Shown piece after piece: positions 1 through 48,868 of a stretch of DNA of 48,868 bases. The stretch is taken from the NCBI GenBank assembly GCA_031409655.1, contig JANNXQ010000067.1, positions 1 through 48,868 on the forward strand, read 5' to 3'. Made by a program: the position numbers and the translations under genes. Origin of the DNA: Chthoniobacteraceae bacterium. Its GTDB lineage: Bacteria > Verrucomicrobiota > Verrucomicrobiia > Chthoniobacterales > Chthoniobacteraceae. The stretch's first letter is position 1. Every line of letters begins with the position of its first letter. The notes beneath the pieces were generated by a model, which saw only the letters and a program-made list of their open reading frames with translations, was not told the origin of the DNA and made no database searches.

Positions 1-97
1 GGCGGCGCGGAGCTGGACGCGCGCTCGTGCTCCGCGCCGCCGCTGCCCGCAGAAGGATGAGGTTCCTCGACTCCGCTCCGCTCCGCTCGGAATGACA
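1..97. repeat. REP-like palindromes: GC-rich hairpin (1-41) and a second REP-like unit (61-97)
   Basis: ggcggcgcggagc (1-13) is the exact reverse complement of gctccgcgccgcc (29-41); ggttcctcgactccgctccgctccgctcggaatgaca resembles a common extragenic repeat type. Confidence 0.4.
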
Positions 98-266
98 GCC
101 CGTCCGGGGCGGTTCCGGTGGCTGACGCCACCGGCTAGTCTCCCCGGTCTCTCCGGGACGACAGACTTCGCCGCACCACTTTTGATCACACCCTCCGCAG
201 TTGAAGCGAGGAATGCGCTTTCCCCGGAACGTCCCGCCCGCTTACCCTCCGCGACCCCATTCCCCC

Positions 267-557
267 ATGAAAACACTCCGTCTCTGCCTCCTCCTCGCCA
301 TCGCTGCTGTGTCATCCGTCTTCGCTGATCCTGGGCTCGGCTTTCAGGCGGGTGATACGGTGAAAAGCGCGCTGGAGCGGCAGGTGGGGCAGCGGGTGGA
401 ACTGCACCTGAAATCCGGCGAGAAGGCGTCCGGCAAACTGGAGAAGGTGGGTGAGAAGGCGGTGCATCTTTCCGCGCTCACGGGGCAGGAATACTTTGAG
501 GCGCTGGTGCTGATCGAAGACGTGAGCGCCATCGTCGTGCGCGCAGCGACCAAGTAA
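267..557 (+). CDS. Small secreted protein, possible Sm/Hfq-like beta fold
   Basis: Signal peptide MKTLRLCLLLAIAAVSSVFA; GQRVELHLKSGEKASGKL beta pattern. Confidence 0.6.
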   Translation: MKTLRLCLLLAIAAVSSVFADPGLGFQAGDTVKSALERQVGQRVELHLKSGEKASGKLEKVGEKAVHLSALTGQEYFEALVLIEDVSAIVVRAATK

Positions 558-586
558 CTTTCGCCACTAACGCACTGACCCATCTC

Positions 587-982
587 ATGAAACATCTCCT
601 CCTCACTCTCGTCATCGCGCTCACCGCTGCGGCCTCGTCGCTTGCGGCGGATCTGAAGGCTCTGGAAGCCAAGGTGGATGCGGCGCTTGCTGGCTACAAT
701 GCGGGCGACGCCAAGGCGTTTTATGCGAACTTTGCGAAGTCGGTGGAATCCATCGCGACGCCGCGGGTCTTCGACATGCTCTATGTGCAGGGGGCGAAGG
801 CGCAGTTTGGCAAATATGTCTCACGCCAGCTTATCAAGGGGGAATCAGTGACGGACGGCGACACGCTATTGCTCGTCTATGCAGCGAAGTGCGAGAAGAA
901 TGAGAAGGTGAAAGTTTCCATCAATGTGCAGAAGGAGGGCGCGGAGTATCGCTTCGTGCAGGTGCAATTCGCACCGATGTAG
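587..982 (+). CDS. Secreted hypothetical protein (DUF3887-like)
   Basis: Signal peptide, host-like codon usage, follows previous gene. Confidence 0.6.
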   Translation: MKHLLLTLVIALTAAASSLAADLKALEAKVDAALAGYNAGDAKAFYANFAKSVESIATPRVFDMLYVQGAKAQFGKYVSRQLIKGESVTDGDTLLLVYAAKCEKNEKVKVSINVQKEGAEYRFVQVQFAPM

Positions 983-1034
983 GCGGGCGAAATCGGGCGC
1001 GATGTGGCCACGATCGCCGCTGCCGCCCGAAGCA

Positions 1035-1535
1035 TCACCTTGGCGCGGCAGGCTGCTCTTCGGCTTTCACGCCTTTTTGATAAGTGGTGTAAACGTACAC
1101 GGGAATCTTAACCGTCCCGAGGTGCTGCTCGATCAAGGGGAGGACCTGGTCCCATTCGAGGCCACCCACTCCGGTCGCCAAACGGGTGATGGCGAGGCTC
1201 GGGATGCTTTCGGTTCCAACGAGCTTGTGCAACTCGCGCAGGCAGAGGGTGACATTGTGATAGGAAGCCTTGCCGGGGTGGGCGTGTTCGCTCGGAGCTG
1301 GTTCCTGGGTGAAAAGGTTGATGATGCGTTTGCCATTCGCGCCGGCCCAGACCCACAGGCCGCCGGGTTTCGGGTGCGCCGTGTGCAGGTAGTGGCGGAA
1401 ATCCTTGTAAAGCGCTGGCCAATCCTCCCGCAGGTGGAGCGCGAGGCCGGAAGTAAAGTGATCATTGGGCGCGATGCCGTGGGCCAGGGAGTGAGCATCG
1501 GTGAGGAGGATGTCGCCGGTGACGGATTGAATCAT
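1035..1535 (-). CDS. Macro domain protein (ADP-ribose processing, DarG/TARG1-like)
   Basis: Starts MIQSVTGDIL; IINLFTQ and RLATGVGGLEWDQV macro-domain motifs. Confidence 0.85.
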   Translation of the reverse strand: MIQSVTGDILLTDAHSLAHGIAPNDHFTSGLALHLREDWPALYKDFRHYLHTAHPKPGGLWVWAGANGKRIINLFTQEPAPSEHAHPGKASYHNVTLCLRELHKLVGTESIPSLAITRLATGVGGLEWDQVLPLIEQHLGTVKIPVYVYTTYQKGVKAEEQPAAPR

Positions 1536-1728
1536 AGGCGTGGAGCATAGCGAGGGTGGACGAGGCTCGCCCACACGTCGCTTGGCGGGAACGCACCGGA
1601 ATTTGCGAAGGATTCGTCGGGCTCTTGCTACGTGCGGCCCCCATCGTTATCGATCATCACTCATTGTGATTAGCGTTGCCTGCGTTCCCACCCTTGCCGC
1701 CGGGTTTTCCGTGCCCGGCTTCCTTTCG

Positions 1729-2181
1729 ATGCCGCGCGGGCAATACGTCATCGCCGTCGTCTCGCTCCTCCTCGTGACGGTGTCGGTGCTGGTCCACTAC
1801 GAAGTGCTGCGCAAGCTTTCCGACTGGCTGGCCCGGCTGCGTTCCCTGCATCGCACAAGGGTCCTGGTGCTCATCCTCGGATTGCTGACGACGCACGTCT
1901 TTGAAATCTGGATCTATGCAATCGGGTTCGGTCAATTGGACGGCGTCTCGGATTTCGGAATGATCGTCCACACCGTCGCTGCCGAGCCGAGTACCTGGCT
2001 CGACTATGTCTACTTCTCTTTCATCACTTACACCACGGTCGGCTACGGCGATATGATACCTCGCGGGCCGATCCGCTTTGTGGCCGCGACCGAGGCGCTC
2101 ACCGGCTGGGTGCTGCTTGGTTGGTCCGCCTCCTTTACCTTCCTGGAAATGCAGCGTTTTTGGCGTGAGCCAAATGGATAG
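1729..2181 (+). CDS. Potassium channel family protein (two-TM, Ion_trans_2)
   Basis: YFSFITYTTVGYGD selectivity filter with flanking TM helices. Confidence 0.85.
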   Translation: MPRGQYVIAVVSLLLVTVSVLVHYEVLRKLSDWLARLRSLHRTRVLVLILGLLTTHVFEIWIYAIGFGQLDGVSDFGMIVHTVAAEPSTWLDYVYFSFITYTTVGYGDMIPRGPIRFVAATEALTGWVLLGWSASFTFLEMQRFWREPNG

Positions 2182-2222
2182 TCCTTCTTTCCATTAGTCT
2201 GTGTCCGTTCCACTTATACGAA

Positions 2223-2669
2223 ATGAATCAACCATCCTTCCCGCCCTGGCAACGCTTCTCAGTCGGTCTGCTTTCGCTGGGCGTGCTTTTCACTCCCGGA
2301 TGTGCCGAGCCTAGTCAACGGAACGCCCCCGCATCCTTTGCCAGCGTGCGTCCGGTCTTTGAGTCAAATTGCGTCCACTGCCATGGTCCGAACCGGCTGG
2401 CGCACATGCCCGCACTAGCCGACACCCGCTCGCTGGCCGGTCTGATCGGTCCGGCGAATTGGATTGTGCCGGGGAAGCCGGAGCGGAGTCGGTTCTTTCA
2501 AGTCGTCACCCTCACCGATGCCCAGCCCGGCGCCATGCCGCCCACCGGACACGCGATCTCTGCGGCGGAAGTGGCGAAGCTGCGCGCTTGGATCGTGGCG
2601 GGCGCGCCCGTGCCGTCGGGCGAGCCAGTCGCGTTGATCGCCAGCGGTGAGGGACCTCGATCTCAGTGA
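2223..2669 (+). CDS. c-type cytochrome lipoprotein (PVC-type cytochrome c domain)
   Basis: CVHCH heme motif, IVPGKPERS, MPP axial ligand, lipobox-like TPGC. Confidence 0.8.
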   Translation: MNQPSFPPWQRFSVGLLSLGVLFTPGCAEPSQRNAPASFASVRPVFESNCVHCHGPNRLAHMPALADTRSLAGLIGPANWIVPGKPERSRFFQVVTLTDAQPGAMPPTGHAISAAEVAKLRAWIVAGAPVPSGEPVALIASGEGPRSQ

Positions 2670-2718
2670 GTGGCCGTGCGCGAGTGCGCATGGCGCCGGA
2701 GTGTGATTATCTAAGGCC

Positions 2719-4005
2719 GTGATTGCGGAACTTTCTCCTCCCGGCTCGCCGCTTCAGCACGTTGCCGGTTCGTTTATGTTGAGCGCCGGATTGGGCGCAT
2801 TGATCGGACTCGTTCGGCAGTGGGCCTGGCAGCAGGAGCATTCGGAGGAGGCAGAGTATGCGGGCGTGCGGACTTTTACGCTCTGGGCGCTGCTCGGCTG
2901 CGCGACGGCCCTGCTCGCGGGGCATTTTGGGACGGCCGTGTTCTCCGTGGCGCTCGCCGGTCTCTGCATTTACATCACAGCCGCGCGGGTTCTGTCGCCG
3001 ACGGAGCATGCAGAAGGTTATACCACTTTTGCCGTGATGATGGTGACGTTCTTCCTCGGCGCGCTCGTGTATATCGACGAGCGCACCATCGCGGTGATGC
3101 TCGGGGCGGGCACGATGGTGCTGCTGGGTTCCAAGCGACCTATCCGGGGCTGGACGCGCAAGTTCACGGCCAGGGACATGTTTCATGTACTTCAGTTCGT
3201 GGCGATCACCGGCGTCGTCCTGCCGATCGTTCCAAACAAAGGCTACGGCCCCTTTGCCGCGCTGAATCCTTACGACACGTGGCTGATGGTCGTGGTGATG
3301 GCGGGTGTTGGCTTTGGGGGTTATGTGCTGATTCGCGTGTTTGGCACGCAGGCGGGATTCACGATGACGGGTCTTGTCGGAGGGCTCGCGTCCAGCACGG
3401 CGACGACGCTCGCTTTCAGCCGGAAGAGTAAGGAGACGCCGGACCTTTCCGTCCCATGCACGCTCGCGGTGCTGCTCGCGTGCGACGTCATGATCGTTCG
3501 CGTAGCGGTGATGATCGGGGCCATCAGCACCGAGCTTCTGTCGAAAGTGGCACTGCCACTGGCACTCCTCATCGCTCCAGGGGTGCTCCTCGCCCTGTGG
3601 GGATGGTGGCAGACGCGCAAACTTACTGCGCCGACGACGGCTCCCGAAGTCGAGAACCCGCTCGGTCTTTCCACGGCAATCCGGTTCGCGCTGCTTTATG
3701 CGTTCATCAAGTTTCTGGTGAAAGCGGCAGTGGAGACAAAGTTCACGACAGCGATCCTGCCGATCGCTGCGATCTCCGGACTTACCGACATGGACGCCAT
3801 CGCGCTCACCCTGGCACGCAGCGTTACCGAGCAAACCTTGTCTGCGTCAGACGCCGCGCGCGGCATCATCGTTGCGGCGATCGCCAACTCCGCCTTGAAG
3901 GGAATCCTCGCGGCGAGTCTTGGCTCGAGTGCGCTGCGGTGGCGGATGCTCACGGCGATGGCGCTTACAACCGCTGCCGGCGTCGCGTCCTTATTCCTCT
4001 GGTGA
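2719..4005 (+). CDS. MgtC/SapB family membrane protein with DUF4010 domain
   Basis: LGALIGL.R, AGVRTF, GGLASSTATT and GLTDMDAI motifs; many TM helices. Confidence 0.85.
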   Translation: MIAELSPPGSPLQHVAGSFMLSAGLGALIGLVRQWAWQQEHSEEAEYAGVRTFTLWALLGCATALLAGHFGTAVFSVALAGLCIYITAARVLSPTEHAEGYTTFAVMMVTFFLGALVYIDERTIAVMLGAGTMVLLGSKRPIRGWTRKFTARDMFHVLQFVAITGVVLPIVPNKGYGPFAALNPYDTWLMVVVMAGVGFGGYVLIRVFGTQAGFTMTGLVGGLASSTATTLAFSRKSKETPDLSVPCTLAVLLACDVMIVRVAVMIGAISTELLSKVALPLALLIAPGVLLALWGWWQTRKLTAPTTAPEVENPLGLSTAIRFALLYAFIKFLVKAAVETKFTTAILPIAAISGLTDMDAIALTLARSVTEQTLSASDAARGIIVAAIANSALKGILAASLGSSALRWRMLTAMALTTAAGVASLFLW

Positions 4006-4024
4006 GGCCAGGGCCGACTGGGAG

Positions 4025-5887
4025 CTAGTAACTAAGACGCAGGCGAATAAAGCGGCGCCCTTCAGTGGGGCTCGACTTCTTGTCGCGGACGACCACACCT
4101 TCGGTGCCATTAAGATAGTTGACGGGTGGACCGGCTAACTCTGTTTCCGTCGCCCCCGAGAACCACTGACTCAGATCGCTCGAGACTTCGACATGATAGG
4201 CGAGCTTAAAGGGAGCTTGGACCCGCAGGAAGCTCATCGTCAGGTGGCCGTCGTTGTCGAGGCCGGGAGTGGAGGTGAACGCGAGAATCTGCAAGGCCTC
4301 GAAGAACCGGGACGCGATCTTCTGCTCGCCGATTTCGTTGGGGTGGTAGCCGTCGGGGAGTCCCTCGGCGGTAAAGTCAAACCCAGTGTGCAGATCCACG
4401 ATGATCACTCGCGCGGTCGGCGTGTTGAGATCTGCGGCCACGCTGGGAATGAGGGCGTTGAGGGCGTTGATGCCAACATTGACCGGGATGCCGCCCCCGC
4501 CGGGAAGGTAGGTCGTCGCGGAGACGGGCGGGATCTTTGCGAGGAAGACCGAGACGATCGGATTCCGGGTGCGGAGCCGCCCGATGGTTTCCTTTAAGTA
4601 AGCGATAGCCAGTACCGGATCCCGTCCCTGCAGCGCGTCGTTCGTTCCGGCGATCAGTAAGACGATGTCTGGCACATAACCCGCCGTCCAGGTGAGGACG
4701 TTGTCGCGGATGTCTTCGGTGCGCAGCCCAGAGTGGCCTTCGTGATTTTGGTCAAAGGGTTTGCCCTGATGATTCGGCCACGGGGGATAGCCGCCGGAGC
4801 CGTTGTCGAGCAAGGTTCCGACGAAGTCGAAATCCGTCGCTTGGTCGAGCAGCTTCACCCAAAGATGATAACGATAGCCGAGGAGAATGTTTTGCGATTG
4901 GGTCAGGGAGTCGCCCAGAGGCATGATGCGGCCCAAGCCGCGCGGGGGTGTGGGAATCTCGGGGGGCGGCACCGCGGAGGCAACGCGAAACCCGGTGTAA
5001 TTTGTGGCTACGTGGGGCTCAAAATAGCTCCGGCCAATGACGGACAGGCCTTCGGTGTTGCTCCCAAAGTGCCCACCGCGCAAATAGCGAAACCCGTTGC
5101 TACTCGCCTCCATCCATTCCTGCACATTGCCGCTCTGATCGAAAGTGCCACTCGGAGAATAGGCCTGATTGTAGGCTCCGACGTTGGTGAGGACTCCAGT
5201 CACGGGATCGTTGCCGTAATTGGCGGAGTTGGCGCTGCCGGGCGGACCCTCCGCAATCGGCGCGGCAGAGGCGCGGGTCGGGAAACTCCAGTAAGAGTTG
5301 CCGGTCTGGAAGAAGGCTGATTTGTACCACTCGTTTTCATTTGGGATGAAGACGGCGGCGCCAGGATTACGGGTGACGCTCGCGGAGTTTGCCGGATACT
5401 GGGGGTAGCCGGGAGTGGGAATCAAGGTGTAGGCGCCGTCTTCGGTGTCGCCGGAGCCCTGACCGTTGTGCAGCCAGTTCGCAAAACGCATCGAATCGAT
5501 GAAACTCACGTAAACCACAGGCTTGTTTTCGAATCCGGTCTTCGCAGCGTAAGTGTAGCTGCCGTCCGCTCCCGCACGACCGATCCCGCCGTGAACTGTG
5601 TCATCGTGCATCGCGTCACTGTAGAGGCTGGAGGGATCGGACGCTGCTTTGGCATTGAGGAACTCGACGTATTGCGCATTCGTCACCTCGTATTTCCCCA
5701 TCCGGAAGGCATAGAGGACGGAGCCAAGATTCGGCAGGTTGTAGATGTTATTGGGTTCAGCCGCGTTCCCGGGATTTCCGATAGCGACGTACTCCATCGT
5801 CACGGCTTGCGCAGTGCTCAAGAGACCGCTGGCGACGAGCAGCCACGCGCGTAGCAGGTGGGCAGAGTGGAGTGGAGCGGTGCGCAC
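4025..5887 (-). CDS. Secreted FGE/SUMF1-like domain fused to SGNH/GDSL hydrolase and a C-terminal beta domain; start uncertain
   Basis: KYEVTNAQY, ENEWYKSA, DQSGNVQEW, RGG (FGE-like); IMPLGDSLT, GTND, DGYHP (SGNH). Confidence 0.8.
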   Translation of the reverse strand: MRTAPLHSAHLLRAWLLVASGLLSTAQAVTMEYVAIGNPGNAAEPNNIYNLPNLGSVLYAFRMGKYEVTNAQYVEFLNAKAASDPSSLYSDAMHDDTVHGGIGRAGADGSYTYAAKTGFENKPVVYVSFIDSMRFANWLHNGQGSGDTEDGAYTLIPTPGYPQYPANSASVTRNPGAAVFIPNENEWYKSAFFQTGNSYWSFPTRASAAPIAEGPPGSANSANYGNDPVTGVLTNVGAYNQAYSPSGTFDQSGNVQEWMEASSNGFRYLRGGHFGSNTEGLSVIGRSYFEPHVATNYTGFRVASAVPPPEIPTPPRGLGRIMPLGDSLTQSQNILLGYRYHLWVKLLDQATDFDFVGTLLDNGSGGYPPWPNHQGKPFDQNHEGHSGLRTEDIRDNVLTWTAGYVPDIVLLIAGTNDALQGRDPVLAIAYLKETIGRLRTRNPIVSVFLAKIPPVSATTYLPGGGGIPVNVGINALNALIPSVAADLNTPTARVIIVDLHTGFDFTAEGLPDGYHPNEIGEQKIASRFFEALQILAFTSTPGLDNDGHLTMSFLRVQAPFKLAYHVEVSSDLSQWFSGATETELAGPPVNYLNGTEGVVVRDKKSSPTEGRRFIRLRLSY

Positions 5888-6075
5888 AGTCGGAGTGACG
5901 AAAAGAACGGCCGTCGGATGGCTACCCGGAGGCAAGCGGAGCCTCAAGGCAGTGTTGAGAAATCGAAAGGGCGGACATCTTTATCGGAGCGGGAGTGATT
6001 TTTTGGACGATCTGCTGGGGGTTACGAGGGGCCGCCGTGGCGTTTTTTCAGGAAAGTCGGAGATTTTTCGGGGAG

Positions 6076-6149
6076 CGCGCCCGGCGGGACTCGAACCCAC
6101 GACCTGCGGTTTAGAAGACCGCTGCTCTATCCAGCTGAGCTACGAGCGC
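6076..6149 (-). tRNA. tRNA-Arg (anticodon TCT), CCA not encoded
   Basis: Minus strand GCGCTCGTAGCTCAGCTGGATAGAGCAGCGGTCTTCTAAACCGCAGGTCGTGGGTTCGAGTCCCGCCGGGCGCG folds as a cloverleaf. Confidence 0.97.
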
Positions 6150-6153
6150 TTTG
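6109..6153. repeat. Left att core, 45 bp (tRNA nt 1-41 plus 4 nt of leader)
   Basis: gtttagaagaccgctgctctatccagctgagctacgagcgctttg identical to 14861-14905. Confidence 0.95.
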
Positions 6154-6154
6154 C

Positions 6155-6183
6155 AGAGTAAAAATGGGGCAAAGACCAGTAAA
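6155..6183 (-). promoter_or_regulatory. Putative element-borne sigma70 promoter for tRNA-Arg
   Basis: Minus strand TTTACT-17 nt-TACTCT ending 5 nt before the mature tRNA 5' end. Confidence 0.55.
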
Positions 6184-6188
6184 ACCGC

Positions 6189-6216
6189 TTGCCATTCTAC
6201 GGTCTGTTTCTACGGT
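6189..6216 (+). promoter_or_regulatory. Putative integrase promoter overlapping arm-type repeats
   Basis: TTGCCA-16 nt-TACGGT ending 6 nt before ATG 6223 (leaderless arrangement). Confidence 0.45.
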
Positions 6217-6246
6217 CACGCCATGAACAAAAACAAAACCGTAGAA
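6195..6246. repeat. Left integrase arm-type repeats
   Basis: TTCTACGGTC at 6195 and 6208, inverted near-copy AACCGTAGAA at 6237; same motif recurs near the right end. Confidence 0.75.
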
Positions 6247-7392
6247 AACAGCGGGAAGACATGGACTCGAACAAACGTTCAGAATTTGGTGCGGCATCGG
6301 AGTGGCCGTTATTATGCGCGGCTCTTCATCGGAGGCAAGGAGCGATGGAAGACACTCGGCACCGACGTACTCGAAGTCGCGAAGACGAAGGTCCGCAAAC
6401 TGGCTGGTGCGGCGGAGAAAATCTCTCGCTCCCAGCGCGCCCATGAGCGCGGACGGATGACCTTCGCCGACGCTGCCGTGATCTTCGATCAACGCCTGGC
6501 CGAAGGCTACGGACTGGCCAGACCGGGGCGCAAGGCCCGGCGCATCCGCCCGCGTGCGGTCAAGTATCGGCTGGAGACTCTGGCCGCGCTTTGGAAGTCG
6601 TGGCCGGACCTGCGCGACATGGATGTGCGAAAGATGAGCGCGCGGGACGCGGAGGCATGGGCAAAGAAGCTGGCGGCGAAATTCTCCGCGACCCGGTACA
6701 ACGGCATTCTGGAAACACTGCGGGCGCTAATCCTGATCGCGCAGGAGGCCGGAGCACTGGCCGACGATCCTACCGAGAGGCTTTCAAGGGAGACGGTGCC
6801 GCAGAAGAAGCTAGTCCTTCCTGAGCGTGGGCAGTTTCTCGATATGGTCGCCGCGATCCGCACCGCTGGCGGGCGCTTCTCCGCTGACTGCGCGGACATG
6901 GTGGAGTTTTTGGCATTCACCGGGGCGCGGCTGAGCGAGGCCGCTGCGGTCGTTTGGAGCGATGTGGACTTCCAGCGCGAGCGCATCCATCTGCGCGTGG
7001 TCAAAGGCGGAAAGCATCCGCGCTTCGTGCCGATGATCGCCGAAGCAAAAACGCTGCTCTCGCGGATGCGGTCGGAACGTCCAGACGAAGCGCCAGCCGA
7101 TCCCGTGCTGCTCGTGAACGAGGCGCAAAAGTCCATGGACCGCGCCGCGCAGAAAGTCGGCGTCGAGCGCATCACACATCACGATCTGCGGCATCTGTTC
7201 GCGACGATCGCCATCGAGAGCGGCGTCGATATTCCGACCGTCGCCCGCTTCCTTGGCCATGTGGACGGCGGTGCGCTCGCGATGAAGGTGTACGGGCACC
7301 TTCGCGACGGGCACGCACTGGAGGCAGCGCGCAAGATTAGCTTCGGCACTAGCGAGCCGGGAAACGTGATCGAGATGCGGGAGGCCGTATGA
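6223..7392 (+). CDS. int: Tyrosine recombinase/integrase
   Basis: TGARLSE, KGGK, HDLRH, LGH, KVY catalytic motifs; N-terminal YYARLFIGGKERWKTLGT arm-binding-like domain. Confidence 0.95.
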   Translation: MNKNKTVENSGKTWTRTNVQNLVRHRSGRYYARLFIGGKERWKTLGTDVLEVAKTKVRKLAGAAEKISRSQRAHERGRMTFADAAVIFDQRLAEGYGLARPGRKARRIRPRAVKYRLETLAALWKSWPDLRDMDVRKMSARDAEAWAKKLAAKFSATRYNGILETLRALILIAQEAGALADDPTERLSRETVPQKKLVLPERGQFLDMVAAIRTAGGRFSADCADMVEFLAFTGARLSEAAAVVWSDVDFQRERIHLRVVKGGKHPRFVPMIAEAKTLLSRMRSERPDEAPADPVLLVNEAQKSMDRAAQKVGVERITHHDLRHLFATIAIESGVDIPTVARFLGHVDGGALAMKVYGHLRDGHALEAARKISFGTSEPGNVIEMREAV

Positions 7393-7949
7393 GCACGAAG
7401 AAGAAGCGCAAGCGCAGACCCACGGCGGCAGCGGCATTCAAGGACGACAAAGGCGCGTGGAAGCACAACCTTAGCGTCGCCACTACTGGCCGGGAGGAAA
7501 ACAACGGTGATCGCCTTGTGTCCGACCTTCTCGGATGCGCTATGCTCGCAAGCGTGACGATTTCCAAAGACGGGAAGGTTCTTGAGCGCGAAACACAGCG
7601 CGAGCAAAAGGCCGCGATTCAAGACTTGGAGGGCTGCCGCCTGAATCTGGCCAGCGAGATTGAGGCCGCAATCTTGCAAGGCAGGCCGGAGTTATTCCGC
7701 GAGATCGCCGAGTGTCTCGGTAGGCCGAAGAGTAACGGCACCCGAGGCAATGCCATTGCTTCCGCGATCGTCGCCTTCGTGCAGATGAGGCGCAGGCTAG
7801 GACGCCTTCCGACCAAGCCGGAACTGCGCGCGGAAACGGAAAAGAAAAGCGGCGGAGTGATCTATCAGAAGAAGTGGGACCGCATCTTCGCTGCACTCGG
7901 ATACGCTGATCTGTATCAGAAAAAGGGCAGACCGAAAAAGGAGACATAG
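7389..7949 (+). CDS. Hypothetical basic protein, possible regulator
   Basis: ATGA overlap with int stop; C-terminal LGRLPTKPELR helix pattern. Confidence 0.6.
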   Translation: MSTKKKRKRRPTAAAAFKDDKGAWKHNLSVATTGREENNGDRLVSDLLGCAMLASVTISKDGKVLERETQREQKAAIQDLEGCRLNLASEIEAAILQGRPELFREIAECLGRPKSNGTRGNAIASAIVAFVQMRRRLGRLPTKPELRAETEKKSGGVIYQKKWDRIFAALGYADLYQKKGRPKKET

Positions 7950-8001
7950 CGGGCGGTACGTTGTCTTAGATCCTCCCAATGCGCCCCCTCAATGTCGGCG
8001 C

Positions 8002-8250
8002 ATGGTAAACGAAACAAAACCACCGCAGACAAAAGCGAAGCGCATCGCGCGTTCGCCTAAGATCACCCTGCCGCTGCTGGAACGCGCGGCAGTCACGCCG
8101 AACGAGTTCGCCGGGCTATTCGGCAAGCAAACCACGTGGGGCTACCGTCAGATATACGAGGGCCGCGTCCGAACGATTAAGACACTGGGCCGCACCCTCA
8201 TCCCCACCAGCGAAGTGCGGAGGCTGCTGGATACAGCGGAGGCTATCTAA
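8002..8250 (+). CDS. Excisionase/AlpA-like HTH protein
   Basis: AVTPNEFAGLFGKQTTWGYRQIYEGRVRTIKTLGRTLIPTSEVRRLL is a typical Xis-like winged HTH. Confidence 0.8.
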   Translation: MVNETKPPQTKAKRIARSPKITLPLLERAAVTPNEFAGLFGKQTTWGYRQIYEGRVRTIKTLGRTLIPTSEVRRLLDTAEAI

Positions 8251-8354
8251 TGGACCCCGACAAAAAAAGAGCGCCGGGCTTTTCGGCACCGGCGCAAGCT
8301 CTGGACGAGCAAGGCGACGATAGCAACGTCACGCGGGAGGGCAAGGGCGAATGA
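8250..8354 (+). CDS. 34-aa coupled ORF (MDPDKKRAPG...)
   Basis: TAATG overlap with upstream gene and ATGA overlap with downstream gene. Confidence 0.45.
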   Translation: MDPDKKRAPGFSAPAQALDEQGDDSNVTREGKGE

Positions 8355-8659
8355 TTGCACTACTCGACGCCAAGGCTGAAAAGTTTGTCCGGCTCGGATT
8401 GGACCGCGCCGCGAGTGAAGGCGAGGTCTCCACTTCCGGCGCCATGTTGTTTCGGCATCTCCGCTCTCAGGGAGTAACCGCCGACGCATTGCTAGGGACC
8501 GCCGCCCCTCACGAGGATTTCCACATCTGGTTTGGAAAATACAACGGACGCCCGATTTCAAAAGTGCCGGGCGATTATCTGCGATGGGTGCTCAGTAAGA
8601 TTGAAGACTTGCCGAGGGAATTTCGCCGCGCCGTCGAACAGGAGCTTGCCACCCGATGA
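8351..8659 (+). CDS. Hypothetical protein with C-terminal DUF3820-like motif
   Basis: IWFGKYNGRPISKVPGDYLRWV motif; coupled to flanking genes. Confidence 0.7.
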   Translation: MIALLDAKAEKFVRLGLDRAASEGEVSTSGAMLFRHLRSQGVTADALLGTAAPHEDFHIWFGKYNGRPISKVPGDYLRWVLSKIEDLPREFRRAVEQELATR

Positions 8660-10296
8660 CAACCGGGCGACCCACTTACGACGAAGCAATGGAGCGGGCG
8701 GCGCTTGGATGCGTCATCCGCGAACCGGAGCGAATGCAGGCTCTCGCCACGAGCGCGGACCCTTCCCACTTCTTCCATCCATCCACGCGCGCCATGTTTG
8801 ACGCGATGCTCTCCATTTACGCGACGGGCGGAACAATCGAGTTCCGCACCATCGGCTCAGAGATGACGAGACTCGGCACGCTCAAGGAAATCGGCAATCC
8901 CGGTTACATTACGCAATGCGCCGATGATGCACCCGCGCCTTCAATGCTCGACGAGTATCTCGTGAAACTTCGTGAGTTGGCGGACATCCGCTTCGGCGAA
9001 GGCGCAGATCAACCGGAGATTAGTGAATGGAGCGCGGTGAACCTGTTCCTTTCCCGTGCGCCGAAGCTGCGGTGCATCGGCACAACTTGGTACGCGTATC
9101 GAGATGGATGCTGGGCTGAAACAAGCCGCCACGAGTTCCGTCCGATCGCGCAGGAGGTGCAACCCCCACTTAAACGCACAGAACGCCGGGAGCGGGCCAT
9201 TCTGGATCACGCCGAGGGTCGTGTGCAGGTGAGCAAAGACAGCCTCCGAGGCTTCTACGCCAAAGACGGCGAGGCCATTCTTATCAATGTCGCCAATGGG
9301 ATTGCCAAAGTCACTGCGGAGCGCTGCGAACTATTGCCGCACAGTCCAGACCACAGCTTCACACTCAAGACCAAGGCGTCGTACGGACCTCACCTCGGCA
9401 GAGAGACGCCATCATTCGCCGCGACACTCAGCGAGGCCATGCCGGACTCCGAAGACCGTCGTCTGTTCCAGATGTTCGCCGGATCGTTGCTCCTTCCTGA
9501 CGCGCGCTTTGAATCCGCTCTCGTCTGTTATGGGCTGGCAGGCACGGGAAAGAGTACGGTCGCGGAGGGTGTAGCCGGAGCTTTGGGTGAACCCTTAGTT
9601 GCCAGGCTGACGATGAAGCAGCTCTGCGACCCCAAAGGCTACCACGTCCCGAGCCTGCGTTTCGCAGCGGTCAATCTAGGTACCGAGCTGGATTCTTTAG
9701 AGGTGGAGGACGGTGGCGCTTTCAAGGCGCTTGCGTCTGGTGAGGCCATTCAGGCCCGACCGATCTACGGCTCACCGTTTGTTATGCAGACAACGGCGAA
9801 GTTGATCTTCCTCAGCAACGACCTTCCGCGCTTCAAAAGCGGCACCGATGGTGAACTAAGGCGGATGCGCTTTATTCGCTTCGACCAGAAGCCCGCCGCA
9901 CCGAATACCAGATTGAAAGAGCAGATCGCCAGCGAGCGCGACGGCATCCTGGAATGGATGATAGAGGGATTGATGGCCGCACTGGACGAGGGTGCCATTC
10001 CGCAAGGTGGAGAAACCTCGCGAGCGGCGCTGAGTAGGTTCAGTATCAGCAATGATCCACTGGCCGGATTCGTCACCTCTCGGTGTGTCCTCGGTGCTCA
10101 CTACCGAGAGGACAAAGGCCACCTTGAAGGCGCATACGCTGAGTATCTGGAAGAGCACGGGATGCCGATCATTATGCAGACAAGCTTCCTAAAACGCCTG
10201 TACGAACGCTACCCGCAAGTGCGCGCCGTTCGTAACCGCGTCGCGGGAGGAGAGCGCCAGAGAGCAATCGTCGGGGTAAAACTGGCCGATGAGTAA
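8656..10296 (+). CDS. Replication protein: DnaB N-terminal-like domain fused to D5/P4-type SF3 helicase
   Basis: Walker A GLAGTGKST, LINVANG, KLIFLSNDLP, LRRMRFIRF; N-terminal ~105 aa follow the DnaB-NTD pattern. Confidence 0.85.
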   Translation: MTTGRPTYDEAMERAALGCVIREPERMQALATSADPSHFFHPSTRAMFDAMLSIYATGGTIEFRTIGSEMTRLGTLKEIGNPGYITQCADDAPAPSMLDEYLVKLRELADIRFGEGADQPEISEWSAVNLFLSRAPKLRCIGTTWYAYRDGCWAETSRHEFRPIAQEVQPPLKRTERRERAILDHAEGRVQVSKDSLRGFYAKDGEAILINVANGIAKVTAERCELLPHSPDHSFTLKTKASYGPHLGRETPSFAATLSEAMPDSEDRRLFQMFAGSLLLPDARFESALVCYGLAGTGKSTVAEGVAGALGEPLVARLTMKQLCDPKGYHVPSLRFAAVNLGTELDSLEVEDGGAFKALASGEAIQARPIYGSPFVMQTTAKLIFLSNDLPRFKSGTDGELRRMRFIRFDQKPAAPNTRLKEQIASERDGILEWMIEGLMAALDEGAIPQGGETSRAALSRFSISNDPLAGFVTSRCVLGAHYREDKGHLEGAYAEYLEEHGMPIIMQTSFLKRLYERYPQVRAVRNRVAGGERQRAIVGVKLADE

Positions 10297-10300
10297 GAAT

Positions 10301-10420
10301 CCGTCCCATCTGTCCCGCCCGTCCCGCCCTGTTTCCTTATGTTCCCTCACACGCACGCACACACGCGCACCCGCGAAAGATAAGAGCGGACCCCGGGACA
10401 CCCGGGACAGCCGGGACACA
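10301..10420. repeat. Putative iteron origin of replication
   Basis: GTCCC at 10303/10312/10321 and inverted GGGAC at 10395/10404/10413 (9-bp period) around a CA/CG-alternating tract, directly after the helicase gene. Confidence 0.7.
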
Positions 10421-10428
10421 AACCGCCC

Positions 10429-10671
10429 ATGAAGGCCGTAGTTCCACTGACCGCAGACCAAGTGGCAAACCTTCACCCCATCATGGAAGCAGCCCGCCTG
10501 CTACCTCACGGCCGGCTTATCGGCCAAGTGCGTCGTGAAGACTTCGACGGCTCGAACGCATCAACAGCAGGCCGATGGCTGCTAACCGTGGCTCTCGTCC
10601 CACCCGAAGCAGCCGAGGCCATGCGGACTGCATACCTCAAGTCCACCGCACCGAGGAAGGCCAAGCCATGA
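10429..10671 (+). CDS. Small hypothetical protein
   Basis: ATG-initiated ORF co-oriented with the replication genes. Confidence 0.55.
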   Translation: MKAVVPLTADQVANLHPIMEAARLLPHGRLIGQVRREDFDGSNASTAGRWLLTVALVPPEAAEAMRTAYLKSTAPRKAKP

Positions 10672-10846
10672 TCCAGATCAGCCACATCATCCCCGGCCTG
10701 CGTCACCGCGAGCCCGGGCAAACCGTCTTCCTCTTATACACCGTGCCGATGACTGCGAGCCCGTGGCGGTCATCGTCGAGCACTGGCGGGGCGTTGGAGC
10801 GATGGCCTACCCCCCCCACCCCGACTAGGAAACCTGTTAGCCGCAC

Positions 10847-10890
10847 ACCACCCGTCCAGAGGTAGACAGAGACCACCCCTCTGGAGTGGT
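10847..10890. other. Dyad upstream of terS-like gene, candidate cos/packaging site
   Basis: TCCAGAGG-15 nt-CCTCTGGA with outer ACCAC/GTGGT arms. Confidence 0.35.
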
Positions 10891-10951
10891 AGCCAAGAAA
10901 AATCAACTTTCCCATCAGCCCCGCTTTTTCGCCCATCCACCACCAAAACGT

Positions 10952-11200
10952 ATGTCAAAACCGATTGAGCTAACCTTTGCCGCCCTCGCGGCAATATACG
11001 GCATCACCGAGCGTTGTCTGCGCGACTTAAAAAAGCGCCGGCCAGATGTATGGGAGCATGATGCCGCCGACGTTTATTACACGTTCCTGGAGCAGCGCAG
11101 CCGTCCCCGCGCGATCCGTGGCGGTGTGGCGTGGATCCACAAAAAGCAGCAGCAGATCGACGCAGCGCGAGGCGCTGGCGGAGGTCAGGGACTCCTATAA
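10952..11200 (+). CDS. Small HTH protein, Nu1-like terminase small subunit candidate
   Basis: ELTFAALAAIYGITERCLRDLKK resembles the lambda Nu1 N-terminal winged HTH pattern. Confidence 0.45.
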   Translation: MSKPIELTFAALAAIYGITERCLRDLKKRRPDVWEHDAADVYYTFLEQRSRPRAIRGGVAWIHKKQQQIDAARGAGGGQGLL

Positions 11201-11411
11201 GCATCGCTTCTCCTCGCTTGGTTACAAGGACTTCTCGGACTACTGCAAGACCAAGTGGGGGATGAGCCGCCGTAATGCTTACGACCTAATGGGAACTGCG
11301 GAGGTCACAAGGAATGTGCAAGAAGTTGCACAAATCAGCCGCGAAGAAGCCCGCCCACTCACTAGGCTCGAAACTCCGGAGCAGCAGCGGGCCGAAACTT
11401 CGGGAGATTGA
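11163..11411 (+). pseudogene. Fragment of a phage HTH-type protein
   Basis: ALAEVRD...GYKDFSDYCKTKWGMSRRNAYDLM...ARPLTRL pattern seen in phage proteins; no convincing start, out of frame with the overlapping upstream ORF. Confidence 0.5.
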
Positions 11412-11423
11412 TAGTAAAGGCGG

Positions 11424-11452
11424 TTGACAATCAATGCTGTGTCCTTCATTTT
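11424..11452 (+). promoter_or_regulatory. Putative sigma70 promoter for the downstream four-gene cluster
   Basis: TTGACA-17 nt-CATTTT shortly before ATG 11461. Confidence 0.5.
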
Positions 11453-11460
11453 CGTTCGTG

Positions 11461-11682
11461 ATGAACGCTGAACCTCCAACCGATCCTGCCAGCGATGCGC
11501 TGCTTACCGGCAGCATGCTCGCCATTCGTTGCGGCAAACCTTCAATGGCCGTTTCCCGTGCGCTGGCCCGTGGAGATATTCAGCCCGATTTCCGAGCGGG
11601 AGGTTTCTCGCTCTTCCGCACTTCCCGTCTCAATGAACTCCGCGTTGCCCTCGACGCCCGCAAGGCTGCACGTCACCGCTAA
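11461..11682 (+). CDS. Small putative DNA-binding protein (Xis/MerR-like)
   Basis: LLTGSMLAIRCG...VSRALARGDIQPD...LFRTSRLNEL pattern. Confidence 0.55.
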   Translation: MNAEPPTDPASDALLTGSMLAIRCGKPSMAVSRALARGDIQPDFRAGGFSLFRTSRLNELRVALDARKAARHR

Positions 11683-11686
11683 CTTT

Positions 11687-12076
11687 ATGAAATCATCCAC
11701 CCCTCAACCGATCGACCTCGCCGCGCTCGAAGCTGTCCTTTTCGAAACCCGCGCACTTACCGCAGAGCGCCGCAAGGCTGCCAAGAAGGTTACTTATACC
11801 GGGCGCGGATTGTTCGGCCCGCAGAACGCCAGCCACGGCGCAAGGTGCGGACTCTGTGGATCACGCTCCACTGCAACCGGCCTTTGCAGGGTCTGCGGCG
11901 GATTACCCGCAGGCAAACGCCTCTCCCCAACGCTAAACAAAACTCCTTCGCAATGGTTCGCCGCTCTCGCCGCAATCGCGGACCCAGTGGGTCGCGTGAA
12001 GTTTTTCAACGAGCATCGCGCTGCGATTTCCGCCGCGAACTATCGCGAGAAGTTCCCGCACGTTCACCGCGAGTAA
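11687..12076 (+). CDS. Zn-finger protein with scaffold-like C-terminal helix pair
   Basis: CGLC...CRVC; C-terminal LAAIADPVGRVKFFNEHRAAI. Confidence 0.6.
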   Translation: MKSSTPQPIDLAALEAVLFETRALTAERRKAAKKVTYTGRGLFGPQNASHGARCGLCGSRSTATGLCRVCGGLPAGKRLSPTLNKTPSQWFAALAAIADPVGRVKFFNEHRAAISAANYREKFPHVHRE

Positions 12077-12098
12077 TTCACCCACCAACCAAAGCCCC

Positions 12099-12599
12099 AT
12101 GTTATCTGCATACGCACCCACAAACGACGCACTCACCACGCCGGAAAATTCCCTCATTAGCTCCTCAGAAGCTGCACGCCGCGCTAAGCTCGCGGAGCAA
12201 GTCGCCCAAGCTACCGACGCACTCGCCGCACACAACGAAGCGCTTCGGAGTAAAGGAGAAACTTGGGCTGGCTATGTTGAGAACGTCGAGGGCTCTATCC
12301 GCACTTTCCTCCTCGCGGAAAGTGCAGTCAGCCATTGCGAACGGGAGAACGAGCAGTGCCGGAAAAGCATTCTCGCGTCACTCCCACACTGCGGCGAACG
12401 GTCAATCCGCGAACGCGTCGTTGTCGCCGGCCGCACTATTGGAATGAACGAAACAGCGATTCGCGAGATTCGCTCTGCCATCGAGACGTATCAGAAGTCA
12501 CACGTCGAGCTGATCACCGAGGCGCGTGAATACGCGAAGTCCGCGAAGATTCCACAGCAGCTTTGGCCGGACGCGATGAAGGCCGCGAGCTTGGACTAA
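12099..12599 (+). CDS. Helical/coiled-coil hypothetical protein
   Basis: 166-aa Ala/Glu/Arg-rich ORF in operon position. Confidence 0.6.
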   Translation: MLSAYAPTNDALTTPENSLISSSEAARRAKLAEQVAQATDALAAHNEALRSKGETWAGYVENVEGSIRTFLLAESAVSHCERENEQCRKSILASLPHCGERSIRERVVVAGRTIGMNETAIREIRSAIETYQKSHVELITEAREYAKSAKIPQQLWPDAMKAASLD

Positions 12600-12613
12600 G
12601 ACTTTGGTTCGAT

Positions 12614-12662
12614 GGCGGCGCGCGTCGGGGTTTTCTCATGGTTCCCGGCGCGCGTCGTTTTC
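12614..12662 (+). terminator. Long hairpin before the tape-measure-like gene
   Basis: ggcggcgcgcgtcgggg pairs with tcccggcgcgcgtcgtt (with G-U pairs), short T run follows. Confidence 0.45.
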
Positions 12663-12683
12663 GGACCTAACTAAAACAACTTT

Positions 12684-13709
12684 ATGGCAAACCTCGCAGC
12701 ATCCATCGTCGCCCGGCTCGGGCTCGATACCGGCCCGCTGAAACGCGGACTCAAAGAAGCCGAGCGCGATGTCGGCGGATTCGCGAAGTCGCTTAACTTC
12801 CTCAAGGGAACGCTCGCGCTTATCGGCGTGCAAAAACTCGTTCAAGGATTCAAAGAAGTCGTCGGACTCGGCAAGGAACTGAACCCTGCACTTAAACATT
12901 CCGAGGAGACCTTGAGGGCACTCAATCAGGAATCGGCGGGTTTGACCGATGCGCAGCTCGAGGCGCTCTCCAAGATCGAGGACGGCTGGCTAGGTGTGGG
13001 TGCCCGTATCAAGGGCTTTTTCGCTCAGGTTGTCTTGAGCGCAGAACAGGCCAGCGCTGCCGCGAACGTGGATAACATCGCAGGCGGTGGAACGGGTGGC
13101 TTCTTCGGTAACTTCAAGAAGGCGTTCGCCGAAAATGGCAATCAGCGCGAACAAGCCAAAAAGGATGCGGAGGCTCGCGCTGCCGAAGCCGCTCAAGAAA
13201 AAGTGGCCGGGATCCACAACGAGATCGTTGAGCTACAGCGAGCGGACGCCACCAGCCGAATCTCGACCGGGGAGAAAATCCTTGAGATCGAGGAACGGAT
13301 CGCCGCCGCGCGAGCCGCACAGTTCAACACGGACCCCGTGTTGCAGGCCGGTGCGGAGAAGACGGAGGCGAAACTTAAGATCGAGAAAGCCGCGCTTGTG
13401 CGGCAGGAAAAGGAGGAGGAGGAAAAGGCATTTCAGCAGCGCATTGATGCGAAGCTCGTCCCCCTGGATGATCGGCGCAGCGCAAAGTCGCAAGCGGCTC
13501 TCCGCGCACGCACCGGGCGGGCCATCAAAAAGAACGATGAAAGCCGAGACCTTACCAACAGGTTGAACGGTCGGCAGCTTTCGCCGCGCAATTTACCGCC
13601 AGACATTGCGGCTCCAAACGCTCCGAAAGTGGCGGCCATCACTCCGGGTGAGACGCAGATTGTTCAGCGGATGGATACCCTGATCGAGAATTTGAAAGTG
13701 AAGGTTTAG
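12684..13709 (+). CDS. Short tape-measure-like protein (341 aa)
   Basis: N-terminus ASIVARLGLDTGPLKRGLKEAERDVGGF is typical of tail tape-measure starts; amphipathic and long coiled-coil segments follow. Confidence 0.65.
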   Translation: MANLAASIVARLGLDTGPLKRGLKEAERDVGGFAKSLNFLKGTLALIGVQKLVQGFKEVVGLGKELNPALKHSEETLRALNQESAGLTDAQLEALSKIEDGWLGVGARIKGFFAQVVLSAEQASAAANVDNIAGGGTGGFFGNFKKAFAENGNQREQAKKDAEARAAEAAQEKVAGIHNEIVELQRADATSRISTGEKILEIEERIAAARAAQFNTDPVLQAGAEKTEAKLKIEKAALVRQEKEEEEKAFQQRIDAKLVPLDDRRSAKSQAALRARTGRAIKKNDESRDLTNRLNGRQLSPRNLPPDIAAPNAPKVAAITPGETQIVQRMDTLIENLKVKV

Positions 13710-13736
13710 ACTTTCGTGAGGTGGCAATGGGGAAGC

Positions 13737-13773
13737 AAAAAGCCCGACCAGCGCAAACTGGTCGGGCTCTTTT
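13737..13773. terminator. Bidirectional intrinsic terminator
   Basis: AGCCCGACCAG-cgcaaa-CTGGTCGGGCT flanked by A and T runs between convergent genes. Confidence 0.85.
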
Positions 13774-13790
13774 GTGTCGAGTGGTGGGGA

Positions 13791-14033
13791 CTAGGCGATG
13801 ACGCGGGAAATCTCCTTTGCGTTCTTCATTTTTCGGAGCGTTATGGGGCTCACTCCGCGCAGCCTCGCCTCTTCGGTTTCCCCGGGTATTTCATCGGGGT
13901 TCCATGCGCGCATCAGGATCAGAGCCAATTTTTCGGGCGTGAGCTTTAGACGGGCAATCGCTATGTCCGTCGCTTCCGATACCAGGGAGGGAGGCAGTCT
14001 TTTCAACAACTGCGTGAGTTGGTCGGCGTTCAT
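13791..14033 (-). CDS. Small protein with possible C-terminal HTH
   Basis: MNADQLTQ...EEARLRGVSPITLRKMK; ATGA overlap with upstream gene. Confidence 0.6.
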   Translation of the reverse strand: MNADQLTQLLKRLPPSLVSEATDIAIARLKLTPEKLALILMRAWNPDEIPGETEEARLRGVSPITLRKMKNAKEISRVIA

Positions 14034-14254
14034 GCCGCGAGCTTCCGTGCCGCTGTCACGGTGGGCGACAGTTGGAGCAGGAACAGCACGCGCAAGAAGC
14101 TCTGGACGGACACCCGCGCCGTCTTCGCTCCCTCTAGCACAAGGGGAGCTAAATCGTGCGGCACTTCCAAGGGCTTTTTCTCTCCCAAGTCGATGAGGAT
14201 ACGACGGGCGGCGGGCTTGGTGGATTTCTTCACTGCGGTTTTCTGTGTTTTCAT
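14030..14254 (-). CDS. Small basic protein, ribbon-helix-helix-like; alternative in-frame start at 14347
   Basis: LEVPHDLAPLVLEGAKTARVSVQSFLRVL pattern; coupled to next gene. Confidence 0.55.
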   Translation of the reverse strand: MKTQKTAVKKSTKPAARRILIDLGEKKPLEVPHDLAPLVLEGAKTARVSVQSFLRVLFLLQLSPTVTAARKLAA

Positions 14255-14256
14255 CG

Positions 14257-14347
14257 GTATGCAAAAAGTCCGCTCCCGAAGGCTTACACCTTTTCGCCGC
14301 ACGGCATCACCCGGAACAGCTATCGGAAACGGACTTTGAATCTGCAT
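14257..14347 (-). promoter_or_regulatory. Structured leader carrying the two antisense target sites
   Basis: AAAGTCCGTTTCCGA pairs with TCGGGAGCGGACTTT, enclosing GGTGATG (14311-14305) and GTGTAAGC (14289-14282). Confidence 0.7.
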
Positions 14348-14350
14348 TAT

Positions 14351-14410
14351 GTGCGTCGCCCCGGTGATGGCCGGGATTTCAGAATGACGGTTGCCGTGTA
14401 AGCAGCAACG
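14351..14410 (-). ncRNA. C4/CI-like antisense RNA
   Basis: Outer stem CGTTGC/GCGACG with two hairpins presenting GCTTACAC and CATCACC, each complementary to a downstream site. Confidence 0.7.
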
Positions 14411-14415
14411 ATTCG

Positions 14416-14445
14416 AGATTGAGCGCACGCCGTGCCACCGTGCAA
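14416..14445 (-). promoter_or_regulatory. Putative promoter of the C4-like RNA operon
   Basis: TTGCAC-18 nt-CAATCT ending 5 nt before the predicted RNA. Confidence 0.45.
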
Positions 14446-14649
14446 GCGCAGAATTGACCGCTACGGGCGCTGCGTGTCCTGATGCCAGTTTCAGGCAAGC
14501 GGATGGCCCGCCTTGTGCGATGCAATGGGTGTCCCCACGCGGTTGCTGTGCGAAACCCTCCCCGGCTTGTCGCCTCGCCACGCGGCGGACATTTTTTTGG
14601 GATAGCGTCCGGCGTGGTCGTGGTTGGCGCGCCGGACGTGACCTTTGGG

Positions 14650-14735
14650 AACTTTTCACGGTCTTCTACGGTCCTGCTCAGAGACTATTTTTCCTCGTCC
14701 CCTAGCCTAACTTTTCACGGTCGTCTTCTACGGTC
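14650..14735. repeat. Right integrase arm-type repeats
   Basis: Two copies of AACTTTTCACGGTC(GTC)TTCTACGGTC at 14650 and 14709; share TTCTACGGTC with the left end. Confidence 0.8.
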
Positions 14736-14860
14736 GCGCCCCTTTTCGGTGGAAAGCGGTGAAAAACGAAGACAAACGCAATCGACCGCAAACCCTTTGT
14801 GGAGGCTGATCCGCAGCCGATTCGGTAAACTGTGAAAAACAGGCAAAACCGCCGTTTTCC

Positions 14861-14905
14861 GTTTAGAAGACCGCTGCTCTATCCAGCTGAGCTACGAGCG
14901 CTTTG
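14861..14905 (-). repeat. Right att core: displaced 5' fragment of tRNA-Arg(TCT)
   Basis: Identical to 6109-6153; tRNA similarity stops 2 nt past the anticodon loop. Confidence 0.95.
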
Positions 14906-15067
14906 GCGACACTGCCCCGAGCGGGAGGATGGATGCCATGGAATGCCTGAACCGACCAGCGGAAAAGCGCGGGTCTGCTGGCGCCAGCGTGTTCGAGGAG
15001 CGGCGGAAGGGGTGAGAAATTCACGAAACTCCCTTTGCACGGCGCGGGACCTTTGCTAGAAATTCCG

Positions 15068-15174
15068 ATGTCGGCGTTGGCTCCCGGGTGATTATCTGAC
15101 TCTGAGCCTCCCAAAAGCTAGACGCTCCCTGTCCTTGGATTTGCGCCTATAGCGGTCAACGCCGACACTTTTTT
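15068..15174 (+). ncRNA. Candidate ~100-nt small RNA
   Basis: 13-bp closing stem TGTCGGCGTTGGC/GTCAACGCCGACA, T run after, promoter-like TTGCAC-16-TAGAAA before. Confidence 0.45.
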
Positions 15175-15361
15175 CTTCATACGAGACGTGGCCGGAAGCG
15201 GACGTGGCACGAATCGCGCTAAAACTGGAACCCTCCGCGGGAGTGGTTGCCCGCGGGTGGGGGAATAACAGCCGGCGTTGTGTCAGATAGGGGACACAGC
15301 GCCGGTCTCTTCCTTTTTGAGGATGACCGGCGCCGGTGATTCGCGATCTGCGGAGGAAAAG

Positions 15362-15442
15362 TGCTCGGGGCGGGACTTGAACCCGCACGCCTTTCGGCAT
15401 ACGCCCCTCAAACGTACGTGTCTGCCATTTCACCACCCGAGC
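15362..15442 (-). tRNA. tRNA-Leu (anticodon GAG), CCA not encoded
   Basis: GCTCGGGTGGTGAAATGGCAGACACGTACGTTTGAGGGGCGTATGCCGAAAGGCGTGCGGGTTCAAGTCCCGCCCCGAGCA with long variable arm. Confidence 0.96.
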
Positions 15443-15581
15443 TTTCAACGAGGCGGGAATCTCTAGCAGTGAGGAAATGGGGCGCAAGCATTCTTTTGGA
15501 AGGTTGGGCTGCGCATCGGGATACGGCCGTTTTTCGGGGCTTGGAGTGGCGGGAGATAAGCCGTAGCAGGACCGGACGCAC

Positions 15582-16310
15582 ATGCTCCTCCGGTCGCTTT
15601 TTGCTTTGCTCACTTTTCCGGTGATGGCCTGCGCCGATGATCTCATGCTTGCGATTCCCACAGCTTCCCGCCAGCTCGTCGTGGTCTCCTCAGACGGCTG
15701 GGAGGCTCCGCGCGCGACCGTGCGGCGGTTCGTGCGCGTCGGAGCTAAGGCGCCGTGGAGTCCCGTGGGTTCCGCGCTGCCGGCGCTGGTGGGGGAGCGT
15801 GGGATGGCGTGGGGGCTGGGCTTGCAGCGGGCGCCGCGCGAAGGAGGGGGGCGAAAGCGTGAAGGGGACCGTTGCGCCCCGGCAGGAGTGTTTCGGATTA
15901 CGGGGGCGTTTGGGACGCTCCCGGAAGATGAAGCGGGCGGGATTCGTCTGCCGTATCGACGCCTCGCAGTCGGGACGGAGGCGGTGGATGACCCAGGGTC
16001 CGCTGCCTACAATCAAATCGTCGAACGCGGTGCGATTGTGAAACCCGACTGGAGGAGGGCGGAGCAAATGTGGAAGACCGGCGGCTACCAGCTCGGGCTG
16101 ACGATCGGTTTCAATCCGCGGAATGTCCGAGGCGCCGGCTCCTGCATTTTCCTCCATGTCTGGGAAGGGCGCCGCACCGGCACGGCTGGCTGCACGGTAT
16201 TGCGCTATCCGGACCTGCGGGTGCTCGCGCACTGGCTCGATCCGGCGGCAAAGCCGACGCTCGTCCAGGGGCCGCGCGAGGCATTGGGAGCGCTCGGACT
16301 TCCCGAGTGA
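15582..16310 (+). CDS. L,D-transpeptidase family protein (YkuD-like)
   Basis: KREGDRCAPAGVF and GSCIFLH...TAGC catalytic motif; signal peptide. Confidence 0.85.
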   Translation: MLLRSLFALLTFPVMACADDLMLAIPTASRQLVVVSSDGWEAPRATVRRFVRVGAKAPWSPVGSALPALVGERGMAWGLGLQRAPREGGGRKREGDRCAPAGVFRITGAFGTLPEDEAGGIRLPYRRLAVGTEAVDDPGSAAYNQIVERGAIVKPDWRRAEQMWKTGGYQLGLTIGFNPRNVRGAGSCIFLHVWEGRRTGTAGCTVLRYPDLRVLAHWLDPAAKPTLVQGPREALGALGLPE

Positions 16311-16323
16311 CGGCTCCTGCGGC

Positions 16324-18525
16324 CTAGCCCGGGAGCGGGAAGCGGCGCGTGAGATTGCGCACCTTTTCGCGGATGGCCGCGAGGGCTGCGGGGTCTTCAC
16401 GCTTGGTCAGCGCTTCGTGCATGAGGTCGGCGATTTCCATCATGTCGTCCTCTTTCATGCCGCGGCTGGTCACGGCAGGCGTGCCGACGCGGATGCCGCC
16501 GCCGAGCGAGATTTTCTCGGTGTCGAAAGGGATGCCGTTCTTATTCACGGTGATGCCGGCGTGATCGAGCACCTCGCTGGCGATCTTGCCGTTGAGGCCT
16601 TTCGGACGGAGGTCCACGAGCATCAGGTGATTGTCCGTGCCGCCGCTGGCGAGGCGGTAGCCGTGATGCTGGAGCCGGGCGGCGAGGGCTTTGGCGTTGC
16701 TCACGACCTGCGCGGCGTACGCTTTGAAGGAAGGCTGGAGGGCTTCGAGGAAGCACACCGCTTTCGCCGCGATGACGTGTTCGAGCGGGCCGCCCTGGAT
16801 GCCGGGGAAAACCTGGCCATCGATGGCTTTCGCGTATTGCTCCTTGCAGATGATGATGCCTCCGCGCGGTCCGCGCAGGCTCTTGTGGGTCGTCGTGGTG
16901 GTGAAGTCCGCCAGCGCGCAAGGATTCGGATGCAGACCGCCCGCGACAAGGCCGGCGATGTGCGCCATGTCCACGAAGAGATAAGCGCCCACGCTATCGG
17001 CAATCTGGCGCATCCGCGCGAAGTCGATGATCCGCGAGTAGGCGCTGGCCCCGGCGGTGATCATCCGCGGCTTCACCTCCAGAGCGACGGCGGCGAGGGC
17101 GTCGTAGTCGATGCGCTCGTCCTTTTCGCTCACGCCGTAGTGGGTGACTTCATAGAAGCGCCCGGAAAAATTCGCTTTGTGGCCGTGCGTGAGATGGCCG
17201 CCGTGGGCGAGGTTCATCGTCAGGATTTTGTCGCCCAGATTCAGCATGGCGAAATAGACCGCGGTATTCGCCTGCGAACCGGAGTGCGGCTGCACGTTCA
17301 CATGCTCGGCTCCAGGAAAGAGCAGCTTCACGCGATCGATGGCCAGTTGCTCGACCACATCCACGTGCTCGCAACCCCCGTACCAACGCCGACCCGGATA
17401 GCCTTCCGCGTACTTATTGGTGAGGCAGGAGCCCTGCGCTTCCATCACGGCGCGGCTGGTGAAATTCTCGCTGGCGATGAGCTCGATGTTCTCAAATTGC
17501 CGCCGCGCTTCGGCCTGCACGGCAGCGAAGATTTCCGGGTCCGCCTCGGCAAGCGACAGCGTCTGCATGTTCGCCATGCCGATTTGCTCCAGCTTCTCGA
17601 TGCGCCGCGCATGGCGTCCACCTTCAAAACCCGTCCCGAGAAATGCCTCGACGATCTTCGCGACCTGGATGCTCTCGACGTGATTCGCCGCAAGGCAGAG
17701 CACGTTGGAATTGTTGTGCTGCCGGGTCGTGCGGGCGTCTTCGGCGCTGGCCACGAGGGCCGCGCGGATTTGCGGATGCCGATTCGCTGCGATGCTCATC
17801 CCGATCCCACTCTTACACGCGAGGATGCCGAAGTCCGCCGCCGTGCTGATGACCTCGTGGCACACCGGTTCGGAGAAATCCGAGTAATCGACCGACTCCG
17901 CCGAGTTCGTCCCGAAGTCGGTGACGATGTGCCCCTTTTTAGAAAGGTAATCGTGGATCGCGCTCTTGAGTTCGACGCCGCCGTGATCGGCCCCGAGGGC
18001 AATGCGGAGGGGGCGGCTGAAGGTGCTGGGCTGGGTGGTGGGTGAAGACTGCGCGGTGGACATGGATGGGGATTTTTCGAGGAAGTTGAAAAGGCTGGGC
18101 GTCGCGCGCTGGAGGGCATCCCGCGTGTCGAGATAGGCGTCGAGACCCATGCCGATCGGATCTGGTACGTCTGGATTCTCATCCCGGGCGCTCTCGTCGA
18201 ATTGGCGGACGAGAAAGACCTTCTCCGCCGCCTCCGGGAAGAACATCAGGATCGTGTCGAGATGCCCCTGGGTCATCGCAAAGATGTGCGTGGCCCAACC
18301 GACGAGATCGTCCGTGAGCGGCTGACTGCGCTGCCAGCCGATGTCGATGCCGAGTGGCTTCAGCGCGGTCACGGAATGCGGACTCGGCGCCTGCCCGTAT
18401 CCCGTCGAGACACCCGCCGAGGCTACTTCGTAGTCCTTGCGCCCCTTGACGGCGTCACGAAAGAGACCTTCAGCCATCGGGCTGCGGCAGATGTTTCCGG
18501 TGCAGACAAAGAGGATGCGTTTCAA
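16324..18525 (-). CDS. glyA: Fusion of LMW protein Tyr/Arg phosphatase, RpiB and serine hydroxymethyltransferase
   Basis: One frame holds [17 protein letters not shown]...GGRHARR, and [31 protein letters not shown] start inferred. Confidence 0.92.
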
Positions 18526-18703
18526 AAGGCGCGGCGTGAGGGCGGGAAGATAGGGACGCAGATTTGCCAAGTCAACGCGGTCGGGTGCCGGGAAGAATGG
18601 GCTTGCCCCGCGCAGTTCCTTCGCGAATGGAAACAGCCATGGCTGTCTCTGACCCATGTTCGAAATGCGACCGCGCCGGCTTCGCGGTGGCCGGTGTGGA
18701 GCC

Positions 18704-21001
18704 ATGACGGCGGAACGCGCCGCCGCACGTCCAGTGGAGGAGCGGGGCGTCCGCTGGCGGCGCTGGCTCTGGGGTTTCGCGATCGTCGTCGCGACCTGCG
18801 GGGCCTACTACCCCTGTCTCCACGGGAGCTTTTTGTGGGACGATGATGCCTGGACCACGCGGCTCCAGCCACTCTTCGAATCAGGAACCGCCCTCCGCCA
18901 GATTTGGACGAATCCAACAGCGCTGCAGCAGTTCTATCCGCTCACGGGGACCACTTTCTGGGCGGACCACCACCTCTGGGGCGGCTGGACGCTGCCTTAC
19001 CACCTTCAGAATGTGCTCCTCCACGCGATCGCGGCGCTGCTCTTTTGGAAGGTGCTGCGTCGCTTGGAAGTTCCGGGAGCCTGGCTGGCCGCCGGGATTT
19101 TTGCGGTCCATCCCGTGATGGTCGAATCCGTGGCCTGGGTCGCGGAGCGGAAGAATGTGCTCTCGCTCGCGCTCTTTCTCGGGGCGCTGGCGTCGTATGC
19201 GCGCTTTGCGGGAGATTGGCGGGCTGATGCGGAGCCGGGGCCGCGGGGATCTTACTTCGCTGCCTTGGGGCTCTTCCTCGGCGCGCTTTTGGCGAAGGTC
19301 ACGGCTTACGTTTTTCCTCCGACGATCCTCATCATCTGCTGGTGGAAGCGGGGCCGGATTTCGCGGCGCGACATCATTCCGCTTTTGCCGTTCTTCGCAC
19401 TCTCCTTCGTCGTGGGGACGATTGTCACCTGGGTGGAGATTGTTCACGTCGGGGCCGAGGGAGAGGACTGGCAGGCGACCTTCGGCCAGCGTCTGTTGCT
19501 CGCGGGACGGGCGGTCTCGATGTATCTCGCGCGGCTGCTCTGGCCGGCGGATCTCTGCTTCATGTATCCGCGCTGGGAGTTGGACACGGGGTCGATCACG
19601 CAGTGGCTTTTTCCCATCGGGGTGGTGGCGTTCGCGGGGGCGCTCTGGCGCTTTCGGCAGCGGCTCGAGCGCGGGGTCTTCGCGGCCGTGTTCTTTTTCG
19701 CGGGCACCATTTTTCCCGTCCTTGGTTTTATGAACGTGTACGGCATGCGCTTCGCATCGGTGGCGGATCACTGGGTGTACGTCTCCAGCCTCAGCGTTTT
19801 TGCCTTGGGCGCGAGTGCTCTGGTGCTCGCTGCCGAGCGGCTGCGCCGGGCTTGGATCGGGCCGGCCTTCGCGGCCTGTGTTCTCCCCTTGCTGGCGGGC
19901 CTGAGCTGGCGGGAAGCGGCGCAGTATCGCGATGCGGAGACACTCTGGCGCTCCACGATCTCCAGGAATCCCGGGAACTGGATGCCTTACTACAGCCTCG
20001 GATTGCTCAAGATGGAGCAAGGTCGCGCGGAGGAGGCTCTGGGCTACTATCGGCAATCGATCGAGCGGAAGCCGCGGCACCCCATCGCCTACAGCAACAT
20101 CGGCGTTGCCCTTTTTCAGCTCGGGCGCGATCCCGAGGCGGTTGCCTCCTTTGATAAGGCCATCGCCCTCGGTGTGCGGATGCCGGAAGTGCAGGCCAAT
20201 CTCGCGAATGCGCTGCTCCGGCTGGGGCGCAGCGACGATGCGATCTTCGCGTTGCGTGAATCCGTGAGCATCGACCCTCGCCGCGCAACCACGCACCTGG
20301 CCCTGGGATCGGCGTATGCAAAGAAGGGGCGTCCCGATGACGCGCTGGCGAGTTACCAGGCGGCGGTCGAAATCGATCCCACCAGTGCCGTGGCCCATTT
20401 CGCTTTGGGAAATCTCCTGCTCAAGCACGGTCGCGCCGCAGACGCGGTCGCGCATTTCCAAACGGCGGTCGCCTGCGATCCGAAGCTCGCTGCGGCGCAC
20501 GGAAACCTCGGTCTGGCTTTGCTCCAGATCGGGAGAGCGCAGGACGCGATCACCCATTGCCAGCAGGCCACGCGGCTCGATCCGCAGTTGCCGGAAGCGC
20601 ACAATAATCTCGGCCAGGCCTATCTCCGCTCCAGTCGTTTTCGCGAGGCGGCGGCAGCGTTTCGACGCGCGCTCGACCTGAACCCTGGCCATCTCTCGGC
20701 GTTGGCGAATTGCGCCTGGGTGCTCGCGGCGAGCCCAGACGCCACGGTGCGCGATGGCGAGCAGGCCTTGGAACTGGCCAAGCGGGCCGAGCAGGGTCAC
20801 GCGGGCCGCGACCTCTTTACCTTGCGCGCTCTCGCTGCCGCCTACGCCGAGACGGGGGCATTTTCCGTGGCCGAAGATACCGTCCAGCGCGCCCTCGGGA
20901 CCACGAAAATCCCCGAGCAGACCGCCATCCTGCAAGAGGAACTCGCCCTCTATCGGTCAGGCAGGCCCTATCGCCTGCCGAGCAGTGGTCCCGTCAATTG
21001 A
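18704..21001 (+). CDS. TMTC-like GT-C membrane glycosyltransferase with TPR repeats
   Basis: [26 protein letters not shown] motifs, multiple TMs, C-terminal TPR array. Confidence 0.85.
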
Positions 21002-21061
21002 TCGTCACCGTCCCGCCATAACGCTTGAGACTGCAGGGCCGACTCGGATATTCCCTCTGTC

Positions 21062-21553
21062 TTGCAATCCACCGTCCTCCCCAGCACCACCCTCGCCGAG
21101 TTCTACCGCTTTGCGGTTTTGCTCGCGGGGAGCGCGAAGGCAGCGGAGCGGGTGATGGCCGAGGTGCTCGCGGACGCGCAGGGGCAATGTGAGCAGCTCC
21201 GGAATGAGACCAGCCGCCGGGCGTGGCTCGTCTCGCGGATCCGCCAGCGGAGTCTGGAAGAAAATGCGGACGCCGCTCCGGCCCCCGGACTCGTGCGCGG
21301 GGCAGGGGAGAGCAGCGAAAGTCCCGAGGTGCTCCAGATCGAAGCCTTCCTGCTCGCCCAGCGCTTCCACGCCCTGCCGGAGCCGGAGCGCACCGCGCTG
21401 GCGCTCCTGCATCTCGACCTTTTCGGGATCGAGGAGATCGCGAAGATTCTCAAGCTGAGTCTGGAGGAACTGGCGGCGACTCTCGGGCGCGCGCGGATGC
21501 TCCTGCGCGATTCGCTGAAAGCCATGCGCGAGGAGGCGACGCCCCAGCCATGA
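21062..21553 (+). CDS. ECF-type sigma factor, divergent
   Basis: LPEPERTALAL...EEIAKIL...LGRARMLL region-4 motif; LAEFYRFAVLL region-2-like. Confidence 0.7.
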   Translation: MQSTVLPSTTLAEFYRFAVLLAGSAKAAERVMAEVLADAQGQCEQLRNETSRRAWLVSRIRQRSLEENADAAPAPGLVRGAGESSESPEVLQIEAFLLAQRFHALPEPERTALALLHLDLFGIEEIAKILKLSLEELAATLGRARMLLRDSLKAMREEATPQP

Positions 21554-22299
21554 AGCCCGACGACGCCGAACTGCTCATGCAATGCCACCGTGCCGGACGG
21601 CCCACCGAGGCCTGTCTGGTGAAGGCCCTCGACTACGTGGTCGGGCACGACACCCTGCGGCTGCGCCTGGAGGAGCAGACCCGCTTTGACGAGCACATCG
21701 GGGAGATCATTCACTGCATCCAGCCGCCGGAGGATCTGCGGAAAAAGCTCGCGGAACTCTGTGCCAAGGACGGCCCGAAACCCGGCAGTCTCAAGCACCA
21801 CGCGATCCTGCCGGCGATCGTCGGTGGCCTGGTGCTCGTCGGCATCGGGGTGTTTCTCTACCTGCAGAGTCTCACGGAGTTCCCCGGTCGCGAGGTGGTC
21901 GAGCGGATGGTGCAGGGCACGGGGAGGATGTCTGGGGTGGAGCTGGAGCCAGTGACCGCTCCGGTGGAGGCCCTCGGCGATTGGTTTTACATGCGCGGTT
22001 TCGAGGGCTACGCGCTGCCCGCGGAGCTGGCCGGTCTGCCCGCCGTGGGCTCGCGCGTCTTCCAACTCGATGGTCGCAATGTCGCCCAACTCGCCGTGGA
22101 TCGGCAGCATCTCATCATCCACGTCTTCGATGCCGGAAAGTTTGGCGTCACCATCGGGGAAAAGGAACCGTGGCGCGTTTTCGATCACGAAGGTTGGGCC
22201 GCCGCTCTCCAGCGCCAAGGCGCAAACTGCTACCTGCTGACCTTCCGCGGAGCCGAAGGTGACATGCGGGCCTTCCTCGATTCCCTGAAAAAACCATGA
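21550..22299 (+). CDS. Putative membrane anti-sigma factor
   Basis: ATGA-coupled to sigma gene, single TM, periplasmic domain. Confidence 0.65.
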   Translation: MKPDDAELLMQCHRAGRPTEACLVKALDYVVGHDTLRLRLEEQTRFDEHIGEIIHCIQPPEDLRKKLAELCAKDGPKPGSLKHHAILPAIVGGLVLVGIGVFLYLQSLTEFPGREVVERMVQGTGRMSGVELEPVTAPVEALGDWFYMRGFEGYALPAELAGLPAVGSRVFQLDGRNVAQLAVDRQHLIIHVFDAGKFGVTIGEKEPWRVFDHEGWAAALQRQGANCYLLTFRGAEGDMRAFLDSLKKP

Positions 22300-22805
22300 T
22301 CGCCCTTTCGTTTCGGCGTCTCTTCCCGGTAGTTGCCGCGCTCAGCGTGCTGGCCTTCTCGGGTTGCGCGTCTTTTGAGCGGGATTGGAAAAATGCCGAG
22401 CGTCGGCCAGAACTGCGGAACTTGGCGCAGACCGATGTTTTCACCGGCCGCTGGGATGGGCGCTGGACGAGCGCCAAGCACCAGACGCGCACCGGCCCGG
22501 CAGGCGGGCGGCTGCGCTGCCTCCTGACGAAGCTCGACGAACGCCGCTACGAAGCCCGCTTCAAAGCGAACTGGATGATCTTTGCTTCCAGCTACACCAC
22601 CATCTTTCAGGTCGAGCCCCGCCGCGGAGAACTTGGCTTGAAAGGCGAGCACCAGATGGCGGCGATGTTTGGCGGCAACTATCGGTATGCGGGCCGCGTC
22701 ACTCCGCGACTTTTTTCCGCGAGCTACGACTCCAGCTACGACCAGGGAACGTTTGCGATGGTGCGTCCCGGCGAAAATTCCCGCCAGCCCGCAAGCGGGC
22801 GTTGA
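22296..22805 (+). CDS. Lipoprotein
   Basis: Lipobox FSGC; coupled to upstream gene. Confidence 0.65.
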   Translation: MIALSFRRLFPVVAALSVLAFSGCASFERDWKNAERRPELRNLAQTDVFTGRWDGRWTSAKHQTRTGPAGGRLRCLLTKLDERRYEARFKANWMIFASSYTTIFQVEPRRGELGLKGEHQMAAMFGGNYRYAGRVTPRLFSASYDSSYDQGTFAMVRPGENSRQPASGR

Positions 22806-22837
22806 CGCCTCCTCCGCGAATCCCTTACACCGTGCGC

Positions 22838-23161
22838 ATGTCCCGCCCGATCCTCGCTTTGTTTCTCCTCCCCGCGCTGGCCGCTCCGCTCGCTGGCTGT
22901 GCCACGCCCTACAGCCGGATGTACTCGCCAGCCAAGAGCTACTACAAGGCGCCCCCGGAGCCGGAAAAGAATTCGGATGCAGACAAACTGCCGCCCGTGG
23001 ACGGCGCGACGATTCCCGGGGCGGGTCCGGCTGGCGGGTTGCCCCCCGGTACCCCGCCTGGCGAGTTGGCGCCGCCGCCGTTGGGCGATCCGGGATTGCC
23101 CGTGCCCGCCGCCGATCCGCTGAATATGACGGCGCCGCCGGCCGTGCCGCCCCCGCTCTGA
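22838..23161 (+). CDS. Proline-rich lipoprotein
   Basis: Lipobox LAGC, low-complexity Pro-rich tail. Confidence 0.6.
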   Translation: MSRPILALFLLPALAAPLAGCATPYSRMYSPAKSYYKAPPEPEKNSDADKLPPVDGATIPGAGPAGGLPPGTPPGELAPPPLGDPGLPVPAADPLNMTAPPAVPPPL

Positions 23162-23335
23162 TCCGCGTCGCCGGAGCCCTCCGCATCCGGGCGGAGCGAT
23201 CAGTCTTCGCCTCGCGGGCCGCAACGCCTTGCCGCGAGCCGGGTTTCACCCAGGGTGAAACCTTCGTCCCCGACGCTCCGTATCGGTCTGACTCCTGCTT
23301 GACTTGCCCACTCCGTGAACGCTTGCTCTCCCGCC

Positions 23336-25948
23336 ATGTCCGAGTCTAACCCGACCATCCCGGATGACTCGGCGATCCCGGAGCAGATCCTCGCCGAGGT
23401 CTGGATCTATGTGGCCGGTGAACTCGTCCAGAAATACGCCATCGAGCATGGCGAGTACATCATCGGGCGGGACGCGAGCTGTCCCATCGTCGTCGATGCC
23501 GACGCCGTCTCCCGCCATCACGCGCGGCTCACTTTCAATGCCTACGAACTCGTCATCGAGGATCTTGCCAGCACCAGTGGCGTCTTCATCGATGGCCAGC
23601 CAGTGCAGCTCCCGACCCGCGTGCGGCTCGACCAGGAAGTGCAGATTGGCGGTGCCCGGCTCTTCATCCGGCTGAAGGAATCCGCCGCCAAGCAGCTCGC
23701 CGCGGCGCTTTGGGACAAGGATCTCGGCCTCGGCGCGGTCCGCGGGCAACTCGAGGGGAAGCATTACAAAGTCATCACCACCGTGAATCGCGGCGGCATG
23801 GGTGTGATCCTCCAGGCGCGCGATCTCCGCATCCGGCGCACCGTGGCCATGAAGGTGATGAAGACGAGCACTCAGTTTTCGCGGGAGAATGTGCTCCGTT
23901 TCATCGACGAGGCGCAGCTCACCGGGCAGCTCGAGCATCCGAATATCGTCCCCGTCTATGAGCTCGGGATCGATGAGCAGGGCGAGACTTTCTACACCAT
24001 GAAATTCGTCAAGGGTATCACCCTCGACGACGTGCTGCGCGGCATCCGCCACGGCACCGAACGGATCGTGGAGAAATATCCACTCGGAACCCTGCTCACC
24101 ATCTTCCAAAAGGTCTGCGACGGCGTGGCCTTCGCCCATGCGAAGGGGGTGGTGCATCGCGATCTGAAGCCGGAGAATATCATGATCGGCTCCTTCGGTG
24201 AGGTGCTCGTCATGGACTGGGGTCTGGCAAAGAACATCACCGCCGGACGCCGCGAGACCGCCGTGGAATCCACCGCCCACGCCCAGGCGGCGGCGTCGAA
24301 GTTTGTCGATCTGCGCGGCTTCGAGACGCTCAACGGCTTGATCGTCGGCACGCCGCCCTACATCTCGCCAGAGCAGGCGCGGGGCGAACTCGACAACATC
24401 GATCCGCGCACCGATCTCTACGTGCTCGGGGCGATCCTTTACACCATTCTCACCCTTCGCCCGCCGGTGGAAGGCGAGTCCGTTCACGAGGTCGTGGAGA
24501 AAATTCTCGGGAACCAGATCCGGACGCCATCGAGCTACAATGCCGTGGCGAAGAGCGATCGCGGGTCGGGCATCTCCGCGCCCGTCGCGGATCCGATCGT
24601 CTTCCTCCATTGCCCCGGCAAACGCATCCCCGACGGGCTCTCCGCCGTCGCGATGAAGGCCCTCGCTCTCGATCCGGCAGCGCGCTACCAGAGCGTCGAA
24701 GAGATGCAGGCTGACATCACCGCCTTTCAGGGCGGCTTCGCGCCCAAAGCGGAGCGCGCGTCGGTGCTCAAGCACGGCCTGCTTTTCGCCGGCCGCCATC
24801 GTCGGGAGATGATTCTCTTTTCCATCTTCGCCGCGCTGCTCCTCGCCAGCGGCGTTTGGTTCGTGCTTTCGGTGACTAAGGAAAAGAATCGCGCCATCGA
24901 CAGTGAGCGTGCCGTCCGCATCAGCGAGCAGCAGCTCAAGGTGGCGATGGCGGAGCTGACGGGTACGGCGCCGACCTTCTTTGAAGACGCGAAGATGCAC
25001 GTCGGACGGCGCGATCTCGACGAGGCCTTGGACAAGATCGACTTCGCCATCCGGCAGCTCCCGAATAACGCGGACTATCACCTGCTCCGCGGCAATATCC
25101 TGCAAACGCAGTTGCGCTGGGATGAGGCCATCGAGGCCTACGAAGATGCCCTCGAGCGCAACCCGAATCTCGCGGTGGCAAAAGAGAACCTCGCGCTCAC
25201 CAAACAACTCCTCGCGGATCTCGGGCCGGACTCGGACCCCGGGAAGAAGCAAATCGACCTGCTGATGGCCTCCCTCAAGTCGCAGAAGCGCGGTGCCGAA
25301 CATGACACGCTCGCGGAGAGGCTGGGCGGCAACCGCCCGCCGCCGATGCTGGGCAAAGAGGGGCCTCCGATGGATGCGGGATCGCGCCGAGGACCACCGT
25401 TTTTCGGCCAATTCCGCGCCTGGGGGAAGAGAGGGCTGGACGGGCGGATGAATCCAGATCTGAGCAAGCTCTCGCCCGATGAACTTCACTCCCTCGCCGC
25501 AAGTCCGAATAGCTCCTTGAACTGGAGCAACAGTGGCGTCAGCGACCTGAGCCCGCTCGCGGGACTGCCCTTCAAAAATCTCTACCTCGTCGATTGCAAG
25601 GGCATCAGCGACATCGCGCCGCTTGCGGGCATGCCGCTGGAACGCCTCAACCTGAGTAAGACCAACGTCAGCGACCTCACCCCTCTCGCCGGAATGCCGC
25701 TGCGCGAACTCGGCCTCGAGGATTGCCGCAACGTGAAAGACCTCTCGCCTCTCGTGCGCTGCACGAAGCTCGAGATCCTCATCATTCCCCGGCAGGTTCG
25801 CGGCCTCGAAAGTTTGCGCGGGATGCCGAGTCTGAAGACGATCGGCAACAAGGCCCCGGGGATGCCCGTCGAGGAATTCTGGAAAAAGTTCGACGCGATG
25901 AAGAAGGGCGAGATGCCCGCGCCACCGCGGCTTCCTCCGCAGAATTAA
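23336..25948 (+). CDS. Ser/Thr protein kinase with FHA, TM, TPR and LRR domains
   Basis: IGR...VSRHHA...DLASTSG (FHA); VAMK, HRDLKPEN, DWG, GTPPYISPEQ; DLSPLAGLP repeats. Confidence 0.92.
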   Translation: MSESNPTIPDDSAIPEQILAEVWIYVAGELVQKYAIEHGEYIIGRDASCPIVVDADAVSRHHARLTFNAYELVIEDLASTSGVFIDGQPVQLPTRVRLDQEVQIGGARLFIRLKESAAKQLAAALWDKDLGLGAVRGQLEGKHYKVITTVNRGGMGVILQARDLRIRRTVAMKVMKTSTQFSRENVLRFIDEAQLTGQLEHPNIVPVYELGIDEQGETFYTMKFVKGITLDDVLRGIRHGTERIVEKYPLGTLLTIFQKVCDGVAFAHAKGVVHRDLKPENIMIGSFGEVLVMDWGLAKNITAGRRETAVESTAHAQAAASKFVDLRGFETLNGLIVGTPPYISPEQARGELDNIDPRTDLYVLGAILYTILTLRPPVEGESVHEVVEKILGNQIRTPSSYNAVAKSDRGSGISAPVADPIVFLHCPGKRIPDGLSAVAMKALALDPAARYQSVEEMQADITAFQGGFAPKAERASVLKHGLLFAGRHRREMILFSIFAALLLASGVWFVLSVTKEKNRAIDSERAVRISEQQLKVAMAELTGTAPTFFEDAKMHVGRRDLDEALDKIDFAIRQLPNNADYHLLRGNILQTQLRWDEAIEAYEDALERNPNLAVAKENLALTKQLLADLGPDSDPGKKQIDLLMASLKSQKRGAEHDTLAERLGGNRPPPMLGKEGPPMDAGSRRGPPFFGQFRAWGKRGLDGRMNPDLSKLSPDELHSLAASPNSSLNWSNSGVSDLSPLAGLPFKNLYLVDCKGISDIAPLAGMPLERLNLSKTNVSDLTPLAGMPLRELGLEDCRNVKDLSPLVRCTKLEILIIPRQVRGLESLRGMPSLKTIGNKAPGMPVEEFWKKFDAMKKGEMPAPPRLPPQN

Positions 25949-26018
25949 GAAACGTCAGCGGGTCTGACTCTGGGCTTTCAGCCCTCGTGCAATCCGGCTT
26001 TCATCCGCGGTTCCAATC

Positions 26019-28355
26019 ATGAAAGTCCGCCTCGCCGCTGCCCTCCTCCTCACGTTCACCTCCTTTGCCGCCGAGCCGCCACCCGCGGATCTGCCGTGGG
26101 ACAAGATGGACCTCGGGCCTTTCCACACCGCGTGCGTCACCGTGGACGGTCAGGTCACGGCCAAGGGCATCGCGATCAAAGTCGGCACCAAGGAAGATCC
26201 GGCGACGCTGCTTTTCGATCCCGAGTTGCTGCGAATGAGCGCCGCCTGGACGGGCGGGCTGCTGAGGTTCCCGCGCAAACGTGGAGGACTCGAAGGTCAG
26301 GTCACCCCGGATGGCGAAGTGCGTTGGGTCACGGGCTACGCGCCGGGCTGGGCGGCGGGGGCCATCGGCGAAGATCCGCGCGCGGCGCATCAGGGGAATC
26401 TGCCGTCGGAAACCGCGCGGTATCGCGGACTCACCGTGAATGGCGGGCGCGTCGTGCTGCGGTATGCCGTCGGCAAGACGGAAGTGCTCGAGCTGCCAGG
26501 CAGCGACATCCGCGGTGGCGCGCGCGTCTTTACTCGCACCATCTCCATCGCCCCGACCACGAGCGCTCTCTCCCTGCTCCTCTGCGACGTGCCCGCCGGC
26601 AGCGTCGTCGCCAGCGGAGAAAATCTCGCCGTCGTCGAAGCCGACGAATTTGCGACGGCGATCATGCATCACGGCACGCCGCCGTTCACGAAGTTCGTCA
26701 GCACGTCCTCGGGCCGCGTCGCGCTGAAGCTCCCACCGCTCGCGCAGCCGCTCACTTTTCAAGTCGCCATCTGGAGCGGTCCGAAAGTCACGCAGCCCGC
26801 GGATGCTGCGTTGACGCGGGATCCCGGCCCGCTGCCCGACCTCGCCGCACTCGGCAAAGGCGGCCCCGCGCAATGGGGTGCGCCGCTCCTCACGCAGGGG
26901 AAGCCTGGCACGGCGGAACAGCCTTACGTGGTCGATGAAATCACCCTGCCGGAGGACAACCGATTCGGCTCGTGGTTGCGGATCGGGGCGCACGATTTCC
27001 TGCCCAATGGCGACGCGGTAGTCGCGAGTATCAGCGGCGATGTGTGGGTGGTCAGCGGACTCGACGAAAAGCTCGAGCAAGTGCAGTGGCGGCGCTTTGC
27101 CACCGGCCTCTTCCAGCCACTCGGCTGTCGCGTCGTCGATGGGGTGATCTACATCCTCGGTCGCGATCGGATCACTCGTTTGCGCGACCTGAATGGGGAC
27201 GGCGAGGCGGACGACTACGAGAGCTTCAATGGCGACAGCGTGGTCACGGACAATTACCACGAGTTCGCCCTCGATCTGCAGACGGATCGCGCGGGAAATT
27301 TCTACTACGCGAAGGGCTCGCCCTGGCCGCCGAAAGTCACGAGCCCGCATCAAGGGTGCATGCTCAAAGTGAGCAAAGATGGAGCGAAACTCGAAGTCAT
27401 CGCCACTGGCCTGCGCGCGCCGAACGGCCTCGGCATGGGGCCGAAAGACGAACTGACCTCCAGTGACAATCAAGGCCACTGGATGCCCGCGAACCGGCTG
27501 AACTGGATGCAGCCCGGCGGCTTCTACGGCATGGTCACGGCCGCGCACCGCGACCTCACTTTTAAGAAAGCCGACGGCACCGAGTTCACCGCCAATCCAA
27601 GCACGGAGGCGGCGCGGATCGAGCACAAGACGGAGTTCTTCGGTGCCGCCACCATGCCCATCCCGACGACCATGGATCAGCCCCTGTGCTGGATTCCCAT
27701 GGCCATCGATAACTCCTCCGGCGGCGAAGTCTGGGTGCCCGAAGGGGACAAGTGGGGGCCGCTCGGCGGGCGCATGCTCCAGCTCAGTTACGGGAAATGC
27801 ACGCTCTTCTCCGTGCTCCGCGAGGAAGTCGATGGCGTGCAGCAGGGCGGCCTCGTGCGTTTTCCGCTGACCTTTGCCAGCGGCATCATGCGCGCTCGCT
27901 TTAGCCCGAAGGATGGCCAGCTCTACGTCAGCGGACTGAACGTGTGGCAGAGCAGCGCCGCAAAGTTCGGCTGCTTCGCCCGCGTCCGCTACACCGGACG
28001 CACCGCGACCATACCCGTCGAACTCAACGCGCTGAAGACCGGTGTGCGTCTTACTTTCACTGCACCGCTCGACGAAAAGAGCGCTGCCGACGCGCAGAAC
28101 TACAGCGTCGAGCGCTGGAACTATCAATGGACCGCCGCCTATGGCTCACCGGACTACAAAGTAAGCGACGGCAAACGAGGCCGCGATCCGGTTTCCGTCG
28201 ATGCCGTCACCCTTTCCCCTGATCGCAAAACCGTCACGCTCACGCTCCCCGACATGGCTCCGTGCATGCAGATGAAGATCAAATACTCCATCACCACCGC
28301 CGCCGGCGCCGAACTGGACCAGGAGATCCATCACACCATCCACGCCCTGCGCTAG
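26019..28355 (+). CDS. Secreted PVC-type beta-propeller protein (DUF6797/sorbosone dehydrogenase-like)
   Basis: Signal peptide; FATGLFQPLG, DLNGDGEAD, ATGLRAPNG, SDNQGHW motifs. Confidence 0.75.
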   Translation: MKVRLAAALLLTFTSFAAEPPPADLPWDKMDLGPFHTACVTVDGQVTAKGIAIKVGTKEDPATLLFDPELLRMSAAWTGGLLRFPRKRGGLEGQVTPDGEVRWVTGYAPGWAAGAIGEDPRAAHQGNLPSETARYRGLTVNGGRVVLRYAVGKTEVLELPGSDIRGGARVFTRTISIAPTTSALSLLLCDVPAGSVVASGENLAVVEADEFATAIMHHGTPPFTKFVSTSSGRVALKLPPLAQPLTFQVAIWSGPKVTQPADAALTRDPGPLPDLAALGKGGPAQWGAPLLTQGKPGTAEQPYVVDEITLPEDNRFGSWLRIGAHDFLPNGDAVVASISGDVWVVSGLDEKLEQVQWRRFATGLFQPLGCRVVDGVIYILGRDRITRLRDLNGDGEADDYESFNGDSVVTDNYHEFALDLQTDRAGNFYYAKGSPWPPKVTSPHQGCMLKVSKDGAKLEVIATGLRAPNGLGMGPKDELTSSDNQGHWMPANRLNWMQPGGFYGMVTAAHRDLTFKKADGTEFTANPSTEAARIEHKTEFFGAATMPIPTTMDQPLCWIPMAIDNSSGGEVWVPEGDKWGPLGGRMLQLSYGKCTLFSVLREEVDGVQQGGLVRFPLTFASGIMRARFSPKDGQLYVSGLNVWQSSAAKFGCFARVRYTGRTATIPVELNALKTGVRLTFTAPLDEKSAADAQNYSVERWNYQWTAAYGSPDYKVSDGKRGRDPVSVDAVTLSPDRKTVTLTLPDMAPCMQMKIKYSITTAAGAELDQEIHHTIHALR

Positions 28356-28376
28356 ACTTGGATGGCGCGGATGCTT

Positions 28377-28470
28377 GGACCACAGATTTCACAGATTACA
28401 CAGATGAAGAAAAAAAGGGGGAAGAGCCGCTTTTCTTCTCCATCTGTGTGATCTGTGAAATCTGTGGTCC
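28377..28470. repeat. Palindromic extragenic element built from 9-bp units
   Basis: ggaccacagatttcacagattacacagatg ... catctgtgtgatctgtgaaatctgtggtcc, 30-bp near-perfect inverted arms. Confidence 0.85.
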
Positions 28471-28491
28471 TCACCTCTGAGGTATCCAAGG

Positions 28492-30186
28492 TCACACCCG
28501 AAAGAGTGCGCCCATCTTTTTCCCGAGGATTCGGCTGGTGACGATGATGGTGATGCCGAGGAAAGTCATGGCCCACACGCCCAGGGCGGCGGCGACGAAG
28601 CGGCCTTCGCCCATCAGTTGGAAGAGTTCGTAAATCGCTTTGGTGATGGGGAAGTGCTGCTGTTTTTGCGCGAGGATGAGCGAGTCGGAGACTTCGAGCA
28701 TGGCGAAGGAAAAGGCGAGCAGGCCGCCGGCGAGGACATTGGCGGCGATGAGGGGGAAGGTGATGCGGCGCAGCGTGCGCAGCGGCGGGCAGCCAAGATT
28801 TTGCGCGGCTTCCTCGAGGGTCACGCTGGTCTGCTGCAGGCCAGCGACGGCGGAGCGCACGACGTAGGGCAGGCGGCGCACGGAGTAGGCGATGATGAGC
28901 AGAAGGGTGGGATCGCGGGACGGATTGAGGAAGACGAAGGCGCGGCCGTCTTGGGTCATCGAGATGTAGCCGAAGGCGAGCACGAGGCCGGGCACCGCGA
29001 GCGGGAGCATCGCAAGGGCGTCGAGCACGGCGCGGCCGGGCAGGGTGGTCCGTACGACGACGTAGGCGATGGCGACTCCGAGCACGAGATCGATGAGGGT
29101 CGCGCAGCTCGCGTACTTCAGGCTGTTTGAGATCGACGGCACGGTGAGGTAGTGGCCGAGCGCGGTCTGGTAACGATCGAGCGTCCACTCGCCGGGCAGC
29201 ACGGTCTGATACCAATCGCGCGCGAAGGAGACAAAGATCACCCCAAGGTGCGGGAGCAGCGCCAAAAAGGTGATGCCCGCGAAACCGAGCGCGCAGCACC
29301 AGCCCGCGAGCGGACTGATCGCCCGCGCGCCGCTGCCCGTCGTCGCCTTTGACATCCCTGCACCGTCCGTTTTTCCAAAGGCCAGCTTGCTCACCGCATA
29401 CATGAGCACCGTGCAGACGAGCATCACGACCACGAGGGCGAAGGGGAAGGGGTTCCCGGCAATCTCCTTGATGCCGTAGAAAATCTGCACGGAGGTGACG
29501 CGGGTGACATCGAAGATCAGCGGCACACCGAGTTCCGTGAAGGAGAAGATGAAGACGATGGTCCCGCCGGCAAAGAGCCCCGGCATAATCAGCGGAAGGG
29601 TGATGCGCCAAAATTTTCGCAAGCCAGTGCAGCCGAGATTCTCCGCGGCTTCCTCCATTGCCGGGTCGAGATTGGCGAGCGCGGCAGTGAGGTTGAGGAA
29701 GAGGATCGGGTAAAGGTGGAGCGCATTGAGCGCGATCACGCCCCAGAGGCGGCCTTCGCCCAGCCAATCGAAACCGCCGCCTGGCTCGCAGAGACCGAGA
29801 TGCGTGAGGAGCGCATTGAATCCGCCATTTTGCCCGAGCATCTGCCGGACGCCGATCGCCCCGACAAAGGGCGGGAGAATCATCGGCACGAGGAGCAGGC
29901 CGGAGAGCAGATTCTTGCCGGGAAATTCAAAGCGATCCGTGATGAAGGCGAGCGGCAGCGCGATGGCGAGAGTCAGCGCGGTGCTGGCCACGGCAAGGAG
30001 GAAGGCATTGCGCAGACCTTCGAGGTAGATGCGATTGCGGAAGACCTCGGCGACAAACTCGAAGGTGAAATTTCCATCCGCATCGAGAAATGCTCCCGTG
30101 AGCGTGGCGCCGATGGGCCAGAGAAAAAAGCAGGCGAAGAAGGCTACGGTGAGCAGCCAGACGCACCAGGCGAAGGTCTTCGACAT
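28492..30186 (-). CDS. Fe3+ ABC transporter permease (FbpB-like)
   Basis: Two EAA motifs (MEEAAENLG, LEEAAQNLG) in a duplicated permease. Confidence 0.88.
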   Translation of the reverse strand: MSKTFAWCVWLLTVAFFACFFLWPIGATLTGAFLDADGNFTFEFVAEVFRNRIYLEGLRNAFLLAVASTALTLAIALPLAFITDRFEFPGKNLLSGLLLVPMILPPFVGAIGVRQMLGQNGGFNALLTHLGLCEPGGGFDWLGEGRLWGVIALNALHLYPILFLNLTAALANLDPAMEEAAENLGCTGLRKFWRITLPLIMPGLFAGGTIVFIFSFTELGVPLIFDVTRVTSVQIFYGIKEIAGNPFPFALVVVMLVCTVLMYAVSKLAFGKTDGAGMSKATTGSGARAISPLAGWCCALGFAGITFLALLPHLGVIFVSFARDWYQTVLPGEWTLDRYQTALGHYLTVPSISNSLKYASCATLIDLVLGVAIAYVVVRTTLPGRAVLDALAMLPLAVPGLVLAFGYISMTQDGRAFVFLNPSRDPTLLLIIAYSVRRLPYVVRSAVAGLQQTSVTLEEAAQNLGCPPLRTLRRITFPLIAANVLAGGLLAFSFAMLEVSDSLILAQKQQHFPITKAIYELFQLMGEGRFVAAALGVWAMTFLGITIIVTSRILGKKMGALFRV

Positions 30187-30262
30187 GGCGGCGAGATGTA
30201 GCGGCTGGCAACAAAAGCTCCAAGCTCCAAGCAGCCCTCGGGTTGTCGCGCTACCGAAGCCC

Positions 30263-30997
30263 ATGAAATCCCTTGCCCTCACTTCCCTCCTCACGCTTGC
30301 TTTTCTGACCATCGCCGCCGCCGCCGCCGATCCCAAACTGGCGGCGCCACGCCCGAAGCGCGCGACGCCTCCCGCGTTTTCCAAAGTCGAGGATGTCGCT
30401 GGCCTGCCGCGGGTGCTGCTCATCGGCGACTCCATCTCGATCGGCTACACCGTCGAGGTGCAGAAGCTCCTCGCGGGAAAAGCGAACGTGCATCGCATCC
30501 CGACCAATGGCGGCCCGACACCGAAAGGCCTCGCCAATCTCAAAACCTGGCTCGGCGACAAAAAGTGGGACGTGATCCACTTCAACTGGGGCCTGCACGA
30601 CCTCAAGTTCATCGCGGGCGATGACAAAGAGAAGATCGTCCCGGCGAGCACGCTAGGCGCGGTGCATCAGGTCTCCCTCGCCGACTACGAGAAGAATGTC
30701 GCCGCCCTCGTCACCCAGCTCAAAGCCACCGGCGCGAAGCTCATCTGGTGCTCGACCACACCGGTGGTGCCCGGCACGAATGGGCGCAGTCCCGAGGATG
30801 TGTTGAAGTTCAACGAAGCCGCGGCCCGCGTTATGAAGGCCGCCGGCGTCGCGACGAATGATCTCTACGCCTACGCGCTGCCCCGGCTCGGCGAAGGCCA
30901 TCAACTGCCCACGAACGTCCACTTTTCGCCCGCCGGATCGAAGATGCTCGCGGAGAAAGTCGCCGCCGAAATCACCGCCGCGCTGGCGAAGAAGTAG
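30263..30997 (+). CDS. Secreted SGNH/GDSL hydrolase
   Basis: LIGDSIS, FNWGLHD, NVHF motifs; signal peptide. Confidence 0.88.
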   Translation: MKSLALTSLLTLAFLTIAAAAADPKLAAPRPKRATPPAFSKVEDVAGLPRVLLIGDSISIGYTVEVQKLLAGKANVHRIPTNGGPTPKGLANLKTWLGDKKWDVIHFNWGLHDLKFIAGDDKEKIVPASTLGAVHQVSLADYEKNVAALVTQLKATGAKLIWCSTTPVVPGTNGRSPEDVLKFNEAAARVMKAAGVATNDLYAYALPRLGEGHQLPTNVHFSPAGSKMLAEKVAAEITAALAKK

Positions 30998-32546
30998 GCC
31001 GGGTTTTTCCGCGCACCGCGCGAAATGCCGCATCCGCCGGCACCGCGAGGAGCACGATGAGCACCGGCCACGCGGGCGCGAAGTAGCGCGGATTGACCTG
31101 CGAGAAAAGGAAGACGCCCGCGAGATAGCTCGCGGTGATGAGCGTCCACACGCCGACGCGCCGGAAGAAAACCGGGAGCAGCGAAAGGACCAAGCCCGCG
31201 ACGAGCCAGCCGCCGGCGAGGGTCGGGCGCGCGTCGCGCACGCTGCGGGCATTCGAGCCAGTGCGCATCGCGGGCGTCGTGAAGAGATCGGCGCCGCGCA
31301 TGTAGGCGCCGACCCACGCACTCACCGCGCGAGTCCGCCAGGAGTCCGGCGCGGGTGAAAGCTGCCGCACGAAATCCGCATAGGGCGCGAGCGGCCCCGC
31401 GCCGAGGTGAAAGGCGAAGCGCGTGGCATTCGCCGGCTTGCGACCGGCTTCATCGTAAAACCGCTCAAGCCGCCCGACATAGTAGCTGGGCTCGAAGCGC
31501 TTCTCTTTGAACTCGGAAGGATTCGCCGAGGCGAGCAGCCGTTGCCAGCCGAGTTGCAGGAAGCCGGCGGGACTGCCCTTGATGCCCTCGAGCGCGAGAT
31601 CCAGGTAGATGCGGGCGCGGAGGGTGTCGTTGCGCTCGAGTTTTTCCCAGAGCGGGTGCCCAGGTTTCACGCTCGGCTTTTCCAGGAACTCAAAGGCCCA
31701 CGACTCCTCGTCCGGGTAGCTGTGCAGATCGCCGCGCAAGGTCTCCACCTTCTCGCGGATCTCCGCTTTGTAATCCGCGTGCAGCGCGGTCTCGGTGCGG
31801 GTGAGGGGAAAGGTGGCGGTGTAAAGGAGCCACGCTCCCTGCTGTCCGGAGCCAACGGCGAGCGTGCCGAAAATCAGCGCGACGAGCGCGACGTAGTGGC
31901 GGCGTTGCAGCCCGCGCCAGGCGCCCGTAAGGACGATCCCGGCGCAGACGCCGGGCCACACAAAACGTCCCGAGGGCTTGGTCAAAATAAAGACCGCGAA
32001 AGGCACGAAGAAACACCAGAAGAGACGCCGTGCGCGTTCGACGTTCGCTGTTCCGATCCAAGCGACCCAGCCCGCGAACGCGCAAAGCAGCGCGCCGAAG
32101 AAGACGGTCTCGCCGAGCAACTCGTGCTCATACCAGAGCAGCACCGGCATGCCGGTGTAGAGCACCGTGATCGGCACCACCCACCAGCGCCAACCGGCAA
32201 AGCTTTTGCGGACGATGTAGGCCAGCGGCACGAGCGTCGCGAGCCCGAGGCCGTGTTGCAGCCAGGCGACCCAGCGCAGCGGCGCGCCGGGCAGCGCGGC
32301 AATCGGGGCCATGAGCAGCGGGTAGATGAAACGCCGCTTGTCATCGAGGCTGATATAACCCTTCTCGAGCAGGGTGTAAGCGAAGTTAAAATAAGAGCGC
32401 GAGTCGCTGCCCCAATACGCGTAAGGCAGGTAGCTGAGAAAGAGCAGCCGCAGCACCGCCCCGAGGAGCAGCGCGGGCAACGCCCACCAAAGCGCCTCGC
32501 ACAGGGTCGGGTGAGTACGGAGAAACGAGCGAAGGCGGACGAACAT
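30972..32546 (-). CDS. Polytopic membrane protein, probable GT-C glycosyltransferase
   Basis: DSRSY early loop, LLGET, KP, PRY motifs, many TMs. Confidence 0.6.
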   Translation of the reverse strand: MFVRLRSFLRTHPTLCEALWWALPALLLGAVLRLLFLSYLPYAYWGSDSRSYFNFAYTLLEKGYISLDDKRRFIYPLLMAPIAALPGAPLRWVAWLQHGLGLATLVPLAYIVRKSFAGWRWWVVPITVLYTGMPVLLWYEHELLGETVFFGALLCAFAGWVAWIGTANVERARRLFWCFFVPFAVFILTKPSGRFVWPGVCAGIVLTGAWRGLQRRHYVALVALIFGTLAVGSGQQGAWLLYTATFPLTRTETALHADYKAEIREKVETLRGDLHSYPDEESWAFEFLEKPSVKPGHPLWEKLERNDTLRARIYLDLALEGIKGSPAGFLQLGWQRLLASANPSEFKEKRFEPSYYVGRLERFYDEAGRKPANATRFAFHLGAGPLAPYADFVRQLSPAPDSWRTRAVSAWVGAYMRGADLFTTPAMRTGSNARSVRDARPTLAGGWLVAGLVLSLLPVFFRRVGVWTLITASYLAGVFLFSQVNPRYFAPAWPVLIVLLAVPADAAFRAVRGKTRPTSSPARR

Positions 32547-32614
32547 CGGCGGGATATACGGAGCGCCCGAAAGTTTGTCACGCGCCCGTCCGACCGGGTG
32601 GGTTGCTCGAAGCC

Positions 32615-34078
32615 CTACACTTTCTCGGGCACCACGTAGGGAGCGCGGTATTCGCGGGTGAGCAGTTTGTCGGCGGCGGCGTTGCCGACGAATCTCTCGG
32701 TGTCCGGATTCATCGTCAGGAATTCGCCGAGGGTCAGCTTGTCCACATCGAGCGGCACTTCATTCGCCCCGAGATGGCCGATGAGGCGCTCCAGGGAATC
32801 CATGGCGTCCTTGTTGCCTTTGGCCTTTTCGCGGAGTTCATCCGGCGAGGCTTTCTTGCCGAGGACGTAGGAGATGTTGCCGGTGTGGCAGAGGGCGCTG
32901 GAGAGATGACCGTCGAGGATTTTGCCGTTTAAGTCAGCGCTCTTCCGGCTGCGGACGGCGGCGATGAAATTGTCGAAATGGTGATCGCTGCCGATCCCGG
33001 CTCCTTCGCTTGGTTCCTTGAATTTTTGCAGTTCCTCGCCATCGCGGTCGTAGGCGATCGCGATGTCGTTGTTCGGGACTTCGATGTGGCCGTTCTCGTA
33101 TTGAGCGATGATGCCGACGCTGACGTTGCGATACTTATCCATGGCCTTGGAGCCGGTCATATCTGGCAGGCCGCGGACTTCAAAGATGAGCGGCGCCTTG
33201 GCGTAGTCATGCATGATGTACATGGAGTTTGGCGTCTCGCCGTCGTCGATGTAACCCAGCCGTCCGCCGACGGAATAAACCTTCGGTGAAAGCGCCGGAT
33301 CGCCAAGGAAGCGGCGGGCCATATCCATCTGGTGGATTCCTTGGTTACCCAGGTCGCCATTGCCGGTGGCCCAGATCCAGTGCCAGTCGTAGTGAAACTT
33401 GGTGCGCATGACCGGCACTTTCGGCGCGGGGCCACACCAGAGATCGTAGTCGATATTGTCGGGCACGGGCTGCGCTTCGGTTACTTTTCCGATGCTCGGG
33501 CGTGGCTTGTAACAGAGGGCGCGGACGTATTGGAGCTTCCCGAGGCTTCCGCCTTTGACCCACTTCAAAGCGCCCGCCATCCCGGAACTCGAGCGGCTCT
33601 GCACACCCATCTGCACGATGCGGTCATACTTTTCCGCAGCCTTCACCAGTTGGCGTCCTTCCCAGACATTGTGCGAGACGGGCTTCTCGACATACACATC
33701 CTTGCCCGCCTGGCAGCCCCAGATCGCGGCGAGCGAGTGCCAGTGATTCGGCGTGGCGATGGAGATGGCGTCCACATCCTTGCTCTCGAGCAGCTTCCGG
33801 ATGTCCTGATAAGTCTCCACGTCCTGATTCTTGGCCTTAAGCTGGGCGACTCCTTTTTCGAGGACCTTGGTATCCACGTCGCAGAGTGCGACGATGCGGA
33901 CGCCTTTGGCTTTCAGGTAACCCTGGATGTGGGCACCGCCGCGGCTGTTGAAGCCGATGATGGCCACGCGGATATCGGAGTTTGCGCCCTCGGCTTGGGC
34001 GCGGACGCGGGCGGGCAGGGAAAGAGTCGCAGCGGTGGCGAGGGAACTTTTGAGGAAGTTACGGCGGGTTTGTTTCAT
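32615..34078 (-). CDS. Gfo/Idh/MocA oxidoreductase with Tat signal
   Basis: TRRNFLK, ATPNHWH, VYVEKP motifs. Confidence 0.92.
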   Translation of the reverse strand: MKQTRRNFLKSSLATAATLSLPARVRAQAEGANSDIRVAIIGFNSRGGAHIQGYLKAKGVRIVALCDVDTKVLEKGVAQLKAKNQDVETYQDIRKLLESKDVDAISIATPNHWHSLAAIWGCQAGKDVYVEKPVSHNVWEGRQLVKAAEKYDRIVQMGVQSRSSSGMAGALKWVKGGSLGKLQYVRALCYKPRPSIGKVTEAQPVPDNIDYDLWCGPAPKVPVMRTKFHYDWHWIWATGNGDLGNQGIHQMDMARRFLGDPALSPKVYSVGGRLGYIDDGETPNSMYIMHDYAKAPLIFEVRGLPDMTGSKAMDKYRNVSVGIIAQYENGHIEVPNNDIAIAYDRDGEELQKFKEPSEGAGIGSDHHFDNFIAAVRSRKSADLNGKILDGHLSSALCHTGNISYVLGKKASPDELREKAKGNKDAMDSLERLIGHLGANEVPLDVDKLTLGEFLTMNPDTERFVGNAAADKLLTREYRAPYVVPEKV

Positions 34079-34159
34079 GGGTAGGAGGATTGAAGGTTTG
34101 GGAGGGTGATTGCTTGGCGGGAGCTTTGGTGATTGCGTGAGATTTCGAGTAAGTCGGGG

Positions 34160-35149
34160 TTACTTTCCGGCCACGTATTCGGCATACCGCTCGTTCACTT
34201 TCGCCTGCTCGGCATCGCCTTCGTGGAAGTAGAAGCGATACCGGAAGGTGACGCTCTGGCCCGCGGGGATCTTGAATTCGCCAGCGGCCTTGTTCGGCAG
34301 CTTTTCAAACTGCGCCTGACCAAAAGGATTGGCCGCAAACAGACCATAGACGCGCACATGCCACCACGTGGGGTGGCGCGGATTGGTGGGGTGATCGAAG
34401 ATCGCGACGCCGGCCGTCTTGCCATCGAGCGGGCCGAAGTAGTCGCACCACTTTGCGCGGGTGCCCCAGGCTTCGGCGTCGCGTTTTCCCTCGCTGGTCA
34501 CGATGTGTCCTTCGCCGGGTGCCGCCTTTTTCGCGCCTTTCACCTTGGGCTTCTCCACGCGCATGGTCTCGGACACCCGGATCGCCATCGCACCATCCTT
34601 GTCGTCGCCGAAGATTACATCCTTCGCTCCAGCCTTGATCGTGATGTCGAAATCGAGCGCCTGGCCCGGGCCGGCCTTTTGCACGCGGATCGTCCGCTCG
34701 TCGGTGCAGAGCACTTCGCCGCCCTCGTCGAGCACCCACTTATTCTTCGCGCGGATGACGCCGACTTCGCCGCCTTTCAGTTCGAGAAAGCCATCATGCA
34801 CGATCTGCCCGAGCGGCGTGCCCGGCTTCGCGGTATCTTCCCAGAAGCCCGCGCCATTCACATGCCGGTGCCCAAACCAGAGGCCCCGGTGATGAATATG
34901 ATCCGTCTCCTCGCCTGGGACGCCTTCGAGCATCGGCCAGTTGCGCGTCATCCCCGCGCCGGTCGGTCCGACGATGGGATAGAGATAGGGGCGGCGGGCT
35001 CCGGTGAAATGGTACTCCGTGAAAAGCTGGCCATCGATTGTCACGCGGACGTGATCCGCTTTTTCCATGACGGTGACCTCCGCCAAAGCGAAAGGCGCGA
35101 GTGCGCAGGTGAAGAGGAGGGTGAGAAGAGCGCGGGGGGATTCGTTCAC
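34160..35149 (-). CDS. Secreted DUF6807-like protein
   Basis: PYLYP, DHIHHRGLWF, DHPTNPRHPTWWHVR.YGL motifs; GTG start inferred. Confidence 0.75.
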   Translation of the reverse strand: MNESPRALLTLLFTCALAPFALAEVTVMEKADHVRVTIDGQLFTEYHFTGARRPYLYPIVGPTGAGMTRNWPMLEGVPGEETDHIHHRGLWFGHRHVNGAGFWEDTAKPGTPLGQIVHDGFLELKGGEVGVIRAKNKWVLDEGGEVLCTDERTIRVQKAGPGQALDFDITIKAGAKDVIFGDDKDGAMAIRVSETMRVEKPKVKGAKKAAPGEGHIVTSEGKRDAEAWGTRAKWCDYFGPLDGKTAGVAIFDHPTNPRHPTWWHVRVYGLFAANPFGQAQFEKLPNKAAGEFKIPAGQSVTFRYRFYFHEGDAEQAKVNERYAEYVAGK

Positions 35150-35342
35150 GGGGCGGAAGTTGGCGGGTGGTTGCCGGACGGTGCAAGCAAACAACCGGAT
35201 TGCCGGGCGGTTTGTTGGAGGAATCTTCCTGCCGGAGAAAGGCGGACGGCGCGGGGGCTCTGGCGCTGGATCGAGACCCGGGTTTTTCCGGACGAAGATG
35301 GCGGGATTGAAGATTGCGCACACAAACCTACAGTCCCGCCTT

Positions 35343-36221
35343 ATGAATTCTGTACTTCGTCTTTCCGCGGTCGTCACTTTGGTCGCCGGGCTCTGCTATG
35401 GCTGCTCCAAGAAGGAGGAGGCGGACGTGGTGGAAGCGGGCGAGCAGGCGTTGCCGCCAGAGGAACGTGTGGAGCCGGCGCTCGTGGCGGATGCGGCGGC
35501 GAGCGCCGAAGCGGTACCCCAGATCTCCGTGCCCGAGCCCGCCGCGCCAGCTCCCGGAGCTCCCGCCGCCACGACCCCGCCGATGAATGAATTCGCGGCC
35601 GAGGCAAAGGCCTTCGAGGACTGGTGCCAGAAGTACGCGCTCAATGCGAGTGATCCCGCGATGCTCGATGCGGATCCGGATGGCGACGGCATCCCGAATC
35701 GCGACGAGTTCGTCGGTGGCAGCAATCCGCTCGACCCGAAGTCCCGTCCGGGCATTCACGCCGAGATGCGGCTGAAGACCTACAATGAGGTGAAACTGCC
35801 GGTGATGCTCGACTCAGTGGAGGGCGACAAAGCCTTTCTCAAGCAGATCGAAGGCGGCGACGCGAAGCCGCAGACGGTCAAGACGGGCGACAGTGTGCAG
35901 GGGATGAAAGTGGGGCGCGTGCAGAAGCGCCGCGACTTCGACAAGAGCGGCAATCCCATCGATATCTCGCAGGTCACGCTGGAAGATCCGGCGACCAAGG
36001 AGCGCGTGCTGCTCGTGAAAGGTTTGCCCGCGCGCACGGCGGCCACTTACGCAGTGATCACGTCGGCGGACGGCGAGACTTCGATGCAGGTCAAGCAGGG
36101 CGAGACCTTTGAGTGGCCGAGCAAGCCGGGGACGCTTTATGTGGTGATCGACATGAGCGCGGATCAAGTGGTGGTGCAGCAGGTGGAGAATCGGCGGGTG
36201 TGGACGATCGCGCGCGAGTAG
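35343..36221 (+). CDS. Lipoprotein with Ca-binding DPDGDG repeat, Amuc_1099-like
   Basis: Lipobox CYGC; DADPDGDGIPNRDEF...NPLDPKSRP followed by beta-rich region. Confidence 0.6.
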   Translation: MNSVLRLSAVVTLVAGLCYGCSKKEEADVVEAGEQALPPEERVEPALVADAAASAEAVPQISVPEPAAPAPGAPAATTPPMNEFAAEAKAFEDWCQKYALNASDPAMLDADPDGDGIPNRDEFVGGSNPLDPKSRPGIHAEMRLKTYNEVKLPVMLDSVEGDKAFLKQIEGGDAKPQTVKTGDSVQGMKVGRVQKRRDFDKSGNPIDISQVTLEDPATKERVLLVKGLPARTAATYAVITSADGETSMQVKQGETFEWPSKPGTLYVVIDMSADQVVVQQVENRRVWTIARE

Positions 36222-36230
36222 GGCGCGGCC

Positions 36231-37247
36231 TTACGGCTTCGGGGCGGCGAAGCCAGGAAGACCTTCGCGAATCTTCGCCGAGAAGTCCGCCGCCTGGCCC
36301 ACGGCTTTCCCGCGCTCATTGACTCTGCTGAGGCGCTTCAATTCAGGGAAGGGGAGGGTGGTATCGAGCATGCCGAGTTCGTAGGCTTGTGCGTCCATGT
36401 GGCCATTGACGAACAGGCGCCAATCCCACGGGCGCGCGCCCTCGACGGCCTCGGTCAGCAGGCGCACCCCGGTGGTGCAATTGGCGGTCAGCGCGTTGTA
36501 CCACTGCGGATCTTTATTGAGTTGATTGGCCGTGCGCACGTAGTCGAGGAAGAGAGCGCGGGCGACTTCGGGCGGGGTCTTGGAGTGGTAAAGGAAGACG
36601 TCTTCGGTCTCTCGGAAGTTCGTGCGGAGGCGGATGACATCGCGCTCGTCAGCCATCACGTAGATGAGTTCGTATTGCCGGAAGAAACCGGCGAGGGGTG
36701 AATATTTTTCGCCCACTTCCTTCCGCGTCTCAATCGAGAAGCAGACCGGCGGACCATTTTGAAAACGAAAGCTCACGATGGGATGCGCGATGTGCGGCGA
36801 ACCCCAGTAAGTGACGAAGACGTCCAGCCCGGTGAGTTGCGAAAGCTGCACCTGACGCGTCTCCCAGCGCGGCGTGTAATCGGTCTCGGTGCGGTAGTCG
36901 CAGTTGCGGAGATTGTGCAGCGTGACGACTTCGCCATCGCTTTCCGCCCACGGGGTCTCGGCCATGTCGGCCTGCCAGTTGCGGTCATTGCTCGCCGGGA
37001 TGGTGAACCACCAGCCGAGCACGAGCGCGCAAAGGGTGAAGAAGCTGACCGCATTCAGACTGAGCGGGCGCACAAAAAAGAGGATCGCGAGGAGACCCAG
37101 GCAGATCACGGCGGCGAGGAGGACATTGAGTCGGCCGAACGGGCCATCGAGAAAAAGCGCAGCCATGATCCAGGCAGACGAAGCTGCCATGCCGAGCACA
37201 AGGAGGAGCCACCCGATGCAGCGGGCTACGAAACGAAGGACGAACAT
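36231..37247 (-). CDS. DUF4105 family membrane protein
   Basis: AHPIVSF, SIETRKE, YNALTANCTT motifs. Confidence 0.85.
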   Translation of the reverse strand: MFVLRFVARCIGWLLLVLGMAASSAWIMAALFLDGPFGRLNVLLAAVICLGLLAILFFVRPLSLNAVSFFTLCALVLGWWFTIPASNDRNWQADMAETPWAESDGEVVTLHNLRNCDYRTETDYTPRWETRQVQLSQLTGLDVFVTYWGSPHIAHPIVSFRFQNGPPVCFSIETRKEVGEKYSPLAGFFRQYELIYVMADERDVIRLRTNFRETEDVFLYHSKTPPEVARALFLDYVRTANQLNKDPQWYNALTANCTTGVRLLTEAVEGARPWDWRLFVNGHMDAQAYELGMLDTTLPFPELKRLSRVNERGKAVGQAADFSAKIREGLPGFAAPKP

Positions 37248-37496
37248 CGCGGCGGTTCATAGAGGAACCATGCGGGGAATGCAAAGATGGAGCGACCTGG
37301 GAGCGCCGCCGGACCGTGCGGATTCGATGGGCGCTGAATTTCGCCGGGCTGGCCACAGCGGAAGGGATATTTTCGTGGTCGTGAAGTTGACGCTTTGCCC
37401 AAGCCCTCTACCTTCCTCGAAGTTGGGTTCATCGTTTGCGTCCGCAATGAAGGGTGTTACGGTCCCTGACTTTTTCTTCTGCTCTAAAACAACTCC

Positions 37497-39566
<2,070 letters not shown>

Positions 39567-39585
39567 GCGCGGCGACTCGCCTGAG

Positions 39586-40185
39586 TCACACGCCGGTCGC
39601 CTCCACCGCGGCGAGCAATTCGTCGTGCCGCTCGTGATGATAGTGATGGGTGCGGAAGCCCAGGCTGCGGGCTGTCTCGATATTTGGCAGGAGGTCGTCG
39701 ATGAAGAACGTCGTCTGCGGTTCGATCCCGAGTTGGCGGCAGGCGATGTGAAAGATCTCGGGGTTCGGCTTTGAGGCGCGGACCTTGTGGGAGTACACGC
39801 CACCGCAGAAATTTTCGAAGACCGGATAGCGGCGCAGGAAGAAATCGACGTGAATGTCGTTGGTGTTGCTGAGCAGGTAGAGCGGGCAGCGTCCGTGCAG
39901 CTTCTTGACCAGCGCGGTCATCGGCAGGTTCTCGTCGAAGATGTCTTCAAACGCGGCGACGAACTCCGCCTCCGTTCCGCGAAATCGCAGCACGTCGATC
40001 GCCGCGCGGAGAAAGCTCGCGCGATCAATCTGTCCGTCCTCGAGCATGAATTTCACTGGGTCCAGCCGAGTGAGCAATTCCGTGGGATCGCCCGCATCGG
40101 ACTGGGTCGCGAGCTTACGCAGGGCGATGTGAAAATCGAAACGAAGGAGGACATTGCCGATGTCGAAGAGGAAGGCGCGGATCAT
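39586..40185 (-). CDS. HAD family phosphatase
   Basis: FDIGNVL, LSNT, KP, FIDD motifs. Confidence 0.9.
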   Translation of the reverse strand: MIRAFLFDIGNVLLRFDFHIALRKLATQSDAGDPTELLTRLDPVKFMLEDGQIDRASFLRAAIDVLRFRGTEAEFVAAFEDIFDENLPMTALVKKLHGRCPLYLLSNTNDIHVDFFLRRYPVFENFCGGVYSHKVRASKPNPEIFHIACRQLGIEPQTTFFIDDLLPNIETARSLGFRTHHYHHERHDELLAAVEATGV

Positions 40186-40266
40186 CAGGGAAGGGGAATT
40201 GAGGATTGGAAATTGAAAATCGTTCCGAGCCCGGTGCTATCTGACGTGCAGGGAGTTTTTCAACCT

Positions 40267-41379
40267 TCAATCTCCAATCTTTTCCCCAAGTACAAAGCGC
40301 GCGATGCGCAGGGCCGCATCCGGACGCGAAAGGCGGCTGATATTCGCCTCCCAACGCCTCCAAAGTGCGGCGTCGTCGGCGAAGGCTTCGCGGATCGTGC
40401 TGGCGAGGGCTTCGGGCGTTTTGGCGAGTCGGCCACAGTCGTTGTCGAACAGCAGGCGCGCATTTCCCTCCTCCTGGCCGGGCACGATCCCGGTGAGGAG
40501 CATTGGCGTGCGCGCCGCGATCGTCTCCTGGACGGTCGCGCCGCCAGCTTTGCCGATGAGCAGATGATGCGTGCGGAGAAATGTCGGCATCTCCGACGTC
40601 CACCCGTGGAGTTCGAGCGGGCGATTCATTGAGCGGGCGATGCTCTCGAGTTCCATGCTGAGGGCGGTGTTGCGACCGGTCGTCACAGTGAGGTGAAGCG
40701 GCTCGATCTCGAGCAGTCGCCGGACGACGGAGGGCGCGAGATCCGGTCGTGCATTCACCATATAGAGCACTCGCGGCACGACGCCCGGGCCGGGAGCGGG
40801 GCGCTCGATTTTCTCCAAGGCGAAGCGCGGCTGGACGGGAAAGCCGAGCGTGCGAACCAGACCGTCGGGCACGCCTGCGGCCGCGAGCACGCGCGCGGTG
40901 TCCTCGTTCGGAACGATCAGCGAATCACTCGGCGCGTTGAACCAGACGCGATTCACGGTGATGGAGTCGGTGATGACGGTGTGCAGCTTGAAGGGTCGCG
41001 CTTTTCCCGCCGGGTAGAGTCGCGCGAGTACGTGGGCATAGACCGGATACACGGAGAGAATCGCGATCGGTTGCTCGCGGGCGATGAGTTCCTGGAGCGC
41101 CCGGCGGAGTGGTCCGAGGAAAGGCAGCGTGAGCGCGAGCAGGGGAGTGCGATCGAGTGCCGTGTAGATGGCCGCCCAGATTCGCGGGGCGCGGTTGATG
41201 AGCAGGAGGTAATTTTTCTGCGCCCGCGTGTGCATCGCGCCGAAGGTGGTCGCGAAGAGATCGTGATACTGAGCATCGACGGTCTCCGGAGCGAGATGCT
41301 CGAAGGCCGCCTGGAGGCCGCGCGCTGCGGCGTTGTGGCCTTCGCCGTAACCGGCCGTGAAGAGGAGGATTTTCCGCAT
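40267..41379 (-). CDS. MGDG synthase/UgtP-like glycosyltransferase
   Basis: GYGEGHNAAA, KAGGAT, PGQEEGNA motifs. Confidence 0.88.
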   Translation of the reverse strand: MRKILLFTAGYGEGHNAAARGLQAAFEHLAPETVDAQYHDLFATTFGAMHTRAQKNYLLLINRAPRIWAAIYTALDRTPLLALTLPFLGPLRRALQELIAREQPIAILSVYPVYAHVLARLYPAGKARPFKLHTVITDSITVNRVWFNAPSDSLIVPNEDTARVLAAAGVPDGLVRTLGFPVQPRFALEKIERPAPGPGVVPRVLYMVNARPDLAPSVVRRLLEIEPLHLTVTTGRNTALSMELESIARSMNRPLELHGWTSEMPTFLRTHHLLIGKAGGATVQETIAARTPMLLTGIVPGQEEGNARLLFDNDCGRLAKTPEALASTIREAFADDAALWRRWEANISRLSRPDAALRIARFVLGEKIGD

Positions 41380-41472
41380 TTTCGGGCGGAGTGTCGGAGG
41401 CGATCCAGAGGCTGTCGAGCCCTGAGCATTACGCTCGCCTCGCCTGCGCTGGATGGGTGTAATCAATCGAAA

Positions 41473-42168
41473 ATGGCTACACTGAAAATTCAGGAACTGC
41501 CCGAACAAGATCGCCCGCGCGAGAAGCTTGCCGCCCACGGAGCGGGAGCGCTCACCGACAGCGAACTCATCGCCATCCTCCTGCGCACCGGGCTTCCGGG
41601 GGCGAATGCGGTCGATGTCGCGCGCCAGCTCCTGCAGCGTTTCGGCTCCCTCGGGGGTCTCGCGCGCTGCACCGTAAAAGAACTTTCCGAGATCAAAGGC
41701 GTGGGGCCTGCGAAGGCCGTGCAACTCGCGGCGGCGTTCGGACTCGGTGCGCGGCTCGCCCGCGAGCAACTCGACAAACAGCCGCTGGACACGCCGGAGC
41801 GCATCCACACCTTGCTCGGTCCAGAGCTCCGCGCCCTCCACCAGGAGTCGCTCCGGATCGTCCTGCTCGATACGAAATTGCAGCTCATCCGCGTGGAGGA
41901 AGTCTCGCTCGGAACGCTGAACGAAACGACCGCCCACCCGCGCGAAATTTTCCGCCCGGCGATCATTCACGCGGCCTACGCCATCGTCGTCGTTCACAAT
42001 CATCCCTCCGGCGATCCGACGCCCAGCGACGCGGATCGCCGGCTCACCGTGCGCCTCGTCGAGATCGCCCGGCTCATGCAGATCACCCTGCTTGACCACA
42101 TCATCATCGGCTCCGGCGATGGCGGACGGCAGCCTTGGTTCAGCTTCCGTGAGGTCGGCTTGGTGTGA
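41473..42168 (+). CDS. radC: RadC/JAB domain protein
   Basis: RPREKL, IKGVGPAKA, HNHPSGDPTPS..D, LLDHIII. Confidence 0.95.
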   Translation: MATLKIQELPEQDRPREKLAAHGAGALTDSELIAILLRTGLPGANAVDVARQLLQRFGSLGGLARCTVKELSEIKGVGPAKAVQLAAAFGLGARLAREQLDKQPLDTPERIHTLLGPELRALHQESLRIVLLDTKLQLIRVEEVSLGTLNETTAHPREIFRPAIIHAAYAIVVVHNHPSGDPTPSDADRRLTVRLVEIARLMQITLLDHIIIGSGDGGRQPWFSFREVGLV

Positions 42169-42213
42169 TTTGTGAATGGTGAGGGCGCGCGGGGCAGTTC
42201 ACGATTTCCAGCC

Positions 42214-43020
42214 ATGTCGATCGCACCCTCCGCCATCATCCACCCCGGCGCCCAACTCGGCGCGAATGTCACCATCGGTCCGTACGCCGTCATCGAGGGG
42301 GCCGCGAAGATTGGCGATGGCTGCACGATCCAGGCGCACGCGATCATCGGCGCTCGGGTGCGGATGGGGTCGGGGAATCTGATCGGCTACGGCGCCATCG
42401 TTGGCGGCGATCCGCAGGATTTTGCCTTCGATCCCGCGACGGCCAGCGAGGTCGTGATCGGCGACGGCAACAAGATCCGTGAATACTGCACCATCCACCG
42501 CGGCACCGCGGAAGGCAGTGCGACGATCGTCGGTGACGACTGCTTCCTCATGGCGGGCGCGCATCTCGCGCACAATGTCCACCTTGGAAATGGCGTCGTC
42601 CTCGCGAACAACGCACTCCTGGCCGGTCATGTGATCGTCGAAGATCGCGTCTTCGTCGGGGGCGGCTGCGTCTTTCACCAGCATGTGCGCGTGGGCCGGC
42701 TGGCAATGTGTCAGGGCCTTAGCGGCTTTGGCAAAGACATCCCGCCCTACGCCATCGCCGGTCGCATCAATGGCGTGGCCGGGCTCAATGTCGTGGGCCT
42801 GCGCCGTGCCGGTTTCACCCCGCCGCAGCGCGCGGAGATCAAGGCGGCCTTTGCCCTGCTCTACCGGAGCGGACTCAATGTCTCCCAGGCTCTCGCGGAA
42901 GCGGCGCAGAAGACCTGGGGGCCGGAGGCGCAGGCGTTTTGGGATTTTGTCGCGGGATCGAAAAAGCGCGGCCTCTGCGATTTTCTCCCCGAACGCAGCG
43001 GCGCGGCAGCGGAAGACTAG
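42214..43020 (+). CDS. lpxA: UDP-N-acetylglucosamine O-acyltransferase
   Basis: Hexapeptide repeats, PQD, IREYCTIHRGT, LAGHV, FHQ, GLNVVGLRR. Confidence 0.92.
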   Translation: MSIAPSAIIHPGAQLGANVTIGPYAVIEGAAKIGDGCTIQAHAIIGARVRMGSGNLIGYGAIVGGDPQDFAFDPATASEVVIGDGNKIREYCTIHRGTAEGSATIVGDDCFLMAGAHLAHNVHLGNGVVLANNALLAGHVIVEDRVFVGGGCVFHQHVRVGRLAMCQGLSGFGKDIPPYAIAGRINGVAGLNVVGLRRAGFTPPQRAEIKAAFALLYRSGLNVSQALAEAAQKTWGPEAQAFWDFVAGSKKRGLCDFLPERSGAAAED

Positions 43021-43427
43021 CGGTGCTTGCCGCGGACGATGACGATGGGCCGGTTGTAGTAGTAGTAGGGCTCGTAGCGGTAGCCGGGATCGGAGTAGCG
43101 CATCGCGTAGAGCGAGGGGGTCGCCATGAGGTAGTCGATGATTTTACTTTGCACGCCGGCCTGACGGAGCAGCACCACATCCTGGGAATCGAGAGTGTAA
43201 ACGTGCGCCGTCGAGCGGAGATAGCGCAGGAGGAATTCCGCCGAAATCTTCTTCTGCGACAGCTCCATGATGTCGCTGAGCTCGAGCGGATCAAAGACGG
43301 CCATGCGCTGCTGGAGTTGCGGTGACACGCCGCCGCGCTGGAGGGCGGACCGGTCGGCTTCGCTCAAGGTGGCGCAACCGCCGAGGCAAAAGAGCGCGAC
43401 GAAAAGGAATAGGCGGAGGGGCTTCAT
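43017..43427 (-). CDS. Small lipoprotein
   Basis: Lipobox LGGC; LRQAGVQSKIIDYL motif, Tyr-rich tail. Confidence 0.7.
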   Translation of the reverse strand: MKPLRLFLFVALFCLGGCATLSEADRSALQRGGVSPQLQQRMAVFDPLELSDIMELSQKKISAEFLLRYLRSTAHVYTLDSQDVVLLRQAGVQSKIIDYLMATPSLYAMRYSDPGYRYEPYYYYNRPIVIVRGKHR

Positions 43428-43553
43428 GCGTCGGAAGCTCCCGAGGATGCCGGGAAATGCAAGGCCGGAAGCGCGCTTGTGGCGAGGTGCATACTTTCCG
43501 CTCTTGTCTGTTGCGTGGAGTAAAGGAAGTTTCCTGCCCTCCCCGCGAACCGC

Positions 43554-44600
43554 ATGGAATCGAACCCGCGCACCACAATGCAACAAATCGCCGACCAGGC
43601 CGGGGTGTCGCGTATGGCGGTCTCGCTGGCGCTCCGTGGGAGCAAGAAGGTCTCGGCCAAAACGACCGCGCGCATCCGCGAAGTCGCGGAGGAACTCGGC
43701 TACCGGCCCAATCCGCTGATCTCCGCGCTGATGACGCACCTCCGGCAAACGCGGCCCGCCGCGCAGCCAACGACCATCGCCTATGCGACGGCCTTTCCGA
43801 CCAATGACGAGTGGCGGAAGTCAGCGCATTTTGTGCGCTTCTTTGAAGGGGCTCGTCGGCGCGCGGAAGTGCTCGGCTACGTGCTCGAGGAGTGGTGGCT
43901 GCGTCCGCCAGGCATGAGCGAGCAGCGGATCAGCGAAATCCTTTTTAATCGCGACATTCACGGGCTGCTCGTCGCGCCTTTGCCGGTCGAGATCGGCGAT
44001 CTGCATCTCGATTGGCCAAAGCTTTCGTGCGCCACCATCGGCTACTCGCTGCGCGACACGGCGCTCCATCGCGCCAGCAATGATCAATACGGCTCGATCC
44101 AGTTGGCCCTGCGCGAACTCACCCGCCTTGGTTACCACCGCATCGGGCTGGTGGTGCCGCGGGAGGAGGATCTCCGCGTCGAGCAACGCTGGTCGGCGGC
44201 GATGCTCGCGCAGCAGTCCGGCCTCCCGCCCGAAGATCGGGTCCCCCTGCTGATCTCCGACGGGCCGCTCGGACCGCAGTTTGTGGATTGGTTTCGCGCG
44301 CATCGGCCCGCGGCGGTCCTCAGCACCTCCGGAGAATGTCTCGCGCTGCTCCAGGACCTGGCGGTGCGGGTGCCGAAGGAGGTTGGCTTTGCGCATCTCG
44401 GTATCGACCCCGGTGAAAACGACACCGCCGGGATCGATCAGCGGTCCGAACTCGTCGGTGCGGCCGCGCTGGATCTCGTCGATACCCTGCTGCGCAGTAA
44501 TGAGCGCGGGCTTCCGACGTTGCGCCGCTCGATTCTGATTTCCGGCGTGTGGGTGCCCGGCGGCACCGTTCGTGAGCAACCCGCCCCGCGTCGGCGCTAG
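43554..44600 (+). CDS. LacI family transcriptional regulator
   Basis: TMQQIADQAGVSRMAVSLAL...LGYRPN. Confidence 0.92.
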   Translation: MESNPRTTMQQIADQAGVSRMAVSLALRGSKKVSAKTTARIREVAEELGYRPNPLISALMTHLRQTRPAAQPTTIAYATAFPTNDEWRKSAHFVRFFEGARRRAEVLGYVLEEWWLRPPGMSEQRISEILFNRDIHGLLVAPLPVEIGDLHLDWPKLSCATIGYSLRDTALHRASNDQYGSIQLALRELTRLGYHRIGLVVPREEDLRVEQRWSAAMLAQQSGLPPEDRVPLLISDGPLGPQFVDWFRAHRPAAVLSTSGECLALLQDLAVRVPKEVGFAHLGIDPGENDTAGIDQRSELVGAAALDLVDTLLRSNERGLPTLRRSILISGVWVPGGTVREQPAPRRR

Positions 44601-44607
44601 GGTTTCC

Positions 44608-45984
44608 TCACGACTTCAGATTCAGCTTCTGCGGGAGCGCCGGTGGGAGGTGCTGCGCTGGGGCGTGCTTGTCGCGGGAGGCCTCGTGGTTTAAGCGGAA
44701 GCAGGTTGGGTCTTCATCGGTTGTCCCGAGTTCTTTCTTGGCGATGTCCAGCGCGCGCCGGATCGCGGTCTTATTCACGCTGTAGATCACGGCCGTTTCC
44801 TCCGTGATCTTGCCGGCCTTAAAGAGCCCCACGAGATCCTGCTCAAAACTGTGCCAGCCCACCTGCTGGCTGGCCTCGATGATTTCGTGATAACTGCGCA
44901 GCTCGCTTTCACCGAGGAGCATCGTCTCCCGGGAGCGCATGCTATTACCCATGATCTCGGAGACCATCACGCGCCCGCCGCCCACCTTCGGCGCGAGGCG
45001 CTGGCTGACCACGTAACGGAGGGTGTCGGCGAGCCGCTGGCGGATCTGCTCTTCCTCGTGATGCGAAAACATGCCGATCACGCGATTGACCGACTGCGAC
45101 GCGCTGATCGTGTGCAGGGTGGAAAAGACGACGTGCCCAGTCTCCGCTGCGGTGAGCGCGATCTCCATGGTATCGCGGTCGCGGATTTCGCCGACGAGGA
45201 TGACCTTCGGCGCCTGCCGCAAAGCCGCGCGCAGCCCCACGGCGAAGTCCGAGAAGTCCTTCCCAAACTCGCGTTGGCTGAAGGTCGCCTTGGCGTGCGG
45301 GTGCAAAAATTCGATGGGGTCTTCGAGCGTCACCACGTGCATCTCGCTCGTTTGATTCAGCTCATTGAGCATCGCGGCGAGCGTCGTCGTCTTGCCGCTG
45401 CCGGTGGCGCCGGTCACGAAGATGAGGCCGGTCTTCTCTTTGATCATCTCGCGGAAGATCGGCGGCAGGCCGAGCGCCTCGAGCGAAGGGATCTTGGTGC
45501 TCAGCTTGCGCATGACGATGGCGTGATTGCCATTCTGGCGGAAGATATTCACGCGGAAGCGCGCGAGGTCCGCCACGGAGTAACTGGTGTCGCAGGAGCC
45601 GGTGTTCTTGAAATCGACGGCGAGCCGTTCGTTACTCGCCATCAGCTTGCCGGCGATGGCTTCGACGTGCGCGGGCTGCAGCACCGGAGAAAGCCCTGGA
45701 ATCTCAACGCCGGTGAGCTTGCCGAAGATTTCGACCTGCGGCGGTTTGCCGACGACGAAAAGGAGATCGGAAACGCCATCGGCCGTGCCGACCATCGTGC
45801 GAATGATGTCGTCCAAGGCGAAGACTTGGGGTTGGGAGCGCGCCGTTTGCCCTTGAGCGAGATCGCGCGCTCTGGCCGGAGATGGCTGGAGACTCGTGCG
45901 GGGCTGGATGCCGGAGGGCGTGCTGGCGATCGGAGGAGGCGGTTGCGTCATCATGCCCGCAGGCAAGGGCAGCTTGTGTGCCAC
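44608..45984 (-). CDS. PilT/PilU family type IV pilus ATPase
   Basis: GATGSGKTT, TLEDPIE, ALRQAP..ILVGEIRD, AETGH...STLH. Confidence 0.92.
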   Translation of the reverse strand: MAHKLPLPAGMMTQPPPPIASTPSGIQPRTSLQPSPARARDLAQGQTARSQPQVFALDDIIRTMVGTADGVSDLLFVVGKPPQVEIFGKLTGVEIPGLSPVLQPAHVEAIAGKLMASNERLAVDFKNTGSCDTSYSVADLARFRVNIFRQNGNHAIVMRKLSTKIPSLEALGLPPIFREMIKEKTGLIFVTGATGSGKTTTLAAMLNELNQTSEMHVVTLEDPIEFLHPHAKATFSQREFGKDFSDFAVGLRAALRQAPKVILVGEIRDRDTMEIALTAAETGHVVFSTLHTISASQSVNRVIGMFSHHEEEQIRQRLADTLRYVVSQRLAPKVGGGRVMVSEIMGNSMRSRETMLLGESELRSYHEIIEASQQVGWHSFEQDLVGLFKAGKITEETAVIYSVNKTAIRRALDIAKKELGTTDEDPTCFRLNHEASRDKHAPAQHLPPALPQKLNLKS

Positions 45985-45999
45985 CGCCGCGAGCCCCGG

Positions 46000-46287
46000 C
46001 TACTGGGTGAAAAAGAACGTGTGCAGGCTCAGCGCGACGAAGGCGAAGAGGACGATGATGGCCACGACCCACCAAAGACGTGGAGTCCCGGCCGCGCGCG
46101 GACCTTTGCCAAATTCGTCCGCGAGGAACTTGTCGTAATCGAACTCCTCCTCTTCCCCGGGGAGGTCGAGTCCGTCCGCACTGTCGCGACCGCTCCAGCC
46201 CGACTTCTCACAGGCTCCGCAAGCCGGGCAGGCCTTCGCATTGAGCGGGACGTCTTCACTGCAAATCGGGCAGATGCGAGGAGCCAT
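46000..46287 (-). CDS. Zinc-ribbon membrane protein
   Basis: CPIC...CPAC and C-terminal TM. Confidence 0.7.
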   Translation of the reverse strand: MAPRICPICSEDVPLNAKACPACGACEKSGWSGRDSADGLDLPGEEEEFDYDKFLADEFGKGPRAAGTPRLWWVVAIIVLFAFVALSLHTFFFTQ

Positions 46288-46310
46288 GCCAGGGAGTCGT
46301 TGCCCGTCTC

Positions 46311-47465
46311 TCAGTACACGTCGCGCTTGTAGCGTTTCGTTTTCTTGAGTTCTTCGAGGTATTCACCGGCCTCCTCCGGCGTCTTGCCGCCCTGCGTTTC
46401 CACGATGCGCAAAAGTTCCGCGTGCACGTCGCCCGCCATGCGTTCCTTGTCGCCGCAGACAAAAAACTCCGCGCCTTCCTCCAGCCAGCGCCACACCTCC
46501 CCGGCGTGCTCGGCGAGCCGATGCTGGACGTACACTTTCTCCGCCTGATCGCGCGAGAAGGCGGTCTCGAGCCGGAGGAATCCGTCCTGCACCCAGCGCG
46601 AAAACTGCGCTTCGTAAAGGAAGTCACTCGCCCGCCTTTGCTCGCCGAAGAAGAGCCAGTTGCGGCCCTGCGCTCCGAGCGCCTGGCGTTCCTCGAGATA
46701 CGCGCGGAAGGGCGCCACGCCAGTGCCGGGGCCGACCATGATGATCGGCGTATCGCTGCTCGCGGGCAGCCCGAAGTGCTTCTGCTGATTCTGCACCCAC
46801 ACGCCTGCGGTGACGTCCGTATCCCAGCGATTCGCGATGAAGGTGGACGCGACGCCTTTGCGCTGCCGCCCGCGGATCGTGTAGGTGACAGTCGCCACGG
46901 TGAGATGCACTTCGTCCGGATGCGCCTTGAGACTGGAGGCGATGGAGTAAAGCCGCGGCTTCAGTTTGCCGAGCAGCTTCACGAATTCCTCGGGCGTGAA
47001 CTGCACTTGCGGAAACTCGCGCAGCACATCCGCGTAGTCATGCGCCACATTCTTTCCCTGAAGATACGCGCGCAGTCCGTCCGCCTGTTCGGGAGCGAGC
47101 AGCGCCTGCAATTCCGCCGCGCCGCGCGCCGCTGCGGCTTCGATGAACTTCCGATCGGAAAACGTGATCGCATAGTCCGCGAAGAGCGCGTCGCGCAGTG
47201 CTTTCGCTTGTCCGTCGCGTCCGGGCACGGGCTCGTCGCCTTTTGCGCCCAGCGCCCCGATGACTTCTTCAACGAGCGCCGGGCAATTCTTCGGCAGCAC
47301 GCCGAGGGCATCGCCAGCGAGGTAGCTGATTTCGGAGCCAGAGAGGGAAACTTCCAGGTGCCGCGTGTCTTTCTCGGATTCCGGTCCGGTCAGTTTCACA
47401 TTCGCGATCCGGTGCGCCGGAAAGGGATTTTTGAAACTGAACGCACCGGGGGATTCTGTGGACAT
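46311..47465 (-). CDS. CysJ-like FAD/NADPH flavoprotein without flavodoxin domain
   Basis: RLYSIASS, GVAS, MVGPGTGVAPFR, FVCG, RYKRDVY. Confidence 0.88.
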   Translation of the reverse strand: MSTESPGAFSFKNPFPAHRIANVKLTGPESEKDTRHLEVSLSGSEISYLAGDALGVLPKNCPALVEEVIGALGAKGDEPVPGRDGQAKALRDALFADYAITFSDRKFIEAAAARGAAELQALLAPEQADGLRAYLQGKNVAHDYADVLREFPQVQFTPEEFVKLLGKLKPRLYSIASSLKAHPDEVHLTVATVTYTIRGRQRKGVASTFIANRWDTDVTAGVWVQNQQKHFGLPASSDTPIIMVGPGTGVAPFRAYLEERQALGAQGRNWLFFGEQRRASDFLYEAQFSRWVQDGFLRLETAFSRDQAEKVYVQHRLAEHAGEVWRWLEEGAEFFVCGDKERMAGDVHAELLRIVETQGGKTPEEAGEYLEELKKTKRYKRDVY

Positions 47466-47652
47466 GGCAGAGCACGATAGGGACGGCCCTCTGCGAGTCG
47501 CAAGCACGTAGCTCGTTTCCAAGTGCGCGCACGAGTTTCCACCACCTCAAAGTTGGCCCTCTCATCCAGAGGAGGCGCCAGGGACGGTGACGGAAAAGTC
47601 TCATGGGCTCTTCCGCAGGCCTTCCTCGGCAAACGCTCCGGCGCGCAGGCGC

Positions 47653-48868
47653 TCACGACTGCGGAATCGCTGCTGGATGCCTCCATCCTCGGCAGCGCGC
47701 GACGCCTGACTTCCGCGAGTTAGCCGCCCGGCGCGGGCTAACTTGGTAGCGCTCCATGATCCACTCGATGGCGGGCTTGCCGTTCACCACGTAGTCGTAG
47801 GCTTCTAGCGGGATGCCGGTGAGGGTGAGATGGCTGTTGTAGATGATGGCCGTCTTGTCCACCTGCTTGTCCTTGCGGCCAAAGGTCATCTTCTGCACGA
47901 GGAAAACCTTCGCCGGGTCCAGCGCCAGCGCGGCGGTGTGCTCCGCCACGGGCCACGGCCCCACGCTCTCGTAGCCGAGGTGCCAGGGGGCCAGGTCCAG
48001 GCCTGCCTGGCTGAACCGCCGGAAGTCCGCCGTCTCCCGCGTGAAGGGGATGCGCGGCAGCATCTTCTTCAGGTCGCTGGCAAAGCGCGCCCGATACTCC
48101 GGCGAATGCAGCACACCATACACGTAGTAAAAGATGTCCTCCTTCGTGACCGTCGCCTCATACGCCTTGCGGAAATCCGCGAGGATCGCATCCGTGATGG
48201 CGCTCCTCCGCCGGTAGCCGTCCACCAACTCGCCCTCCTGCTGCTTGCTGATCAGGTCGAACTGCTTCGGCTTCTTCTTCTCCTCCTCCGTTTGCTCGGC
48301 CTTCTCGTCGTCCTTTTCGTAGAGGTAGAGGGGAAAGCACTGCCAGCCGCCGTCTGTTTGCAGGTCACTAAGGGTATCAACCATTAACGCAACCTGCCCT
48401 TCGCCGGACCATCGCTGCTTGACCATGATCGTGCAATTCTGACTCCCCGAAGTGGGGAATAGTTTCGGCATTTGATACACCCTCTCGTTCAAGCGCCGAT
48501 TAAAATAGAGCCATTGCTTTACGAACGGACGATAAACTGCTCGCCTCACCGAGCCAGTTTCAAAGAGGATCTGTGAACCGCGCTTGGCGTCCTCTTTCAG
48601 ATTGTGCGACCAGCTAATCCCTTTCGGATTGGCAGAGAGGACGCTCTCAATCTTTGGTTGCTTATCCTTTGGCTTGCCCTCGCACGCCTTCTCGTATGCT
48701 AGGCGCTCCTCATTGTATGTCTCAATCAAGCGGCGGATATTGGTCCCCATCGTAGCCGAGGACATATTATAGGCCCACGCATCACGGGCGGTTACTACGC
48801 CAAGTGAAAAGTTAGAAAAAAATACGACGCCAGTGCCCTTATCTTTGTCTCCGAGTGAAGGGAAGTTT
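47653..48868 (-). pseudogene. 3' part of a type ISP restriction-modification gene, apparently truncated; 5' end outside the window
   Basis: GVVTARDAWAYN, YRPFVKQWLY, QCFPLYLYE, DIFYYVYGVLHSPEYR, LPRIP, YVVNGKPAIEWIMERYQ; frame open to the window edge. Confidence 0.8.

Follow-up and report, generated by a model that had tools for sequence, protein, structure and literature searches.

A reversed integrative element at tRNA-Arg(TCT) of a Chthoniobacteraceae bacterium, with a predicted tRNA promoter antisense within its integrase gene

Integrated elements nearly always leave their target tRNA under its own promoter (PMC8371274). Islands with a 5′ tRNA fragment make up 159 of 3919 in Islander (PMC4383910), reviews citing Zhao and Williams 2002 describe recombination at the 5′ part of a tRNA as infrequent (PMC6563490, PMC1635311), and the divergent 'OD' shape of integrase and tRNA accounts, together with SIT, for under 8% (PMC2951348). 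Such reverse-orientation islands carry a tyrosine integrase and have an anticodon-centred core; the 5′ fragment is displaced upstream, and the intact gene is severed from its native promoter. In the accessible parts of the literature found on them the replacement promoter is not located, and Zhao and Williams 2002 (J Bacteriol 184:859) may discuss it. Archaeal integrases of the pTN3 type use the tRNA 5′ half as attB, with a core of about 41 bp; their att site is part of the integrase gene itself, integration splits that gene, and expression of the restored tRNA comes from element DNA by way of the integrase promoter, which is seldom the case in bacteria (PMC8371274, PMC5495485). The HTVC019P-type pelagiphages HTVC011P, HTVC109P and HTVC120P, which are full SAR11 phages, give the 5′ part of tRNA-Leu or tRNA-Arg, and the word 'promoter' is absent from the main text of that paper as accessible (bioRxiv 10.1101/410191). 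Islands with dusA-associated integrases replace the 5′ end of a protein-coding target and offer putative -10/-35 boxes, which the accessible text does not place in the integrase gene (PMC4482086). In tRNA-dependent lysogeny the host comes to rely on the element to provide an essential tRNA. The core measures about 10 bp, integration does not reconstitute the host gene, and a complete tRNA is encoded by the phage itself (PMC10865867).

The window analysed here is a whole stretch of 48,868 nt from a Chthoniobacteraceae bacterium (contig JANNXQ010000067.1 of assembly GCA_031409655.1). ARAGORN called an intact tRNA-Arg(TCT) gene at 6075-6149 on the minus strand. Its nt 1-41, together with 4 leader bases, form a 45-nt sequence (6109-6153, minus strand) that recurs as an exact direct repeat at 14861-14905 (minus strand), which would be expected about 3e-17 times by chance in 48.9 kb; the remaining nt 42-75 belong to the host and lie beyond the element. 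Identity of the two copies stops 2 nt beyond the 7-nt anticodon loop. The second copy is an orphan tRNA 5′ half adjoining host upstream DNA, on the same strand as the intact gene and 8752 nt upstream of it. Both the composition of the duplication and the nature of the orphan copy had been proposed in an earlier sequence-only reading of the window, and repeat mapping agreed with them. Between the two copies lies an element interior of 8.7 kb (6154-14860) with 59.4% GC (genome, 63.4%).

The intact tRNA thus has element DNA upstream, and the integrase stands head-to-head with it. In Islander terms, a PF00589 integrase lies within the interval, and the intact tRNA and the end fragment have the same orientation, the correct configuration and a distance between 2 and 200 kb; in reverse-orientation terms, the element lies upstream of the intact tRNA and provides its 5′ half. 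These features support a reversed (5′-half) integration at the anticodon loop as the probable origin of the arrangement. The reversed geometry is real and already known: the sequence-only reading had regarded it as unusual, and it is indeed rarer than the ordinary one, but it has been described before and is the rule in the integrase family of the window.

All the features listed above for reverse-orientation islands are shared by the window; its integrase family differs in having this geometry as a rule over many tRNA targets and in a promoter predicted inside the integrase. With pTN3 the locus shares the 5′-half attB, the core size and, by prediction, expression of the tRNA from element DNA, but its integrase is whole and faces away from the tRNA, for which a separate antisense promoter is predicted; a 389-aa frame that is intact and a predicted integrase promoter that faces away from the tRNA also set it apart from pTN3-like or SSV-type suicidal integrases. 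The pelagiphages likewise supply the tRNA 5′ part, and the element differs from them in having no structural gene matches. The dusA islands are alike in replacing the 5′ end of the target and differ in their protein-coding target and promoter placement. Dependence of the host on the element for an essential tRNA would be common to the window and tRNA-dependent lysogeny, but here the core is 45 nt, the host gene is rebuilt intact, and ARAGORN called no tRNA inside the element. A literature search found no paper on an antisense tRNA promoter inside an integrase gene in the material accessible; Williams 2002, Zhao and Williams 2002 or supplements may hold one.

The tyrosine integrase (6223-7392, plus strand; 389 aa, uninterrupted; PF00589, E 1.7e-21) has all the catalytic motifs (R, K, HxxR, H and Y). 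Its frame begins 70 nt past the 45-nt core, and a 73-nt spacer separates it from the tRNA. Downstream, an 82-aa ORF without a family match (8002-8250, plus strand), guessed to be excisionase-like, has a 57% identical homologue adjoining the integrase in locus L126. It is followed by a P4-family-like primase-helicase with DnaB-N / D5_N / DUF5906 matches (8656-10296, plus strand), and two small overlapping ORFs of 74 and 80 aa lie at the far end (13791-14254, minus strand). Phage satellites of the PICI-like kind are under about 15 kb and carry an integrase and a primase-helicase, with packaging or capsid-redirecting genes and a helper phage. The element, 8.7 kb with an integrase and a primase-helicase, agrees with the first part of this definition; no terminase or capsid family match was found among the element ORFs scanned, most of which had no match at all.

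Repeats are placed just inside both element ends: two copies of TTCTACGGTC at 6195 and 6208 (6195-6217, plus strand), and, at the far end (14654-14735, plus strand), TTTCACGGTC at 14654 and 14713 and TTCTACGGTC at 14664 and 14726. Four of the seven genome copies of the 10-mer TTCTACGGTC are at the two element ends. By position the repeats are putative arm-type integrase binding sites. A predicted integrase promoter, TTGCCA-16-TACGGT (6189-6216, plus strand), ends 6 nt before the ATG and is overlapped by the arm-type repeats; relatives show TTGACA-17-(T/G)ATACT at this place, and the layout resembles that of the self-repressed intS (PMC2951348). An IHF-like motif is absent from the window and present in 42/123 head-to-head and 7/12 ordinary loci.

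The integrase family was surveyed at 205 loci, 204 of them with an integrase match, drawn from the best 80 of 213 and the best 80 of 568 relatives. At 133 of the 204 the integrase is head-to-head with an intact tRNA, another 19 show the ordinary orientation, and the remaining 52 lack an intact tRNA in the vicinity, many of these being contig ends and several having a tRNA fragment; head-to-head loci are 133/152 of the tRNA-adjacent integrases. Targets include tRNAs for Arg, Ser, Met(CAT), Lys, Thr, Leu, Gly, Pro and Asn. A survey of homologues for 5′-type att duplications, as the sequence-only reading had proposed, yielded a distal tRNA fragment of nt 1-37 to 1-41 in 10 head-to-head loci, the window included, and one more (nt 20-37) that is doubtful. 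No distal 3′ fragment was found within the DNA examined at the 19 ordinary loci, a class assigned by orientation alone. Viral contigs added 20 distant relatives, whose sequences end at the integrase and carry no att information. A FastTree tree with 120 rows shows four changes of orientation; nested within its head-to-head core are two ordinary-orientation lineages at tRNA-Arg(ACG/TCG). The nested flips comprise L061, L065, L067, L076, L082, L092, L106 and their kin; the loops of tRNA-Arg(ACG/TCG) have a central CG, and we guess that this partial symmetry may ease inversion. In L083, L084, L181, L193 and L216 a 5′ tRNA fragment instead of an intact gene adjoins the integrase, as expected of tandem arrays of reversed elements. 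In L090 and L232 the integrase is next to a tRNA 3′ half that lacks a restored 5′ half. The former locus also carries a complete tRNA-Arg(TCT), located 126 nt beyond the integrase, an arrangement like that of tRNA-dependent lysogeny.

The host flanks and the assembly were then considered. The host gene downstream of tRNA-Arg(TCT) is syntenic in two of three same-genus genomes, G003 and G001 (58-60% identity). A comparison with an element-free strain, recommended by the sequence-only reading, found no partner: no empty-site genome sharing the upstream context was seen among 60 relatives searched with the tRNA or 150 family genomes searched with 14906-15360, the latter query giving two short matches only. 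Unitigs and contigs from four DNA runs of one study break inside the 45-nt repeat, so that integrated, empty and circular forms are indistinguishable in them, and in run X1 the depth is 9.7 on the element and 12-13 on the flanks. Both observations could favour an assembly artefact made of a free circle and an empty site; a further thought along this line is that the tRNA is reached by read-through across the element from host or internal promoters. This pair of explanations is considered very unlikely: read-through would have to traverse 8.7 kb against most element genes, the geometry is the same at 133 loci, the arm-type repeats are just inside both ends, and the downstream host gene is syntenic as stated above. 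In run X2 a sister-strain contig connects the 5′ part of the tRNA with 15014-15261 (about 90% identity) and has other sequence in place of the 111 nt between them, which supports 14906 onward being host DNA. Interpretation of this 6150-15014 joint as an empty site was rejected, the contig fitting the orphan copy equally well.

The intact gene is the sole TCT tRNA among 57 ARAGORN calls, and blastn found no second full copy in the genome, rated 94.9% complete and 5.26% contaminated; the sequence-only reading had called for this check. By standard wobble rules a CCT tRNA cannot read AGA, and AGA is used by 973 of 3279 crudely called host genes; tRNA-Arg(TCT) must therefore be expressed. The geometry supports the view that transcription of the sole tRNA-Arg(TCT) found would have to be supplied by the element. 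To this extent the earlier claim that the tRNA is under element control stands. That claim had been coupled to at least four AGA codons in the element helicase; the primase-helicase has exactly 4, but the link is nonspecific. AGA makes up 7/181 Arg codons in nine element ORFs and 1.3% in the crudely called host genes, a 3.0-fold difference, and ten other A-ending codons are enriched 1.1- to 6.7-fold in element genes. No sign was seen of the element tuning tRNA-Arg(TCT) for its own AGA codons: AGA is not more enriched than other A-ending codons, and the integrase family targets many other tRNAs.

For locating the tRNA promoter, a matrix was built from 43 native tRNA upstream regions of this one genome, at least 2 of which later proved element-derived. 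The native pattern consists of a TTGCNN -35, a 16-18 nt spacer and a YAnnnT -10, with leave-one-out scores having a median of 10.1, a lower quartile of 8.4 and an upper quartile of 11.9 (n = 43); the best -10 is at least 12 nt from the tRNA in all 43 regions. Within 250 nt of tRNA-Arg(TCT) the top site is TTGCCT-16-CATAAT (6338-6311, minus strand), 161 nt upstream of the tRNA and antisense within the integrase gene, with a score of 13.4 that 3.5% of shuffles reach. It has the sigma-70-type tRNA promoter pattern of this genome and, read on the opposite strand, corresponds to integrase codons G38-K39 (-35) and Y30-A32 (-10). No other consensus match and no terminator-like site were found in 5900-6400. 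In the majority of 67 head-to-head loci the codon 30-39 site is likewise one of the three best-ranking sites. From these matches we consider it likely that the element drives tRNA-Arg(TCT) from a sigma-70-type promoter lying antisense in codons 30-39 of its own integrase.

The sequence-only reading had placed the promoter in the spacer, at TTTACT-17-TACTCT (6183-6155, minus strand). The hexamers (TTTACT at 6183-6178, TACTCT at 6160-6155) and the 17-nt spacing are present as described; as a promoter the site is no better than chance. It scores 5.3 against the native median of 10.1 and lies 5 nt from the tRNA, nearer than the best site of any of the 43 native regions, and 67.5% of shuffles of the 90-nt spacer region reach the best score of that region (shuffle mean 8.1). 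It was rejected as the main site on these grounds, and the earlier placement is probably wrong. Transcription from elsewhere in the 73-nt spacer could also be proposed, namely from TGGCGT-18-TAGAAT, which lies in an arm repeat, or from a -10-like CATTTT 11 nt upstream of the tRNA. In favour of this, TAGAAT, at 44 nt, makes a good -10 (score 7.1), the whole integrase family has an AT-rich spacer, and good sites occur within the spacer of some relatives, at 11 or 57-65 nt. Spacer scores of 5.3-7.1 nevertheless fall under both the native lower quartile and the shuffle mean, and no one spacer position recurs family-wide, unlike the codon 30-39 site; a spacer promoter, whether one of these or TTTACT-17-TACTCT, is thus judged unlikely. 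Upstream of the orphan fragment a native promoter was not identifiable, the best score in 160 nt being 4.4, and the sister strain of run X2 differs from the window exactly where the displaced native promoter would lie; these two observations are compatible with decay of a displaced promoter.

Constraint on the integrase codons was next compared between orientations. The -35 core TTGC is kept in 126/132 head-to-head and 5/18 ordinary loci (two unalignable rows, L031 and L154, left out), for which Fisher p-values overstate the difference because the tree holds just 3 independent orientation contrasts and the sign test on them is not significant (median p 0.5). After 75% dereplication the counts are 70/75 and 1/9, and in the core of the family 122/122 and 5/11. 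Along the tree of the family core, TTGC was lost in 6/10 usable ordinary rows over 3.4 branch units and in 0/92 head-to-head rows over 36.1 branch units. The codon 30-39 site beats the mean of its synonymous-codon shuffles in 129/132 head-to-head loci. G38 is encoded by GGC in 66/66 dereplicated glycines (38/38 in a first, smaller set) and shows the strongest synonymous constraint of all 394 columns (G 102, median 10.8); background use of GGC is 42.5%, and 13 other conserved Gly columns range from 0.17 to 0.75. Amino-acid changes preserve the DNA motif, K being replaced by N as AAT and G by S as AGC. Conservation of the -10 is looser than that of the -35, with enrichment of TAT at Y30 (20/32) and Y31 (12/16) and none of TTT at F31 (10/24).

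A second sample speaks against the promoter reading: TTGC was found in only 23/32 head-to-head loci with a catalytic domain, and GGC in 19/25 glycines from 27 intact head-to-head integrases. Several elements in which the site is lost have a different candidate facing the tRNA, at 11 nt in a Thr(TGT) subgroup with a longer spacer and at 57-65 nt in four others; L265 and L275 show no clear replacement upstream of the tRNA. At P26 (window numbering), the second most constrained coding column, CCA is used for 32/43 prolines; this is possibly a second tandem promoter or a start-site region.

The constrained codons might instead serve the element, either as an antisense promoter that damps the integrase or as a protein-binding site, with the tRNA served otherwise. 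The predicted transcript does overlap the integrase start and promoter, TTGC is kept by some ordinary-orientation integrases (the 5/18 above), and the constraint at P26 has no explanation of its own. An overlapping antisense gene is unlikely, since each of the three antisense frames is frequently interrupted (of 67 loci, 28, 20 and 5 have the frame open). Loci with no tRNA downstream have mostly lost the motif, which resembles native tRNA promoters in spacing and sequence and is retained in dead integrases that have no catalytic domain left to regulate. A purely element-serving role is accordingly improbable, and the antisense site is still best read as a tRNA promoter, though antisense control of the integrase could be a second effect of the same transcript.

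Dead copies were studied in a stub sample of 94 loci (92 in a second alignment), comprising the listed N-terminal profile matches, 40 hand-picked loci and four earlier ones; 82 and 167 further profile matches lie outside it. The N-terminal profile matches 104/151 family genomes. Of the stubs, 36 are head-to-head and show no catalytic domain within at least 0.9 kb; 34 of them (33 in the second alignment) retain TTGC, and 34/35 of their glycines are GGC, figures to be read with the hand-picked loci having been chosen for short frames or truncated matches and the profile itself favouring the codon 30-39 region. Neighbouring invariant residues have decayed in the same stubs (G 26/36, N 64%, L 77%; p 0.006), and in two stubs stop codons interrupt the first 30 model codons. 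Ordinary-orientation stubs kept TTGC in 2/4. One head-to-head stub without a catalytic domain is in this genome, on contig C102 upstream of tRNA-Ser(CGA) (45828-45919); it ends 4 codons past the glycine and carries TTGCCC-16-CATAGT 150 nt upstream of the tRNA.

A mechanism can be proposed from these observations. The integrase would recombine at the 7-nt anticodon loop, where we infer the crossover, with attP inverted relative to ordinary elements, and the host promoter would be left in front of a 41-nt tRNA fragment. Transcription would start near 6304 from the antisense site. Its leader, some 155 nt long, would be antisense to the first 27 or so integrase codons, would then cross the integrase promoter and the arm sites, and would have to be trimmed to release the mature tRNA. 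As tRNA-Arg(TCT) is the only AGA reader found, the predicted promoter would come under host-level selection, and such selection would explain both its decay on a flip to the ordinary orientation and its persistence as a stub after the death of the element.

What appears to be new here is the predicted intragenic antisense promoter, together with its apparent decay on orientation reversal and its apparent survival in stubs. A broader scenario is offered tentatively, with nearly even odds: a large Verrucomicrobiota integrase family wrote an antisense tRNA promoter into its N-terminal codons and invades essential tRNAs backwards, making the host dependent; the native promoter decays, excision becomes costly, dead elements are trimmed to the promoter, and many tRNAs of the phylum are transcribed from domesticated stubs. 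In the accessible literature found, a replacement promoter has been located only for archaeal pTN3, and the family of the window gives an answer for bacteria that can be tested at the level of bases. If the prediction is true, the stretch is dual-coding, and changes at a few synonymous codons should suffice to turn an essential host tRNA on or off with the integrase unaltered; orientation flips and dead stubs are natural controls offered by the family. It would also be a route for mobile DNA to become a permanent host promoter. Tools that seek only 3′ tRNA fragments would mis-delimit such elements, whose N-terminal profile has the wide distribution given above.

Several minor observations were made in the same genome and its relatives. 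Upstream of tRNA-Arg(TCT), 5′ fragments or integrase remnants occur in L112 (G021), L122 (G023), L125 (G034), L113 (G014) and L119 (G003); with remnants in several family members, the 5′ side of this gene is a hotspot. A distant integrase (30% identity) in the genome of the window is head-to-head with tRNA-Leu(TAA) (G000:C279, 20307-21630), and a 5′ fragment of nt 1-42 lies at G000:C256, 38284-38325, giving a second reversed element on two contigs. At about 6750-7533 of G000:C213 there is a tight tRNA array (Gln and four Leu) that is probably mobile DNA; the same contig has two tRNA-Pro(GGG) 3′ fragments.

On the orphan side of the window, 15069-15169 (plus strand) forms a rod-like hairpin of about 100 nt (-42.1 kcal/mol, z -3.95), preceded by a promoter-like stretch, followed by a T run and oriented divergently to the orphan tRNA fragment. 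It had no Rfam match, carries 4 substitutions in the sister strain, was not found in 150 family genomes, and is a candidate small RNA. A 74-nt sequence before a hairpin (15235-15308) is 99% identical to G001:C190:13-86 from another species of the genus, in which the rest of the region was not found. Further along, 16324-18705 (minus strand) is a single long open frame with LMWPc, RpiB and serine hydroxymethyltransferase domains in a row, either a gene fusion or in-frame neighbours.

Follow-up and report, generated by a model that had tools for sequence, protein, structure and literature searches.

A probable phage-satellite-type island with a tape-measure-like gene in a tRNA-Arg of an uncultured verrucomicrobial bacterium

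In the window (the whole 48.9-kb stretch of DNA that was analysed), an element of 8,752 bp has integrated into the 5' half of a tRNA-Arg(UCU) gene of an uncultured verrucomicrobial bacterium. As the preliminary description had claimed, the element is bounded by 45-bp repeats; they are direct, have a spacing of 8752 bp and were found to be identical. Given that the 5' part of the tRNA falls inside attL, the region upstream of tRNA-Arg now consists of element DNA. The same left flank and tRNA-Arg are present, without the element, in a genome of the same genus. Matches to the decamer TTCTACGGTC (≤ 1 mismatch) were counted five times in the window, a number that 0 of 100 shuffles reached, and all five lie at most ~130 bp inside attL or ~200 bp inside attR.

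Between the repeats, the integrase gene (int) opens a rightward operon that runs as far as o341. A short operon of two genes at the right end points leftward, and a bidirectional terminator separates the two operons (Table 1). The hairpin in the right arm (z −3.06, minus strand) adjoins the leftward operon on its upstream side. The open reading frames (ORFs) of the element are tightly coupled and in coding phase. The element is an intact, integrated island.

Table 1. Features of the element and its insertion site (window positions)
Feature	Position	Strand	Remarks
tRNA-Arg(UCU), intact	6075..6149	-	5' part within attL
attL, 45-bp core repeat	6109..6153		tRNA-Arg(tct) 5' 41 nt + 4 nt upstream
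Arm-type repeats TTCTACGGTC	6195..6246		direct copies at 6195 and 6208; inverted copy 6237-6246
Tyrosine integrase (int), 389 aa from ATG at 6223	6223..7392	+	PF00589 1.8e-21; phrog_1 8e-44
o186, protein without assigned role	7389..7949	+	start overlaps int stop (ATGA); HNH_repeat-like C-terminus, weak, E 0.033
o82, small HTH protein, candidate AlpA/Xis-type regulator	8002..8250	+	HTH_17 E 0.066
o102, small protein, QSregVF_b/DUF3820-type motif	8351..8659	+	PF12843 9.4e-5, 22.6 bits vs cut-off 22; overlaps helicase start
Replicase: DnaB-N-like domain + D5_N + SF3 (DUF5906) helicase	8656..10296	+	full length
Putative ori	10297..10428		GTCCC(G/A)-type 9-mers 10301-10329 and inverted CCGGGACA x3 10393-10418, flanking ~60-bp spacer
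o80, conserved small protein	10429..10671	+	36.7% identity to L169:5818-6045
o65, small ORF	10668..10865	+	ATGA overlap couples o65 to o80
o104, N-terminal HTH protein	10952..11200	+	sits where sibling L169 has TerS
o121 C-terminal part, ParB/DUF3102-like HTH protein	11124..11411	+	putative start; frame overlaps o104 end
o82b, MerR/excisionase-like HTH protein, first gene of conserved cargo operon	11461..11682	+	MerR-like phrog_2474, weak, 0.004
o129, Zn-ribbon protein (CxxC-x10-CxxC)	11687..12076	+	motif and position kept in L169
o166, three long helices	12099..12599	+	AF2 model, pLDDT 63
o341, all-helical (predicted) protein, 341 aa	12684..13709	+	N-terminal ~110 residues resemble tape measure protein
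Bidirectional intrinsic terminator	13737..13772		z -4.1 and -6.1; separates cargo operon from leftward operon
o80m, small protein, HTH-like C-terminal end	13791..14033	-	ATGA overlap couples o80m to upstream gene
Small protein, candidate repressor	14030..14254	-	ribbon-helix-helix-like by eye, inferred fold; coding phase; no family match
Non-coding right arm	14258..14860		arm-type repeats at 14664 and 14726; hairpin 14265-14337
attR, 45-bp core, second copy	14861..14905		exact repeat

The integrase, described earlier as intact, is full length with PF00589 and phrog_1 matches, and shares 59.7% identity with the integrase of a sibling island, L169 (9,711 bp, 41-bp att repeats, in tRNA-Met). The gene put forward as Xis-like is o82, a candidate small HTH regulator whose match to HTH_17 is weak. 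The protein is 71.9% identical to L169:8218-8493, and clear HTH_17 genes (scores of 1e-5 to 2e-10) occupy the o82 position in four of nine related islands. In the leftward operon, o80m was aligned to L169:1221-1652 at 34% identity (E 6.5e-4).

An expected helicase with an iteron array was recovered as an SF3 helicase with a DnaB-N domain (DnaB_N 6e-15, DUF5906 2e-9, D5_N 2e-4) and arrays directly 3' of its gene (10301-10329 and 10388-10419). Scanning for domains with Pfam and PHROGs found no primase domain in the replicase. Exact copies of CCGGGACA occur only three times in the whole window, all within the second array and 9 bp apart. Of 26 related loci, 18 show the same ori-type geometry 3' of their helicase gene, in a census without shuffled control.

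Downstream of the putative ori, none of the window cargo proteins reaches a curated family in Pfam, PHROGs or PADLOC scans, and a Pfam and PHROGs scan of 17 window ORFs bore out the claim that recognisable capsid, portal or large terminase (TerL) genes are absent. The Nu1-like HTH assignment of o104 is supported by position only, given that L169 encodes TerS (phrog_57, 2.5e-10) at the same place; o104 itself matches the TerS profile weakly (probability 19.6%, E 0.0012). The adjoining o121 is 44.7% identical to L169:1892-2512, and the point where the frames of o104 and o121 meet may represent a scar or a broken gene. Homologues of o82b were found in L158, a further related locus (E 6e-9), in L169 (43%), and in 10 of 150 family genomes overall. 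The Zn-ribbon motif of o129, earlier called a scaffold-like Zn-finger protein, is real and conserved in L169; the protein had no family match in Pfam or PHROGs, and the scaffold role stays a candidate one. A weak homologue of o166, which was an orphan in the word-index search, lies directly 3' of a prohead protease in L158 (E 0.0015). Two further proposals are not supported: an Rfam search of 5500-15600 (E ≤ 1) matched tRNAs only, with no C4-like RNA switch, and the supposed cos-like dyad is a mere hairpin at 10855-10884 (z −2.8) that does not support a cos site.

The cargo operon ends with o341, for which the earlier label of a mini tape measure proved apt in its N-terminal ~110 residues. The N-terminal part of the o341 family profile found matches in 6 of 150 family genomes: three PHROG tape measures, one protein at a prophage tape-measure position and two in L169 and L158. 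Alignment of o341 to the matched tape measures using hhalign gave a probability of 95.6% and an E of 1e-8, the latter inflated because the tape-measure set was picked through the o341 profile. When a tape-measure HMM was instead built without o341, a search of the whole genome matched o341 alone (E 1.5e-4). The likeness is confined to the N-terminal third of the protein, and its nearest Atlas clusters are viral or verrucomicrobial hypotheticals. At the position of o341, L169 encodes a 445-aa tape measure protein (TMP)-like protein (phrog_9483, 1.5e-19). The TMP-like proteins of this island lineage measure 341-445 aa, whereas those of prophages in this host family span 375-670 aa.

Related helicases were used to place the element among its relatives. 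The presumed verrucomicrobial host fits the finding that 11 of the 13 related-helicase loci in named genomes are Verrucomicrobiota, and the lineage was sourced from freshwater-sediment, peat and soil metagenomes. An integrase is present in 25 of 42 related-helicase loci and lies upstream on the same strand in 15 of 35 distinct loci, and att repeats enclose 8.3-12.5 kb in 8 of 18 loci examined. Several islands carry single phage parts, namely TerS (L098), a major capsid protein (L102), a prohead protease (L051) or a tail-fibre-like protein (L054), with L030 joining L102 and L051 among the islands with a capsid protein or prohead protease; TerL and portal are absent from these part-carrying islands. 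In L158, o82b-like, o166-like and o341-like genes flank the prohead protease. L169 has seven genes in common with the window element (int, o82, o80, o82b, o121, o80m and the Zn-ribbon gene), five of them in the same order. Full phages have related helicases as well, immediately upstream of terS-TerL. A quick helicase tree separates the 10 TerL-linked phage copies from all 15 copies in islands, that of the window among them, with an SH-aLRT of 91 for the split, below the 95 mark. The lineage to which the element belongs, made up of att-bounded verrucomicrobial islands of 8-12.5 kb, is undescribed as a family.

The satellite-type layout recognised in the preliminary description is supported in that the element is laid out as an integrative, self-replicating island. 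From this and its relatives we infer that it is probably a phage-satellite-type island: this reading is likely because att-bounded relatives carry single phage parts and because L169 has both TerS and a tape-measure-like protein. Having a short gene of tape-measure type while lacking genes for capsid and terminase, the element would most likely ride on a helper phage. In the host genome, no helper phage was found; all that turned up was a split TerL (C20) and a cluster of head genes ending before any tape measure (C109). The k=31 contigs of the sequencing runs break at the 45-bp repeat.

It is unlikely that the element is instead an integrative, self-replicating island with helper-independent transfer, spreading rarely or by other routes, whose cargo benefits the host or the island (e.g., as an unrecognised anti-phage system, such as one that interferes with tail assembly). 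Such an island would agree with a window cargo that lacks packaging and capsid family matches, a tape-measure-like decoy could be purely defensive, and satellites and related islands carry defence genes including tail-assembly inhibitors, according to the available part of the source (PMC11364771). However, PADLOC matched no family among 15 ORFs except for a weak P-loop match of the helicase, the TerS of L169 makes sense only for packaging, and a capsid protein or prohead protease occurs elsewhere among the islands of the lineage.

Quite improbable is a decayed prophage in which the integration and replication modules survive along with a few fragments of morphogenesis genes. The exact att repeats and intact arm sites speak against decay, as does a sibling of similar size that, at ~40-70% protein divergence, retains the gene order and lies between exact att sites of its own in a different tRNA. 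All eight bounded relatives likewise measure 8.3-12.5 kb, and island helicases stand apart from phage helicases in the tree, although related helicases precede terS-TerL in full phages, o341 resembles tape measures in its N-terminal part only, a frameshift is possible at o104/o121 and other phage remnants exist in the same genome. It is highly improbable that the element is a tiny autonomous temperate virus and that its unrecognised cargo ORFs encode the structural proteins. Five cargo proteins are without family and the nearest Atlas clusters of o341 would suit a virus, but the element lacks a packaging ATPase as well as any capsid-like fold or family, predictions for o166 and o341 show nothing but long helices, and a complete set of virion genes would not fit in the cargo region (10429-13709).

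Under the favoured reading of a phage-satellite-type island, the leftward pair of small DNA-binding proteins would hold the rightward operon off until a helper phage, on infection or induction, gives the signal for Int to excise the circle together with o82 or o82b as the small HTH protein. The DnaB_N-SF3 helicase would then bind the inverted 9-bp iterons beside its own gene, and its DnaB-N-like domain probably recruits host DnaG, because the element is without a primase. The cargo operon (o104, o82b, Zn-ribbon o129, helical o166 and tape-measure-like o341) may divert helper packaging and tail/capsid assembly, so that the 8.8-kb element DNA would leave in helper-made particles. A bolder version, which is somewhat doubtful, is a satellite lineage with its own TerS and short tape measure that either sets tail length itself or poisons helper tail assembly, i.e., a tail-length hijack independent of EPIPs and PLE11, combined with a chimeric DnaB-N/SF3 replicase that makes use of the primase of its host.

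Most of the phage satellites known are from Proteobacteria and Firmicutes. If the satellite reading is true, satellite biology would be extended to Verrucomicrobiota of soil, peat and sediment, and the element would add a second or third independent example of a satellite with a tape-measure-like gene, a trait found so far only in recent preprints, as far as their available text goes. It also offers a concrete conserved operon for testing (TerS, HTH, Zn-ribbon, helical protein and TMP-like protein). The available portion of the main text of the SatelliteFinder paper makes no mention of Verrucomicrobia (PMC10085698). A literature text search pairing 'phage satellite' with 'Verrucomicrobiota' returned only unrelated subject matter, and marine VEIMEs touch the phylum in the part of their description available (PMC9618062).

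In keeping with the earlier claim that no recognised satellite family matches, the element fits none of P4, PICI, cfPICI, PLE and EPIP. It shares with P4-like elements the tRNA integration, a tyrosine integrase, the lack of its own capsid genes and a D5_N/SF3 helicase, homologues of which are named 'P4-family primase-like' in their source. The P4 gene list includes Psu, Sid, Delta and Epsilon. Homologues of these four were not found among 17 ORFs (Pfam/PHROG, E ≤ 0.1); moreover, the window helicase has a DnaB-N domain in place of a primase domain, a CI/C4 immunity RNA is absent within the region and threshold of the Rfam search, and identity to cultured-phage homologues is ≤ 26%.

PICIs (including SaPIs) resemble the element in size (~9-15 kb), in an integrase at one end, in small HTH proteins, here candidate regulators, and in a replicase and ori followed by an operon that here would be one of packaging/interference. 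In SaPI, the iteron ori likewise lies directly 3' of the replicase gene. TerS in the sibling and related islands is a further likeness; the window element differs in having no recognisable TerS or capsid-morphogenesis gene and in having a tape-measure-like gene. Measured against the SatelliteFinder PICI model, as given in the accessible part of the paper, it has the integrase and a replicase with adjacent ori, no capsid-morphogenesis gene, and in o341 a tape-measure-like protein where tail components are 'forbidden' (PMC10085698). For this reason, current satellite finders exclude the tape-measure trait by design. On the strength of int, the replicase and a candidate AlpA-like gene, the element would be a 'Type C' match at most, and its host phylum lies outside those reported in the same portion of the text (PMC10085698).

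The capsid protein or prohead protease of L102, L051 and L030 recalls cfPICIs, whereas the window element is without capsid protein, portal, protease and connector genes. PLEs carry a Vibrio/ICP1-specific gene set. Their large serine recombinase, as described in the text available (PMC9618062), contrasts with the tyrosine recombinase of the window. EPIPs of Mycolicibacterium, reported in a preprint, are satellites with both TerS and a tape measure protein, in a set of serine integrase, TerS, adaptor, stopper, scaffold, major capsid protein and TMP; according to the available part of that preprint, TMPs are otherwise unknown in satellites, bar a proposed TMP-like protein in PLE11 (PMC12822802). 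Set apart from these by description, the window element has a tyrosine integrase, no capsid, scaffold or head-tail adaptors, and only a TMP-like and possibly a TerS-like gene. VEIMEs, in the portion of the source available, are small integrative elements with integrase, primase/helicase, AlpA and TerS homologues, some of them integrated in marine Verrucomicrobia, and are defined as monomers or concatemers recovered from virus particles (PMC9618062). Compared by description, the window lineage is known here from bulk-metagenome contigs, and it comes from freshwater sediment, peat and soil where VEIMEs are marine.

The island is bounded by an exact 45-bp direct repeat (spacing 8752 bp), as proposed in the preliminary description, and the left copy consists of the 5' 41 nt of tRNA-Arg(tct) plus 4 nt upstream, so that the island lies upstream of the tRNA. 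Because element DNA now precedes the intact tRNA gene, transcription of the tRNA must start from element DNA. At this site (window 6075-6153), the duplicated core comes from the 5' tRNA half rather than the usual 3' half; a 5'-half core was also observed in three loci from other genomes or metagenomes (L103, tRNA-Leu; L097, tRNA-Thr; L169, tRNA-Met), and the 3' half is used by four other islands. The decamer TTCTACGGTC (at most one mismatch) occurred five times in the 48.9-kb window, with three copies close to the inner edge of attL and two close to that of attR, a number reached by 0 of 100 shuffles; these copies are most simply explained as integrase arm-type sites. Compared with the right flank (GC content 0.63-0.65), the element is slightly poorer in GC (0.58-0.61), and the flanking genes are ordinary host genes (FGE-sulfatase/GDSL protein, tRNA-Leu, SHMT-containing ORF). 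One 793-aa ORF combines low-molecular-weight phosphatase, RpiB, and serine hydroxymethyltransferase domains. In a genome of the same genus (G098), the left-flank gene and tRNA-Arg(tct) were found as in the window, and nothing of the element lay next to the tRNA; the right flank is not syntenic there, and absence is demonstrable only beside the same tRNA.

A gene map was built from codon-position GC and the ORF list (see the table). Apart from int, the helicase, o102, o82, and o82b, no window-element ORF matched a Pfam or PHROG family. These scans returned no capsid, portal, or terminase gene in the element, which bears out the earlier statement that no capsid, portal, or large terminase gene is recognisable, and no defence family was matched. 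Matches of the helicase to PHROG "DNA primase" families were limited to its C-terminal, non-primase parts. The C4-like RNA proposed earlier is unsupported, because the Rfam scan of the element gave tRNAs and no other family. A long hairpin just upstream of the leftward operon, likewise matching no Rfam family, was equalled in stability by 0 of 200 shuffles and may be an operator or 5'-UTR element. Within window 11046-11411, the frame with coding signal changes near 11120-11200, with o104 before the switch and o121 after it. A stand-alone 206-aa gene of L169 is the homologue of this o121 part, which lacks the N-terminus of the L169 protein and has no ATG. Possible explanations for the junction, at which public contigs showed no indel, are a GTG start at 11124, a recombination scar, or a frameshift.

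Features of the window element and its surroundings, with values for the sibling island L169
Feature	Position	Direction or strand	Evidence or remark	Window vs L169
tRNA-Arg(tct)	6075-6149	minus	intact	
left 45-bp repeat	6109-6153			
int	6223-7392	rightward	PF00589 1.8e-21	59.7% identity over 387 aa
o186	after int	rightward	coupled to int by ATGA overlap	
o82	between o186 and o102	rightward	HTH_17 E 0.066	71.9% identity
o102	between o82 and helicase	rightward	borderline PF12843 motif	
helicase	8656-10296	rightward	DnaB_N 6e-15 (full model), D5_N 2e-4, DUF5906 2e-9	
iteron region	after helicase, before o80		132 bp	
GTCCC-type 9-mers	10301-10329		immediately 3' of helicase stop codon	
o80 and o65	after iteron region	rightward	coupled by ATGA overlap	o80, 36.7% identity
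o104 and o121	after o65, before o82b	rightward		o121, 44.7% identity; L169 copy stand-alone, other strand
o82b	after o121	rightward	MerR-like phrog_2474 at 0.004	43% identity
o129	between o82b and o166	rightward		
o166	between o129 and o341	rightward		
o341	ends at 13709	rightward	last rightward gene	
terminator	13737-13772	bidirectional	strong; z -4.1 and -6.1	
two small genes	14254-14030 and 14033-13791	leftward	ATGA overlap between them	
hairpin	14265-14337	minus	z -3.06	
non-coding right arm	leftward gene pair to attR		600 bp	
right 45-bp repeat	14861-14905			
o80m				34% identity, E 6.5e-4
Zn-ribbon gene				motif conserved, E 0.027, same position
793-aa ORF	16324-18705	minus	three enzyme domains	

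About 60 bp beyond the GTCCC-type 9-mers are three exact copies of CCGGGACA, 9 bp apart and in opposite orientation, and no other exact copy exists anywhere in the window. By a simple hand count of repeat positions, 18 of 26 related loci carry, after the helicase gene, a 9-bp-spaced pair and, at a distance of roughly 70-110 bp, a copy in inverted orientation, with a repeat sequence that differs from locus to locus. Such an arrangement resembles an iteron origin specific to the element. In L169, about eight AAGGACGT repeats lie between the replicase and the following gene. The window helicase (DnaB_N fused to an SF3 helicase) and the L169 replicase (L169:6191-7654, a DnaB-type AAA_25 helicase) have only the DnaB N-terminal domain in common, and the replicase has been exchanged behind this conserved domain.

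L169 (G064:C275) is a true sibling of the window element. Its 9,711 bp lie between 41-bp repeats equal to the 5' 41 nt of tRNA-Met, and its integrase adjoins the intact tRNA exactly as the window integrase does. At the o104 position L169 encodes a small terminase, TerS (phrog_57 2.5e-10), and at the o341 position a 445-aa protein whose first ~190 residues match tape-measure PHROGs (phrog_9483 1.5e-19). A second relative, L158 (G018), is a 5.2-kb contig with the order helicase, two small genes, TerS-like gene, o82b-like gene (6e-9), prohead protease (9.5e-70), o166-like gene (0.0015), 128-aa gene, and an o341-like N-terminus (1e-6) in a gene interrupted by the contig end. In L170 and L171, an o82b-like gene is followed by a tape-measure-like gene.

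A full HMMER scan with o341 recovered only three distant relatives, from which a profile (A2) was made. Among 150 genomes from the bacterial family of the window, six had proteins whose N-termini matched this profile: PHROG tape measures in G123 (375 aa, 2.4e-17), G124 (588 aa, 2.3e-53), and G108 (469 aa, 5e-51), a protein encoded in the tape-measure slot of a G082 prophage, and proteins of small elements in the other two, L169 and L158. When the o341 family was compared, profile against profile, with six of these tape measures, the match had a probability of 95.6% (E 1.1e-8, 108 columns), a figure inflated because the o341 profile itself had served to select the tape measures. In a less dependent check, an HMM built from the six tape measures with o341 excluded had o341 as its sole match among 60,205 six-frame genome ORFs (E 1.5e-4). 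Other searches with o341 found only itself in the word index, no relatives in IMG/VR or GenBank phages, three marginal matches in 400 genomes of the phylum, and a designed protein at E 0.04 in the PDB profile search; its AF2 model was all-helical (pLDDT 52). For o104, one comparison with a TerS profile gave a weak match (probability 19.6%), and the TerS profile A3 gave a probability of 1% against both o104 and o121. The o166 protein was an orphan in the word-index search, and its AF2 model (pLDDT 63) had 0 matches at E ≤ 0.001 in the BFVD fold search; o129 had nothing above 0.87 in the Atlas. The tape measure of a prophage of the same bacterial family (L154, G123:C238, 7294-8421) is unusually short at 375 aa, a size similar to that of the island-borne tape-measure-like proteins, and phages of this type are candidate helpers.

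Locus scans with the single helicase protein as query returned no loci. At E ≤ 1e-10, 74 helicase relatives were found, the closest (P0003-P0006) at 44-54%, and several are labelled "P4 family primase-like" at source; only 6 of the 74, query included, have the DnaB_N architecture. An alignment of 20 relatives (A1) was used to fetch 73 metagenome, 13 genome, and 35 IMG/VR loci, with Verrucomicrobiota accounting for 11 of the 13 named genome records. Of 42 helicase loci of at least 6 kb (window counted), 25 carried integrases belonging to a single cluster. After duplicate removal, the 35 loci comprised 15 islands (integrase upstream, same strand), 10 of phage type (large terminase, TerL, beside the helicase), and 10 cut short. 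Of 18 helicase loci examined, 8 had att repeats, located at tRNA genes in the window (tRNA-Arg, 8.75 kb between repeats), L097 (tRNA-Thr, 9.6 kb), L098 (tRNA-Lys, 8.3 kb), L103 (tRNA-Leu, 9.8 kb), L051 (tRNA-Ala, 11.6 kb), L054 (tRNA-Gly, 11.2 kb), and L080 (tRNA-Asp, 12.5 kb), and at the start of gltX in L026 (9.3 kb); L102 had no att repeat of at least 16 bp. The repeats bounding L026, a 9,521-bp metagenome contig, are at least 127 bp long and contain DNA from upstream of gltX together with the first 13 nt of the gene, and integration there was therefore at the start of a protein gene and not at a tRNA. Reading L026 as a circular contig was rejected, since the 127-bp repeat represents the att sites of an integrated copy.

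Phage parts were also found on these relatives by Pfam and PHROG scans of 9, then 14 loci: TerS on L098 (4.6e-9), a major capsid protein on L102 (phrog_617 2e-34, PF05065 1.6e-13), a ClpP-type prohead protease on L051, and, on the short contig L030, TerS with a protease-capsid fusion. Among the scanned loci, TerL was present only in the phage-type L106. The window cargo proteins had no match in these helicase loci by tblastn or phmmer. The att-bounded L054 (11735-16611) and L103 (13681-14928) encode large tail-fibre-like (Peptidase_S74) and Laminin_G_3/InlB-repeat proteins, which are possibly satellite-borne receptor-binding parts.

In a quick IQ-TREE analysis, one branch parted the 10 helicases linked to phages, plus one truncated viral contig, from all 15 island copies and 9 unassigned ones, with SH-aLRT support of 91, under the starred level of 95. 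None of 500 shuffles gave phage labels as tightly clustered, a test that is statistically weak because related sequences share labels. The tree still argues against the window copy having been left behind recently by one of the sampled phages. Phage genes do occur elsewhere in the window's own genome: Pfam capsid, TerL, and portal families gave no match, a misleading null because phmmer with the TerL and portal sequences of the fetched loci recovered copies. The TerL (C20:1448-3289) is divided into two ORFs, and C109:80-6439 holds a portal-like gene, head-type genes, and a 46% homologue of the gene preceding the G123-prophage tape measure. This cluster stops at the position of that tape measure, exactly where host genes begin; the C109 and C20 genes may represent a head cluster without a tail or the remains of prophages.

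The window element is intact and a member of a conserved lineage, whose members combine a module for integration, regulation, and replication with a compact operon connected to phage packaging and tail/head assembly. No lineage member has a full virion gene set. From this gene make-up, the window element is likely to be a phage satellite, and we infer the steps that would lead from induction to packaging. Tested for membership, it fell outside P4, cfPICI, PLE, and EPIP alike, in keeping with the mismatch to recognised satellite families noted at the outset. Some VEIMEs are described as integrated in marine Verrucomicrobia (PMC9618062), and these, compared by description only, may bear on the novelty of the element. 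According to a 2025 preprint on mycobacterial EPIPs (PMC12822802), satellite tape measures are otherwise not known, save for a proposed tape-measure-like protein in PLE11. Under the SatelliteFinder rules (PMC10085698), an integrase, an AlpA-like gene, and a replicase amount at most to a "Type C PICI"; the same rules list tail components as "forbidden", and islands of the L169 type would therefore be rejected.

Follow-up and report, generated by a model that had tools for sequence, protein, structure and literature searches.

The minus strand of a 48,868-nt stretch of DNA from a Chthoniobacteraceae bacterium (hereafter the window) carries, ahead of two short genes, two sequence words that recur further downstream as their exact complements. 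Does this region encode an RNA that controls the genes behind it through pairing between its own parts, and does that RNA belong with the C4 and CI RNAs of enterobacterial phages? The original prediction had taken it for a C4/CI-type antisense switch with two loop-target pairs. Our analysis points to a conserved 5' leader RNA of about 160 nt, of a family absent from Rfam, and the reading that we favour, with a probability of about one half, is that of a switch which would control, by premature termination, the first operon of integrated mobile elements.

The leader lies at one end of an integrated element

The locus belongs to an 8752-bp element bounded by a pair of 45-nt direct repeats (6109-6153 and, at the right end, 14861-14905), each consisting of 4 nt plus positions 1-41 of a tRNA-Arg(TCT). 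The element encodes a tyrosine integrase (6151-7392; Phage_integrase match, 1.8e-21) and a D5/DnaB-type primase-helicase (8656-10296; DnaB N-terminal, D5_N and DUF5906 domains; PHROG DNA primase, 1.8e-45), and its plus strand also carries several genes of no assigned function. With both enzymes encoded and flanked by att repeats at a tRNA gene, the element is P4-like in its composition. The regions 6075-6153 and 14861-14905 show that the repeat is formed by the 5' half of the tRNA-Arg(TCT) gene, positions 1-41 with 4 nt upstream, and not by the usual 3' part. Upstream of the intact tRNA-Arg there is consequently element DNA, from the integrase side, and the 5' fragment that was displaced, together with the native upstream region, faces into the element, toward the leader.

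The leader itself is located about 420 nt inward of the right repeat, at the tRNA-Arg end of the element, and heads a minus-strand unit of two genes, g1 and g2, closed by a hairpin terminator that lies between convergent units (13741-13768; an 11-bp stem, 8 of whose pairs are GC). Directly after the leader comes g1 (14030-14254, minus strand), which encodes 74 aa and whose start at 14254 is also the one given by the protein database's gene caller; g2 (13791-14033, minus strand) encodes 80 aa, its start codon overlapping the stop of g1 (ATGA). Ahead of the leader promoter stand two minus-strand copies of a GACCGTAGAA..GACCGTGAAAAG repeat (14650-14678 and 14712-14737). This repeat is also present upstream of the leader at three other loci (L039, L041 and L054), and in related genomes (also L003-L011) its copies either lie close to tRNA-Arg genes or precede the leader; they could serve as arm sites of the integrase or as sites for a regulator.

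DNA contigs from four sequencing runs contain fragments of the locus, all identical and with zero variant letters; no RNA run is listed for the locus. A 151-nt contig of a second sediment study, of low depth and from two runs, equals 14294-14444 exactly, which is most of the leader, and another contig of that study matches a 49-nt stretch (14289-14337) with 7 differences. Elsewhere in the window, a 793-aa ORF (16324-18705, minus strand) appears from its sequence alone to be a fusion of low-molecular-weight phosphatase-like, RpiB-like and serine hydroxymethyltransferase parts.

Complementary segments and the predicted fold

On the minus strand, GCTTACAC (14403-14396) is complementary to GTGTAAGC (14289-14282; pair A-D), and CATCACC (14369-14363) to GGTGATG (14311-14305; pair B-C); the positions originally proposed for both pairs are exact to the base. 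The ViennaRNA fold of the region comprises five hairpins, one of them in promoter DNA, and according to this prediction all four complementary segments would centre on hairpin loops, which we call A, B, C and D.

The leader motif extends over 158 model positions (14255-14412, minus strand, as are all features of this paragraph); it begins approximately where transcription would start and stops 1 nt short of the start codon. Its 5' domain consists of hairpin A (14390-14409; 7-bp stem, hexaloop CUUACA at 14402-14397) and stem P2 (14354-14389), which encloses hairpin B (loop CCAUCA, 14370-14365) together with an unpaired, conserved segment, AUUCUGAAA. An A/C-rich linker, single-stranded and about 12-18 nt long, connects it to the 3' domain (14259-14347; MFE -42 kcal/mol), where a long stem (14347-14323 with 14279-14259; strands AAAGUCCG and CGGACUUU) bears a three-way junction with two hairpins on top: hairpin C (14296-14320; loop GUGAUG at 14310-14305), whose partner is loop B, and hairpin D (14280-14291), whose partner is loop A. 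A terminator-like U5 tract (14263-14267) adjoins the 3' side of the long stem, and the leader ends in CGGACUUUUU, directly before ATG 14254.

Taken on its own, the sequence of the window is not decisive. The z-score of the whole-region fold is only -1.97, and although a nested 8+7 pair occurred in 1.2% of 5000 dinucleotide shuffles of the 189-nt region, and at least five complementary 7-mers in 0.3% of them, such a nested pair is found in 60 of 1623 segments of 189 nt slid along the real 48.9-kb sequence (3.7%), a rate at which about two dozen would be met across the whole window. Figures of this order would suit chance complementarity in an ordinary 5' untranslated region. The significance of the pairs comes instead from 33 homologues, which show compensatory changes in every helix and in both loop-loop pairings; these rule the chance explanation out, and we give it a negligible probability.

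Homologues of the leader

None of the 4227 families of Rfam 15 matched the motif at the gathering score, nor the region 13700-15000 at E ≤ 10, and 12 homologue loci gave no Rfam match at E ≤ 1, which speaks against the membership in the C4/CI family that the original prediction had assigned. A BLAST-type DNA search of 100 relatives recovered no homologue of the leader, only the GACCGTAGAA repeat, and a covariance model was therefore needed. The first model, built from the single window sequence and its predicted structure, returned full-length matches with E down to 1e-21 in 150 genomes of the same family. The second, built from 16 copies, detected the motif in 14 of 150 other genomes sampled across the order, from six further families, and in 1 of 150 other genomes sampled across the phylum. 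Run on its own sequence, model R1 of the motif scored 198.9 bits. The resulting alignment holds 34 copies, that of the window and 33 more; the latter are spread over 26 other genomes belonging to the same order or class.

In IMG/VR, 63 sequences fitted a pattern of the motif, and the model confirmed three of these, two full-length and one a 3' domain alone. The latter (L104 1485-1562; model positions 70-150, 57 bits) lies in a provirus fragment of 44.6 kb, a record that holds neither a 5' domain nor sequences complementary to the loops, and no start codon follows the 3' domain. Scans anchored on the proteins found no close locus in genome, viral or metagenome contig collections; they returned one distant g2 relative in genome contigs and none in viral or metagenome contigs. 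Full-text searches of the literature found no description of the motif.

Near the copies of the leader are genes for integrase, capsid, tail, Mu F and helicase proteins, and the host genes in their vicinity carry PSCyt and DUF1501 domains, which are typical of the PVC group. At 6 of 32 loci a tRNA or tmRNA gene is located 100-620 nt upstream of the leader on the same strand, and tRNA fragments lie near the leader in the window and in L041. The upstream tRNA and tmRNA genes indicate that the motif usually heads the first operon inside the attachment site.

Some loci have a particular arrangement. In L044 two leaders with different loops stand back to back, about 350 nt apart (978-1146, minus strand, and 1501-1695, plus strand), and the equivalent region of L061 likewise has two; one leader of these pairs is directly upstream of an integrase gene. 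Two copies on the same strand of one contig, 6.8 kb apart (L082 and L083, contig C35 of G558), have A loops UUAGCG and UUUGCG, with compensation in loop D. A SAM riboswitch (66.9 bits; L041 2558-2699) was observed in host DNA near one copy of the element.

Covariation of helices and loop-loop pairings

Over the 34 copies, 94.5% of the helix cells are standard pairs, as compared with 40-45.5% when the partners are slid, compensatory changes occur in 48 of 50 pairs, and zero shuffles reach any of the observed values (all these secondary-structure counts come from an alignment fitted to the model and are thereby inflated, the margin being large). Helix 1, the stem of hairpin A, is 97.9% paired with 7 of 7 pairs compensatory, helices 2 and 3 (P2 and hairpin B) are 93.9% and 91.7% paired, and helix 6, in the long stem, is 97.5% paired with all of its 14 pairs compensatory. 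Helix 4, which sits 4-7 nt from the end of the motif, covaries as well, and together with helix 5 carries the pairing to about 8 nt from the start codon. Since G-U cells outnumber A-C cells by 190 to 28, the folding strand is the one that carries the downstream gene in sense orientation.

Loops had been left unpaired in both models, and the alignment was thus not fitted to the loop pairings. For A-D, 84.5% of the cells are paired (31-54.5% when slid), the covariation score is 0.674 against 0.220 in shuffles, a value reached by 0 of 500 of these, and each of the six central pairs is altered on both sides in 7-17 of the 34 copies. At least six contiguous Watson-Crick pairs are present in 31 of 34 cognate combinations (mean 7.4) and in 40 of 1122 non-cognate ones, and 0 of 5000 permutations matched loops as well; the exceptions are L039 and L046, with six pairs including one G-U each, and the degenerate L047. 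In the window hairpin D folds as AGGU-GUAA-GCCU with loop GUAA, but its innermost 'pair' is mostly U-G or unpaired among the copies, and the hairpin is better described as a 3-bp stem with a hexaloop (AGG-UGUAAG-CCU), which makes A-D a loop-loop (kissing) contact.

The B-C pairing is shorter, typically 4-7 bp, with 78.4% of the cells paired and a covariation score of 0.259 against 0.136 shuffled (0 of 500 shuffles reach it). Its two central pairs exchange cleanly: 59-247 is UA in 12 copies, CG in 11, AU in 2 and GC in 1, and 60-246 is CG in 12, GC in 8 and UA in 3. Where a longer insertion replaces hairpin B (L042, L053 and L044), the partner of loop C is inside the insertion. Judged from the aligned sequences, then, A-D covaries strongly and B-C moderately. 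The nested pairing of two loops with two downstream sites is in this respect as originally predicted, and the lack of loop-target covariation, which was to have told against that prediction, is not what we observe. Such covariation is explained equally well by pairing within one molecule.

A few other features of the fold were considered and dropped. The junction strands (UA, and a variable GAAA/GAUA/AACA/GACA) are not the CUGAUGA/GAAA core of a hammerhead, and there is no Rfam match to this or another known self-cleaving ribozyme; a match of the loops to the anticodon loop of the adjacent tRNA was dismissed on viewing the alignment; a start-stop mini-ORF in hairpin D is not conserved; and an alternative pairing of A-stem with C-stem, present in the window and L037, is missing from L038.

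While the loops vary freely, the unpaired stretches UUCUGAAA, GAUAGC and CGAnAAGG are conserved, and these might form the binding site for a signal in a riboswitch-like or antiterminator-binding leader, the kissing loops then being constitutive tertiary structure. A compact fold with two long-range contacts is known from several riboswitch classes and would suit such a ligand- or protein-binding leader. We nevertheless consider it very unlikely, as the downstream genes share no metabolic theme and no partner gene is conserved next to the motif.

Promoter, U-run and downstream genes

Just upstream of the motif the copies share a promoter-like pattern, TTGaC-17-(C/T)AnnnT. In an ungapped upstream alignment T is found at -32 and at -31 in 22 of 34 copies each, G at -30 in 21, and A at -8 and T at -4 in 22 each, the conserved boxes spanning -32 to -28 and -9 to -4. 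The corresponding boxes of the window, both on the minus strand, are TTGCAC (14440-14445) and CAATCT (14416-14421), which align with the boxes conserved by position, CAATCT ending 3 nt before model position 1; the spacer between them is 18 nt, which places the -35-like box one base further upstream. A promoter consensus scan of the window did not call the leader promoter. From its conserved position, a sigma-70-like promoter would start the RNA at hairpin A; the order originally proposed, a promoter-like site followed by a structured RNA, agrees with these aligned boxes and with the covarying helices.

The long stem is followed by a U-run: of the 34 copies, 32 have 5 or more T in the adjoining 8 nt and 29 have 4 or more in succession. 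Positions 305-307 remain U while other pairs covary. In 25 of the 34 copies an ATG-led ORF starts 0-10 nt past the motif; in the other 9 the next one is more than 15 nt away or was not found. An in-frame stop lies within 32 codons upstream of the start in 17 of the 25 close-start copies, and the leader region is for this reason not coding. The ATG at 14347-14345, which had been put forward as reading through the targets into the gene, is indeed in frame with the gene starting at ATG 14254, but in view of these stops it is incidental.

These features bear on the possibility that control is purely translational, the base of the long stem (helices 4 and 5 and the U-run) hiding the ribosome landing site and the kissing loops stabilising the closed form, with no termination of transcription. 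The start codon 0-10 nt past the motif in 25 of 34 copies and the covariation of helix 4, so near the motif end, would fit, as would the absence of a Shine-Dalgarno sequence at usable distance in the window copy, whose GGGAG is 18 nt upstream. It is less easily reconciled with a U-run that is kept as U and does not covary, which is more typical of a terminator, with the 9 copies that have no close ATG-led ORF, or with the stand-alone 3' domain of L104, which has no start codon behind it. We hold it to be unlikely.

The first gene behind the leader differs from copy to copy. For g1, which is possibly RHH-like, there is no Pfam match; its protein language-model neighbours include RHH_1 and RHH_5 clusters (0.91; a lead only), and its AF2 model is of low confidence (pLDDT 62). 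The AF2 model of g2 is all-helical with five helices (pLDDT 64), the protein matches AbiEi_4 only at E = 0.038, and it has relatives of 30-38% identity in 17 other genomes. Both g1 and g2 were orphans in a search of 5.8 billion protein clusters. Among the copies, the first gene after the motif is RadC-like in one (a confident match) and an integrase in one; weak, sub-threshold RHH-type matches were obtained for 3 of 30 first genes and nothing for the rest, and no partner gene is conserved beside the motif. Two DNA-binding-like genes, the target originally suggested, are therefore not general to the family.

In two other genera of the same family (labelled g2 and g9; L016-L028), relatives of the g2 protein occur in a conserved three-gene cassette, found in 5 of 5 and 7 of 7 genomes searched, that encodes a protein of about 82 aa starting MPGVRDPNK, a g2-like protein of about 108 aa (EEAxLRGVxxKTLRGMK) and a small third protein. 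These cassettes have neither g1 nor the leader motif, and their intergenic regions fail to align to the leader.

Proposed premature termination and possible immunity in trans

The aligned copies show a leader RNA whose promoter would start it at hairpin A and which folds into the 5' hairpins A and B and the long stem topped by the three-way junction with hairpins C and D; the A-D contact spans 6-8 bp and the B-C contact 4-7 bp. On this basis we propose the following course of events. Long stem and U-run would stop RNA polymerase before the gene, and the two kissing contacts, by docking the 5' domain onto the top of the stem, would set how well the stem forms or holds. Downstream regulatory or excision genes would thus stay silent until some input relieves the block. 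Such pairing would operate within a single transcript at the least; were the 5' domain to build up as a free RNA, other copies might be affected as well, which would follow the logic of P4 CI immunity without homology to it.

Several observations count against this termination reading. A covarying helix of 14 bp with U5-7 behind it recalls a terminator, but a three-way junction stands where a small loop would be expected; a branched stem top is atypical for intrinsic terminators, and a terminator scan made no call. The loop targets do not overlap the lower stem, which makes it hard to see how kissing loops would change termination, and helices 4 and 5, being near the start codon, fit translational control equally well. 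An attenuator is further disfavoured by a fold that could be purely constitutive and intramolecular, with no obvious input signal, and by the 3' domain that stands alone in L104.

The last two points would be better accommodated by strict immunity of the C4/CI type. C4 and P4 CI are processed small RNAs of about 70-80 nt that act in trans and give immunity; C4 recognises its targets through two loops, a' and b', and these targets cover the ribosome-binding site of the first downstream gene, icd. Here, the 5' domain of about 60 nt (hairpin A and P2/B) would be excised, accumulate, and pair in trans with C and D of nascent leaders of the same specificity, thereby silencing the operon and excluding related incoming elements, with the loops defining immunity groups. 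The layout matches, in that a mobile element has antisense part and targets together in a transcript, ahead of its regulatory genes; in size the 5' domain is similar to CI and C4, and the single-stranded linker separates it from the 3' domain. There are 27 distinct A hexaloops among the 34 copies, and copies residing in the same genome all differ in loop A (three each in G448 and G108, two each in G029, G019 and G558). A signal in trans would also provide the input that is missing from a purely constitutive fold within one molecule, and the provirus fragment L104 has a 3' domain with no cognate 5' domain in its 44.6 kb.

Against immunity of this strict type stand the unmatched Rfam C4 model and a kinetic argument, namely that a trans RNA would lose the competition with the 5' partner present in the target's own transcript, unless that partner were masked. 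The trans targets that the original prediction had envisaged did not emerge: in the 6.85-Mb genome the two-site pattern occurs at the locus only (expected count below 1), and single 10-mer loop targets have background-like counts, with no further one inside the element. Variability is not clearly higher in the loops than in the stems (identity of 40%, as against 50% elsewhere in the motif), and different loops in co-resident copies are what random sampling would be expected to give, because only 3.6% of non-cognate pairs match. Moreover, the targets lie 28-57 nt upstream of the start codon, and not on it as in C4/icd. On balance we regard strict C4/CI-type immunity as possible but doubtful. 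Slightly more speculative is its bolder form, an RNA-only immunity of PVC-bacterial integrative elements and prophages, in which a released two-hairpin 5' RNA would recognise the terminator-top hairpins of its own kind via two programmable kissing loops, and the dozens of natural loop pairs would be orthogonal specificities deciding which elements can coexist in a cell.

The leader adds a well-supported structured RNA family, with 34 copies, covariation in all helices and two long-range loop-loop pairings, to a group of bacteria that has been little studied. RNA-RNA recognition is thereby placed where integrated elements and prophages are controlled, at a great distance from the enterobacterial phages of C4 and CI. 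Should the pairing set termination or immunity, the 27 natural loop pairs would be a ready-made set of RNA switches that are orthogonal to one another. As a marker of the att-proximal end, the motif also helps to delimit the elements in metagenome-assembled genomes.

Comparison with known systems

Recognition by complementary loops is familiar from plasmid antisense control. In CopA/CopT, RNAI/RNAII and pT181, fully complementary loops of 6-7 nt begin the recognition, and in pT181 the outcome is a terminator before the start codon. These antisense RNAs are made from the opposite strand, whereas both partners are here on the same strand and in the same transcript. The pRNA of phi29 likewise has a three-way junction and two loops whose complementarity covaries while their sequence drifts. 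Its loops, however, pair between molecules to form the packaging ring, and the motif described here, which has a promoter, a U-run and a start codon, is the leader of a gene.

Among prophage leaders, IsrK of Gifsy-1 is described as existing both as a short transcript that ends by termination and as a read-through transcript, and RNA-RNA pairing decides whether the downstream gene is expressed (PMC4825925). IsrK differs from the present leader in that it activates translation in trans, and the two show no homology. According to the same account, the leader-derived P4 CI RNA pairs with seqA and seqC and causes premature termination (PMC4825925). As in P4 CI, a leader with its own promoter lies in an integrative element with integrase and primase-helicase, short segments are complementary within one transcript, and premature termination is proposed to occur before the downstream genes. 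In contrast to P4 CI, to which no homology in sequence or structure was detected, two hairpin loops would pair with two hairpin loops on a terminator-like three-way junction, where P4 has one segment with an upstream and a downstream site, and the hosts are PVC-type bacteria and not enterobacteria.

The P1/P7 C4 RNA (RF01695) is presented as an RNA that recognises two sites and that shares an operon of a mobile element with its targets, which lie downstream of it (PMC8198154). To that extent the leader is alike, and it also has two short loops complementary to two sites further down the transcript. It differs in that no covariance-model match to RF01695 was obtained (c4-a1b1 has no Rfam accession in the 2010 table), in downstream genes that are unrelated to icd/ant, and in its targets, which at 14311-14305 and 14289-14282 are 28-57 nt upstream of ATG 14254 and off the ribosome-binding site. 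Given the failed family-model test and the position of the targets, the leader is not a member of the C4 family. Its absence from Rfam, its host group and its hairpin-on-terminator architecture make it new beside C4 and CI, and by analogy it would work like that class to the extent that two-site pairing within the same transcript precedes the regulatory genes of a mobile element.
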